From: Leidyana gryllorum EB-2025a
Taxonomy: Eukaryota > Protista > Apicomplexa
Direction of reading: 5' to 3'
NCBI GenBank assembly: GCA_048772705.1
Contig: JBLWGC010000213.1
Coordinates: 1-64,000 of the forward strand
Length of the DNA: 64,000 bases
Positions 1 to 64,000 of the stretch are shown here, one piece after another. Made by a program: the position numbers and the translations under genes. The first letter of the stretch is position 1, and each line of letters starts with the position of its first letter. Under the pieces are notes generated by a model. The model worked only from the letters and a program-made list of their open reading frames with translations. It made no database searches and was not told the origin of the DNA.

Positions 1-43
1 TGGTATGAGGACTGCGGACGGGGCGATAAACGCGCCGCATGCA

Positions 44-140
44 GATCCACCGGCCCAGGGGCCTCCGCGGCCAGGAAACGAGGCGATAATCGGGGTGGTG
101 GCGGATCCACCGGCACAGCAATGTCCGCGGCCAGGGAACG
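44..140 (+). repeat. Imperfect direct repeat, 60-nt period (GATCCACCGGC...TCCGCGGCCAGG), two copies
   Basis: gatccaccggcccaggggcctccgcggccaggaaacg and gatccaccggcacagcaatgtccgcggccagggaacg; encodes ADPPAQxxPRPGN twice. Confidence 0.8.
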
Positions 141-149
141 TGGTCTTAA

Positions 150-560
150 AGCGATTGCATCAGGTAGTGGGAGGAAGGGGGACGCTCGGTTCGAGGATTC
201 AGAACATTGTGGAGTCTGCGCAATGGAGTGGTCCGCGATTCGATTACATCGGCGGACGAAAAGTTGGAGCGTGATGATATACATACTGATTATCCGTATT
301 TCAGAGAAGTGACGACTTCGGTGCCCGATAGCGACTCAACCACAGCTGTTCGCAGACTTATCGTCGGCCTTGGAGGACTGATAGAGTCGATTTAGAGGAC
401 TGCAAGTGTAGTCGTCTGTACGGTCAATCGATTGAGTACCCTTGCCCAGCTTAAAAATACGTTCGGCCACCAGCCGTAACATCAAGTCATCTTTGACATC
501 GAAAGAAGACTTTAGAACATGTCATACCCCGCCAACATACTGGGATTCAAAATTCCGACT
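150..560 (+). mobile_element. Possible decayed Helitron Rep/helicase fragment (pseudogenic)
   Basis: With one frameshift and three in-frame stops it reads FED/RTL..NGVVRDSITSADEKLERDD..FREVTTS..VRRLIV..QVIFDIERRL*NMS..LGFKIP, collinear with the Helitron linker FEDLRTVNGVV..ACxxLGLLxDD..LRRLF..LIDIExxL..FGLP; judged by eye. Confidence 0.35.
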
Positions 561-991
561 GCCTTAGTGACAAAGTGCGGGTTTCTTCAAACGGTAACAA
601 TTGATTCTGGACTCTGCTGGTCTCAAATCAGCTGAAATCGCCACCGTGACGTGCTGCCAAAGGTGAGAAGCAATGGTGCATGGAGTTCTTACCGCTCTTC
701 ATGCTCAAGCAGTCGTGGCTAATAGAGTGTACATCGGGAAGGTATACCAACGATTTTTCTGACATGCATGAAGTTTCCCACCCACATAGTCATCTGCTGA
801 CTATCCAAACGGACTTGCTGCTACTCACTGGGTCTACCAAGGAGACATGAACCACGTTGCTTCGGTTGAGCTCCACGTTGGAATAACCGCACGGAAAGCC
901 ATGCGGCATGATTGTAAAACATGGCCCGCAAGTTCGTCGAGTCGTCACACGCGTGTGCGCAGAGGACTTCTGCGGTCGTTGGTGCTGAAGA

Positions 992-1729
992 ATGCTGAGT
1001 GACCACATCTGGACTCAAATCCTTCGCTTCCTACCGTTATGGGAACTGACAAGAGTGGCTGGAATCTCCAAACAGATTTACGACATCCTTCACTCAGAAA
1101 CTTCGTTGTTGGTCTCGGAGCAACTTTCACTCACGATGACACAGTGGGTCTGGGTACACCGGGCGTCGTGGTTTGAAGGATGGCTGCACCGGTCGTGCCC
1201 ACATTTGGAATTGCTCTCTTGGATTGGAGAGATCAACAAGGATCTCATTGTCATCGATCTATTGCAGAAAATGTGCAAATGGGGTTTACCAAAGTTAACG
1301 AAGGCAGCAATAGGTGTGACCTTCCCGACTGGGGGATCGTGGCAGTCCCATACTTTCACTTTCCCCACACTGAAGTATCTGGACTTACGATGGTCCGTCT
1401 TGTCTGACGGACCTCTGCTAATCGACGCACCCATGCTGGAGTTTTTGGCTGTCAAAAGGCACAGCCTCCCCTTCATTCGCCACGATTTGGCTGAGACGCT
1501 CCATCAGGCGGTGGGCGACGGCCCCGATGCCCTCATTATAGCAGTGACAAAGCCACAATTCAAGTATTGGATCTACAGACTGTGGGACGTCCCCTCTTCT
1601 GTAGTGGAAGGAGGCTGGAAGACGTCCGCCGCTTTGGTGTCATCGTTACCCACAGCCCCGGATTGGACACGCGATGTGTTGGATTTGCAAAATGAGCCTT
1701 CATTCACGTGGCCAACGTGCGCGAGGTGA
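992..1729 (+). CDS. F-box protein with degenerate LRR-like repeats
   Basis: N-terminal LSDHIWTQILRFLPLWELTRVAGISKQIY fits the F-box pattern; CPHLELL, LPKLTK, FPTLKYLDL and APMLEFL are LRR-like units. Confidence 0.7.
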   Translation: MLSDHIWTQILRFLPLWELTRVAGISKQIYDILHSETSLLVSEQLSLTMTQWVWVHRASWFEGWLHRSCPHLELLSWIGEINKDLIVIDLLQKMCKWGLPKLTKAAIGVTFPTGGSWQSHTFTFPTLKYLDLRWSVLSDGPLLIDAPMLEFLAVKRHSLPFIRHDLAETLHQAVGDGPDALIIAVTKPQFKYWIYRLWDVPSSVVEGGWKTSAALVSSLPTAPDWTRDVLDLQNEPSFTWPTCAR

Positions 1730-1821
1730 GCAATGTTTGAGCCTTCGATGACACACAGCGCAGGGGGGCACAGAGGCTATTCAAGTATCTCAAGAGAGAA
1801 TGGTCCGATCGAGAACGCAAT

Positions 1822-2976
1822 ATGCATCCGCTGTGTCGCACATTTCTACATTTGAGGTCGCATGCGGTATGGCTACGTCCTCAACGGATAGTTAATGAGA
1901 CCGAAGAAAATGGAACTGTGGGTGTGCGGGTGCGTTCAAGCTTGGGATGGTTCCGGTTGGCGCGAACTCGGGATCTGGAGTCCCCGCCTCTCCGGTGGAA
2001 GGCACTGCCACTGACTGAACCGCCCGCTGTATTCCCTCCCACAAACATTGGGTTGGTGGCAAATCACACAGCGTATTTGAACGCCACCGGCCTGCATCAT
2101 GCAGTGGATTGGTCCGAGGTGACACGACTTCTCTATGTCAATAATGCTTCCATTCCAACTCTGACCGAAGACTCAATTAGAAGTTTGCCCTTCCGAAGTC
2201 TGAAGCGCATCGAGTTACCTCTGCAGGGTTGGGCACTCACCGCAGCGCTGCTTGAAGACGCGACTTCCCAATTTTGGCTTCCCGATTGTATCCGGGTGCT
2301 GTGCCTACACACCGACCGAGATGACTCCCCGCAAGCGGTTCGACGATTAATTGAAACATGTCACATCCAATACGTCGGTGTTACCGGAATACCTTCGAAT
2401 ACCACGAAGTTGGTTGATTGGTTTTTGGTTGGCCACTCTATCTGGCGACGGAAAGGGGTTCGTATTCGCTTCGGCCTCCAAGCTGCAGCGCTTCTACAAT
2501 ACCCGTGGCCTAAGGTCCAATTGGAACTCGTCTCGGGACTCTACACCGATGCCACCCTTCGAGCTATGCTGAAGGCCATCGGTTGCTCGGCTGATGAGAT
2601 CGATGCGTATCTGGAGGCTCCATCTGGTGACGACAACGAGGAGTGGCCACGGCTGCGAGAAAAAAGTGTCCGGGCTGAGTCCACTCTCGTCCAATACACG
2701 TATTCCCCCAACGTGCCAAAAGTATTCGTCAGTCAGTGGTACTCTGCGATGTTGGAAGCGACATTGGGCGAGGCTCAACCGTCTGTGGGAGGATTATTTG
2801 GCCGGATCGCTATAATTTCCTCAGATGATCGGTGGCTGGGCGGTATGTTGCTGGACCAGAGGTTCGCAGAACTGGAATACTTCAATGCTTTTGTGATGTT
2901 ACCGGCTGTCTGTCCTTTGAGTCTGCACGAAGAAGTTCTCTCACGAAGCGAGGAGGAGAAGTTGGGGCCCACATAA
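1822..2976 (+). CDS. Hypothetical protein, 384 aa, intronless
   Basis: Long ATG-initiated ORF; weak LRR-like segment (PFRSLKRIEL); no family recognised. Confidence 0.65.
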   Translation: MHPLCRTFLHLRSHAVWLRPQRIVNETEENGTVGVRVRSSLGWFRLARTRDLESPPLRWKALPLTEPPAVFPPTNIGLVANHTAYLNATGLHHAVDWSEVTRLLYVNNASIPTLTEDSIRSLPFRSLKRIELPLQGWALTAALLEDATSQFWLPDCIRVLCLHTDRDDSPQAVRRLIETCHIQYVGVTGIPSNTTKLVDWFLVGHSIWRRKGVRIRFGLQAAALLQYPWPKVQLELVSGLYTDATLRAMLKAIGCSADEIDAYLEAPSGDDNEEWPRLREKSVRAESTLVQYTYSPNVPKVFVSQWYSAMLEATLGEAQPSVGGLFGRIAIISSDDRWLGGMLLDQRFAELEYFNAFVMLPAVCPLSLHEEVLSRSEEEKLGPT

Positions 2977-3769
2977 GCGTTCTTTGATGACACGTTTTCG
3001 ATCACATATGTGTGTTAGTATTATTGGTGACGTGTTGCAGCTTAAATGTTTCATCCTTCGAACATTGATTTCGTTCCCACAATTTCACACAAATGTAAGC
3101 CGGATTCCTGACCTTTTAGGGTCAGAGTTTCTTTGGGGGACGACAATAGTCACTGTGGTTGTCCTGGCATTGATCAATGTTATCTCCCTCGTCCTCCGAT
3201 ACAAGTTGCCTCAACCGTGGTGGTGGTTGTGGCTGAAAGAAGCATTATGTGCGCTGGGCGATGCTGCTGTTTCTCAGTCGGCTTTTCTGTGTGTTCTGTT
3301 GTGTTTGGTTGAGATTGAGGCTAATTGCTTTGAGGTATTGGTCCATTCGGTGACTTTATGTATGGAAGCCACGGCTTTTCCAGAAGAATCTGCCGGTCCT
3401 GGGTGATGCAGAAAGATTTCTCGATGATGGGATTCCGCTTCAAACTCGACGCGCGGATGTCGTTATTGAAAAGTAAAAAAATCGCATTAGAGTGGGTTGC
3501 TTTCCGGTTCCGCAATCGGATATCGTGGCTGTGCTTAACGATAGCCAGGCGGGCGGAAGTCGCCGAATGAAAGGGGTGAGAGGTCGAGTTGCGGGAAGGG
3601 GTGATGGGGAAGTTCAATGAAGGGGGATGACGCGGAACCATCCGTGTATGGGGCTGGTGATCTCTAGCTACATGTGTTTTGATATGAATTGAAGCAAAGA
3701 CTCCTGTGGGCGATAATGTGAGACTCGGGAAAAAGGGAAAGTGGTTGGAGAGGGATAAGGTTTTGATGT

Positions 3770-4687
3770 CTAAGCTCCCATCATCATAGGGGGAGGCCTC
3801 TGGTTTGGGGCCGTCAATGCGCTCATACGCTCTTCCAAGAAAGCTTTTGCCACCGCCACTCGGATGTCCACTGCTTCTTGCTGAAGGCGTGCTTCGAAGT
3901 AATCCACACAGGGACCTTGCCCTCCCATAGGCATACTGGCACACACCATCGGCATCGCCGGGGCCACCATAGCAGCCTGTTGACCCATGAGAGCAGCCTG
4001 TTGAGCCTGTTGACCGACCATGACCATTCGAGGAGCGGGCGCTGTTTGCTGTACAGCTGGCACGGCGGCAGCAGCTCGCATGACGGGCATTGCAGGTGCC
4101 ATGACGGGCATTGCAGGTGCCATAACGGGCATTGCAGGTGCCATAACGGGCATTGCAGATGCCATGGCCGGCATCGCAGCTCCCATACCCATGAAGGGCA
4201 TGGCCATGGGCATACCACCCATAGCACCCATTTGGAAGCATGCCATACCTCCCATTTGATAGCCCATTCCTGCCCCGCATGGATTCATGCGAGCGTCGTC
4301 GACGCGTTTACGGGCGGCTGACTTGGCTCTCATGGCCCAAAGGTCGAAGTTTGTAATGTTTGCGCGGGCCTTGTTAATGACTTCTTGTCTCATCACCGCG
4401 TCTGCGACCTCTTTTATTTGAGCCTGCAGATTAGCTCTGTCCTGTGCCACTGCGTGGTTCATGAAGGCTTGTTGTTGGTATTGGACAAAGTGGTCTGGGG
4501 CGTATCCACCGCCACTTCTGTTGCTGCTGGAAGAGTTGCCACTTGAGGATCCAGAGGAACCAGAAGAATCCGATCCCGATGAAGATGAGGAGTGTTTAGC
4601 GGTCAAAACAGCCTCGATGAGGACCAGCGACGTCTTGGAGCCGGCCGAAGGAGAAGCTTGAACTCTGACAGTGGAGCCACGCACCAT
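3770..4687 (-). CDS. Met/Ala/Pro/Gln-rich repetitive protein
   Basis: 305-aa ORF; Ser-rich stretch, helical segment, MAPAMPV repeats; T7 tract just upstream of the ATG as in other genes here. Confidence 0.8.
   Translation of the reverse strand: MVRGSTVRVQASPSAGSKTSLVLIEAVLTAKHSSSSSGSDSSGSSGSSSGNSSSSNRSGGGYAPDHFVQYQQQAFMNHAVAQDRANLQAQIKEVADAVMRQEVINKARANITNFDLWAMRAKSAARKRVDDARMNPCGAGMGYQMGGMACFQMGAMGGMPMAMPFMGMGAAMPAMASAMPVMAPAMPVMAPAMPVMAPAMPVMRAAAAVPAVQQTAPAPRMVMVGQQAQQAALMGQQAAMVAPAMPMVCASMPMGGQGPCVDYFEARLQQEAVDIRVAVAKAFLEERMSALTAPNQRPPPMMMGA
4079..4165 (-). repeat. 21-nt coding tandem repeat x4 (MAPAMPV)
   Basis: catgacgggcattgcaggtgc repeated on the + strand with few changes. Confidence 0.9.
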
Positions 4688-5049
4688 TGGCAGAAAAAAA
4701 CCCTAAAAACCGATAGTTCCGAAAACCGCGCCTGGATGGCAGGGCGATCGGCATCGATCGGGGGGGTTGCGCACAACCCAAAGCCACTTTCAATTAACGC
4801 GAGTATAGATACATATTAGGAAGGGGCTCATTCAACGCAGTATAGTCGTCCATGATAGCGCTTTCGGTGAGGGCAGGGGGCACAGGGTAACTGTGAAAAG
4901 GACCCTCCTTTGAATCCGGCGAGCAGGCAGCCTGTGAGATCACGTAGCGTGTGTGGTGCTTCTGCAAACATCAATAGTGGCCGATTATCTTTGTCGAGAG
5001 GATAGTGTTAATTTATGGCAGTCGTACACAAATTTTCACTCGGTCGGTC

Positions 5050-7395
5050 ATGAACATCAGAATTGGGAACGAAGCAATTGAGGGGAGGAGATATGGGTGG
5101 ATAAGTCTGATGTCGATGACACTGAACAGCCTCCACGCTGTAGACGGGACTCGGCCTGCTGGAGGGCCAGCAGCGAGTCTTTCGGGCTTGATTGATTTCT
5201 ATGACTCCAAGGCGCCGGCGAAGGCTCAGCTTCTACGAGTGCGCGCGCAAGACTCCGTATATGAATTAGTGTCAAACCAGATGACTTGTCCAAGGACGCG
5301 GCTCACTCTCTGGCGAGTGGCACGACTCGCTGGGAGATCGCCTGTCACGCCAGCTCTGATGGGAAGATGGTACCAAAAGATTCTGGCGGAGCATTGGTAC
5401 GAGGACAGCGTCTTTTCGTGCTGTCTTTTGAATCCCTACACTCTACTCTTATCGAGCGGCCCCCATGTCTATGTTCACTCGTGGTTCTCGCCGTTCCGCA
5501 AGGCCATAGAGTGGACTCGAGGCCTCCCACCTGCTCAGACGGCCCGTCTCATGAAGGACCACAAAAGCAGACTGCAGTATGTTGAAAAGACAACAAACTG
5601 GGAAGCGACCCTCAAGTCACAGTGTCCCCGAGCCTTATTGATCCTCGACCGTAACTCCTTCCCGGTCAAATGCCAGCCGCTTGGCTCTGAGCCCCCGGCA
5701 GACAAATTCCGTCGGGTACTCTCAGCGAATACCACTGCCCCCCCGTGCGAGCCGGCGTTGCGCCTCCCACCTTCCAAGTGGGGGAAAACGACAACGCTAC
5801 CCTCAACTTGGTCTCGAGGAGAACCGGTCCGTGCGGAATACGAGGGAACTAAATTCGTCATGGAATGGTGTGATGATAGACTTTGGATCCACAGAGACCC
5901 CTCAGCACGCCGGTCACGGTTCGGGCAAAATGCCCATCGCCTACTTCTCCATCCAGAAGCTGCCTCGGCGCGAGTCCAACGGTTCCTCGAGCAGAACCAG
6001 TCATTTGACACTGACTACGTGACAAAGTTGGCCTCAGCCATCGCTCCAACGGCCAAACGCTCGGGCTTCATGACTTCTGGCCGTTGGTGGCCACTTCTTG
6101 CTATGAAGAATCGCGTCCATTTGGTCGTGGGACCCACTCGCTCCCTCTCCCTTCCACTCTCAAGACAACAAGCAAAAGCGGCACAACGAGGAGACGTCGA
6201 CACCCTCCGTTGGTGTATCGCACAGTCCAATTGGGAGGACGACCCAACGGGAGCGCGTCTCACTGCCGCAATCACTCTGGGACCCAACCCCGACTACGTG
6301 CTGGAGGTGATGAGTCAAATCTTCACGATGGACTCCGTCGATCGACCATCTCTCGCACACCTTCTCTTCGAGGTGTACGAACAGTGGGTGGCGATCAATG
6401 AACGCGTTGGTGATAATTGGGCTCAATCGAATCTTCGATCAACGCTCGCTGCCTCAACGTATGTCCCAGATTCTGCTCAAACCACACTCGTCTCCACAAC
6501 CGAGGAGACCATTCAAACCGAGCCGCCATCACGCCCAACTCACGTCCAACCGGCTTATCCTCCTCTCGGCCCCACTCTTCTCAAAGCTCTGCCGAGCACT
6601 CGAATTGCTTCAACTTCAACCGATGCGACTACTCGCACTGCGCTCGTGTTTCCAACTCCTCGAAACACTCCATCCGTTCTAACCCCTCAAACTGCTCCAA
6701 CTCCCCGAAGCACTCCGACTCCTTCGAGTGCGCTGAGCGCTTGGAGTCGTCCAAACATTTCAGCTGGTCGGACTGCTGCAACGAGCCCAGCTGCCGCAGC
6801 CCTTCCAACTCCTCTGATCGGTTCGACCACACCAAGTGCTTCACGCTCGTCTGTGACCAGGTCGGGTCTCGGAGAGCTGCACAGCGGACGGTCGCCAGCA
6901 CCACGCCGTCGTTATCCCTGTTCAGACGGAATGTTGCCTCCCAACTGGACCGCTTCGGACAGCGCGGTCGAGCCCACGACTGTCCAGCGTTCCACGGCTC
7001 CGCCTATCGCAAGAACTGTACAGTTTCCGCCACCGATTGGTACTACCCCACCGCCTCCCATAGAAGGGGAAAATCTAGACGCACTACCTTCCCCATTCTC
7101 TGCCTCGCTCTCGAGACAGAGAAGTGTACAGCCGTCACAGGTGGTTTCAGACTACTCAAGTCAGGCAGGGAAACAGCTAGAGGGAATGTTGAGCAGGCGG
7201 CTGAGTTCTGTGGTCCCCAGAGAGACCCCTAAACCCATTTTCCGGAGACCCGCCCGATCCAATACTTTTGCTTCGCGACAAACTCTGCCACCACGTGGCG
7301 AGACAAGGGAACCAGGACCAACTAACTCTGTTGTGTCCTCGCCCGCTCGAGATTACTACACCTTCGTGCAAAGTACGCGACGTTCATTTCGATGA
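5050..7395 (+). CDS. Hypothetical protein with globular N-half and Pro/Ser/Thr-rich disordered C-half
   Basis: Long open frame; first ATG at 5050 preceded by CAAATTTTC (5029-5037). Confidence 0.75.
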   Translation: MNIRIGNEAIEGRRYGWISLMSMTLNSLHAVDGTRPAGGPAASLSGLIDFYDSKAPAKAQLLRVRAQDSVYELVSNQMTCPRTRLTLWRVARLAGRSPVTPALMGRWYQKILAEHWYEDSVFSCCLLNPYTLLLSSGPHVYVHSWFSPFRKAIEWTRGLPPAQTARLMKDHKSRLQYVEKTTNWEATLKSQCPRALLILDRNSFPVKCQPLGSEPPADKFRRVLSANTTAPPCEPALRLPPSKWGKTTTLPSTWSRGEPVRAEYEGTKFVMEWCDDRLWIHRDPSARRSRFGQNAHRLLLHPEAASARVQRFLEQNQSFDTDYVTKLASAIAPTAKRSGFMTSGRWWPLLAMKNRVHLVVGPTRSLSLPLSRQQAKAAQRGDVDTLRWCIAQSNWEDDPTGARLTAAITLGPNPDYVLEVMSQIFTMDSVDRPSLAHLLFEVYEQWVAINERVGDNWAQSNLRSTLAASTYVPDSAQTTLVSTTEETIQTEPPSRPTHVQPAYPPLGPTLLKALPSTRIASTSTDATTRTALVFPTPRNTPSVLTPQTAPTPRSTPTPSSALSAWSRPNISAGRTAATSPAAAALPTPLIGSTTPSASRSSVTRSGLGELHSGRSPAPRRRYPCSDGMLPPNWTASDSAVEPTTVQRSTAPPIARTVQFPPPIGTTPPPPIEGENLDALPSPFSASLSRQRSVQPSQVVSDYSSQAGKQLEGMLSRRLSSVVPRETPKPIFRRPARSNTFASRQTLPPRGETREPGPTNSVVSSPARDYYTFVQSTRRSFR

Positions 7396-7530
7396 TTACA
7401 AGAGACGACCCGTGCGTGCACTGGTCCCAGAGGACGACCAGTAGTAACGTAGTATCCTGATTTAGCATAGAAAGTAGAGTTTATGATCATTTGGTGGTCA
7501 CACAACTCAATAATATATGAGACATCTCCG

Positions 7531-9155
7531 TCAGGAAGAAGCCTCTGATTCTATACGCTTCCAAGCTGCATCCAAAACATGAAACGCATCTTTGGCGTTC
7601 GGATGCTGATTCTTGTCAGGATGCACTTTTCTAACCCATTGCAGATAAGCAGACCTCGCTGCTAAGAATGTCTCATGTTGAGACGTCAATCTTCGACAAC
7701 GCGGGGCCGTCAGCCCAAACACTTTCCAAGGATCACCTTTGTTGGGGTCCATCTTCACTAAACGAGCCATCATTGACACTACATCAGCATCTTCTTTGAC
7801 GCCCCTGCAGCAAACAAACGTCACTCATTGACACAACAACACTCTCCTCCTTACCCATTCGAACTGTGAACTCCCGCCGTGCGAGAATTGCGCCGACTGC
7901 TCCCTTGCGCCTTCCGCCCACTCGCTTGCCCAAACTGCACATGTGCTGCACTCGTCGGCGCTCCTGTCCAGGGGTCCCTCTTCAACTGCTCTTTCGCACT
8001 CTCAAACTGCACCCGCTGAGCATCGTGGAATGGAGCTTCCTCCGCAGGCTGATCCAACCCATCCATCCTGATGCACTTGGGACACCAAGGCCGACGACCA
8101 GCCTGCTCAATGCCCATCGAGAAACGGTGGCCGCGCCGGCACAGACTCATACACGCCCAGCCACTATTGCCCCACTCTATTCGTAGGATCTCAAAGTCTC
8201 TCCTGCGCGCCAAGTCTCGCATCACTTCTGTCTCTTCATCACATTGACGACAAGCAAATCGCCAACCAGCCAGTGGGGTACCTCTACCATTCCCGCGATG
8301 ACCGTGAAAGTCGCACGACACACCCTCGGCCTCAGGAGCACTGCCACTCGATCTACTCGCCTCTTTGGTCACCTTTTCACCAATCGGAGCGCCAGAAGAC
8401 GGCGAGGATTCACCAATCACTTCGGGTGAGTCGGATTCTGAACGTTCCTGCCTTCTCGTTGGAAGGCGTGATGGCTTCTTCTGCGCACGAGACTCTGCCT
8501 TGGAGTCCACGTGGATTGTCGGACCTTCATCCTCGCCACCCGTTTCGGAACTCAGATGATGGATCTCAGCGGGACTGGGAGGCCCCACAACCCGCTGCCG
8601 CTTCAAGGTCGGCTTGGGAGCCGAATCCTCGGAAAGCCTCCCCACACGCTTCCGTGGAGTTCGCGACGACGTCTGGTGTTGGGTCATCCGAGCCAACTTG
8701 ACTGGTCTACGTTGATTTCCAACTCCAACGGAAACGCGAGGTCTCTTCCGACTTGTCGCAGCTGTAGTCGTCGTAGCTTCCGATCCCCTTCGAGGACTCC
8801 CCAAACCATCACCGTTCATCGGCTCGTCATCCATTGCCCCCTCATGCCGTTCATCTGCTTCGGCCTGCTCTCCAACCACCTCGTCATCTCCGTCGTCAAT
8901 GATCGTCACAACAGGTGGTACAACATGTGTCCGCACCCTCTTCGGATTGGGAGTCAAACCCGTCACCCGATTCCGTGCCGCGGAATGTAACGGCTGCGTA
9001 AGTGGATGGACTATCTCCTCGTCCCACATCGCCGAATCCGCGGCCTCAATCTGCTTCTGAAGCTCAGCCTCCAGCAACGCTACCTCCTGCAGGGCCGTCG
9101 AGGACTCCCACACACAGCCAGTGATCCCACTCATACTCAAGTATTCACGTAACAT
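7531..9155 (-). CDS. DnaJ (J-domain) protein with Cys/His zinc-ribbon-like motif
   Basis: C-terminal AYLQWVRKVHPDKNQHPNAKDAF (HPD motif); CRQC..CRRGHRF..RPWCPKC; one GT-AG intron ~7805-7854; start uncertain. Confidence 0.8.
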
Positions 9156-9278
9156 GTTGCCTTGTGGTAGATCTTGAAGATCCGTACGCAATTGGTACGT
9201 CAATATTATATGCTTCAATATCAAGCTAAGTGACGTTATTCTAAACGATGAGGTGTACCAAACGTTCAAGTGAACCAC

Positions 9279-10058
9279 TCACTCTGCAGGACGCGCGGGT
9301 TGTACCTTAGGTACGAACGACTGCCTTAATCGACTGATCCAACGGTCCAATATAGTGGTAGTGGGGGCCGGAGGGTCTTGTTTCAGCGGATGGGACGAAC
9401 GGACGGCTTGGGGAGTGAGCTCCTCGGGTCGCATTGTGGTAGTTGGTTCGGTACACTGAGACCCACTGCTGGACGATTCAATGTCAATAAGCTTTCTTGT
9501 CTCCGTCCCAACCTGCTACAAAACCCATAATGAAGGTTCAGCCGGCTGGGTGAAGTTGGAGTTTAGATCGCAATTCTGGTGAGGCGGGCTCGAACCGCCT
9601 TTCGTCTGATGCGCAAAGAACAGACGCTCCTCCGTTGAGCCGTCCACCAGTACTAATCCATAGGCGCGGAGTGTATCAGAAATGCTCAGCGCGGGACTGA
9701 CGGCTCGCCACACCAATCAATGCACCTCTGCTCGCATTCTGCTTCGCTCCAGCACCTTCCTCACCCAGCCGTGAGACCACTTACCCCTGTTGGTTTTTCT
9801 GTATTGACGAAGTCCGCCGTGTAATCAAAAAGTGATTCGAAGTCTTTCCATAGCCGTTGGGCTTCCGCCGGATTGCGGAGCTTCTCCCCCTCCTCAACTT
9901 CGATTTTGAAGGGGTATTGAACGGCTTTCAATCCTGCTACGATGCTAATGGTTCCAGTCAAGAATTGCCCTGGGTACCTTCAATGCTGTCACGAAAAAAG
10001 CTCTGAGAGCCACTAACTCTGCCGATTCCGTTTTGTCCCTCAGGACTGGCTTCGGCAT
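9279..10058 (-). CDS. Hypothetical spliced gene (exon structure uncertain)
   Basis: ATG 10058 splices in frame into YPGQFLTGTISIVAGLKAVQYPFKIE..., followed by a GTAAGT donor at ~9784; 3' exons ambiguous. Confidence 0.4.
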
Positions 10059-10140
10059 GTCCAGTGTCCTCCGAATCAGACGTGATGGAGCACTTGTCGC
10101 ACCTTGGGAGACACCACCGAACACGTTTCTGGGAGCAGCT

Positions 10141-11088
10141 TTACCGATGGATATACGATGTAAACTTCAGAGGGTCTGAGTAAGAAGTCATTTGTGCCAC
10201 CCCAGTCTTTGACAAGCCGACTGCCTCCCCATCGATGTAAGCCGAGGAAGTTATGGATTCGGAAGGTGGTCTACCGGCCGCAGGCTCGTAGTACAATATC
10301 GGTGATGGCGCTCTGAAAGGTTCAGTCCCGCTCATCGCTGGAACAGCAGCGGGTCTTGCACCTAACCCGGAAACGTCGATCAGTTCTGGAGAATGCCCCA
10401 TAGGAAACGCTGGTAGGGCAGGACCGTCCACGACTGGGTGATGATACTGGATAAGTGGCTCTACTTGTTCCTCCTCAATGATGCCGCTTGACTTAGTGTG
10501 ACGATGGTGATGATGACGATGGTGGTGATGCTTCAACTTGGTGGTGGTATGAAAGTCTGAGACTGTGAGTCCCGAATTACGGAGCTGAGCTCGACTGACG
10601 AAACTCAATACGAGATTTGCGCACCCCATCAGGGCGATAGCTGAACCGCAGGTCATGAAAAGCCAGTGTTCATTGCTGAGAGCCAAAGATAAGACTCCTA
10701 CTAATATGTAGTAAAATCCTTTGCCCCGCAACCCGTGTAAAAAGCGAAACTCGGTGTAGAACCACTGTCGCAATTGGTGATGCTCCGGTAAGAGAGCCTT
10801 GCCTTCAAGCAGCAGTACAGTCAGGCCGAAGAAGATCATGTAGAACTTGAGCATCGTGATGGGTAGAAATCGTATCTTGAAGGTGAAAGGATACATGCTG
10901 TAGATTCCGACAAAGACCACCAGAGCTCCTGTCACAGCCACCACAGCCCGCACAAACATAAAGACGCCATCCAGTCCACAACTTGGTACTTCTTCCGATC
11001 GATTCGAAGCCATATGGAGAAGATTGGAGTCTTCCGCACGGTTCAGCACCGCAACCTTGGGTCTTGGTCGCAGCTCTGACGGTGGCAT
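10141..11088 (-). CDS. COPI-associated (Tvp15-like) Golgi membrane protein
   Basis: Four hydrophobic segments; FYMIFFGLTVLLLE..FRFLHGLRGKGFYYILVG matches the family F.FL....GRG.FY motif; poly-His and Pro-rich tail. Confidence 0.8.
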   Translation of the reverse strand: MPPSELRPRPKVAVLNRAEDSNLLHMASNRSEEVPSCGLDGVFMFVRAVVAVTGALVVFVGIYSMYPFTFKIRFLPITMLKFYMIFFGLTVLLLEGKALLPEHHQLRQWFYTEFRFLHGLRGKGFYYILVGVLSLALSNEHWLFMTCGSAIALMGCANLVLSFVSRAQLRNSGLTVSDFHTTTKLKHHHHRHHHHRHTKSSGIIEEEQVEPLIQYHHPVVDGPALPAFPMGHSPELIDVSGLGARPAAVPAMSGTEPFRAPSPILYYEPAAGRPPSESITSSAYIDGEAVGLSKTGVAQMTSYSDPLKFTSYIHR

Positions 11089-11109
11089 CTCTTTTTTTCC
11101 AATGTCGTT

Positions 11110-11454
11110 TCAGTTTAGTTTGACATAAGGGTGAACTCTGCATCGTTGGGCAAGTCTGGGTGAAGTTTGGCTGAGTCCGGATTGGAAGAAGGTTCTGTTC
11201 TGATCGAGAGCCTGCGAAATCATGTGGTTTGGTACCACAGCAGAATGTCGTGAGGGGAGCATCTGAGCGGTGCGGAACTCCAGGGCAGCTATCCAGTCCG
11301 AACCAGGACCGCGATTCGGATAACTATCATAAGTCACTTGACACACCAAGGGATGACAACAGTCGCTGGTTCGTTCGCACAAACTTCCTGTCCTACCACA
11401 TGACAACACCATGGTGGGGATAAGATAGGTCCATATGGCTATGATGGCTCTCAT
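11110..11454 (-). CDS. Small secreted Cys-rich (knottin-like) protein, 114 aa
   Basis: Signal-peptide-like MRAIIAIWTYLIPTMVLS followed directly by C-x6-C-x5-CC-x4-C. Confidence 0.6.
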   Translation of the reverse strand: MRAIIAIWTYLIPTMVLSCGRTGSLCERTSDCCHPLVCQVTYDSYPNRGPGSDWIAALEFRTAQMLPSRHSAVVPNHMISQALDQNRTFFQSGLSQTSPRLAQRCRVHPYVKLN

Positions 11455-11497
11455 CAGGGACCACACACGCAAAGTTGTCGAACGCACACGCAACGCC

Positions 11498-13306
11498 TCA
11501 TTCCCAATCTGAGAGCAATTGCTTAATTTCAGCTGCGACTTGGTCAGCCACCGCCTTCGAAGTAGCTTCTATGTACGTCCTGCACACGTCCTCAGTTCCT
11601 GACGGACGAATAAAAGCTCGCACTCTTTCTGTGTCCGGGTACTTCTTGACGATGGCGTCAATTGATGCCTGCAACTCAACCGGCTCTATCAGTACCTTCT
11701 CATCGCTTGGTCGGGGTTTCAAGCGATCCAATTGGGACCGAGGCATCATCACTTTGTCTTGAACCACTTGTAGATCTTGATACAATTTCATGGTATCGCA
11801 ACTGTTCAATTTCAGTAACCTGCCAGGAGGATGGGGTAGCGGTCTCCGTTGGAGTGTCCTACCTGCACGCAGCCTCAAAAGCTAATGCATCAACCATTGC
11901 ATCACCAGTAGTATGGTTGTACATACTCAAAAAGGCGCGGAGACCCTTCCATGGGGCCAGCTGTGAAGATGGCATTTGCTCAAGATGGCTTAGTCGCTCT
12001 GACTTACATCTGTACACCCTAGGGTGGTCGCGAACTCATCCAAGCGACTTGACCGATGGATGACGGTGCCGTGCCCATTCGCCTCAAAATAAACCGCAAT
12101 GTCGAAGGCCGTGGCGGCGTGATGTAGGTGTTTGACACCGGTCTTGGTGGCCACGATCTCAATATCGTATGCTGGATTTTTGGTCTTGGTCAGTTCTTCC
12201 AAAAAGGCAGTGGAGGCTCCGTTAGCGTACGCCGTTTGCACTATCCCTACGCTCAGTGGTTTCACAGAGTCCCCCAATGCTTGAGCATATGGAGCTGTGG
12301 CCACACGCAGTAGTTGAACGATAGCAGTAGTTGCGACGACCGCAAGCCTGTCACCGTCTATAAGGACGGGAATGTTTTTGGGCTCGGTGGTCGGGGTGAG
12401 GAAATAGATGAGGCGATCGGCATCGCCATCCAGGGCACAGCAAGTCAAGCCAGGCGGGTCATTAGTTGTGGGGCCGAAGTTTTGAGGGAACTGTCGCGTT
12501 TTCTGGACATGTTCCGCCCCGCAATTTTCATTTAATACCACGACTTGGTCATCAATGCGGTTGCGCAAGCGCAAGTCGATCCCAAGGAGCTGGAAAGTGG
12601 GCTCGAAGGCGGGCATGAAGAGCGCGCCCACGCCTCCGGCACAGTCACAGACGAGCGGGCGCAACTGCTTGTTGCTCTGCGTGTTGAATTCCGCAATGAC
12701 TGCCAAATCCTTAATAAGGTCGTGGAAGTACGCAATATAAGCTTCATGCCACCAATTTGCCGTGTTGACAAGAGTAGTCTCGGCTTCGAGCTGGTTGGCT
12801 TTCCATACGCCCCAGTGCAGCATTGGCGTTGTGACCTGCTCCAAATTGATCGAACGTCCTCCTACACCTTCTACGCCTTTCTGAGCGAAGAGGGCGAATT
12901 GGGGAGATGATGGCCGTGTGTCGCGTCCGACCAGGACACGTGTTTTTCTAAGATCATCATAGGTGACTTCCAAATGCGACAAGATGTTCTCAAAAGCAGT
13001 TTGTGCATCGGGCGCCGTGGTAGCATTCGCAAATTCAGTAAGTAAAGGTTCCAAAGCTGGAGTCAGCATTCCTCCATCCGGCTCGACGACTTTGACACCA
13101 TTGTCCGAAACTTGATTGTGAGAGGCCGTAATACAAAGCCCCACAGCGGCTCCCTTGTGACTGGCAGATCTGGCTGCCGCAAACATTCCACATCGCAGCA
13201 TTACATGGGGTAAACGGCTCGCGTTGCTTCGAAATCCAGCCGTACCGTATTGCAGCTGCCCAGCATTGACAGACCAGGGAACCTCATTCAGTAGTTGGGT
13301 AATCAT
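11498..13306 (-). CDS. PGM3: Phosphoacetylglucosamine mutase
   Basis: YGTAGFR, ITASHN, DGDADR, YFEANGHGT and RAFIRPSGTEDVCR motifs; introns 11961-12007 and ~11820-11862. Confidence 0.95.
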
Positions 13307-13310
13307 TTAG

Positions 13311-13319
13311 CAAAATTTG
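13311..13319. promoter_or_regulatory. Candidate bidirectional core promoter CAAAATTTG
   Basis: Sits in the 17-nt spacer between the PGM3 and SEC62 start codons; same 9-mer at 34501 and reverse complement at 37168. Confidence 0.6.
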
Positions 13320-13323
13320 AGAT

Positions 13324-14956
13324 ATGGCAGGCGGGTGCTGTGGCGGCAATGCTCCCAGCCGTCGTCAGGACGAATGGAATCCGGCATTCGTACCGTTCTG
13401 TAAGTCCGCTCCACTCATTCCTTCCTGTCACACTCACTTCATATCCAGTCGACTACCTGACCTCCTCTGGCAAGGATGCCATCAAAACGCGTGAGGCCAT
13501 CGAAGTGGGAGCCAAGTCATGCGAATACTTCCGAGGCTCTGACTTTTACCGTTGGATAGCCCGGCATCGCGAGCTATTTGAAAAGGAAGTGAGTGCAATG
13601 TGGGCTGGAGAGAGCAGAGACTACGTCTGCCTGCTTCTGTGTGTGTGTATATATATGTGTGTGTGTGTGTGTGTAGTTGGCTTGATGGTTGAGTGAGGAC
13701 ATTGCATCTGCAGTTCTCGAGCGTTCCAGCGGCGATGGGTTTGTCCCAACTTGACGTTCCGGGCGTCCCTCAAGTGCAGCTAGCGCAAGCCATTGGCACT
13801 GCGTTGCTGGCGGCGGGCTTCATACTGAGAGTTGAGCATCGTCCGATTGCCCCAATGGATGGCGATCAGAGTACCAACGACGAGGACAACGCGACAAATA
13901 CGTTGAGAGGTGAGTCGAGTATCTGCTGCTGCTGCTGCGCATCTACTGACTCGCGTAATGCAACAGACAATCCCAAATGGCCGAGAAGGGTGGGGGTTAA
14001 TCGTGAGAATCAGTCCTTCGACAATGAAGGGTTCTATATGATCGTTTACGAGCCCGTGGGAGCCACCAACTATCTGCTTCTCGGACTCATCATAGTAGCT
14101 GTGCTGGTGAGTGGTCCGAGATGTGCGATCTCTCTGTAATAGACATCTGTGTGACTGCAGTGTGCCTGTCTCTTCCCCATATGGCCGTTCCGTCTGAAGG
14201 TCGGGGCCTGGTATCTGGGTGTGAGCGTAGGTGTTCTAATGGTAAGCAGCGATGTTGTGCCGAAAGGACGCTAATGGGGGCGGGCTGTGTGTTCAGTTGG
14301 TGATCACTATCTTACGATTGGTGGTGTTTGTTCTGTTTTGGTTCGGAGGGTGCGACTTTTGGCTCGTTCCCAAGTTCTTCGATGAAGAGGCTGGCGTGAT
14401 CGACTCTTTCATCCCTCTGTACACATTCCAAAGACGGAAAGACGATTGGCTAATGGTGGGCGCACGATGCTTTGCCGCACTGCTGAGTGTTGGTCTGTTC
14501 TACAAGTTGTCTGAGACGCATTCGTTTGCCGATATGGGCAACGTCGCTTCCAAGTGGGTGTTGCGGTGGCTTTCTCTACTCTCTACTTTTCTTTTCAGAG
14601 GTTTCTTGGATATACTGGACTGGGGACATCAGAAGCTGGCTGACTCCCCGGCTGAGACCACCGTGGCGCCTGAAGCAACAGCCGGGCTTTCGGCGGAGGA
14701 ACGGGAGAAGCTGGAGTGGGAGAGTTGTGTCAAACATTGTGAGTTTGACGATTTGGAGGAGTTTAAGGATTTCTGCTATTCGGATTGCGAGTGTATGAAT
14801 GAGCTATGGGGTTCCAATTGTTGGAAACGTTGTCCTGTTGAAATTCAAGACAAACTTCGCTTGAAGAGCTCTGAATGTGCGGGCACCGACGTGGGAGAAG
14901 GAGATGAAGAGGAGGAAGTTGGCGGTCTGGATGGGGCAGAGCGAGACGAACTCTGA
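13324..14956 (+). CDS. SEC62: Translocon subunit Sec62 (6 exons) with C-terminal Cys-rich extension ending RDEL
   Basis: Spliced product has EYFRGSDFYRW, CLFPIWP..KVGAWYL and FWLVPKFFDEEAGVIDSFIPLY; five GT-AG introns. Confidence 0.9.
13638..13673 (+). repeat. Intronic (TG)n/(TA)n microsatellite
   Basis: tgtgtgtgtgtatatatatgtgtgtgtgtgtgtgtg in SEC62 intron 2. Confidence 0.9.
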
Positions 14957-17198
14957 TCAGTAGTACATCATCGGTATTCGGCCGCGGCCTTTGAACCGGG
15001 AGCCTTGGGGGCCCGCCAGCTCAACGTCTATGATCAGCAGATCCCTATGACTATTGACAGCAAGAAGTGTGTCGGGGTGGGACTCCAAATTCTGTATGCC
15101 CATCTTGCGGAATACACGTGGGCGGTTGACCTTTTGGTCCACGAAACAGGATAAAAACCCTGACCACCTCACGTAGCCCACTCCACACCCCTGGCCGGTG
15201 GCAAGTGAATGGCCTGAGCGAGACTTAGTTTTCTTCGAACAAAACAGCTCACCTCCGGTGACAATGAATCCAATGGGATCTTTTCCTGGTCTCGAGACGA
15301 CCATCGAGTACTTGTCAACTTTCCCCCTGCCGCACGCGTCGACAGCCATTGGGAGCCAAAGTTCCTCCTGTGGAGTCAACCGTTCGCCTTTCATTGTTCG
15401 CAAGAGCTCCTTGGCGCACGACGGGATATCGTGGGCTGACAGCATTCGACCAGTCAAAGTCGGAATGGTGGTCAAAGGGAAGTCCCAAGGCTGGGGAAGT
15501 TGTAGCGCTCTATAATTAAGTTTCTTTGATGGTGGGCGTCTGTCCCAGAGCCCCTTCTCGTCGCAGGCTACTACTTGTGCTTCATGTAATCCTGCGGTGG
15601 TGAGCCACCAGTGGTCAGGAAAAAGTAATTCTTGATGTTCTCGATATATTGACTGTAGGTTCTCAAACCCAATCGCTCGAACTCCTTGTCGTTCAAGGAT
15701 CCTGCGAACCACGTGTGCTTTGGGGGACATTTGTTTTCGCACACACTTACGTCCACAGGGGTCTCGCCACCGTGCCCGCTCGCACGTACACTTGTAAGCG
15801 CGGAGTCTGTCTGCCGACCCTCCTCAGTACGAGTGTGACAGGCTCAATGTTGATGGTTGCCACTACACCTGTGCCAGCTATGGGTACATGGGTCGAACTT
15901 GAGGGTGGAGGGGCCGGCGGCAGCTCATCACTATCGTCCAATAAAAGTAGCGAGTTTTCCTCAACATCAGTAACTGCTGACTGAGTAGTCAATTTAGCAT
16001 GAAGAACCTTCCCGGGTTTCCGTCGCTGTGATCTTCGAGTTAGCCGATATCGTTGACCATCTGTATCGACGGCAGTCAAACTGCGCCAATAGAATACACC
16101 CTCTGTATCGACGCCCTCCTTGTACGCAACTCTACGTGGTAACTCTGTATTCACGGGCAAAGTGGAGTTCCGGGCCGGGAACGGTCCCAGAATCGCAGGC
16201 GTTTCCAAATCGAAACTCCAGTGCAAGTTCTGGTGCAACAGATAGTTTGCTGCGTGTGCTGAAGTCAGCAAACGGCGCAGATCCTCAGATACATATCTCA
16301 TTCCATCGGCGCCCAGCACCCGGGCAAAGTGCCGCAATGATTGGGGCCCTATGATTTCGAAACAGCTCACGGGAACCTCCGTGATTTCTGACTCAGTCCA
16401 AAGCTGTTGCAGTAAAGCTTTTAGCCGGGCACCGAGACACGGATGCACAGTCAGCCACAGCCCACGGGCACTGCAAGCCGAGACTTTGAAGCTGATCGTT
16501 TCGCAGGGGCCCACGACCTCTCCGTTCTGATATAAGACAAATTGACCCGCAGGACGAACATGCAGCCCTTTATTGGACGGAGCTCCAAGCGCTCTCAGCA
16601 GAGTCTTGAGACCCTCCGTCGTCCCCCTGAGCTCATACGTGACATGGTACGACCGGTCGTGCATCACAGCGCGTCGGAGGGAGTACCGATGCACTTTGCG
16701 ACGGCATTTCTGAGTGGGGGATCGAGGGAGTTTCCAGCCCCAACGCGAAGCCATGTGCATCCGCTTCACTGCAGGAGAGTCGCGGGGCATTGGGTTGGGG
16801 CACTCACTCACCTTGCCACAGATGCGTCTCGAGCCATCTGGCTGCGTTGGCCGCCCTGTTGGAGAATTCTTGGCGAATGTTCTTTGGGCGGCGTCGATCG
16901 CGGCGGGGGCGACGAGAAGCGACGGGCGGGTTGGTGGCAAAGTCTCGAAGCACGCCGGCCCTGAGTATACGGGGGATACGGTAGGGGTTGTGTGACTGTG
17001 CTCTCCGTCTACGAGCAGATTTTGAGAAAGTTGTTGATTTATACAGAGAGAGAGAGGTGTATACCTTTGCTCAAAGTGAAGCTGCTGGAAAGAGCGTTTG
17101 CCCTTTTTGAGTTGTGCTAAGTCTTGTAGGAGGGAGTGTGTCTCTTGACGTCGGGCGGCCAGGAACTCCTCCACATCGATGGTGGCAGGGAGGTCCAT
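14957..17198 (-). CDS. POP1: RNase P/MRP protein subunit POP1
   Basis: FQQL..RRRALSHNPYRIP, WLETHLW, KRMHM..WGWKLPRSPT.K and MHDRSY motifs; C-terminal VGYV; three or more short introns. Confidence 0.85.
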
Positions 17199-17342
17199 TT
17201 TTGAGGTGGGCTGGGCTGTAAAAAAAGGTGGGAGACCGCGAGACAGCGCACACAGGAGCGGTTGGAAAGGATGAGTGAGGAATTACACACTCTCTGTTCC
17301 TCTCCCCCCGACCTCTCTTTACCTTCTGACTGAGTTGGCTTG

Positions 17343-18897
17343 ATGAAAAGCACATACGGAGCCGCTCAGAGCAAAGTCACTGGCAAACCTACAGCTTCCA
17401 TGCCGAGACCCCACAGCGACTGGCAGATCCCAGACCGTTATGAAGTTCGCCACCTGATTGGCACTGGGTCTTATGGTCATGTATGCGAGGCCTATGATCG
17501 CCAAGAGAAGAAAGTGGTGGCCATCAAGAAGATTCACCGCGTCTTTGAGGACATGGTGGATTGCAAGCGCATTCTGCGTGAGATTGCCATTCTCAATCGG
17601 CTGAAGCATGAGCACATCGTCAAAATTGTGGATATCTGTGTTCCAGAGCACCTCACCAAGTTTGACGAAATGTACATAGTGCTTGAAATCGCCGATTCCG
17701 ATTTCAAAAAGCTCTTTAGGTAAGACAAAGTCTATTGAGGTCGCTCCCAACTCCCCACAGAACTCCCGTCTTCCTCTCTGAGTTGCATATCAAGACCCTG
17801 TTGTATAACCTTTTGATCGGTTTGAAATATGTACACTCTGCTGGCATCTACCACCGAGATCTGAAGCCAGCCAATTGTTTGGTCAACCAAGACTGCTCTG
17901 TCAAGATCTGCGACTTTGGCCTCGCTCGGACTGTGGGAAAGCCGGAAGCCAATCAGCGTCTTCCTACCTCTCCTCGTGACGACAGCCAACCAGTAGTCAG
18001 CGTCCCCCACACCAAGGCGCTCAAGAATCAGTTGACTGGCCACGTTGTCACCCGATGGTACCGTGCTCCAGAACTCATCCTCCTACAGGAGAACTACACC
18101 GAAGCCATCGATGTATGGTCAGTCGGCTGCATCTTTGCCGAGCTCATGAATATGATCGTGAGTCGCGACACACACACTCCTGCCAACGCCCGCTTCCCCT
18201 ACAGAAAGAAAACTGCCCTCACCACTCTGACCGTGGCCCGCTGTTCCCGGGTGCCTCATGTTTCCCTCTCTCACCCGACCACAAGCACGCTGCTGACTAC
18301 AAGTGAGTATACAGTGATTTGATTGCGCGCAACTTCACCACCAGATACCACACCCGAGGCAATCGCGACCAGTTGAATGTGATTTTCAATGTGTTGGGGA
18401 CTCCCTCGGAAGAAGATATCGAACAGTTAGAGAAGGAAGATGCTAAGCGTTATGTGCGCATCTTTGCTCAACGGGAGCCCATCGACCTCGCCACCAAGTA
18501 CACCCATTCTTCTCGTAAGCACCTCGCCCCCTCAACAAAATCCGGATACGCCCTCACAGCTCTGAGTGTTGACCTGTTGAAGAAGATGCTCGTCTTTAAC
18601 CCGCACAAGCGCATCACGGTGGCACAATGTCTGGAACACCCCTTCTTCGCCAGCGTTCGCAACCAGGAGATTGAGAAAACCTGCGAAGCCAAAGAAGTCA
18701 TCAATCTCCCCTTCGACGACTGGAAAGAAATGGATCAACATCAGCTTCGGTAAGACTCAAACACAGATCTAGCCTCAGACACACACACCCACCCATTCAG
18801 TTTCGCCTTCTTGCGGGAGATCCAGCGTTTCCACCCTGAGGTCGTCATCCCTTCTTACCTCGAAGAATATGGATACAACAACAGTAACGCGGCTTAA
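17343..18897 (+). CDS. MAPK2: Atypical MAP kinase, apicomplexan MAP-2 type (TGH activation loop)
   Basis: [35 protein letters not shown]; five short introns; stop TAA 18895-18897. Confidence 0.92.
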
Positions 18898-20087
18898 GCG
18901 TTCCGCGCCCTTCTTTCTTCTATCCCTCACCTGACTGCCTATGTACAATTACCCTCACCCCTTTCAAGCTGGCCGTGCCGAAGAAGTGTCTCATAACTAA
19001 TACGCGTAATGACGTATCCACAAATCTGACAGTTAAAGCTGAGCCGAATTTTCGTTCCTTCGGTTCGCTATGCCGCGCTGGCTGGCTACTCCCTCGGCAC
19101 CTATTTCGGATGAGGTTCGGTCGCACTGAGCCCCGCTTTATACCACCGTTCACACGGGCGTACGTACGTACGTCTACGCGGGCGGTCGTTGTGGTGGGAC
19201 GGCCACATGTGCGAATGAACCCCACCACGGCTGTCTCATTCATTCATTCACTCACTCATTCACACGAATCACCCCTTCTTCTCTCTTCTCTCTTTCTTCT
19301 CTCTAGCCAAGCAGGCTTAGTTATACTATGTTTAATGATTGTTGCAATTCTTGCCAACGCGGAATGAGGTTCGTTTCCTCTGTTTTTCTCAGCAGCAGAC
19401 CTGCATGGTGTTTGTCCTTGACGCTACAAGCGATAGCGAAGCTGCACACGTGTGTGGTCTGGCAAAGTAGCGGTGAGGAAAGATCACTAGAAGTACAACA
19501 TTGGACAAAATCACGCACAATCTATCCGACACCATTGGTCGCGTGGTGACAGAGTCGTCTCAGGACAATCGCGATATTCATAGTCTCTGATCCTTGAAAA
19601 CAGTATTAAAGTACATTCTCCACTGGATCCCAGTAGTGCATCGTGCCGGGTGGGCCAACCCCGCCGGTTCCAACAGCCCTCATTCACAATTGTAACCTCC
19701 AACGATGACGACGACGACGACGACGATGGGACGTCATCAAACTTTACGAAAGGAGTCCGATATTGACGTTGGAGGTGACGCAAATCTTCCCACATACTAT
19801 TGTTGCTCGCTCGCTCGCTCTCTCTCTAATTAGGAAAAGAAGTCGCAATGACAGATAGACAAACCCGCATTTCCGGTGCTGTCACTCTGACTCTGGTGGT
19901 TGGTTCAGCTGGGTTTTGGTCTCACGAAGCTAAATGTCCCGGCGGCGGCGGCCGCAGCAGGCGGTAAGGGCGAGAAAGAGAGAGTGCGACGAGGGTTGGT
20001 TCAGCTGATTACTTTGATAGATAGTCAGTTGATGGTTAGCCGTTGGTAGCATGGTCAGCAGAGGAGAAGCACTTTATGAACGAACAC

Positions 20088-20598
20088 TTAGTCGGTCATG
20101 GAGGTCTTTCCCTGACAGTCGGTGACGCGGGTGTTGTCCCTCTTCTTGCGAGCGAGGAGAGCCTCACGATCCTTGTCGAGGTGGAGCTTAGTGATCACGC
20201 AGTTGGAGGGCTTGATGCCGACGGGCTTGCTGTCTCCCTTTCTGCCCTCACGAGCGATCCGCTCGACGTGGATGCACCACTTCTTGCGGTACACAGCCAA
20301 GACCTTTCCCTCATTGTTCTGCTGCTTGCCAGTGCGGACGAAGACCTGTGTGGGGGTGAGTAGCAGTCGTCAACTCCTACGGTGTTATCGCTTACCTCGT
20401 CGTTTTTACGGATGGGCATAGAACGCACGTTGTACTTCTGACGGAGCTCCTTGGAGAGGGGAGCAGACATCAAGACTCTGCGCTCGTTGGAGCTGGCATT
20501 GAAGTGCAGCTTGCGAGACTTGCCCGGCTTGGAAGAAATGGCTGTTGGGAAACGTCTATGAGGATTGATAGTAACACCTTACTGCTGTTGTACTTCAT
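20088..20598 (-). CDS. RPL26: 60S ribosomal protein L26 (uL24)
   Basis: [54 protein letters not shown]; two introns. Confidence 0.95.
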
Positions 20599-20666
20599 GC
20601 TCCTGCCCAAGCTAACGGTGCAAAAACAGACTGAAAAAAAGGATTCAAGAAGTTCATTGTTCTGTC

Positions 20667-23388
20667 TTATTCGGCTGCAAGCAATACTCGTACTTCGCTT
20701 GGAGCTCGCAGATTAACAATCTCCTCTTGCTGCAATGACGAGTAAAGACCTTCGTAACGGCTGCTCATCTCATCCAGCACTCTCCTCCGAAGGGTCACTC
20801 GCAAACTTCTCGATGCCACTTTATTAATCTAACACAGCACATCCACATATCAATCAAACCTTTCGGCCTCACCAACGTCAACGTAGCGTTACCCGACGGA
20901 CCCAGAAACGCTGCGTGGAAACGAGCCAACGCACCAACAACCTCCGCGTGCGGCAAACGGTTTTGACTCGCGCCTTGCGACTGTGGAGGCACTTGTTGGT
21001 GCTGACGAAATACTTTCCAAAGCCCTGCAGTAAATAGTAAGACGCTAAGGTTCAACCGGCGGTAGAGAGACGGAGGGGGAGGGGGAAGGGAGAGAGGGAG
21101 AGACAACGACACACAGACACACAGACACGCAGATGACTCACCCAACTTTTCGAGAGAAAAGTCGACCTGTGCTCTCACCAAACCGTCCGAGGCGTCTTGG
21201 AGCAATACCTCTAGAGTCCTGTAGCACGGGAACCACTCCCGAAACTCAGCTTGTGAGCTCAGACTCGCCAACATGTAGCTGTAGCTATTGATGGTGAAGA
21301 CTGCTGCCCGTGGCGGGCTGAGTTTCGCTGCCACCTGGCGGCATATATTGATCACCGGAAGGAAAGTGCGATCCAACGTATCATTGAACTCTCTGATCCG
21401 TTCATCGTTCTGGTTGGGGCTCTTGCTGTTCAACAAGACTTGTTGGTCAAAGATTTGAAGGAGACTCCGAACCAATTCCACCGTTTGGGTCACAAACGCC
21501 GGCATTCTCAAAGTTGGAGACCCGATATCCTCGTTAGCGATCTCCTGCATCATCAGAGACTGCACCAAACCGGGGGTAGAGGGGGCACACACACATTCGA
21601 TCGACGTACCCGGCTCTCCAGACTGTTTCGGAAAGCAGCAAAGAAGCCCTCTCGCAGATGGATCAGATATCGGAGAAAGGTTGGCACCCCATCGTGCGGG
21701 AGAGACCCTAAAATCTGTGGAAAGGCTCCCAGATAAAAGTCCAGAGTGTATATCTTGTCGAAGGCGGCCACTGGATTGGCCTCGATACTCTGCAGACTTT
21801 TCCTCACTTCCCGCTGGTGCAGAGCCAAAGCCAAAGGGTCCTCTGCAGCGCTCGCAAAGTCGGGAAAGTCATTTGTATCGAACGGACAGTAAGGCTTCAG
21901 GCTCTCGTGTAAGTCTCGTAGCAGCCCTTCATAAAAGACATACTCCAAGAGACCGGCTGGAGTCAAAAGATCGTCGCCTTCATCGAGTTCGGGGGTCAGC
22001 GGCTCCTTCAATATGTCCAAACAGGACAGAAACTCCTCGGCAAAGGTCTTTTCTTCCTGCGCAATCTGATAAACCCACGCCAAGACGTTACTGATGAATC
22101 TGAGCCAAGATGACGATGACCTTTGATCGAACAATTGATCCTTACGCTGTACTGTCGAGATCGTCGGCCTTCCCGATATACGCCCGGGCGTTCGGACCTG
22201 TTTTATAGTTCGGGGCAGCCTGATCCAAGAAGACGTCTTGTGGCTTGAGTTCGGGCATTCCGATCATCCGCACCCCGGACGTCAATGCCTCGTTGAAGCG
22301 ATACCGGAGCAGTGTCGCCCTCAGCTACCGAAGAAAGTGACAAGTCGCAAAGAAACAACGCGTCCGCGACAAATTCAGCAACGGGTCCAGAAACAGATTC
22401 AGACAGACAGACAGGAGAGAGGACAAAGTTGAACTTACCGCGGCCAACGCCTGGAGGCTCTGTTTTAGATACCGTGGGCGAGACTGGAGCAAAAGTATGG
22501 CCCGATAGAAACTGAGAATGACGTCCTGGACAGAGTTGTCCACATTGGTTGTCGTCACCAATCCAGTTGGTAAGGGGTTCTTCTTGGCTTCGTGGAGTAA
22601 TCTTAGGGAGAAGAATAGCTCTACGACGGCGTCGTTCTGCTCTTCTCGCAGGAATCGGGACACGAGACGTCTGTCAAGAACGACGAGATAGCTGATTTCG
22701 CCCGGCCCTGACTTACTGACAGCAGTTCTGGATGCCGGTGAAGAGTCTCTCGAAGCCCAATTGGACCAATTCATCGAGCGTCGAGGTCGCACATATAGTG
22801 GATCTCGGCAGAGGCTCGCGAGCGACAGTACTGCCGGGTTGCGGTAATAAACAGGTGTGGAGGGGAACGTCCAAGTGTCCGTGCCTTTCCAAGTAGTGTA
22901 GAATCTAAGGCGTTGACACTCATTACTGAGACGTGAGTCAGCCCCACCTTCACCGAGTTATCCTGTTTCTCCATCAACTGTTTGAGGGATAAGAGGTATT
23001 CTGTACTCAGCGGTTCCTTTTGCGTCACCGTGAGGACATCGTTGTCCTCCGGCAATAAACATTGGCGATATTGAGCGCACGCCAACAAATTGGCCTGAAC
23101 GACCTCCCGAGCGCCCTGTAGAGTTTGGGCTTTACTGAGTGTGCTACTCGAAGCTCCTTGGCGGCCGACAGATGCCTCCAGGTTCGCTTTAGCTACAGCC
23201 ACCCTGTCGGCGGCTGCCTGCAGTTGAGTAGCCAGAACGACTAAATCTTCCCTAACAGCTCGAAACGAGCCAAGTGCGCCTTCAACTCGCGCCAGTCGAC
23301 AGTGTCGCAAAGCCAATGCCGGGGGCAAAGCCCCAGTTTCCAAACCTCGAGACAACTCTACCAAACATTCAACGGGGTTAGTGTCCAT
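20667..23388 (-). CDS. COG6: Conserved oligomeric Golgi complex subunit 6 (multi-exon)
   Basis: LRFISNVLAWVYQIAQEEK, AVFTINSY and the C-terminal SRSLRVTLRRRV..RYEGLY..PSEVRVLL resemble COG6; start uncertain. Confidence 0.7.
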
Positions 23389-23580
23389 CAAAAGACCTTT
23401 TTTCACACGAGAACGAAGGAGTTGGCCATGTCAATTTGCTGCAGAGTAATTCAAAGTCACAAAGCTCTCATCAAATTCACACTCACCCGTTGAACCCACA
23501 GCTGCCAGTCCGGAGTAAGATGAAGGAGTCTGTGTGTGAAACAGAGATCGCTCGGGCAAAGTTCGAAATGCGAGTTTGAC

Positions 23581-24756
23581 TTACGCTTGGTACTCAGCGG
23601 TCCAAATGAGATCGCTCTCCTTCATGACGCCGATGCGGACGTACCACAGACGCTTCAGCACCACGACGACCATTTCCAATACCTCCGATGCGCGGTAGTC
23701 GCTAAGAGCAGCCAAGCAGCACTCGCGGTTGGCCCGGGCCTTGTGACTGTCGGCCAGAAGCTGAAGGATACGGATGACTTTGTACAGTCTGGTGAAAGCA
23801 TCATTGACGGGGAGATTGTTGAACGGAAGAAGAGTGATGACCCATTGAGGGTTGGGAGGGGGCACTGAGAGATCAAAGATGGCCGGGAGAGGGACGCCCT
23901 GGAGGACTGAGAGAGGTTGGTTCTGAGTGACTGCCTGCTGAATAACAACGTTGTTCTGCTGAATGGCTGTGGTCTCTTGGATTTTGATGCTGTTGTCAAC
24001 ATTGTTGATGAGGGTGACCTCCTGGGTGAAATAGTTGTTGACAATGTGACCCGGCTCATCCTTCTTGGGCAGAGTACCCTTCCCGAAAGGATCGACCAAC
24101 TTGTTGTCCCCCTCCTCATACGTCGCCGGCTGAGTCACAGACACCTTCTCAGTGGCCACCTCAATGACCTCAGGAGGCACAGTGGGCTCCTCAGCCTCCA
24201 CTTCCGGAGTGCTGCTGATGGGAAGTTCTCCCGGAAGGGTCATCGGAGCGATGGTGGTGGTCACAGGGATCTCGCCGGGCAGAGTCATCGGAGCGATGGT
24301 GGTGGTCACGGGAATCTCGCCGGGCAGAGTCATCGGAGCGATGGTGGTCGACTCGGAGGATGTTTCAGAGCTCTCTGGCTCGGGAACGATCTCAGCGGCC
24401 TGAGAAGTCTCGGGGGCGGACGCCTCGGCGTCCGCTTCATCGTCCGCTTCATCGTCGGTGTCCTCGACCTCCTGGGGCGGAAAGACAATGACTTCCGAAG
24501 TGGAAGAAGAAGTTGTGGTCTCAGCCACTGTAAGCTCTGTTGTCTCTGATTTGTCAGTAGCCTCGATGGTGACAATGTCCTCGGTAGTTTCAAAGTCGAA
24601 AGTGGGAGGCATCGGCATAATGGGATCCTCCACCATTTGAGCTCTCCTCAAAGTGGAGGAGGCCTGAGGGGTGTCAAGAGCTGTTTTGAAGATCGAGATC
24701 GAGAACTAACTCACCGCAGCGCAAGACGCTACTCCGAAAAGAACTAGAAGTTTCAT
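23581..24756 (-). CDS. Secreted mucin-like Thr/Glu/Pro-rich protein
   Basis: Signal exon MKLLVLFGVASCAA spliced (24664-24714) to an acidic T/E/P region with TTIAPMTLPGE repeats and a helical C-terminal domain containing CC. Confidence 0.8.
24225..24348 (-). repeat. 45-nt coding tandem repeat, ~2.7 copies (TTIAPMTLPGEIPVT)
   Basis: gtcatcggagcgatggtggt recurs three times at a 45-nt period. Confidence 0.9.
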
Positions 24757-24827
24757 AGTTAAACACTAGTTTGTGCACGTCGCACGCCAAGCATGCACTA
24801 CCACCATAGCTCATCTTGAATGACTAA

Positions 24828-25468
24828 CTAAGGCTGAGACTCTTCTGGTGCATCCTGGAATCTCACAGCGTCCTCTCCTCCTCCATTCTGGTCGCCTTCT
24901 CCTTCTCCGTCTTCGTCATCGTCGTCATCCTCAGCAGCTTCATCATCTTCCTGTTCCAGGGGCAGATCGATTTCCTGTAATACATCCTTCACCGCCAGGA
25001 ACAGTTGGGTTAGAGAGCTGTGCGGCGGGAGAGGTATATGCGGTTCGGCCAGACTTTGTTGTGAAAGCTGTAACGTACCTATCATCGTCAAGATAGAAGG
25101 ACACTTCTGTAAACTTCAAGTCATCCTCATCCTCACTATCGTCTTCCATGTCATTCAGTCCCCCCCCATTGGTGGTTTCGATCCCAAGTATAGCATCCGG
25201 GCCCTGGAACTGGCAGTATATGTGGGGTTTAGCGGCCTCTTCAGTGCTGCCTTCAGAACTGGTCCCATGGAGTAAAAGGTTGTTCAGTAAAAAGTCAACG
25301 CGCTTATGGACTGCTTCGGGCGTAGAACTTTCATACTTGAGACTGCAACAAATCCCACTTGCAGAAGACCACTTTCACTCACATTCGGTCACTCAAAGTT
25401 AACTTTCCGGGACCCAAGTTGATATCCTCCACTGTAACCCTTGTGGGATGCACTACTAGAATATCCAT
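24828..25468 (-). CDS. CLNS1A: Methylosome subunit pICln
   Basis: Spliced product LGPGKLTL..LLLHGTS..PHIYCQ..acidic tract..TEVSFYLDDDSSLTQLF..RFQDA follows the ICln layout; two introns. Confidence 0.8.
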
Positions 25469-25480
25469 TGTGTCAAAAAA

Positions 25481-26532
25481 TCACAGCACCCGCTTGCGGA
25501 CCGTAGGGTTCCTAGAAGTATCATCTCTCGATTTGTGGACCGTCGCACCCTTCACATTCCTCATCTTTAGTGGAGTTTGGGAACGAGAAGCGGGCCGCCC
25601 GCGGGACTTTAAGGCCCGAGGCACCAGAACAGTACTTAGCACTGCCAGTATGTCCACCGCTCCCATTTGAAGACACTCTCGCATACGACTCGGCTGGCGA
25701 ACAGCTGCTATCATCGCTATACTGCTGTTGATTGACGGTCTCCCCGTTGGCTGCAGCCGGCCAAAGGCAATCAGAGTTGGGGTCACAAAGGTCCTACAAC
25801 ACGTCGTCGTCGTACCTCCTCTCGCTGATGATATCTCACTGCTTACCGGAACATTCCTACTCCCTTGGCCCCTCTCGTCAGCTGAGCCAGCCCAATACCC
25901 CACCAATGAAATGTACTGAGCAGAAACTCCACCATAAGAGCACCATACACAGAGTAGAGAGGCCCGTCATGTTTTAGTGGGACTCCTACGAGGGGGCAAC
26001 AGTCAGTCAGTCAGTCAGGCAGCCAGCTCGATCTCTACCCAAGCTCACCAGATATTGGGTCCCTCAAGTCGGGTAACGCTGGGGCTGTCACAATGCGATG
26101 GATTGCAGATCCGCGGGGACAGGCTGTCTCAAGCATCGTCCAGGTGACGGCAAAGAGATAGACGCCCAGACACACACAAAGGGTGTCCAGGAGGACCTTC
26201 AAAACCCGTATCGGAGCCCTGTTGCGTACCATTGGGAGAAAGACGGCTTCGAGTTCTTTGTTGGCCCCTGTGCTCAGATAAGTGACCCAGAACCATTGAC
26301 ACGTTCCTCCACACACTACACCCAAAATGTCACCGGGCAGGAACCATAGGAACGGCCCAATGGTCGATTTGAGGACAGATGCAGCCCAGAAATACCAAAT
26401 GTGGTAAGTAAAAGCTTCAACTATAATGGCAATGTCTGGTGCCACTCGCGCCAGTTTGTATTCCTCTGGTGGAACAAAGGAGTCTGGTGTTGATATCTCC
26501 ACCCGCGGTGAGGAGGAAGATTTGTCAGTCAT
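25481..26532 (-). CDS. Highly divergent aquaporin/MIP-family channel, 311 aa, 3 exons
   Basis: Introns 25986-26048 and 25794-25846 join three segments in frame; TM1 AIIVEAF, TM4 ALMVEFL, loop B STGANKELEAVF, loop E TGRPSINSSIAM. Confidence 0.65.
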
Positions 26533-26688
26533 CAGAATTACAGAGCACTAACGGGGGGTTTTTGGTTGATTGGTTGGGTGGGTGGGAAGTGTTGGTTAAT
26601 ATCGCATTCACAGCCGTGGTCAAGCGAGCGAGCGAGAGAGAGTATGAGAGAGAGAGAGAGCTATTTCTTCTAAAAGGAGAGTGATCAA

Positions 26689-28562
26689 TCACAGATACAG
26701 GCCTTCAGGAATCTTTCCCTTCTTCCGATAAAGGGCCTTATCCTTAGCTTTTCGGAAATCTGCGTGACATGGCGGTGATGAAAGTACTCAATCCAGTCTT
26801 TCTGCGACTCACCATCCTGTGTGACACGCATTCGCCTCTCTCTGAGCGCCAACAGGCCCGCTTCGGTACACATGGCCTGCAACAAACAGTTTCGATACCA
26901 CTCATCAAGCGATCAAGTCTGGAAAGTACCTTAATATCGGCACCCGAGAGATCGTCTTTAGTCATGATGAACTCCTCGAGGTCCACATCGTCGCCCAGGG
27001 TCATCTTGGATGTATGTATATTGAAAATTCGACGCTTAGTCTTGGAGTCCGGAGCTGGAAGCTCAATCTTCCGATCAATACGCCCAGGACGAATCAGAGC
27101 GGGATCTAAAGCCTCGATCCTGTTGGTGGCCATAACTACCTTCACGTCACCCTTGGCATCGAAACCGTCCAATTGATTCAGAAGCTCAAGCATTGTGCGC
27201 TGGATTTCGCGCTCGCCGCCGCTATGTGCCTCGTACCTGCCATGACACCCCAAACGTAAACCTCAGCAGTCATTGATAACCACCACTCACCGTTTGGACC
27301 CAACGGCGTCAATTTCATCAATGAAGACGATGGAGGGAGCATGTTCCTCGGCCACTCTAAAGAGCTCGCGGACCAGTTTGGGACCGTCGCCCAGATATTT
27401 CTGTATGAGCTCCGAGCCAACAACGCGCAAGAAGGTAGCAGAGGTCTCGTTCGCAACCGCTTTCGCGAGCAGTGTCTTCCCGGTCCCGGGGGGGCCATAC
27501 AGAATGACACCCTTCGGCGGCTTGATGCCAATGTCCTCGTACAATTCAGGATGAACCAGAGGCAGCTCGACTGCTTCTTTGATCTCTTGAATTTGAGTCT
27601 CCAAACCACCAATGTCGCGGTAACTCTCCAACGGAGCTTTGTCCACCTTCATGACCGACACCAGCGGATCCACGTCATTTTGCAGAACTCCAACCACTGC
27701 CATCACCTGTAACCGAGAAACGACAACGATAAACCCAGAAATCCTTCGTAGAAGAAGCTCACCTTGTTGTGCAGCAGCACGTTAGCGTCCGGCACCAACT
27801 GATCTTTGTCCACAATTGACAAAATGTTGACATAGTGGTCTGGACCAACGGCGGATGACACGATGGCGTGATTTTCGTCTATGATCTCGGCCAAAGTGCC
27901 CACGGTCAACGGCGAATCCCGCAAGTCATTTATAATCGCGCGCTCTCTCTGCAGCAGCAAGAATATACCCAATCTTCTTTCGGAGCGGAGACATGAACAT
28001 CAATCGCTATGACAACCGCTAAAGTTCATCGACACCCCACACCACCACCTTATTGTGCATAGGCACAGACACAGGTCTTTTTTGGTCTAAAGACCCTTCG
28101 CAGCAGATGAACAACACACACAGTCGCACACTCACACATTCAGATGGACACAAGTATCGGCACATACTCGCACTCGCACACGCGTAGACAGACACACACG
28201 CACGCACACTGATTCAACGTTCAATGCATTGTTAGACACAGTGTATGTGTATGGCGTACCTCAGCCCTCTCCTCAGGCGGGCGATGCTTCTCCTTGTTAA
28301 GGATGTATTCCTGTTCAAGTAAAAGGAAGTCTTTGACTTTCTCTTGACGCAGTTGGCGTAGTCTACAGCGAGAGGCAGGGGTGATAGCAGGAAGTTTGGA
28401 GGCGCCAACGGTGCCTTTGGTGCGTCGTTGTTTACGCCCTAGGCCGGAAGTGATAGTCTGCTTTTGTGTTTCGAGTCTTCTGGACTTCTCGCGGTCTTGA
28501 CGTTGCTTGTCCTGGTCATCCCCCTGATTGGGTGGGAGGTTTAGCCCGTGCGCGTTGCCCAT
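26689..28562 (-). CDS. RPT2: 26S proteasome AAA-ATPase Rpt2 (subunit 4)
   Basis: MG start, [31 protein letters not shown]-terminal IPEGLYL; five introns. Confidence 0.95.
27972..28125 (-). ncRNA. Candidate intronic H/ACA-like snoRNA in RPT2 intron 1
   Basis: Hairpin (GGTCTTT/AAAGACC core), ACAATA (ANANNA), hairpin (GGGGTG/CGCTCC, ATGAAC/GTTCAT), AAAGAAGA; intron is ~310 nt against the usual 40-60. Confidence 0.35.
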
Positions 28563-28596
28563 ACTTTTTTGTTTTTGTATTAAGGTCAATGGTCTT

Positions 28597-30180
28597 ATGG
28601 CAGAACCGGGCGCGTTAGACGCAGAAGAGTGGTTCGCTTTCTTGGAGGGTCGTTCTCAATGGCACTTTAATTGTCGCGAAAATCGTACTAACCGACTTCT
28701 ACGGGCGCGTACTGTGGTTTTCGGTCTCGAAGATGGGTCGTTATCTTCCTCACTGGAGGTTGGCGAGCCACGCGGTGCGATACAGCAGGGAGCAGATGAC
28801 TCTTCCGACTCCATGGATCCGTATCGACAGTGCCGGCGTCTGGTGGAGCGGGGGAGTGAGTGGTTGTCGACTAGCAGTCGGATGCCGGCGACAGACTTGT
28901 CGAACACCCCATCTGCGAGTGTTCCCCGGCGGCGGTTCCGGCGGAGTACAGCGGTTGTTCCCCGACCGGCCAACCGTCCGGTGGACCTGTTACTCCAATA
29001 TCCATTGGTGCCTGAACTTCTCGCCTCCAGGAGAGAATTTGAGCAAATGTTAAGCCGATCGGAGCGATTATGCCAACAGGGTAAACCTTTCCTTCCGGCC
29101 TCTACGCCGTTACCCAACTTCCGCGAGGATTTGTACGTTGCGTTTCATGCAAGTGTACACTCGATGAAAGGTCTGCAAGAGAATCAAGACTTTTGTTGGC
29201 GCCCGAAGGGGCATAAGTGCCATTTAATGCATCTACTCTTACTTCCGACTTTTGGGTCGCACCTTCTGGTTCTCTCCTCTCCACTATCGAGGATGACTGT
29301 CCAGCAGCTTCTCAAGGTGCACAAACTATCCCACATACGCCTCGGGTCGCCGCCCGGGCTGGATATGACGGAGCTCTTCCGAGTCGCTGCGGCCGGCGGT
29401 ACCCCGCTGCCGAGCGAGCTGCGTCGGAGACGGCGGACTACGCGTCGGAGTAAGCGTCAGAGTCTGCGACACGCGCTTAGCTGTATGTGTGGACGTCGTA
29501 CGGGGAGTGTGCGCGCGGGGAGTTGTGTGGGAGTATCTGACATGCGAGTGGAGGAGAATCCGACGTCGTCGTCTGCGACAGTTCGTACTCCTCCCGCTGA
29601 TGAAGGACCAATGAGACGTCATAATAGTAAACGTCTGGTGGGATTGAGTGAGGCTGAGGAAACAACTCGTGCCGAGTCACCTGATTCCCAGTTGTTCTCT
29701 GATTCAGACGACAATAGCGATCAACAAAACAATGTATTTGGCGAAGGTTTGCGTAATCCGATAACGCGTTCGACTTCAAGTCTGTTGGGCCCACAAAGGC
29801 CGTCTATTCGAACCTTCCTTAATATCGAAAGAGCTCCGAAAATCACACTGATTGACTCGAAAACGCTCTCGGTGCTCAGTCGGCTTAATGAAACACCACA
29901 ACGTGATCTACATTTGTTGCCCAATACTGCTAACGGTTCTGGGGTTCTGCTGCATGGCTCACTCGCTGTCGCCTACAACCACGCCCGAGTCCTATCACTG
30001 TTCATGGACGAACTCCCAGCACCTTTGGTATTCCTCACTTCGTCCCCGGCACAAACGTCCCGAGTGCTGCAAGGACTCGCTCTGTCGTACTACTTCCTGG
30101 ATCGAAACTATCTCCCCCTCGAGGTCTCAGAACCGCTCCTGGATAGTTTTGGCGCTGGACGCCGTCGCAGCAGCATCTAA
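28597..30180 (+). CDS. Hypothetical protein, 527 aa
   Basis: Long open frame with Arg-rich patches; no family recognised. Confidence 0.75.
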   Translation: MAEPGALDAEEWFAFLEGRSQWHFNCRENRTNRLLRARTVVFGLEDGSLSSSLEVGEPRGAIQQGADDSSDSMDPYRQCRRLVERGSEWLSTSSRMPATDLSNTPSASVPRRRFRRSTAVVPRPANRPVDLLLQYPLVPELLASRREFEQMLSRSERLCQQGKPFLPASTPLPNFREDLYVAFHASVHSMKGLQENQDFCWRPKGHKCHLMHLLLLPTFGSHLLVLSSPLSRMTVQQLLKVHKLSHIRLGSPPGLDMTELFRVAAAGGTPLPSELRRRRRTTRRSKRQSLRHALSCMCGRRTGSVRAGSCVGVSDMRVEENPTSSSATVRTPPADEGPMRRHNSKRLVGLSEAEETTRAESPDSQLFSDSDDNSDQQNNVFGEGLRNPITRSTSSLLGPQRPSIRTFLNIERAPKITLIDSKTLSVLSRLNETPQRDLHLLPNTANGSGVLLHGSLAVAYNHARVLSLFMDELPAPLVFLTSSPAQTSRVLQGLALSYYFLDRNYLPLEVSEPLLDSFGAGRRRSSI

Positions 30181-32830
30181 GTTGATGACGAACACGAAGC
30201 ACCACCACTTAGTAATCCCCTCCTCTCTGTCCATTTACGCCTCTCTTCCTCTTCCCACTCGTTCCTGGGGGGTGCCTCACAGTAACTGATGCACCAGCCT
30301 CCACAGTATCCCTTGATCATAGCCCGTGAGGTTCGCTCCACGTCTGGCACACCTCCTTTTCCTCTCACCAGATACCCCCTCTTCTCGGCGATTACCTCTA
30401 TCGCTTCGCGAGGTTTGGTGGCCAATCCCCGCACATCCAACATGCGTTCCAGTGCCGCAAACTGACCAGCGACACCATAAACCTCCTCAATTTGGTATTG
30501 AATCCTTTCCAACAAACATCCGACTGGCCCCACCAACGTTCCCCGATACGTATCAACCGACATTACATTGCCAATCACCAACTCTTCCTTGCGATGAGCT
30601 GTAGTCGGGAACACCAAACCTAAAACATTGAAACGCCATAATAAACAGCTCCTCCAATACAAAAACGTTCGTTACCTGGACAATCACAGAGAGTAAAAAT
30701 CGAGTTGGGCACTTCCAGAGTCTGCAGATGCCGAGTCTTGCCGGGTGTACGACTGATCCCAACACGCTTTGTCCCCCTCAGCAACGAATTAATGATACTG
30801 GATTTACCCACGTTCGGGAAACCTGTTGTTCCAATCACTGGACGCAGCAGACATCGCCGACCACCGCTCGCGCTTCCAGGAACAACGTCTGCCCCCTCCT
30901 CAACTATCGCTTCTTCCAACTCGAGTGATTTGCTCGGGCCCAGAAGACTGCTCAAAAGATCTCGGCGCACTTTCGCAACCATTTCTTTGCTCAGCTCAAT
31001 CGGTCTGATGGCACCATTAACACCCGTCGACGACAAATTCTCTCCCTCCCCATCAGACTCTTCTCCTTCGTTATCGGTGGCCTTTGCCTCGGCCTCGGCC
31101 TCGATTTTGGCCTCAGATGCTTCTCCAGCCTCCTCTTCCTCACTCTCCTCCTCGTCAAACTGCTCGGTGGCACCTTCTTGGGCCGGATCCCAGGGATCGA
31201 TCACATTGAGAGCGTTGCGACGGAGAGCCACGTAGATCTCGAGTCGTTCTTGTTGGGGAAGAGTCTCGGTGAGTTTGGCGAGATGGGTATAGAGAAGCTG
31301 AGCCAATTTGTACCGCCTTTGTTTTTTCTCCAGAATCACTGAGCCTCTCTCGTCGAGATAGTGCACGAGTTCATCCAGATCGAAAAAGTCAGCCGTCTTC
31401 TCCATTGCAGCAACAGAGATAAACTTCTTACCGCCGTGGCCTTCGGCCATGTCGCCAGGCGAGGGCTGGTGGGGAGCGGCGGCCTTGGCTTCACTGCTCG
31501 AACTTGTGACATCCTCACTGGTGGTGTGGGACGACTTGTTGTCGTCGTCATCCCCATTTCTGGGCATTTTTTGAGGAGAGGTCTCGACGGCTCCACTTTG
31601 GACACTCGTTGGACCTTCGCTGCTCTCCTCACTCTCACTGTCCTCTTCGACGAGAGCGGCAAAGTTTGCGTTCCGTGGACGCTCGAGGATCTCCTCTTCT
31701 TCGTTTGCTTTGGACTCTCCGCTGTCGTTCTCGTCGCCCTCCGCTTTGCAGTCGTCGTCCTCCTCCTCGTCGGACTGGGAGGAGAGATTGTTGAGGAGAC
31801 GGCGAGAGAGTCGGTTGGCCGAGTCGTTTTGTTGGATTTCCAGCTCTCTGGCGGCAGAGTAGAAAATGACGTCGAGCTTCTGGGCTTCAAAGTAGTCTTT
31901 CCATATCTTCCTCTGCATCGGGGAGAGGAAATCCGTCTTATTCATCAACAGGAGGACCTCGCGGTTCATCTCGGTGACCAAATCCTCGAGAGGTTTGCAG
32001 CGGAAAAGGAGTGGGTTTCTGGCGTCCACAACCTCAATGACGAGATCGGATCGCTCAATGGTTCGCCACAATTGTTTCCAATAGGCGAGATTCTTCTCAT
32101 AGGGAGCGATAACGCGGCTGTCCTCGGCGTTAGCAATATGCTTTCTCCAGCGGGAGAAGGCCGCGGACTCCTCCTTGTCGAGCTCGTCAGCTGTCAAGAA
32201 GGGAGCAAAGTTTTCACGTCTTTCAAAGTAGGTGGTGATGGCCATTTTGAGGATAGAGACGTCATTGCATTTGAGAGCGTAGGACAGAGCGACGTCCTTT
32301 GTTATCTTCTTATCGGCCTCGCCGGTCTCGGCAACGAAGGCCTGTTTGCCAAAGGCAGCGGCGAAATCGATGACTCGGTTCGCAGGGTCGCGGAAGAGGA
32401 ATGGACGTCGCGGCAACGGCAAATCAGCCAATACATTGGTCGGTTTGAAGAGGGAAGAATTATTGATAGTGCCAAAGAGAGACGAAGCGGTCCCTTTGTG
32501 CTGTACAACCGTGGGGGTCTCGATAGAAATGAAGCCCTGACCCCGAGTTTTGACGACCAAATTGCGCGACTCGGCGTAACTATTCTGTTGCGCTAAGGTC
32601 TGAGCAAAGTAGTCATCGAGGTCCTGCGCCTCGAGACAGGATGATTTAGCCTTGTCCGCCGATACAAAGTCCATAACTTGAATTTGCTTGGTGGGGCCAT
32701 CTCCAACAGCTCGTAGACGGTCTGGGTCGGGTCGTTGGAAGTCGAAGCAGCCCACTGCCTTATTCTTGCCCAAAGACAGACCGAATCCGCCGCCCTTCTG
32801 GGCTCCACCGCTCTTACGGCCACGCGGCAT
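30177..32830 (-). CDS. LSG1: Large subunit GTPase 1 (circularly permuted GTPase)
   Basis: PYEKNLAYWKQLWRTIERSDLVIEVVDARNPL, NKTD, GFPNVGKSS, DCPG|LVFP across intron 30620-30675. Confidence 0.93.
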
Positions 32831-32862
32831 TGCCAAAAAAAGCTATAGATTTGTCAGCTATC

Positions 32863-33400
32863 ATGCCCGCCCTTCAACTGTATTTGACAGCTGAATTCGA
32901 TGAAAATATAGAAAGCATCGAAGTGCCTCCAGAATTCACATACTGCTTCGACGTACAACAGTCTGCTGGATCTGTAAGCCCTATTCACTCGTTGTGCTGA
33001 CCACCCATACAAACACCTCCTTGGCCTTTTTGGCTAACGACAGGAAGTCCGCCAACAAGTGACTCTGAACCGACTGTCAGAAGAAGATGTCCCAAATTCG
33101 CGCGGGAAGTGTCATCTGGTTGTGTCCTTTGATAAGAGGCCGTCCACCATTACTATTGTAAACAATTCAAAGAAGGCGAATCCTATTCTGAAAGAGTCAA
33201 ACAAATGTCAGTCGGTTGCTGAATTCGACTGCCGCGGGATGGAGCCTATCAAGTTTCACGTCGGTAAAGGGTTCCGCGTCAGAAGCACAAGCGGAACCGT
33301 TTGGGAAGATGTGGACCTCAGCGACAGCTGGGCCGAGTATTGTGAGAAAGGAGAGTGTTGCGTGTGTGTGGGCAAAGTAGACTGGAAAATTGCGCCATAA
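32863..33400 (+). CDS. DUF866 / UPF0587 (C1orf123-like) protein
   Basis: SRGKCHLV, AEFDCRGMEPIKF, SGTVWEDVDL..WAEYCEK; one intron ~32974-33044. Confidence 0.85.
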
Positions 33401-33408
33401 TCATCACA

Positions 33409-34491
33409 TCAAAGCTGCGTGAGAGCGAAGCCCCGGGCAACTGAAGACCGCAAAGAATCTAATACCTCATGCAGTTGAGTCTCCAAGTACCGGGGGGAGT
33501 ATAGCCCCGACTTTAGCAGTCGACCAACTTCTGGAAGGCGTAAAGCTCTGGTTAACATTCTCCAGCCTCGGCGAATGTGGCCAGAGGACGCCCCCCCACC
33601 ATCTTCTTCATCGCTGGAGGCATCTCCACCATCAATATCCACAATCGTTTCTTTGATCCTCCGAGCGGCTCTCCGCATCTTGACCGACGCCGACTCGACC
33701 AGCTGTCGACTGGCGCACCTTACCACAGCGAAGTGTCGAGATACAGTGGGGTCGTGTCTGTAGCACCCCCGGGGCGACAGCGAAGTGGTGAATATGAACT
33801 CACAGGCCGATAGTGCAACAGGTGGCAATCTTCCGATCAACTCTAAGACATCTTTCATATGGGCGTCTGTGAGAACCTCGAATCGATCATAGATGCCAAA
33901 GGCTTCGGCAAACATATTGTCCATTTTAGACTCGTTCCCGATGGCAGTGCTCGCCCTTAAAACACGTTTCGGTCCGCGGCCGTCTTCGGCAGCCGCGTCC
34001 TCAGTGGTTGTAATTGGCCGACCCGGCGCTGATCTCGGGAGTGACGAGTGGATCACTCTTCGACGAACGCGGCAGAGATTGGAGTTGGGAGTGGAATCAC
34101 TGCTGGCGGTCGAACATGTTGAGCTGCGCGGCGAAGCATCTGTGAAGTGGGAAGGTGGCTGCAATGAGGGTGCTGGTAGATTCTCTTCTGCCAGCGCGGG
34201 TATTAGTACAGTAACATCAGCCAATGGATGGTAGGATTCCTCCTCGTCCGGGAGATCGTACTCAGTGCAATACCAATACGTCTCAACCTTTCTGAGCACG
34301 AATTGAACAAAATGCTCAATCAGAGGAGGATTGCTGTCATCTGCTCCTTCTGTCGCCCATTTCACACCGAACTGGAGAATGGGGTACCATTCATCTGTTT
34401 CGGCGCGGCATTGGTGACACCGTAGTGCGGGTGCCCGGGATACAACCTTCACTCGGGCATATGGACTCTCTGTACCCTCTGAGAACGTCAT
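33409..34491 (-). CDS. Hypothetical protein, 360 aa
   Basis: Long open frame; ATG 34491 lies next to the CAAAATTTG motif. Confidence 0.7.
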   Translation of the reverse strand: MTFSEGTESPYARVKVVSRAPALRCHQCRAETDEWYPILQFGVKWATEGADDSNPPLIEHFVQFVLRKVETYWYCTEYDLPDEEESYHPLADVTVLIPALAEENLPAPSLQPPSHFTDASPRSSTCSTASSDSTPNSNLCRVRRRVIHSSLPRSAPGRPITTTEDAAAEDGRGPKRVLRASTAIGNESKMDNMFAEAFGIYDRFEVLTDAHMKDVLELIGRLPPVALSACEFIFTTSLSPRGCYRHDPTVSRHFAVVRCASRQLVESASVKMRRAARRIKETIVDIDGGDASSDEEDGGGASSGHIRRGWRMLTRALRLPEVGRLLKSGLYSPRYLETQLHEVLDSLRSSVARGFALTQL

Positions 34492-34500
34492 AACATCGTT

Positions 34501-34509
34501 CAAAATTTG
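34501..34509. promoter_or_regulatory. Candidate bidirectional core promoter CAAAATTTG
   Basis: In the 20-nt spacer between divergent ATGs at 34491 and 34512. Confidence 0.6.
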
Positions 34510-34511
34510 CG

Positions 34512-37087
34512 ATGGACTACCGAACCGATACCTGTGACTATGTTCAGAAAGTAGCTTCAGTCTCAGTGCGGTCACTTGGTGCCCTAACGAGTCTACTCCA
34601 ACTGCTGAGTCAGGATGCTACTACCCGTGCTACAGAATATGCGACGCAAATTGAGACTGCATACAACGAACTCATATCAGAGCTGGGACTGGACACCCAC
34701 GATCCCGACTACGTTCGAATAGCCTATATCCTATCCCAACGCTCGTCGTCCCTCCATGCCGCCGGGGCTCCCTCCTCCCCCGTAGATCATTGCCAACGTC
34801 TCGTATCAGACTACTTCCGACTGCCTTCACTGAGAGCACTGGCCGAGGAAGCCTGGCTAATCAACCTGGAGTATGAGCAGCAGGTCGAAGAGGAGGAAAT
34901 AGAGGACGCTATGGGGTCCGATGGTCGGAGCAGAAAAAGAAATCGCGCTGCCTTTGACGCTGTCACCCCCACCGCTCCCCTGGCTGGTGCCAGTTTCAGG
35001 TAAGAAGAATCATGAGCGCCGATCTCCTATTCACCGGCACCAAACGTAGTCAACTGGTCCCCAATGAGAATATTAATGTTATCAACGCGCCGCCTGTCAG
35101 TCCGGCGCCCAAACCGTCCGACCAACAGGGCAGCGATGAGGTCGCATATCAGTTCAGGATGACCCCTCGTCTTGCCTCCGCAATGGCAACCTTCGAGCGG
35201 GAATTCAATGGTGATTTTCATTCAGCTGCGGAACAGCAGCCCTCTCCGCCTGCCAATGGCGATATGCCCAATGTCTCTTTGAATCGCCTCACCTTTGGAG
35301 GCGATGACGCCACCCCGCTTCTGCCCGCCCGACCAGATCAACAGCATCTCACCGAAGAGGAGGAGGAGGAGGAGGAGGAGGAGGTCACTGCCGAAGATCA
35401 CCTCCTCCTCGACTCAGATCCCGACGACCGCGCCCAACGACAGCTCCCCAACACCGTCGGCAGATCCGATCAACCAGCTTTGGCCACAATCTATGACGAT
35501 GAAGAAGACCTCCAGAGCGCAGACGACGGTGAGTCCGAACACGAAGAAGAAGAAGAAGGATTCGAGTCCTCTGCTGAGGACCTCGACGACCAGGAAGAAG
35601 ACGAAGAGGGCGAAGACTCGCGTCTGGGAGTCCTGCCGGAACACGGCGAAGAAGAAGAAGAGGGCAGCAGCAGCGACGACGACGAGGAACCCCTCGAAAC
35701 CGTCCTGAATGCTGGAGGAGTGTCCGATGAGAGCAGTGACAGTGAGGAGGAAGACGAGTCTTCCGGGGAACTGGAAGCCTCAGATTCCGAATATCAATGC
35801 GAGTCTCGGAGCCAATCGTTCCGAGATGAGGATTACACAGAGTCGGAAGGAATGGGCAGTCCGAGTGGCGACAAACAGTTAGGCACTATGATGCAGGAAC
35901 CCAAAATGAAAGCTCGGGACGCCTACGAGACCACCACTCGCTCGGAGACGGCACCCGAGCCGATGGCGTACACTGACGATCCGAGCCACTTTAACGAGAC
36001 ACCGGTCCGAACGGCGGCTAACCCTCCGGTCCATACGCCCGGACCCCCCGTACACTCCAGTTTCTTCGCCTCCTCGCTGGCGACTGCAGCTGCGTTGGTC
36101 AACAAGGCTCGAGTGGTGCCGGCTGCTACTCCTCGCCTGCCACAGCCTCCGTCAGCCAGTCGGATTCCGACAGGGCCTCAGGAAGGTGCCGAGCCGATCG
36201 CCCCGATCAGAGTGGTGACTCCTTTGGCTAAGCTGCAAGAAGCGCTGCGATTCGGACACTCAAAGCCAGCGGCGCCGCCAGTGCCTCGGCCGCCGCAGAC
36301 AGCTTCCTCTGGAATCCCATCAGGGGCGCCGTCTCCGATAAAGAAGAAGTCGCCTGCACCTGTCACTTTGCAGCAGCTGCCTTCCCCCCCAATGATACGC
36401 ACACCCGCAGCATACAATAAGGAAAACGTCCATCCCTCAAACGTGCGGTGTTATCACCGGTCCTTGCGACCGTTGCCTCCGCCCAACAGGGCAGACTCGC
36501 TGGATATGTCTGATGCCCATGTGTATCGATCGAAGAACGGACAGCCGACTCCGCTGTGGGCTCGGGGGTCCGACTGGAGAGAACAAGTCATCAAACAGAA
36601 GGACTGGAATCCCCATTCCGTGTTCGGATATGGTGTTCGACACATTCAGTACAGAGGTGAGGCGGCGGTTGCAACAAGGGTGTGGTCACTTGGGTGACTT
36701 TGAGTGACTCTGGGTGACTCTGGGTGACTCTGGGTGACTTTGGTGACTTTCCTCCTCCGAGCAGATGTGTTTCAAACGCCCGATATACGTCGGGCTCAAG
36801 GTGAAGACGGTCTGAGGGATGCTGGCAACGGACTCACTATCCGGGCGCGGAACTGGGAAGCAGATAGGAAGGCTTGCGGTTTCTTGGAGCACGAAGCGTA
36901 AGTGAGAGTGTTGGTAGGCTATCTGGTTCGCGTTTGGTGTTGCAGGATGACGGAGGAGCAACTGCGATTTATGGTGAGTCAACTGAGTAAGAAGAAGGAC
37001 ATTTCGGACCGCGTGTATACCTCCAAATGGGAATTGTGCACTCCCGAGTGCCGTCACGACTGCAGTCGGAATCAGGTGAGCTTTTAA
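34512..37087 (+). CDS. INCENP: INCENP-like protein (C-terminal IN-box / Aurora-binding motif)
   Basis: PLWARGSDWREQVIKQKDWNPHSVFG fits the IN-box P.WA..Q..P..IF pattern; acidic and Pro-rich middle; introns 35000-35050, ~36657-36764, ~36899-36946. Confidence 0.65.
36691..36750 (+). repeat. Intronic minisatellite, 10-nt unit TGGGTGACTY, ~6 copies
   Basis: tgggtgactt tgagtgactc tgggtgactc tgggtgactc tgggtgactt tggtgacttt. Confidence 0.9.
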
Positions 37088-37191
37088 TGGGAACGGAGGC
37101 TACCGATACTGTGCTGTCAGCCTTGGTTGAAAGTGGAAAGGATAGAACCCTCATAGTATAGATAGCTCAAATTTTGAGGGCCCGCCTCGTC

Positions 37192-38871
37192 ATGACGGAC
37201 AAAGAAACCCAGCAGAAGGTGCTCCTCAATTATCTGGCATCTGCATTCGACGGTGGGGCGGACAAAGTCAGCACAACTGATGTTGCTCGTGAGTTGTCAT
37301 GGCCACACGACCAAGTGGTTGGCATCATGAAGTCATTGGAAATGATGTTCAAGATACACACTGAACAGGCCGTAACTGTATCGTGGAAACTGTTACCCGC
37401 CGGAGAGGAAACTGTCGCCAGCGGTTCTCCAGAATGGAGGCTTCTGAGTGAGATAAAGTCTCGAGGCGAGGAGGGTCTTCCCCTCAGTGAGCTCAAAGCT
37501 GCGACGGAGGAATGGCGAAAAGCGGGTCAAAACGTTTGTTTGAAGAATCGGTGGGCCACCAGCGCCAATGGGAAGCTCTGCGCTGCCGATTCGCTCCCAA
37601 GCGAAGACTTGGTGCAGTCGCAAATGCGACAAATCAAGGAACTCGGAGGAGATGAGACAAAGTTGGCAGAGCTCCACAACATTACGGCAGCGGACCTCGC
37701 AGCACTCAGCAAGAGAAAGATGCTTCAGAAAGTCTCAAACACATTCTTCTATATGAAGAAATCTGACACATTCAGCACTGACATTGTCAAACTCAACACT
37801 GATCTTAACCAACAGTTGCTCCAGACTGGCAACTGGAAGACTGCAAGTGAGTCATAAGCCATCGTCACACTTTCTTCTCAACCCACTCCCCCAACAGAGT
37901 TCAAACCTTATAATTGGAACGCCGCTGGAGTTGTTCCCAGAAACGGGTCCACTCATCCACTCATCAACACTCTCAACATGTTCCGAAACATTCTCGTCGA
38001 AATGGGTTTCTCGGAAATGCCAACGAGAGTGAGTCCTTCTTCGTTCAATAAACAAAGCGTCAATCTCCTTCCGTTATGCAGCGTTGGGTGGAGTCGTGTT
38101 TCTGGAACTTTGACGCACTCTTCCAGCCTCAAACGCACCCCGTTCGAGACGCCCATGACACCTTCTTCCTCAAGGTGAGTTGCTCGCTGGCTCGCTAATC
38201 TGCCCCCCCCACAGAAACCCACGTGCCACGAGGCACCCACAGATAACAGCGGGAAGCTCCCCCGTGACTATTTCGATCGCGTCAAGAATATCCATGAAGT
38301 CGGAGATGGGGAGTCCTTGGGGTGGCAGTGCGAGTGGAAAGAAGAGGAAGCGTGCAAACTCATCATGAGGACTCACACCACTGCCATCAGCTCCCAAATG
38401 TTGAGAGAACTGGGACGCGTCTATGAGGAGACCGGAGTCTTCACTCCCAAGAAATTCTTCTCTATTGACAGAGTCTTCCGTAATGAGACTCTCGATGCAA
38501 CCCATCTGGCTGAGTTCCATCAAGTTGAGGGAGTAATCGCTGATCGGGGGGCGTCATTGGCCTCCTTGATGGGCTTCATCGCCGCATTCTACGAGAAAAT
38601 AGGAATCACCCAACTCAAGTTCAAGCCTGCCTACAACCCCTACACGGAACCCAGCATGGAAATCTTTGGCTACCATCCTCTACTGAAGAAATGGACAGAA
38701 ATCGGAAATTCTGGTGTCTTCCGTCCAGAAATGTTGCGTCCAATGGGATTACCAGCAGACGTTAATGTCCTGGGATGGGGACTCAGTCTCGAACGGCCAA
38801 CTATGATCAGCCAGGGTGTACGTGACATTAGAGAATTGTTCGGGCCTAAAGCCAAACTAAACGTTTTCTGA
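37192..38871 (+). CDS. FARSA: Cytosolic phenylalanyl-tRNA synthetase alpha subunit
   Basis: [59 protein letters not shown]; three introns. Confidence 0.95.
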
Positions 38872-38930
38872 CAACATAGTTGAACCACTCAATCATCATA
38901 GCGCACTCTCAGATTTTTTTCGGACGCAAG

Positions 38931-40384
38931 ATGAGTGCCAATCCACCAGAGTCCTCTGATGTCAGCCCTCCCTTAGCCAAACATGCCGCTTTCTGGGAGG
39001 AAGAGAAGGAATCGCCGCTGCTCAGGAGAAATGGGGGATTCGCGTCACTCCAAAACGCTGAAGAGTTGTGCGCCAGAGCTCAACGTTGGATCGATTTAAT
39101 TCCGCCTTCCAAACGTAGAAGATATGCCGCCCGTGCCCAACGTCTCCGCACACACGCGCGCGATGCCGCCATGGATCGGTAAGTGGGTCTTTATCGCCAA
39201 CTTTGATACGCTCAGATGAATCTTTCACCAGTCTGTTCGTCATGGATGCTGAACGCACGTTCGTCAGTCCGGAGAATCGCCATCATCACGTGTTGATGCT
39301 CAATACTGTATTCCGATACATCAAGCAGTACCAGCAAGGTCTGGGATTCTGCGTTGCCTTCCTGCAGTTGTTCTTGAACACCGAAGACACCATCACACTG
39401 GTTCATTACATGAATAAAAACTTGTTGAGGGGATACTTCCACTTCGAGAATGAGCCATATGTTCGTGATGCCTTGGTGTTCGAGCGTCTCCTTGCTCAAA
39501 GAGACCCGGAACTCGCTGCTCATCTGGACAAGTGCAATGTTGCTTGGTCTGGTATCTGCTCCAAGTGGTGGGTGGGCATGAACCTCCACGTACTGCCCTT
39601 TGAAGCAATCTTCCGGTGGTATGAGTTAGCGCTGGCCCGCGGAGTACCTGCACTCTTCCAGTACGGCTTCTCCCTCTGCCAACGCAATCGCGACTTGTTA
39701 TTGAGTTACACTTCTGTTGTGCAAGCGGCAGAGTGTCTCCGGTTCGAAGGCCGCTTGTGGCACCCTGACAGACGACGGGACGAGAAGTTGGAGGATTCTG
39801 TGGTTCCTGCTGATCGCGACGGCTCCTATTATGTGGACATAGTGGAGCACCTCCAATCTCAATCCATCACAATGGACGATATTAATGAGATTCGGCGTGA
39901 AGTCGAGGTGTTCAGAAGAGAGGAGGCTGCCAAGAGAGAGGTTAGTTAGCTCACATCTTCCTTACTATCCCATACACTTTCTTTCTCCCCTCAGGCTGCT
40001 CAGGCTGCATACTCCGACGATGATGAGATCGAGTTCAGCGACGAAGATACCGACGAAGCTCAAGGAGCGGATACCATTACACCCGGCCTCACGGAAACTG
40101 CCAAAACTGAGTGGGACAGTACCAGTGAAGAGGAGGAGCCGGAGACTGAAGAAGAAGACAATAACTCTGCTGAGAGGATCGAGGACCTCAGAGCACAGAT
40201 ATGTGAAGAGAAACCCTTCGCCGTGAAAGAGTCTAAGGACGGAGAGGAACACAAAGATGGAGAGGAAGCCAAGGATAGAGAAGACGAGCAGGCGAACGAC
40301 TTTGCGGCCCCCAAGCAAACTGATGTCTCCTCCCCAGTATTAACGACCGTGTCTGGTACATCCCCTACGGAGTCGAGACGGTGA
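38931..40384 (+). CDS. TBC-domain Rab GTPase-activating protein with acidic tail
   Basis: MDAERTF (Arg finger) and YQQG (Gln finger), DPELAAHL, KWW; two introns. Confidence 0.85.
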
Positions 40385-40939
40385 TCAATCATTCTGTCAT
40401 CGGAGGCAGGTTCAAATGCGATCGTCGCCCTCTCTCAATATAAGAGCACAAGAATGAGATCCTCTGTGTCCCCCTCCCCTTCCGACTCGGGTTGGGCTAC
40501 TGTCGCAATCACCAATCGCTCCACAATACGGTTGGCGGTCGCCTACTGGAATCCTCAGTGGCGGCTCCAGAGCTTCCCATCACGTCGAGAAAGTTTACAG
40601 TGTCTCCTCTCCTCCGTTGTCCGACCTGGATCTCAACCCTGCATTGGTTGTGGACCTTTTCAGGTCTTAATCGCCCATTTTGGTGGCAGAGAGATTGTGC
40701 CGAGTCGCACTTCTGACCGTCGGCGACATACAGTGACGAAGTGATAGGAGTAACGAACTGATGGTACGCACTGGCAGTGTGTGTGTGCCAGCTGAACTCT
40801 TAAAGGTGAGGTCCGTTTGCCGGGTGCGCTTGGAGGCTGATGTATGTGCGGAATAGGAGCTTATTCTGGACAGTTGATGAACAGGGACGCAAAGTAGAGG
40901 CACATCGATCATGTTTTGGCACTAGATAGTTCGTTTTGT

Positions 40940-43109
40940 TTATTCACATGTGGTGCTCTCGAGATCTAGATTCCTGTTCTTCGCAACACTGCTGATTGCC
41001 TCTAACTCCCGCAGAATGTCTGGAAGTCTATCCAGCTTACGTTTCTGAGCAGCATCGAGCTTCTTCTTCTGCTCTAAAGCAGCAATCTCTTCACGCAATT
41101 TGCGCGCCTTTGCTCTACGCTTTGCCAAAGCCAAGGCTTCAAGACCAGCCAATTCATCCATCAAACGGGCTGCCTTCTCTTCTTCAACCACTTTCGGATC
41201 GACAGGCGCGGGACTGGCCGGGGTGTTGGATACATCAACGGCCTTGTCAGCTGGCACGACTTCTTCCAAAGTGAACTCCATTTTGGCTGTGGGAGTTGCT
41301 GCGGCTCCTTCTACGGCTGCGGCGTCCCCTCCTTTACCCTTCTTCTTGTTCTTTTTCTTCGGAGGGGGGGATGGAACGCTTCCAGGTGGATAGTAAGTCT
41401 TTGCAGCCTGGGCTTTGGGTGCAGCTTGTCCGACCTTGATGGCCGTCAGTAATCTTGGTGGTGTAGCTGGGGCAGCTATTCCTTTGGGCTTGTACACATT
41501 CGTAACGGGAACAGTATACTTGCGGCCGGGTGACAAGGGTCTGGCAGGGAGCGTGTTGGGGCGCCAGTAGGCCTTGTAGAGTTCGGGAATCTCTCGGTTC
41601 AGCACCTGATCTCCATTGGCGCGTAAAATCCTTATACCGTTGTCAACTCGTAGCCGCGGGGTGGTGGTTGCACACAGCAACCAGTACGAATCGGGGGAAA
41701 AGAAACAATCTACAACCCAAGGTTCCTGCAGGATGCGAATATTGAGTCATTGTGGTGTGGCAGCTGCGCGACACGACTCACCTTCGCAAGCCCCACAATC
41801 TTGCCTTGGGCTACATTCCAGATATCCATCTCGCCGGGGAGGTTTCCAAACCCAGCAATGCACAAAAGCATACCGTCTGGGGAATAGAGCATAACATTGC
41901 GTCTCCCCGTATCGAAACTCAGGACTGCGTTGCCATTCTTCGCATTGAAAATCCTGAGATTGGCAGGCATCGCTCCGTAGGCCGCTGCGAACCTCTCGGG
42001 CTCGGCACGTGACCAAGCGAGGGCATGAACTGGACCTTGATCTTGCGACACCACGTTGACGACGCTCCCCGACCCACTCGTACTCATCAAAAATAGTTGG
42101 GACTTGCCATAGTAACTCTGGCCCTGATCATCAACATCCACAGAAGTTCGCGCCAAAATGTGTTCGCCAGTGATATTCCACTCCAACAGCGCTTCAGTGC
42201 ACTGGAAGATGGCTTTATGACACAAAGGTCGAATCTGCACGCAGGAGAGAAGGGCATTGTAGAAACGTCACCGCGTTTGACCTGTCACTTACCTCTCTGG
42301 CGGGTAAATGGACAGTGACCACTTTGATGACCGAGGGGCTTCCCTTGGCGAAGAAAGCGATAAGCAATTTCCCGTCCTTTCTCTGTTAGAGGAGAAGGAT
42401 GATGACACGTTCGGAAGCCCGTGAACTTACGGCAGGCGCGACCTTGAAGGCTTGGATGTTTTTCTGTTCCAGTTTGATCGGATCCATGCGCAGTATGGGT
42501 TCTGGACGCACATGGGAAGAATGTGTGGGCAACTCCAGATTGCGCAGATCGTACACATTCAGCCCAGTGCTCACAACTCTGCACGCAAAGGAGTCCTCGG
42601 CGCCAAACTGGAAGGGACAAGCTCCTTCGGCCAAAGCTTTTGCAGTGCAATGCAGTATCTGTGACAGAAACACAACATCACTAATTGACCGCCCCGCTGC
42701 GTCGCCACTTACCAGCTGCCCTGTCACTCTGTGGAATATCTCCAGGTTCTTGTGGTCAGGGGTCTTGTAATTGGAGAATACCAGCAGGAACTTGCCAGCA
42801 TCACTCCAAAACACGTTTTTCACAGGTCCAGCGCACGGAATCACGTGCGGCGCCTCTGACCAATCTTCAGCATTCCATAAGGACAATAAATGAGTCTCTC
42901 CCGTGTTGGGCCACGTGGCAACCTAAAACAGGGCAATTTCGAGATTGCTGGATTGCATTGAGACTTACGAAAGCGCCATCAGGAGACCATTCATGGGCCG
43001 CAACTGACGATATCTTGTGGAGAGTAGTCAACGTGAGACCATCGTTCCCATCGGGCCTGAGCTCGGCGACCTCTAAGCCCTCGCGGCTCAGCAGACTGAT
43101 TTGGTGCAT
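40940..43109 (-). CDS. EIF2A: Translation initiation factor eIF2A (WD-repeat type)
   Basis: SYYG, GPVHALAWS, YGAMPA, IAGFGNLPGEMDIW and ATTTPRLRVDNG motifs; several introns. Confidence 0.92.
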
Positions 43110-43131
43110 TACTCCTGCAAAAAAAGAAGGG

Positions 43132-44792
43132 ATGCAGCCACAAGTGGGGCGACCCCCCCCACCACCCGAATCTGTTGGCGGTGAAGATGGCACAGCACAG
43201 AAAGTGAAACTGATCCGCAATGACTACAACCAGCAGTTTGTGGACTCTGGAGACCTCCCGGCCAATAGTGTGCGGGAATCGGACCCTTTATGCCGGTTCA
43301 ATCAGTACCCACGATGGGCCAAACTGATACAAGCCAAAGAGACTGTTCACCAAGCAAGGGTACACCCGGCCCAGAAAGCTAAATGCGACCTGCGAACGTT
43401 CGACTTGACCTCGCTGGGATGTCAGTTCGACGTCATTCTCATCGATCCCCCTTGGGAGGAGTATGTGCGGCGAACTCCTGACGTTCCAGACGATTCCAAG
43501 CAATGGTGGACCCTGGAAGACCTCAAGGCTCTCCGGGTAAGGTGGCAGGATCTACAGTGTCAACGCATTATTGATCACAGATTGACTTATTGGCGGATAA
43601 TCCGTCTTTTGTGTTCCTATGGGCCGGAGACACACACTTGGACGATGTAAGCGGACATTACTCCCGTATTGACATTTCGGTGTAGGCACGTACGCTACTA
43701 AACCACTGGGGCTACAGGCGGTGTGAAGATATTACGTGGCTCAAGACTATGCCAACTAGGGGGAAGGTCGGAGCTCCGGCAAATGAAAGTCGGATAATGC
43801 AGTTGGCGACTCAGAATGGCCCTCCTGACAAGGACGCGGATATGAAAAGTAAGCTTGAGAGGGCCGTAGAATGGATCAAACAAGGCGACAACCCCTATTT
43901 GGGATACCAAGACGAGAACGCGGTTTTGAAAGTGAGTGATGAAAGCCAACGCGGTTATTCCTCACGTTTGTTCATCCTTCCGTAGCGAGTGAAGGAGCAC
44001 TGCCTAATGGGTCTGCGAGGATTGGTGCGAAGAAGCTTGGACGGTCATTTTGTCCATGCGAATATTGACACAGACGTAATTATAGCCGATGCTCAGCAAA
44101 GCCGTGATTCTGACGGTTTATTATCAACTGCCAAACCGATCGAGTTATATGAGATCATAGAGCGTTTCTGTCTGGGGAGACGGAAAATTGAGCTATTCGG
44201 CACAAACAGGAATGAACGTGCAGGGTGGCTGACGCTTGGATTGGATATAGATCAAACGACCTTCCAGCCCAAAGAGTATCTGAGCTGGTTCAAAAATCGT
44301 GCAGACAATGGTACATGGGAGACGTCTGGAGAAGCTGGCGGAAGACCCCCGGTGCCCTTCCAGGGCCCATATGGACCCGCATCGCTGAACCCACCCCCAC
44401 CGAGTAGCTCGGCAATGAATCGATCTGGTGGCGGTAATGCAGGATTGCCTCCAGAACAATCAATGGCACGGTAAGTGGTTGTGCGTGTGTGTGTGTGTGT
44501 GAGTGAGATCTGGTGACCGTGCGTGTGGGTTGAAAATGGTGGTGTACTGAAAAGGTGCGCAAATTATCACTTTTTCCGCAGTGAGGAGAGCCCATTAACC
44601 AACAAGAATGCTTTCCCCAACTTGACGGATTACCACGGGGGACGGTACGAAGGGAGCTCGCAAGGTGAGTATTTATTGAGTTGTGACGATGTGCGGATGG
44701 CTGATGCAGTGCTTGAGTTTTTGCGGCCGAAGAGCCCACCTAACAAACCGGCCACGGCGCCAGCTCAGAACTCTCCGGGTAATAGACAGTAG
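43132..44792 (+). CDS. METTL14: m6A methyltransferase complex subunit METTL14 (MT-A70 family)
   Basis: NDYNQQFVDSG, FDVILIDPPWEEY, KEHCLMG..RRSLDGHFVHANIDTD, IERFCLGRRKIELFG; four introns. Confidence 0.9.
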
Positions 44793-44860
44793 AGCGTTGT
44801 GTCTCATAGTCGAGTTTCTGCATTTTTGCGCTTGCCAAAAAAGTCGGGGCGACGGTGCGA

Positions 44861-45262
44861 ATGGCTTCCATAACCAAGACTAAGAAATCCGCCAGTCAGG
44901 CGAAGCCCCGTCTGTATTCTCCTGGATGTATTCTGGGCTACAAGAGGTATTTTTGACTGGGCGAGACTGGTTAATGACGCATGTTTTGTAGGTCCCGCTT
45001 GAACGTTCACCCTAACCAGGTGCTCGTCCGCATTGAGGGCTTGCAGACCCGCAAGGACACCCAGTACTACATGGGCAAGAAGGTCGCTTACATCTACAAG
45101 GCTGCCACCGAGAAGAACGGCTCTAAATTCCGCGTTGTCTGGGGCAAGGTCATCGCTGCTCATGGCAACTCCGGTGTTGTTCGCGCCAAGTTCACTAGAA
45201 ACCTCTGCGCAGACTCCTTCGCTGCCCGTGTCCGCGTGTACATGTACCCGTCCTCCATCTAA
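44861..45262 (+). CDS. RPL35A: 60S ribosomal protein L35a (eL33)
   Basis: RLY..LGYKR|S..YMGKKVAYIYKA..WGKV..HGNSGVVRAKF..YPSSI; one intron. Confidence 0.95.
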
Positions 45263-45275
45263 ACTGAGTCAGTGA

Positions 45276-46997
45276 ATGCCAAGTGGTGCACCGATCCACA
45301 CACAATTTTCCATGAGGCGGAGGACTTCTGATCCACCCGGTCGGGAGTCGCACTGCGCTCCTGCCCCAACCGTTACCGAACCATCCCACCCGAGCAGGAA
45401 CGGAACCAGTTCAACTCGTGCTACGACTGGGTCCGACCACGCTGTGACCACCAGTGCTGGAAGTTGGACGGCTGGAATTGAGGTCACGCCAGGAGCTCTG
45501 GAGCTCGCTCTCCAGGCGGCTGCGATAGGCGACCCGAGGGCATTGCAGTCTGATGTTCTCCCAGTTCCGACAGCCGTCAAACAGATCATATCTGCCTTAC
45601 CCAAACCACTACCTGGCGATATTCCTGTGATTCGCAAGGTGACCGTTGTTAGACATTAGTCAGTCAGAATAGGCGTTCTGCAGTTCACCACTGTCTTTGA
45701 AGAGTTCACAGTGATCCGTAGAATCGGGGTATGAGTGAACTTGAGATTAGGCACACATTACATATTGAATGCTCCTTAGGCCGGAACCTATGCTCGAGTC
45801 TTCGAACTGCGCCACCGCACCACTGGAGCCACCTCTGCCGGGAAGTTCTTGAAGCCAGACACTTTTCCTATGAATACCCGTGCCAGAGTAGTTCAAATGT
45901 TCAAGAATGAGATTCATGTAAGCAGTTCGTTCCTTCTACAGTGTGTGCATCATCGTTCACGCGCTCAATCAGCTGCTGGCCCGTACGCAGTGCCCCGCCA
46001 CCGTCCAGATGAACGCCGTCTATTGGGGTCCCGATGGAGTACTGCTTGACCTCGAACATGTTGACGGAGGGGTGAGTGACTTTGCGATCTAATGATGATG
46101 ATGATGATGACTGGAAACCAGACCATATGGCGGGAGCAAGTGTGTCCCAACATCCAGAGCAGCTGGACCCACCTGATCCAACTGTTGCAGGGGGTAGAAT
46201 TCCTCCACAATCGAGGAGTCGTGCATCGTGACCTCAAGGTGGGCTCAGAAGCGCTGCCGAGGCTCTAATGTGTGTGTTCGCATTCGCAGCCAACAAATAT
46301 CCTTCGCGATTCAACTGCTCGGCTGAAAATAGCCGACTTTGGCTGGGCCGAGGAAATTCGGTTGTTACACAGTACTCCTGGGGAATGGCCGGGGACGCTC
46401 GAAATCAATGTGAGTTGTGTCAATTGAACCGTTGATAAATCGTTCAAAACCCCGTAGCCTCCGGAGGTGCTGCAATTCAGAGGGCCGTTGTCAGAAAAGA
46501 TAGATAACTACGCTATCGGAATGAACTTCCTGTTGTTCATCAGCAATCGTTTCGTGTGCCGACAGAAAGGTATTGAAACATGGGACAACTTTGTAGATGG
46601 GACTTTGATGTCCATCAGGAATGGGCGTGCAACAGTCAGTCGGATTGATTCTCCGTATGGTGGACACGCTCAGACGACAGTCCTCGCTCCCGACCAACTT
46701 CACGCCCGAAACGTGGTCAATATTCCTCGGACTGACGGAACCCGATCCAACATCTCGGTGGTCGATAAGCAGGGTGCGTTCATCAATCAAACTGTATGTG
46801 GTGCTACTGTGAGCATAGGTGTACCATCACGCCTGGGTGGTCGAAAGGTTTCTCGAGTACGACCGCAACCACTCCAGGGAGGAGGTGAACAGTCTCCTCT
46901 GGCTAGGTGAGAAACAGCAGCTGGGCGTCCCCTCTTAGTGAGCGGGACCCCATCGATAGGAATTGAGTCATATACACCCTCCAGAAACGGCCCGTAA
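45276..46997 (+). CDS. Divergent Aurora-like Ser/Thr kinase (many short exons)
   Basis: IG|AGTYARV, AGKFL, KNEIH, HRDLK|PTN, LKIADFGWA, GTLEIN|PPE, EPDPTSRWSISR|VYHHAWV; 3' end uncertain. Confidence 0.75.
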
Positions 46998-47247
46998 CGC
47001 TCTCTCCTCCCATCGAATCCCACGGCGACCGTCTTTGTTACATCGAGTATTTCAGACCCCACGATTTGACTGGAAAGATGAAGGCCGCCATGGACTACCA
47101 GTTCAATATAGGGGTCTAAGTCATCTCGGAAGGCGTTTGGGCATAAGCTCAAGCCGCGAATGGACCGAAGAAGTGCAGCACGACACTACCGATGATGCAC
47201 AAGAAACTACTGGAAGTGGAGAGTAGTCAAGATTTTTTTGAGGGAAG

Positions 47248-48933
47248 ATGATCGCCAACCTGCCTGCTATTCTCGGAAGAAGTACCCTGAATGTCGGATT
47301 CAGCAAAGTCTTGGTCGGAAGGGGGCATAAGGTGCGCAGGTTCAATTCGAGCGCTGCCTCCACGCCCTTCCTGGCCCCTTCCAAGGACCTACCAGGGGAG
47401 TCCAAGAGACCAGTCTATCTCGACTACCAGGCAACCACTCCTCTGGACCCTCGAGTTTTGCAGAAAATGCTCCCTTCATTGACCTACCAATTCGGCAATG
47501 CCCATTCAAGAACTCATGCGTATGGATGGGAGGCGGAAGCTCTGACGGAAGAGGGCCGAAAGAATGTGGCCGAGCTAATTGGAGCTCAACCAAAAGAAAT
47601 TGTATTCACTTCAGGAGCCACCGAATCCAACAACCTAGCCATCAAGGGCCTCGCACAATTCTACGGGAAGCAGCGCGGTGCTAAACATGCCATCTCGCTC
47701 CAGACTGAGCACAAGTGCGTATTGGCGAGTCTTCAGTGGCTTGAACAGCACATGGGATGGGACGTCACGTACCTACCGGTCAAGGAAGATGGATTGGTTG
47801 ACCTTCAGAAGGTAAGATACGCACATCGCACACGTGTTCTATCTAAACTCTGGCTTATTCAGTTGGAGGAGGCAATAAGACCAGACACGGCTTTCGTGTC
47901 GTGCATGCTGGTCAATAATGAAATTGGCGTGATTCAACCAGTAAAAGATATTGTTCGGATCTGCAAAGCAAAGAACGTGTTTGTTCATTGCGATGCAGCC
48001 CAAGCCGCTGGCAAGATCCCTGTGGATGTCAACGAACTTGGTGTGGATCTCATGTCCCTTTCTGGCCACAAGATTTACGGACCAAAAGGTAATTGGATAT
48101 CTGTATTCATGGACAGCAGCGGTCGACGACGGACTTGTGAGACTTCCAATAGTCGTCTGACCGCTGCGGCGCAGAAGCGTCTCAGATTGCGATATTTGGG
48201 CCGATAATGATTCCTGTCGCCTGTATAAGCTATCAATTTGAACACATTTTTGCAGGTATCGGAGCTTTGTACGTTCGCTCCAAGCCGCGTGTTCGCCTTG
48301 TGCCTCAAATGTCAGGAGGTGGACAGGAGCGAGGTCTCCGAAGTGGCACTTTGCCTGTACCGCTTTGCGTGGGTATGGGTGAAGCTGCTCGAATTTGCAA
48401 GGAAGAGATGGCCATTGAATCTGAACGTCTGACTACTTTGGCCAAAAGGTGAGTCCTCGATCGTTGAAGCTCGAGATTGGTTAATTAATTAATTGCTCAG
48501 ATTCATTGAGAGAATCAAGAGCCGTTGTGAAGGTGTCTCCCTCAACGGTTCCGAAACGAACAGATTCCCAGGAAACTGCAATCTGTCATTTGCTTGTGTC
48601 GAAGGCGAATCATTGTTGATGGCGATGAAGAATGTCGCTGTCTCATCAGGTTCCGCCTGTACATCCGCCTCTTTGGAGCCGAGTTATGTCTTGAGGGCCA
48701 TTGGAGTAGACGAGGAGCTCGCGCATACGTCTATCCGATTCGGCATTGGTCGATATACCACTGAAGAAGAGGTAGGCCCAACCCCCTCCCCTTGCGTAAT
48801 ATCACGTGGCAATGTTTCTTAGGTTGACTTCGTCGCTGATGCCGTAGTTGAGGCCGTAGAAAAGCTCAGGTCGTTGTCTCCCCTGTGGGAAATGTACAAG
48901 TCTGGAGAGAAATCCCAGATGGTGTGGACCTGA
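47248..48933 (+). CDS. NFS1: Mitochondrial cysteine desulfurase
   Basis: Presequence-like N-terminus; [46 protein letters not shown]; four introns. Confidence 0.96.
48110..48247 (+). ncRNA. Candidate intronic H/ACA snoRNA in NFS1 intron 2
   Basis: Hairpin 1 GCAGCGGTC-GACGAC/GTCGTC-T-GACCGCTGC; hairpin 2 TCAGATTG/CAATTTGA with internal pocket, followed immediately by ACA (48242-48244). Confidence 0.5.
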
Positions 48934-48955
48934 AAAGACTTTTTTAGAGTGAACC

Positions 48956-50376
48956 ATGTTACGGCCAATGGGAAGTAGATCAGACACTCTACAACTGTCG
49001 GTCTTAGCTGACGATCTCCGGCTGGAAAGCTCTACAGGTCGGGATCTTTTAGAGTCAGTAAATCATTTCCGCGCCACTCCACCACATCGGTTTACTCCGC
49101 CTTCACGCCGCACTGCTCGACCGACAAAGATTGCATTAGAGGATCCGGATGAGTTGTACTTACAGAACCGTCAGACCCAACTGCGTCAAGCCAGAAACTG
49201 GGCGTATCCAGCTATCAATGCCGTAATGCTTGTGGCCCGTTTATGTTCACCCATGGCCAAGTTGTACACGAAGCATCCGGAAAGTCGGCCTTTCTTAGCC
49301 CCTTGGCGCGGGTTCTACTGGATACAGTTTCCGCTACTGTCGCTCCAGATTCTGTTCGTGCTGATGGGCTTTACGCCTGTGCTTCGAGGAGTGCCGATCT
49401 ATAACAGAGTCAGCATATGTCATTGGGCGTGCGTGGCCCTGGGAATGGGCTGGCAATGGGCATTTGGCGGCTATGGGAGTATCTCTGTTGCCAGTGCTTT
49501 CTCTTTGTTCTGGGTGACCTTCTCTTGGACCAATATGTTCTTAATAAAAGTTGAACGAACCAAAGGACTACATGGTATATGGCAACATACGCAACGGCAA
49601 TCCATCAAGTTTCGCGATTTCTGGCTCATCGAGCTGCCAATGCTATGTGAAGGCATTTGGGCTTATCTGCTATTTGTAAATACTTCGAATTATTTAACCG
49701 TAGCCGGTGGGTAGATTGGCTATTGATCGATCGGGTGTGTCCAAATGTGTGTTTGACAGAGTATCTGAGTTTCTACCCTGAAGATATGTTTTCCACATCA
49801 CTGGCCACACGAATGCTGAGTGCTGCCGTCACCAGTCTTGTTGTGACGGCAGGACTGACAGTTATGATGTATACTCGCAAGCGGGTATGTCAGTCTGTGG
49901 CGCATGTGGGGCGACAATGATCACTTGCTGTTTCTCAGGGAGGCTACACCCCTTTGCCGATAGCCGCGGCTTGGTGGTATTTAGATCTGTCTGTGAGCTT
50001 CTCGAAAGAGACCAATGCATTGGAATCGCCGCATCTGTCATGGGTGGACGATTTGGTTGGTGAGGCATTTCAGTATGCATGCTCGAGCGTTGGACTGGCT
50101 TTCATATTTCTGGGGCTAGTATCGCTGGCACTACAGGCCTCACGCCTGGCTGCGATCCTCCGAGGTATGCGAAGCGACTCTGACGGTCGGAGCGTGTTTT
50201 CATGGCTCGGCGCGCAATCTATTCCGCCGTACCCATCTGATTACGACTGGGACACCACCGGGCAGCGCAGAGGGCCGCTGGCAGAGCCGAGTGCACCTAA
50301 GAGGAGGCCTAGCGAGTTCCTTATGAGGGATGATTCAATGATGACAGATGCTAATACGCCTGTCCGCAAGAAGTAG
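48956..50376 (+). CDS. Multi-pass Trp-rich membrane protein
   Basis: Three open segments joined by two GT-AG introns; seven or eight hydrophobic helices; family not identified. Confidence 0.7.
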
Positions 50377-50438
50377 ATTTAATGTGTGATCAACACGCTC
50401 CATTTTGATACAAGCTAAGGAACAAACAGATCGGAATC

Positions 50439-51194
50439 ATGAGTCAACAGACATCCCGCAGAACTAGTCTTTCCCAGCCCACTGCTGCAGCGGGGACGCA
50501 GAGAGCACCGTCACCCAAGCCATCGCCTCAGCCCTCCCCAGCGCCGTCGCCTCGCAACTCCAGAGCAGCTAGCCCCAGACCAGTCGAGCCGGAGGAGCCG
50601 TCCCCAGTGGCTGAGCAGAAACCCCGCAGTCGCTCACCCAGTCCTCGGCCGTCTGTACAGGAGACAAAGACCGAAACGACCAAAGTGGAATCCAAGCCGC
50701 AGTCTCGCAGAGCCTCTCTCGATGTTCCCAAGCCTGAAGAAACCCGCACTGCCAGCCCGAGAGGGTCGGGATCGAAGGCCGGAAGTGCTGTGAGCAGCCG
50801 TCGTGGCAGCGCGGTCAGCAGTCGTCGCGGCAGCGCATCGCCGAGTCCCGTGCCGCCACCCCCAGCCAAGCCCAAGGCCAAAGCGAAGGGCAAGGCTAAG
50901 GCAAAGGCCAAAGCCAAAGCCAAGGCTCAGACAAAGAAGCGTGCAGCGCCTCCCAGTACTGATACGGGAGACGCTAAGCGCCCAAAGCGTCAGTCCGCTC
51001 AAGGTGTGCACAAGTTAGTGGAGCAGGAAGGAATCGAGAGTTACGACGAGGGTGCCGTGTCGGCTGTTCAGCCCAACGTTTCCGGTAGCGAGAACGGAGA
51101 GTCTATGGTTGAAGGGCCCTCGCATGCCACGTCGTCCGAAGGGGGAGTCGAGGAAGGCGAAGAGTCGTCTGCTATGACAGAAAGCGTCGTCTAG
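50439..51194 (+). CDS. Low-complexity Ser/Pro/Arg/Lys-rich protein with (KA)n tract
   Basis: 251-aa ORF; RRxS and SP repeats, KPKAKAKGKAKAKAKAKAK, KRPKR, acidic tail. Confidence 0.8.
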   Translation: MSQQTSRRTSLSQPTAAAGTQRAPSPKPSPQPSPAPSPRNSRAASPRPVEPEEPSPVAEQKPRSRSPSPRPSVQETKTETTKVESKPQSRRASLDVPKPEETRTASPRGSGSKAGSAVSSRRGSAVSSRRGSASPSPVPPPPAKPKAKAKGKAKAKAKAKAKAQTKKRAAPPSTDTGDAKRPKRQSAQGVHKLVEQEGIESYDEGAVSAVQPNVSGSENGESMVEGPSHATSSEGGVEEGEESSAMTESVV

Positions 51195-51242
51195 GCTACT
51201 TGTCAGCGTTCGTTTCTATGGAATATCATCAAACCAACGTCT

Positions 51243-53032
51243 TTACATATCCATCTCTTTCATAGTCTCCTTCTCTGGAACTGTACAGATGGCTGCCTCT
51301 GTGGTACACATTAGCGACGCGACCGATGCCGCATCCGTAAGAGCCGTGAGTACCACTTTGGCGGGATCGAGAATGCCTGGAATGAAACGATCGGTAGTCA
51401 CTCGTCTCGCCAACCAATATATATATGAATACTCACCTTGTTTCAACATGTCAACATATTCCCCAGTATTGGCATCAAAGCCCTTTCCAAACTTGTGGTC
51501 TCTCAGCAAATTGCCAGCGACGATAGCCCCTTCGTGGCCGGCGTTGCTGCTAATGAGTTTGCAGGGGACAGCGCAAGCTTTGCGCACGATGCTGATCCCG
51601 GTGTCTTGATCGAGATTCTCGCCCTTGAGATCCTTGATAGCTTCAGCCGCGAATAGCAACGCAGTGCCTCCCCCCGGCAACACACCGCTCTCCACAGCAG
51701 CTCGGGTGGCGCAGAGCGCGTCATCCAACCGATCCTTCGCCTCAGCCACCTCCAACTCACTGCCACCGCCAACGTGGATGACTGCAACGCCGCCGCTCAA
51801 CTTGGCCAGCCGTTCCTGCAGTTTGACCTTCTCATATTCGGAAAGGTCGGAATCAGTTGTCAATTGATGCTTAATCATCTCGACCCGCTTGTGCATCTCT
51901 TTGGGGTTGGCGTCTCCTTCCATTACAATGGTCTGATCTTTGGACACTCTGACCTTCTTCGCTCGCCCCAGTTCGTTGGGCTTGAGTTGTTCCAATTTGG
52001 CTCCCGTCTCCCGACTGACCACAACCCCTCCAGTCAGAGCGGCCAGATCCTCCAGTTGTCGTTTGCGGTTGTCTCCGAATCCCGGTGCGCGGACAGCGCA
52101 CACTTTCAGGCCCGCGCGGAGGCGGTTGAGCACCAAAGTAGCCAGAAGATCGCCATCGATTTCCTCAGCCACTATCAGCAGCTCCGCGTTATTGGAAATG
52201 ATATATTCCAGGATGGGTACGAGTGACTGGATGTTGGAAAGCTTCTCGTCGGCGAGCAGAATGTAAGGGTTCTCGAGCTCACACTTGGAAGTCTTGTGGT
52301 CCGTGACGAAAAAGGAGGACACATAGCCTCTGTCAAACTCGTACCCATCGACCAAAACTAACTCATGTTGCAGCGATTTGCCTTCGCTCACAGTAATGGT
52401 TCCATCTCGGCCAACCTTCTCCATGGCATCGCTAATCAATTTCCCGATAACTTCGTCGCCATTGGCAGACACGCGGCCTACGTGATAAATATCCGCACTC
52501 TTAGTCACCGGCTGAGCCATCTGCTCCAGGTACCCCCGGACGGCTTCAGTCGCCTTCTTGATACCCCGCAACACTTCCATGGGGTTGAGACCGGCCGCCA
52601 CAGCCTCACAGCCTCCTTTATAAATCGCGCGGGCCAACACTGTGGCGGTGGTGGTTCCGTCGCCACTGGCGTCGTTGGCTGCCTGCGCCACTCCTTTGAT
52701 CAGAGCCGCCCCGAGATTCTGTTTGAAAACGACGCCTGTGTTACGCAAAGGCTTAATTGGTCACCTACTGGAAGTTTCTCAGGCAAGTCAACCGCCTTGG
52801 CCACAGTGACACCGTCTTTGGTAATCTTCGGAGGTCCATACGACTGCTCGATGATAACGTTGCGGCCGCGTGGGCCCAAAGTGGCTCCAACTGTGTCGGC
52901 GAGAAGATCGCATCCTCGCAGAATCTCCGCACGCGCGCCGGCACCGTGCCAAATCTGCTTAGAGGAGGCGAGGAATCGCGCAGCTCCCAGTGTCTGGGGG
53001 AAAGAACGACTGCATTGCTTTGAGAGACTCAT
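51243..53032 (-). CDS. HSP60: Mitochondrial chaperonin 60
   Basis: [51 protein letters not shown]; presequence; two introns. Confidence 0.96.
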
Positions 53033-53061
53033 CGGATTCAGATACAATTTTTTGGGAACTG

Positions 53062-53373
53062 ATGGGGCTCACTGAGCTGGAAAGGCAAGTTCGCAAGCAG
53101 AACCGGAAACCAAGGAGGGATGTTGTCAAGGAGTGGGTTCAGAAGAACCACGCAGCCAAATTTGCGGGGAAGAAGGCAGCTGAGCAACCTGTTGGTGAGC
53201 TCAAGGCAGTCACCGTCCCTATAAAGAAGAAGGCTGCTCGCCTGGAGACCCTCGATCCCCTGTCTGAGACGGCGGCGAAAGTAGCCCTTTTCAGACAGCG
53301 GTTGAAAGAGAAGAGAGAGAAGAGAAAGCAGAAGCTCGATACTGAGCAATCCAATACTGGGAAACCCAACTAA
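53062..53373 (+). CDS. Small basic hypothetical protein, 103 aa
   Basis: Lys/Arg-rich ORF that exactly fills the gap between HSP60 and the TKL; T6 tract upstream. Confidence 0.7.
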
Positions 53374-56193
53374 TCCCGCGAGACAGCTGTGGAAACACCG
53401 TCTTCAGTTGGCCGGGGACTTGACGTTTCACTTCGTTTGAGGAATTTGAGTAACTTGAGGGATACAGACCTTCTATGACTCCGCCGACTCGATTCCTCGG
53501 CGTCAGCCAGCACTTGAAATTCCTGTGAAATCGTCAAGAATACATTCAAACCCCTTTTCCTCACTCTATGCAACTCGGCAAACGTCGGCCTCCTACGAGC
53601 GTCAGAGTCGGTGCATCGACGGAATATATTGATCAGATCGGCTATAATAGAGCGAGTTGCTTGAAAATCACCTGCTTTTAAACCATATCAAACTCACGAG
53701 TTATTCGGGTCGTAGCCCTAGGAGTTCTGACTCTCAGCCGTCCAAAGCCGACTGCCGCACCTATAGTATGTGCTCTCAAATGCACAAGGGGTATTTCGTT
53801 AGTCATCATTTCCCTGTTCGACACGAAATGCTTCGATTCCCACCAAAGATGCCTCACCATAGCACCAGACCAAATGCGTACGTGTCTGAACTTCGCGTAT
53901 GGGCGTTCCCACGACATACTTCGGGAGCCATCCAATGTGGCGTGCCGACTTCGTGTCCGACTTCATACGCCTGTCATAAGCTTCACATGCAATAGCCCGC
54001 TTTCCAACTCACCGCGTCCTGCATCGACAGCAAGTTTTCCACTACTCCGCATTGGCCGCCTAACGCGGGAGCTAAAAGGAAGGACTTGGCCAGCCCGAAG
54101 TCACAGATCTTCGCCAAGTAGTGCGGCTGACCGTCCTGCCGAGCTTTACTTTACCAAACTCCCATCTATAACGATCCGTTCACCTTATCCTGAGAAATCT
54201 TGAGTAATACATTACTAGACTTCAGGTCGCAATGTAGAATATTTTCATTGTGCAGGTACTCCATGGCTGCACACACGTGCTGAGCCTGAGTCAAGGACCG
54301 ATTGGTATTCCCACTTTGGCTATTGACACGATTGCAGCTCGGCTCAGACGTTCCCGCCGCCGGTGGAGGAGATCCAATAGTGAACCGTCTGGTATATATT
54401 CAGTCAGCAGGAGCTAAAAGAGGATTATGACCACCCAGCCATTGATGGCGAACTCACAGGTCGTGGCCGTCGCAAGCAGACCCCCCACAGCATGGTGATA
54501 TTTGGGTGACGCAGTGCTGCAAGTAGGCTCAGCTCATTCGCGAACTCTTTGAGGGCTCGCACTTGCTGATACGAAACTGCAGATTGACTGGCGATATCAA
54601 ACCCACGAAGGCACTTAAGCACTCACATGACGAAGTTCGGAAACTCATAAAATCACGTTTGAGCTCCTTGCCCGCGACCAGAATATGCATTGCACTGGAT
54701 TTGAAGAGATCCACTCTCCCGAAACCTGATCGAAGACGTTAATCCTATGTCGAGAGAAATGGGGGGGTATATAGCACTCACCCCCTTGACCCAAATGTTG
54801 TTCGAGCTTCAAGTCGTTCACATCAAACAGATATCGACGCAGTTCCGGGATGCCTCCAGCGACCGCCCGGAAGATGTCGAGGGTAGGATCATCGGGTGGA
54901 CCTTCTTGGGAACCGGGGGGTACAATGTCACGAATTCTCTCTTTACGACGGTATTCCAACTTCACCCTGAGGCGCAGAACTACTCGAGCTCGGAAGGGAT
55001 TGAGAGGCACTCACAGTTCCTGACAACCGGTTAGGAAGAACCACGCTAAAGGCTCTTCAATCTCGAGCTCTTCGCAGACCACTTGCACCCCTTCGCGTTC
55101 ATCGAAGGTCTCTATGCGCTCTCTTTCAGCACCACACAATCGTAACAAAGCGAGAAGAGCTTCGCCGTCCAACTGGTGGGACTCTACCACAGGACACATC
55201 TGTTCGGCAATTCCTAGTGCTCCCATGAGAGTCTTCACATGTGCAGTGGTCCAGGTTGCGATCCTGGAATGAGCTGCGTCTGGGGGGAGTTGTTTGCTCA
55301 CCCTCGGGAGGCAACAGCGGCACACGCACTCTTGACTCGTGCAGAACGAGGTCGTCGCAAATCGGAAAGAATGGGAGTGGACCCTCTCCGCGACAATCTA
55401 CCACTCAACCGACGTACTCGAGAGTTGACTGATCGATGTACTGGGGTATTGCCTTCGTGGGACAAACGCACAAATCCATCGGACGCTTCCGAGGGTAAAG
55501 GAGTCATTGGCAGGAGTTCATCTAGGGGTGCACGACTCGTTCGCTTGTTCTGCTCAGGATCTCTCTCATCGTTCCACTTGCTTACAGCAGCGTGTGACTC
55601 GGCATAAACCTTTCCGGAGCGGTGATCGAACACAAGTGAGGCGCCTTTGGGGCGGCTACCATCAAAGAGGGCCAAAACGGTGCGCTTCGCGGTACTGACT
55701 TTGCCGAATCCTTGCCTGTGGGTGGCAGCTTTTGTGCAGCTCACACCCTTTGGTGGGCTCACCGTCGTCCACGATGGAAGAAGCCAGTGTACCGTTCGTT
55801 CGCATCCCCAATGGTCGTACAGAAGCCGTGCAGTTTATCGTTCAGCCAGGTTCCAGCCAGGCATTGATCCTCAGATTCACGAAACGTTCCATATCCGTGT
55901 TTGTGCCCCGCTTTCCAATGACTTGGGAGTTGATAGGATGTGTTCAAGATCCACTTGATGCACTCACCCTTCATAAGTAGGCACCATATAGGACGCGCGG
56001 TCAGACCCCGGTTTGCCTTCCTTTTGGGCTTGTTGTACGATCGATACATAGAAGTACCTGAAGCGATCTTTGCCTATTCCAGCCCGACAAACCTATAAGA
56101 TTACCTTCCCCATCCGTTTCGAGTGGTGTCTTCAGTTTCCCCTTCGTATATATCGCCATTAGAATATGTTATGCGTACAAGTGCACTCTTCAT
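53370..56193 (-). CDS. Tyrosine-kinase-like (TKL) kinase with MORN repeats and SAM domain
   Basis: YSNGDIYEGE..NGWG and HWKAGHKHGYG (MORN); WTTAHV..LDGEALL (SAM); HCDLKSSN, ICDFGLA, GTPHWMAPE (TKL); about ten introns. Confidence 0.88.
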
Positions 56194-56250
56194 GCCAGAC
56201 CGAAAAATGGGTAAGTTGTGGTCCAAAAGACCTTTCAAAAAAGCACCACA

Positions 56251-59200
56251 ATGGGGGTGCCTACCTTCTACCGATGGCTGTGTACCAAGTAAGTCAAACC
56301 GATGCCTCTCCAATATGCTCTCTGGCCTTCTAATATAGGTACCCGAAGGTGGTGAAAGATGCAGTCGAGGAGAAGGAGGTGCTGGACGAGTCAGGGCAGG
56401 TCTTTGTGACCGCTGATTTGTCAGGGCCGAACCCAAATCAAATCGAGTTCGACAACCTGTATGTGGACATGAATGGCGTGGTTCATCCCTGTTGCCATCC
56501 CGAAGATGCTCCGGCACCAACAAGCGAAGCCGAAATGTTCTCAAACCTCTGTGATTACCTCGATAGGATTGTGAATATTGTTCGGCCCCGTAAGCTCATT
56601 TACTTTGCGCTGGACGGAGTCGCTCCACGGGCCAAGATGAACCAGCAGCGATCGAGACGTTTCAAGGCCGCCAGTGAAGCCGAAGCGTCTGAGGTGGCGT
56701 ACGAGGAATTAAAAGCGGAGTTCGCAGCTCAAGGTCGAGAATTAGGACCTTCCAACAAACGGTGGGACAGCAACTGCATCACGCCCGGAACACCTTTCAT
56801 GGACCGGCTGGCTCAAGTCTTACGCTTCTATGTAGCGAAGCGAATGTCGGAGTCTTCCTACTGGCGCAGCCTTGCTGTCCTGCTCTCCGACTCCAACCGT
56901 CCGGGGGAAGGAGAACACAAAGTCATGGCCTTTGTTCGTGGACAGCGCCAACAACCGGGCTACGATCCCAACACCAAACACTGTATGCACGGCATGGACG
57001 CAGATCTCATCATGTTGGGTCTGAGTACTCACGAAGCACATTTCTACATTGTCCGTGAGATTGTTACCGAAAATCGAGATACACAAAGGTGTCTCCGCTG
57101 CGGTGCCACCAACCACTCAACTGCTGACCACAAAGGTCCTGGTGAAGAGGCGCCCAAAGTTGACATTAGGCAGAATCCTGACGCTATTGCAACTTATGGA
57201 TCTTTCCGAGCCACTTGGAAACCTTTGCAGTTCCTGCAGCTTCCCGTCTTGCGCGAGTACATGGACGCTGAGTTCCAATGGGGTTCCAATGAGTTGTTGA
57301 CTCAAGACCCGGAGTCCGGCAACTTGGTCAAAGTACCCACCAATCTCGAGAGACACATTGACGACTTTGTCCTGATGTGTTTCTTCGTCGGAAATGACTT
57401 CTTGCCCCACCTTCCGAGCCTCTCCATCGCTAAGGGATCGATCGATCAGATGATCACTCTCTACAAAGCAGTATACCCCACTCTTGGAGACTATCTCACT
57501 GATGCTGGCAAACTCAACCTCGAACCCCTCAAACGATTCACTTCCTTCCTTGCCGCTGTTGAGCCCAATGTCTTGCGCTATGATTGGCAACGCAAGGAAC
57601 GACAAAAACACCAAAGAGAGGAGAATGAAGCACAAAGAGGACGTAAACGCGGACCCCGAGCCTTTCAAAACGACAATGCTCGGGAACCACCTGCGAAAGC
57701 TCCTCGCACAGGCACTGAGGAAGGCACACAATCGGCCACCGCCACCCCAGCGCAGGGTCGCCCCCGTCGGGATTCCGATAGTATGACAGTGGAAAGTGAA
57801 GATAGCCTCAGTTCGACTTCGGTCGCTCCGGATTCGAGCCCCCTCCAGGTGCCTAAAGTCTATACTCACCGACAAAACGTTGATGATTGGAAAGCGGAGC
57901 TGAAGAAAAAGCTGGCAGCGCAGCTTGAGGTCAAGGAACCGGTCGACAATGTTCAGCTTGGAGACGGTGACATGGCTGAAGGTCGTTTGCGCTACTACAG
58001 AATCAAATTCGAGCTCCCAGAATGCGCGAATGTCGACTCCTTCGCCGCACAGGTCGCAAAACACTTTGTTCGAGGCCTCCAGTGGGTACTGTTGTACTAT
58101 TACCAGGGCGTTCCTAGCTGGGACTGGTACTTCCCGTATCATTATGCTCCTCTGGCCGTTGACATCCACAAGTACGGTTTCGATGGAAACTTCTTGCTGG
58201 CTCCATTTGAGCAAGGACATCCATTCTCGCCGCTCGAGCAGCTGATGGCGAATCTTCCACCGCGCTCTGCCAAATTCCTCCCGGAATGCCTGGCGCAGCT
58301 GATGACTGATCCAAATTCAGAAATTGCTGATTTCTACCCCCTTAAATTCAAGGAAGATCAGGATGGAAAGCGGTAAGTATCTTTGAAACATTTCCTGTGT
58401 GTGTGCGCGCGTGCGCTGTGGCGGCGTGTAACAATATCCTGACCGCTGTCAAAAGCTTTGAGGCATTTACTCACTTTGGCATCTTTAGGTTCAAATGGCA
58501 ATGGGTTGCCTTACTTCCTTTCATTGATCCGGCGCGTCTCAAGGCTGCGATGCAAAAGGTTATTAACCAGCTGACGCCAGTTGAAGTGCGACGAAACACG
58601 CATGGCCAAGAATATCTGTTTGCCGCTGATCCGCATCCGCTGGCCGCAGTGATCGAAAAAGTTCACACGCGAAGCGATAACTCTGAATGGACAGAGGTAA
58701 AGTGATGATGAGTATGATGTGTCTACATTTCTGATCACTTGCAGTTGAAGACATCTGGACTATTTGGCACAATAGCTAGAGTTGACAAGAACAGCTTCAA
58801 GAAGGGGTCACAAATCCTGGTTGATTGTGGTAAGATCATTGTTTGGGATTTTCTTGTTCTCATCACATGTTCAGATGGATTCCCTGCGTTTGTAGCCAAC
58901 TGCAGTGTTGCCTCATACGAGCAGCCCTCATCGGTACGTCACAAAGTTGAGGTATTGGAAGGAGCTGTACCTCCTCCTCCTGCGCTGGACGATCGGGATC
59001 GCATGTTGGAGGAAGGGCCTGGTAACAAGTTCAACTGCAAAGTCGCGAAGAGAATGATACTGCAAGTTGTGGGAGGTCCCCACTTTGAACGGTGGAGGGA
59101 GCAGGAGCGCAGAGAGTTAGACAACATGCGTTCCCATTTCCAGCGTGTCCGTACGGAGGAGAGATACACAGAGGAAGTTATTTACGGGGCAAATCACGCC

Positions 59201-59608
59201 AACCCGTTGTTGGGCAACTCTTCGCCACCCCGCGGGGGAGAAGGAGGAGGGTCAAATACCCGCTATCCCCCGCCGTGGGCCCGCAACTCGCAACAACACG
59301 GGAATCAAGGCCGTCCCCAATCGTTTGGCGACCGAGGCGAATCTCGTCGCGAAGACTATCAGCGACACTCTTTCGGCGGTGGTCCCAGTCACCATCACTA
59401 CCCAGGCCCCCCACCGAATTATCACCACGGCGGAGACGGTGGTCGGCCCCGGTATGACGATCGTCCTCCGCGGTACGACCCTCACCATGAAGACAGGCGG
59501 AGGGGAGATGGGGAACAGGGTGAGTACCGTAGAGATTACCACCGGCCTCACTCGTGGGGCGGACGCAACAATAACAACAACAACAACAATCGTCAGCACC
59601 ATCGGTGA
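56251..59608 (+). CDS. XRN2: 5'-3' exoribonuclease 2 (Rat1)
   Basis: MGVPTFYRWL, FDNLYVDMNG, DGVAPRAKMNQQRSRRF, PGEGEHK, GNDFLPHLP, WYFPYHYAP; short C-terminus and zinc-knuckle position favour XRN2 over XRN1. Confidence 0.9.
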
Positions 59609-60024
59609 TACAAGGCCGCGCACGATAGTTGTGACTAGACTACTGAATCTCGCCGTGACAACACACACACACACACAGACTGCTTCACTACACCACCCAT
59701 GCCTCTGCGACCAACCTTATCCGTACACCTACCCCTTCTGTCTTTGTATCTACCCACCCATTCGAGACCGTCTTCAGTGTATGGCCGTTTGTAACCAGTT
59801 GCTCGTGAATGGTCGAGCACTGGCTTAAGTCGCACCACGAAATCATTCATTCTTGGGCTTTGATGGAAGGTCAAGAGCGTGTGTTGAGCGCTTTTGATCT
59901 GAGAAGTCAAGCCCTGTTGTCATATCGAGTCCTTCAAGGAAAGTTGAAGCTAGATAGTTTTGGACCAGTCATCGGTTTAGGAGCGGACGTTCATCTCTTT
60001 AAATATACAGGAAGGGTGAGTGAT

Positions 60025-60893
60025 CTAATCCATTCGGGACTTGATATGTCTGGTTATGACTTCGGTCGGGGTGCTGCGGAAAGATTTGTAGTGGGTGGCA
60101 TGCGAAGGTGTGGGCAGCTTACATTACATGAATCACTGCTCCCCAGCCGGAAAAGCAGTCTCTGTCGATACTCGATAACAGACACTGACTGCAGGTTTCG
60201 AATAGCTCATCAGGATTCTACAATTAATGGTTGACTAGCAATTGAGGTCCCTTAACGCACCATGTCTGGTCTCCACAAGGCTTCACAAGTTCCCAACAGT
60301 TGTTCTTGGGCGCTTCCAACCACAGCAAATTGCTCACACTCATCGGGTGTCCCCAACAGATCGAATGCGAAGATCTTTGGCTCATCGTTCTCGTCCAAAC
60401 CAGCCACAATAGGGTTCACGAACCTGCGCCAAGTCGAGTGTGATCCATTCAGGGCCGAGCGAGTGCAGTGAAGAAGGGGGTGGGGTAAGCAGAGTGCATC
60501 GAGATTGATGTTGGGGGTAAAGGGTAACCAAGTAGACTTACCAAGGCCCAAATCGTCGCTTGTACAGCATATTCCCTACAAACTTGCCGATAGTGCCCAC
60601 TTTCATTTGTCGGTCTTCACGCAGAGTGAAGAGATTGTTGTGGAAACGTAGTGTTCTGTGCAGGGTTTGGACATCAGTGGCGAACCCGCCACTCCCAAAG
60701 TAGGTTCTATCAGTGATAGGATAAACCTTCTCGAAGTTCATTTCGATTGTGGCCAGTTGATTGGAGCCTAATCGTTTATCAGAGCCGATGGCTACACATC
60801 CCTTCCCGACCATCGCTATAACAGCACCGCCATTATAATCCATAATAGACTGGAAAGTGCGGCATTAGGGCCCAAAGATGCGTTACCTACCAT
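60025..60893 (-). CDS. PSMB3: Proteasome subunit beta type 3
   Basis: M|SIMDYNGGAVIAMVGKGCVAI, RFGPW|FV, DRDCFSGWG, KSRMD*; four introns. Confidence 0.95.
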
Positions 60894-61014
60894 TGTGTGG
60901 AGGTGATGGAAGTTGGGGATATATGGTCAGAAAGAAATTTTTACACAAGAACGCGAACGCTACGTGAGGATGGGAGGGAATGGGCCTGCCAGGATGCTAT
61001 GCCATGAAAAAAGG

Positions 61015-61779
61015 CTACACATCGATTTTCAGCTTGTCAGCAATGTCCACATGCGCTACCACCTGAGAGGGGTCGTTGATTTCTGAGTCTAGGTATTGCA
61101 CGTACCTCCTGAAACTCTTTGAAACTGATCATGCCATCACCGTCCTTGTCGGCTTGGAGAATGGTGCGATCCACCAGTTGCTGTAACTGCACCCCAACAC
61201 AGTGCCTGCCTCGTTGTGTGTGTATCACTCACCTGGCTATCGTTGAGATTGTTGCCGACCATCATTTTCATGACCGAAAAGAGCTCTCCATTGGATATGT
61301 AGCCATCCTTGTTTACATCGTAGATATCAAAGGCAAACTTGGTTTTCTGATATTCGTCCGTTCCGGCCGTTAGTTTCGCTGTTACGACCAGATGTGTCTG
61401 TCAAGGAGACGCGCACCAGCACAAACTCACCTAACCCGACCAAGAACTCCACAAAGGATACTTTTCCATCCTCGTTGGTGTCGAAGATCGAAATTACTCG
61501 TTTAACCAGGGGGTTCTGTTGACAAAGGTTGTTTAGGCCGCAATAACGCGATAATAACTCACATCGGCAATCTCTGGCACTTCGAAGAGCTCGTGGGGGT
61601 CCAACTCGCCATTTTGATTGGTGTCGAGTGCTTTGAAGCGTTTGTATATCCGCTTGATATCCTTTTCTGAGAACTTTGCAGACTGCACGAGTTCCTTCTG
61701 TTCAGCGGGAGTTAACTGTCCTTGTGCGTTCCTGACGAAAGAGCAATGACGGCTGTGTCAGACAGCTCTCCTACCCCAT
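61015..61779 (-). CDS. CNB1: Calcineurin regulatory subunit B
   Basis: MG start, four EF-hands, [41 protein letters not shown]; five introns. Confidence 0.95.
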
Positions 61780-61996
61780 GGTGTGATCTGCTGCTCACGG
61801 CCCACTTCTACTGCACGCGTCCAGGCATACCAAATTTTTCATGCCCCCCACGATCGCACAAGACCCTCTGCTTGGCGTAGGAGCAGATCTAGTAGGGGTT
61901 TGGGGGTGCAGAGACATGATTTGCAGGGGTTGCGTGATGGCAGTTGGCACAACAAGGGGTAAGTACAGGTAAAAATAAATTTGGTGGCCCAAGACG

Positions 61997-64000
61997 ATGG
62001 AGCCCGCCACACTCAATGACACCATCCAGCTGGTAGAACCGCTCCCGACGGGAAACACACCGTTATTGGACGGGGAGGCGATTGCGGCTGAGAAGGATTC
62101 CGCTGCCATCAACTCGTCTACATGTGTCTCCAGCGAGCAATTGATGCCTCAATACGACGAACAGCAACTACCAAAGAGCCCTGAGCAGCACTCGCCCGAG
62201 GAGACCTCCATCGAGGAAGTGGCAGATTCTTTACCTAAACCTGAACCCGAACCCGAACAGTCGTCCCACCCTTCGCCTAAACAGGTGGAGATAGAAGAGC
62301 GGCGCGAGGCGTTTTGCGCTGAACAGCCACCCCCACCACCACCACCACTGCTCAAGGATGAAAGTGTGGAGCAACCTGAGAACACTTCCTCTTCGGAGGG
62401 AGACAAACACACAATAGAACCGGAGGTGTTGAGCAAACCTGTTGACCAGGGCGCCGAACCTGAAAGCTTGGGCTCGATGGACCCGGTGGAGGAGGCGCCC
62501 TCCGAGCCCACCGCTGTTGAGATGGACGAGGAAGAGGAAGAAGGTGCTGTTTTGAAAGCTGAGGAAGCCGCCGCTGAGAAAGCCGCTGAGAACGAGTTGA
62601 TTGGGTGTACAACGCGAATGGAAGAGAAGAAGGAGCCAGAGTAAGTCTTGTGTCTGCGTCTGCGTATGTGTTGGTGTTGTCCACTGAGAACTGAATAGTC
62701 CCTTGGCCGCCTCCACTCCCTTGGCCGGCTCCACGTCTTTGATAATCATCTTTTCCCCTGTCGTGCAGTAACCTCCCGACGTTCGAGACACCCGAGGCGG
62801 CTGTGGAGTCTTTGCCCAAGTTGGCTCCCGAGCGAATTGATGAGGAGTCGTCAGAAGTCGAGACGCTCGATCAGGCGTCTCGCCGACCTAACAAGAGAGC
62901 CAGACGTGAGAGTGGGGATTCCTTGCCGTCTATGCGGCCTCGGAAGGAGTCGAGACGGCCCTCAACTCGAGATGACGACACGGAACCGGAGCAGCACACC
63001 AAGACGAAACGTCGAAAGACTCTGCCAGTGCGGCAACACTCGTCGTTGGCGAGTAATGCGGAAGCCGATTCCATCACCGAAATGTAAGCCATCTATTCCG
63101 GCAACGTGGACAATAAAAGTTTAGGTCTTTGGATGCCGTTCCTGATGGATGGAAGCAGCCGTTGTTGTACTTTGTGGAAGGTCGGCCCTACGATTACAGC
63201 AAGAACAAATGGGTTCACGAGTTGGAGGCGGAAGAAAACTCCCAATCGCAGTCGAGTCACAAATCGAATGACCGACGAAACATTCGGTGGTTGCGTTTGG
63301 GAGACTTGTTGATCAAAACGGGGGCCATTTATTTGTCACCGAATGACACCGGAGCCCCCGACACTCCCAACCACGCCGAGGGTCCGACGGCGATCATCCG
63401 CGATCTGTGCGCTCTGGTGCAGGGTGGCGCGAGTGACCCGGTACCTCTGCATCTTGGGGCCTATACGGCCTTAGGACGGGCCAATGCGAGGGATCATATT
63501 AACCTGAGAGCCACGAAATGGGACAGTGGAATCGGGGTCACAAGGGTACTCAAAGCTGGCAATGAGAAGGAAGTGGTGCAGCTGCTGCCCCTCGACCTCA
63601 TAGCCTCGTGTCTCGCGAGCAATTTGCGAGCAATGTTGGCCCATTCAGAGTAAGCCTGCCTTCGTGTGTTCCGCTCACTCAACAACGAGCGGTCGCTGCA
63701 GTTTGTTTCCTGCCCACCTTTTTGCGAGTCCAATGCACTTGTTGCAATTCGGGCCTTCGATTGCCATCCATTTGGCAGTCGCTAATCGGTCACGCCAATT
63801 GGCGGAACTCATTCGAAGTTTCGTTGACTCTGAAACAAAAGCAAAACTCAATGAATTGGAAGATTCGTACAATAAAGGAGTCGGGGGGACTCGGTTAGCC
63901 GGCGGAAGGCGACGCATGGCCAACAAGGCCAAAGAGCACACAGGTTTGCGAACGTATCTCATGTCTAACAGTGATCGACGCGATCTCGAGGAGATAGTGG
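61997..64000 (+). CDS. Hypothetical protein with acidic/Pro-rich N-terminus (runs off window)
   Basis: Open segments joined by GTAAG...AG introns starting at ~62641, ~63084 and ~63650; last exon open to the window end. Confidence 0.7.

Follow-up and report, generated by a model that had tools for sequence, protein, structure and literature searches.

Short A/T tracts at gene starts and in very short head-to-head spacers of a eugregarine genome: a candidate minimal bidirectional promoter element

Poly(dA:dT) runs act as nucleosome-excluding promoter elements in budding yeast and also in Plasmodium. In C. parvum, a poly-T motif is found in open, often bidirectional promoter chromatin, and over half of its accessible regulatory peaks have been annotated as bidirectional (bioRxiv 10.1101/2025.01.17.633476). 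More compact arrangements have been described in other parasites. In E. cuniculi an AAATTT signal accompanies 5' UTRs of <7 nt, and one head-to-head pair of ribosomal-protein genes, separated by 35 bp, shares the signal (PMC2803860); in Giardia, transcripts begin inside an AT-rich patch proximal to the ATG, and they do so in both directions (PMC1885649). For gregarines, nothing on promoters or transcript starts was found in the literature searched, the Porospora genome paper included, and the tract described below would provide a first sequence-level account of how a eugregarine marks its gene starts.

The genome considered here is that of an apicomplexan (a eugregarine), and is intron-rich and very compact with a GC content of 53%. 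The window, by which we mean the whole 64,000-nt stretch of DNA analysed, has 49-56% GC when measured in 2-kb steps. A preliminary description had drawn attention to seven divergent spacers of 17, 20, 22, 29, 32, 34 and 57 nt, each holding either CAAAATTTG or an A6-7/T6-7 run in GC-balanced DNA; when all seven were read from the sequence these lengths and tracts were found as described, and the bases adjoining the tracts are ordinary in GC. The junctions are listed in Table 1, together with further tract sites in the window. In the shortest spacers there is a single tract common to both genes, whereas the longer ones (56193/56251 and 4687/5050) have one tract per gene.

Table 1. Head-to-head junctions and further tract-bearing gene starts in the window (L022 is a related eugregarine)
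Gene or gene pair (strand, ATG)	Interval	Spacer (nt)	Tract and its position
PGM3/AGM1 (minus, ATG 13306; CAT 13304-13306) / SEC62 (plus, ATG 13324-13326)	13304..13326	17	CAAAATTTG 13311-13319; shared AAAATTT 13312-13318, 5 nt to either ATG
Two unnamed genes, divergent (34491/34512); starts are the first ATG of the ORF	34489..34514	20	CAAAATTTG; AAAATTT 34502-34508, 10 nt and 3 nt to the ATGs
eIF2A-like (minus, 43109) / MT-A70/METTL14-like (plus, 43132)	43107..43134	22	A7 43119-43125
HSP60 (minus, 53032) / small basic protein (plus, 53062)	53030..53064	29	T6 53048-53053, 15 nt from HSP60 ATG; pair and tract kept in L022
LSG1 (minus, 32830) / CXXC zinc-binding protein PF05907 (plus, 32863)	32828..32865	32	A7 32835-32841, 4 nt from LSG1 ATG
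RPT2 (minus, 28562) / unnamed 527-aa ORF (plus, 28597)	28560..28599	34	T6 28565-28570 and T5 28572-28576
MORN-repeat-like gene, 'TKL' in the preliminary description (minus, 56193) / XRN2 (plus, 56251)	56191..56253	57	A5 56203-56207 and A6 56237-56242, one per ATG
PheRS-alpha (plus, ATG 37192), outside the earlier list; minus-strand partner a putative 61-codon ORF, start 37154	37152..37194		AAATTTT 37169-37175, 16 nt upstream
Long head-to-head spacer (minus ATG 4687 / plus ATG 5050)	4687..5052	362	A7 4694-4700, 6 nt from minus ATG; AAATTTT 5030-5036, 13 nt from plus ATG
COPI_assoc gene (minus, ATG 11088), single gene	11089..11098		T7 11092-11098, 3 nt upstream
POP1-like gene (minus, ATG 17198)	17199..17226		A7 17220-17226, 21 nt upstream
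Class-V aminotransferase (plus, ATG 47248), tandem junction	47233..47250		T7 47233-47239, 8 nt upstream
ATG 48956 (plus)	48940..48958		T6 48940-48945, 10 nt upstream
ATG 61997 (plus)	61977..61999		AAATTT 61977-61982, 14 nt upstream

That the start codons truly lie so close together is supported N-terminally for PGM3, RPT2, HSP60, XRN2, LSG1, SEC62 and others. In alignments, residue 18 of PGM3 pairs with residue 22 of Candida AGM1, residue 4 of RPT2 pairs with residue 5 of 8amz_I, and residue 1 of LSG1 pairs with residue 1 of a relative's protein (comparison of the LSG1 N-terminus with solved structures returned no match). The HSP60 start is followed by a presequence of ~23 aa before the start of the mature protein, and its partner at 53062 has weak similarity to the syntenic gene of a relative. 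The gene at 32863 matches PF05907 from profile position 2, and PheRS-alpha at 37192 matches DBD1 from profile position 9. Exon logic supports two further starts: the first exon of XRN2 is MGVPTFYRWLCTK, followed by a GTAAGT donor, and the next exon carries positions 39 onward of the XRN_N profile, whilst exon 1 of SEC62 is in frame with the exon encoding the Sec62 domain, which on reading the sequence has no in-frame ATG of its own before the domain. Homology or exon logic upholds nine of the flanking starts; those at 34491, 34512 and 28597, that at 56193, and in part those at 43109 and 43132, are without homology support. The gene at 43109 is one that we take to be eIF2A from its N-terminal sequence, and the METTL14-like assignment of its neighbour at 43132 is based on the position of MT-A70 only.

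Enrichment of the tract was measured over 264 kb of contig JBLWGC010000213.1 (the window and 200 kb beyond it), with additional pattern counts over the whole genome, and a strict tract was defined as A6+, T6+ or A3+T3+. Random positions, the first ATGs of shadow ORFs and internal ATGs served as controls. The enrichment just upstream of starts proved to be strong and specific: a strict tract lies in -35..-1 of 29/97 candidate starts, compared with 251 of 20000 random positions (1.3%; odds ratio 33.6, p 6.5e-31) and with 3/227 shadow-ORF first ATGs (1.3%; p 5e-14 against the candidate starts), the odds ratio being about 32-34. Runs of A6+ or T6+ alone precede 21/97 starts, 1.0% of random positions and none of 683 internal ATGs, and AAATTT is found in -35..-1 of 8/97 candidate starts against 0.5% of random positions. 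Since the set of 97 candidate starts is ORF-derived and includes false starts, the share with a tract (30-38%) is a rough lower bound. A strict tract is absent from ~60% of the candidate starts, and it therefore cannot be the sole type of promoter.

The tract is also tightly placed. The distance from tract to ATG is 3-31 nt with a median of 9, and 31 tract centres fall at -20..-1 and 12 at -40..-21, with 0-4 in the other 20-nt bins. Strict tracts number 105 in the 264 kb, or 0.4 per kb, and of these 42-50 stand at clear 5' ends and only 16 lie deep within ORFs; many of the remaining 39 are found ahead of first exons that are short, XRN2 being an example. The seven spacers, which amount to 211 nt, hold at least 7 tracts where ~0.08 would be expected, a density of ~33 per kb as against <=0.4 per kb in the remaining non-ORF DNA, introns included. 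In the whole genome, which has 783 AAAWTTT sites, the arrangement CAT-N2-16-AAAWTTT-N2-16-ATG occurs 118 times and its ATG...CAT mirror 35 times; for an A6 core these numbers become 620 diverging and 292 mirror. As a negative control only 5 tail-to-tail pairs were usable in the ORF-level map, too few to carry weight; 2 of them have a loose tract and 1 an A6 run. The association of the tract with gene starts is not due to chance.

The element is best described as an A-tract and not as a particular word. The 9-mer CAAAATTTG was considered as a specific word, and 4/4 of its sites in the 264 kb do precede an ATG; the genome, however, has 91 copies against ~86 expected from our own composition-based estimate, and the specific 9-mer is accordingly set aside. 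On the sense strand 17 T-runs, 11 A-runs and 9 AnTn tracts were counted, with no strand preference (p 0.34). AAATTT was found upstream of starts 8 times and TTTAAA never, but the genome already has the two words in a ratio of ~3 to 1 (28 to 9), and a preference for the former is not significant. A G beside the tract is mildly preferred (55-60% vs ~44%), and no E2F-like TTTSSCGC continuation was seen there. Between tract and ATG, CCC occurs in 8/37 cases where 4.1 are expected and GGG in 2/37 where 3.8 are expected, so that no partner rule of this kind was found. A second AT-rich element (W5+, 15-45 nt upstream of the proximal tract) is present in 11/37 cases compared with 21% at random, which is not an enrichment, and TATA is found in 0/37 at 15-45 nt upstream of the tract. 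The tract was also considered as a TATA box and rejected: the tracts are An, Tn or AnTn and lie 2-5 nt from the verified ATGs of RPT2, LSG1 and PGM3, so that transcription beginning 25-30 nt downstream would start within the coding sequence. TBP and TFIIB domains were both detected in the genome.

Syntenic loci were compared in three relatives (L022, L024 and L026), L027 being left out as an arthropod contig. Two syntenic head-to-head pairs in distant eugregarines retain the tract, in one of them with the strand flipped. The LSG1/PF05907 pair is kept in L026, where the spacer is 13 nt long and consists entirely of A/T, and the LSG1 tract, which is T7 on the sense strand here, is A8 there. At the HSP60 start the tract reads A6T2 in the present genome, 15 nt from the ATG, and A3T7 in L022, 14 nt from it; outside the tract the two spacers differ. 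The PGM3 gene of L024 is without a tract, and SEC62 is not head-to-head there. The absence of a strand preference, the strand flip at LSG1 and the change of the HSP60 tract between species together favour action of the tract on DNA rather than on RNA. It is well supported that a short A-tract, in either orientation, marks 5' ends and is common to diverging genes; the orientation result shows occurrence both ways and not function.

On balance, and with modest confidence, we favour the reading that the tract is a minimal two-way promoter, or an initiator working either way, one tract serving both diverging genes. A dA:dT run of 6-10 bp (An, Tn or AnTn) would be the core promoter or initiator for a large share of genes. 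Such a run is probably stiff and easily melted and would keep nucleosomes off, and a conventional TBP/TFIIB/Pol II complex would open the DNA on it. Where divergent ATGs lie 13-37 nt apart a single tract would serve for both, and in longer spacers one stands beside each ATG. The initiation complexes would have to cover the first codons of each gene, and the two could not be in place at once. Transcripts would most likely start in the tract or at its edge, giving leaders of ~3-30 nt, and where the spacers are shortest the 5' ends of the two genes would overlap across the tract. Promoter function, the position of the start sites and the shortness of the leaders are here what the sequence suggests. 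The statement in the preliminary description that one orientation-independent element drives both genes holds as regards an enriched, unoriented tract that is shared in the shortest spacers, and its promoter role is one that we infer. The accompanying statement, that there is no room for two pre-initiation complexes, is reasoned and not observed: the genome has TBP and TFIIB, and complexes can sit over coding DNA. It is possible, and we put it forward tentatively as being somewhat doubtful, that one dA:dT tract of 6-10 bp would by itself, unaided by other conserved DNA, be a complete bidirectional Pol II promoter with both start sites inside it, giving back-to-back mRNAs or mRNAs overlapping by a few bases, with leaders of ~3-25 nt, and that near-leaderless capped mRNAs would be routinely translated, the whole being independent of Microsporidia and Giardia and conserved across eugregarines. 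With leaders as short as 3-10 nt, start codons would have to be recognised in an unusual way.

The most serious alternative, which we consider rather unlikely, is that the start sites lie further upstream inside the coding sequence of the partner, with mRNAs overlapping by tens of bases, and that the tract is not an initiator but only keeps the junction nucleosome-free or is a passenger in both leaders. A normal initiation complex is far wider than 17-34 nt, and conventional TBP and TFIIB are present; extensive UTR overlap of neighbouring genes is reported in C. parvum, and transcriptome contigs of related gregarines are multi-gene, one of 10.9 kb having HSP60 as its third ORF. Exact-protein look-ups of three single-exon genes of the window found no contig. 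Against start sites deep in the partner stands the close tie of the tract to the ATG (median 9 nt) and not to the middle of the spacer, as does the separate tract near each ATG of the longer spacers. Upstream ATG triplets beyond the tract are likewise not depleted (39 in 2220 nt against ~32 expected, a comparison of low power in DNA that is often coding), so that start sites are probably not far upstream; because this DNA is often coding, selection against upstream ATGs is limited. The same close coupling to the start codon could be accounted for if the tract acted in RNA, as an A- or U-rich stretch, free of structure and ahead of the AUG, that aids ribosome loading or an internal start on overlapping or polycistronic transcripts, the latter being reported in C. 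parvum. This we find improbable: A-runs and U-runs would need to have an equal effect, at LSG1 the tract changes strand from one species to another, and a head-to-head pair still requires transcription to initiate at or near the junction.

Two further explanations have even less to commend them. The tract might have no function, the spacers being the sole non-coding DNA and drifting to A/T runs, or the start codons might be mis-called, as the five or six flanking starts without homology support would allow. With nine starts verified, ordinary GC in the bases adjoining the tracts, a tract density in the spacers far above that of other non-ORF DNA and tracts retained in the syntenic spacers of distant relatives, this is highly improbable, and it is already largely refuted by the random-position and shadow-ORF controls. 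Least probable of all, to the point of being scarcely credible, is that a T-run plus AG forms a spliced-leader trans-splicing acceptor on long primary transcripts. Some spacers do resemble a 3' splice site on one strand, as in the eIF2A-like gene, whose sense strand has T7 followed by GCAG. A-runs nevertheless stand on the sense strand in 11/28 homopolymer cases, the pyrimidine tract would be visible to only one gene of each pair, and a search for the dinoflagellate/perkinsid spliced leader, the one leader type searched, gave no match with <=3 mismatches allowed. We know of no spliced-leader trans-splicing in Apicomplexa.

With TBP and TFIIB retained, these junctions offer a compact natural test of the minimal size of a two-way Pol II promoter. 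The tract is also of use in annotation, as it predicts which start codons are true and where a short first exon lies (XRN2, SEC62 and the PF05907 gene), an aid that matters in genomes of this kind, which are intron-rich and hard to annotate. Should the start sites lie at the tract, apicomplexan biology would come to include near-leaderless translation. The argument for convergent minimal promoters in parasites with reduced genomes would gain a third example, one that is GC-balanced.

The parallels with the microsporidian AAATTT signal and the AT-rich initiators of Giardia drawn in the preliminary description are borne out by the literature (PMC2803860, PMC1885649). Microsporidia resemble this gregarine in that their genomes are extremely compact and carry, <=~20 nt upstream of the ATG, a run that is AnTn or rich in A; their palindromic signal has been proposed to serve two diverging genes across a 35-bp spacer, and their leaders are very short (PMC2803860). 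What sets the microsporidian signal apart is a CCC (or GGG) ahead of the ATG and a link to genes that encode ribosomal proteins or are highly expressed. No such CCC rule applies in the gregarine, where pure A- or T-runs are commoner than AnTn and where the genome is apicomplexan, intron-rich and 53% GC. The loosely defined AT-rich patch of Giardia lamblia, 3-25 nt from the ATG, is matched by the gregarine tract at 3-31 nt. In Giardia the TBP is divergent, and a further AT-rich element resembling a TATA box lies ~30 bp upstream, while in the gregarine no second element is enriched and TBP and TFIIB were detected; the upstream transcripts of Giardia are, moreover, mostly sterile antisense RNAs, whereas the gregarine has genes both ways. 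The suggestion of convergence has to be tempered because the related C. parvum has a poly-T motif in its promoter chromatin. The gregarine tract shares with the poly(dA:dT) elements a homopolymeric dA:dT run that is enriched at promoters or gene 5' ends and occurs in either orientation. In yeast, Plasmodium and C. parvum, however, the intergenic regions that hold these elements are hundreds of bp long, and the leaders, themselves long, begin well downstream of them. In the gregarine only a few bases separate the tract from the ATG, and all of the DNA between two genes may come to 13-34 nt.

The distances between the diverging start codons (CAT to ATG) at seven head-to-head junctions were found by inspection of the sequence to be 17 nt (PGM3/SEC62), 20 nt (34491/34512), 22 nt (43109/43132), 29 nt (HSP60/small gene), 32 nt (LSG1/PF05907), 34 nt (RPT2/ORF) and 57 nt (TKL/XRN2). 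As the preliminary description had stated, all seven spacers contain either CAAAATTTG (13311, 34501) or a six- or seven-base run of A or T. Because spacer lengths depend on correct starts, the start codons were tested: those of PGM3, RPT2, HSP60, LSG1, the PF05907 gene and PheRS-alpha are supported by alignment and those of XRN2 and SEC62 by exon structure (see table), whilst those at 34491, 34512, 28597 and 56193 are defined only as the first ATG of the ORF. On reading of the sequence, the Sec62-domain exon carries no in-frame ATG ahead of the domain. Upstream ATGs occur at 56207-56209, following A5 on its XRN2-facing side, and at 34492-34499, where a two-codon mini-ORF (ATG-TTA-TGA) overlaps the minus-strand start at 34491; both would be bypassed if transcripts begin at or after the tract.

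Start codons, longer spacers and a recurring stretch (window positions unless a contig, C, of this genome is named)
Feature	Position	Evidence or content
PGM3 start	13306	residue 18 aligned to residue 22 of Candida AGM1
RPT2 start	28562	residue 4 aligned to residue 5 of full-length Rpt2
HSP60 start	53032	presequence of ~23 residues, then alignment to residue 2 of mature human protein
XRN2 start	56251	13-codon first exon MGVPTFYRWLCTK, then GTAAGT; following exon begins at XRN_N profile position 39
LSG1 start	32830	residue 1 to residue 1 of relative; 47% identity, E 1e-23
LSG1 partner (PF05907)	32863	alignment from profile position 2
PheRS-alpha start	37192	alignment from position 9 of first domain
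SEC62 exon 1	13324-13399	in-frame junction to Sec62-domain exon, from reading of sequence
Longer spacer	56193/56251	A5 and A6, one per ATG
Longer spacer	4687/5050	A7 and AAATTTT, one per ATG
40-nt two-core stretch	C6:17666-17706, C25:45592-45631, C43:194616-194655, C96:5845-5884, C107:85-125	

The 64-kb window opens a 466-kb contig in a genome of 15.5 Mb (237 contigs). Its GC content is 49-56% in 2-kb steps, short GT-AG introns are abundant and intergenic DNA is almost absent; a (GT)n/(TA)n microsatellite lies at 13637-13675 within the second SEC62 intron. The best matches of the long HSP60 exon are proteins from transcriptomes of terrestrial eugregarines (Gregarina spp., Blabericola, Protomagalhaensia; 62-64% identity), followed by coccidia (56%), and the genome is thus placed as that of a eugregarine apicomplexan.

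The element is the tract itself, a short dA:dT run (An, Tn or AnTn) just upstream of the ATG, and the bases beside it favour G only mildly. A genome-wide count gave no excess of CAAAATTTG, no CCC/GGG rule was found at tract-bearing starts, and 15-45 nt upstream of the tract neither a TATA nor any other enriched AT-rich element was detected. A single tract is present in spacers of 13-37 nt, and one adjoins each ATG in longer spacers; tracts also precede genes in tandem arrays (e.g. 47233 and 48940). Further along the same contig, three tandem paralogs with first ORFs of 1241-1457 codons (contig 74878, 79009 and 82919; L003:878, L003:5009 and L003:8919 of the sequence beyond the window) have in common a conserved upstream region of ~60 nt, ending in a T5-7 run then GG, 6-7 nt before the ATGAAACC start.

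Enrichment of the strict tract (A6+, T6+ or A3+T3+) was measured in the window together with the 200 kb that follow it on the contig (264 kb in all). It was present in -35..-1 of 29/97 candidate starts, which are first ATGs of ORFs chosen by codon bias, a noisy collection in which some are internal exons, as opposed to 251/20000 random positions (odds ratio 33.6, p 6.5e-31) and 3/227 first ATGs of shadow ORFs deep within coding DNA (p 5e-14); A6+/T6+ runs alone preceded 0/683 internal in-frame ATGs. Between -200 and +200, tract centres number 31 at -20..-1 and 12 at -40..-21, with 0-4 in every other 20-nt bin, and the tract-to-ATG gap is 3-31 nt (median 9). The 105 strict tracts comprise 42-50 at clear 5' ends, 16 deep in ORFs and 39 others, many of which lie ahead of short initial exons like that of XRN2. 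A/T runs of at least six bases, whatever their composition, are not in excess (884 vs 962 in a first-order Markov simulation), and tracts are unusual by placement, not by number. They are not strictly limited to 5' junctions, since an A6 run lies in a 44-nt tail-to-tail spacer (joined-contig 205881-205886; L016:1881-1886).

Annotation-free pattern counts extend the observation to the whole genome. Around the 783 AAAWTTT sites, a left-hand CAT and a right-hand ATG, each within 2-16 nt, gave 118 matches and the mirror arrangement 35; with an A6 core the counts were 620 and 292, both inflated equally by a tandem repeat on small contigs with CATG on both sides. The excess of diverging sites, ~80 (AAAWTTT) plus ~330 (A6), suggests that a few hundred ultra-short head-to-head pairs have a strict tract in common. 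Numerous small contigs (e.g. C23:6139-6970, C26:1408-2215 and 19065-20382, C25:33601-36846; also C37, C38, C41, C43, C55 and C66) carry many copies of a possible satellite, which repeats about every 140-180 bp, has CATGTGGCAAAAAAGTGTTAAACATG in every unit and raises counts based on CAT/ATG flanks. A 40-nt stretch in which CAT and ATG enclose two AAAATTT cores is present in near-identical form on at least five contigs; a mobile element, or a gene pair that exists in several copies, may have it as its head-to-head junction.

Related gregarines retain the arrangement in part. In L022 (Logan contig, SRR5171258), HSP60 has as its head-to-head partner, across 36 nt, a small gene of weak similarity, with A3T7 at 14 nt from the HSP60 ATG vs A6T2 at 15 nt in the window. 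The PF05907/LSG1 pair is kept in L026 (SRR31860986), where the 13-nt spacer is A/T only (A8, T3, A2) and the LSG1 sense strand carries A8 in place of T7; a second, unrelated L026 pair has AAATTTT in a 15-nt spacer. In L023, A8 lies 19 nt ahead of PGM3, and in L025 a 63-nt head-to-head spacer before PGM3 holds T5 plus A6; no tract was found ahead of PGM3 in L024. The PGM3-(small gene)-COPI_assoc neighbourhood (window 10141-13306) is kept in all three of these contigs, and SEC62 is head-to-head with PGM3 in the window and L025 only. Despite protein identities of only 40-62%, the duplex tract is conserved and so is its proximity to the ATG, whilst the tract strand and the remaining spacer sequence are not, which argues for a function in DNA, not RNA.

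The best reading is that the tract would act as a minimal core-promoter/initiator element, active in either orientation. TBP and TFIIB domains were detected in the genome, and a conventional initiation complex would therefore have to cover the first codons of both diverging genes, the two directions probably alternating. A standard TATA box is excluded: the tract lies 2-5 nt from verified ATGs, and transcription starting 25-30 nt downstream would begin within coding sequence. ATGs are not depleted upstream of the tract (39 in 2220 nt vs ~32 expected), which weakly favours transcript starts at or near it. It is quite possible, as the main rival, that transcription starts within the partner gene and that the two mRNAs thereby overlap at their 5' ends; UTR overlap has been reported in C. 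parvum (bioRxiv 10.1101/2025.01.17.633476), and some transcriptome contigs of related gregarines are multi-gene, judging by their names. One such EukProt contig spans 10.9 kb with HSP60 as its third ORF, and others (Blabericola, Gregarina sp., per names) are scarcely longer than the CDS they carry (1738 nt for the 568 aa of HSP60), sizes that hint that transcripts in the group overlap or have very short UTRs.

Action of the tract at the RNA level is disfavoured by its distribution over 17 T-runs, 11 A-runs and 9 AnTn, with no preferred strand, and by the flipped LSG1 tract in L026. The occurrence of A-runs as well as T-runs on the sense strand likewise speaks against a trans-splice acceptor, and a search for a spliced leader of dinoflagellate/perkinsid type gave no match; neutral drift is difficult to reconcile with the enrichment over random positions and shadow ORFs. 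The preliminary description had proposed one orientation-independent element driving both genes, a reading upheld in part: a tract common to diverging genes, in either orientation, is real, and it is very probably functional at 5' ends, whilst the start-site position and near-leaderless mRNAs are what we infer.

A literature search for gregarine promoters or transcript starts found no paper, and gregarines would be a further lineage with minimal AT-rich promoters of a known kind, the tract being useful for annotation. The parallels drawn earlier are upheld by published work. Microsporidia place an AAATTT-like signal before the ATG, with 5'UTRs <7 nt, and one palindromic signal is proposed to serve both genes of the 35-bp S16/L13 head-to-head spacer (Peyretaillade et al., PMC2803860), a close parallel, although their CCC motif was not found here. 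In Giardia, transcription begins inside an ATG-proximal AT-rich patch and promoters are bidirectional (PMC1885649), but the -30 partner element of Giardia was not found at gregarine tracts. The suggestion of pure convergence is tempered by a likeness within the wider lineage: accessible chromatin of C. parvum carries a poly-T motif, over half of the accessible peaks being annotated as bidirectional (bioRxiv 10.1101/2025.01.17.633476), so that the tract in gregarines may represent an older apicomplexan habit in compressed form.
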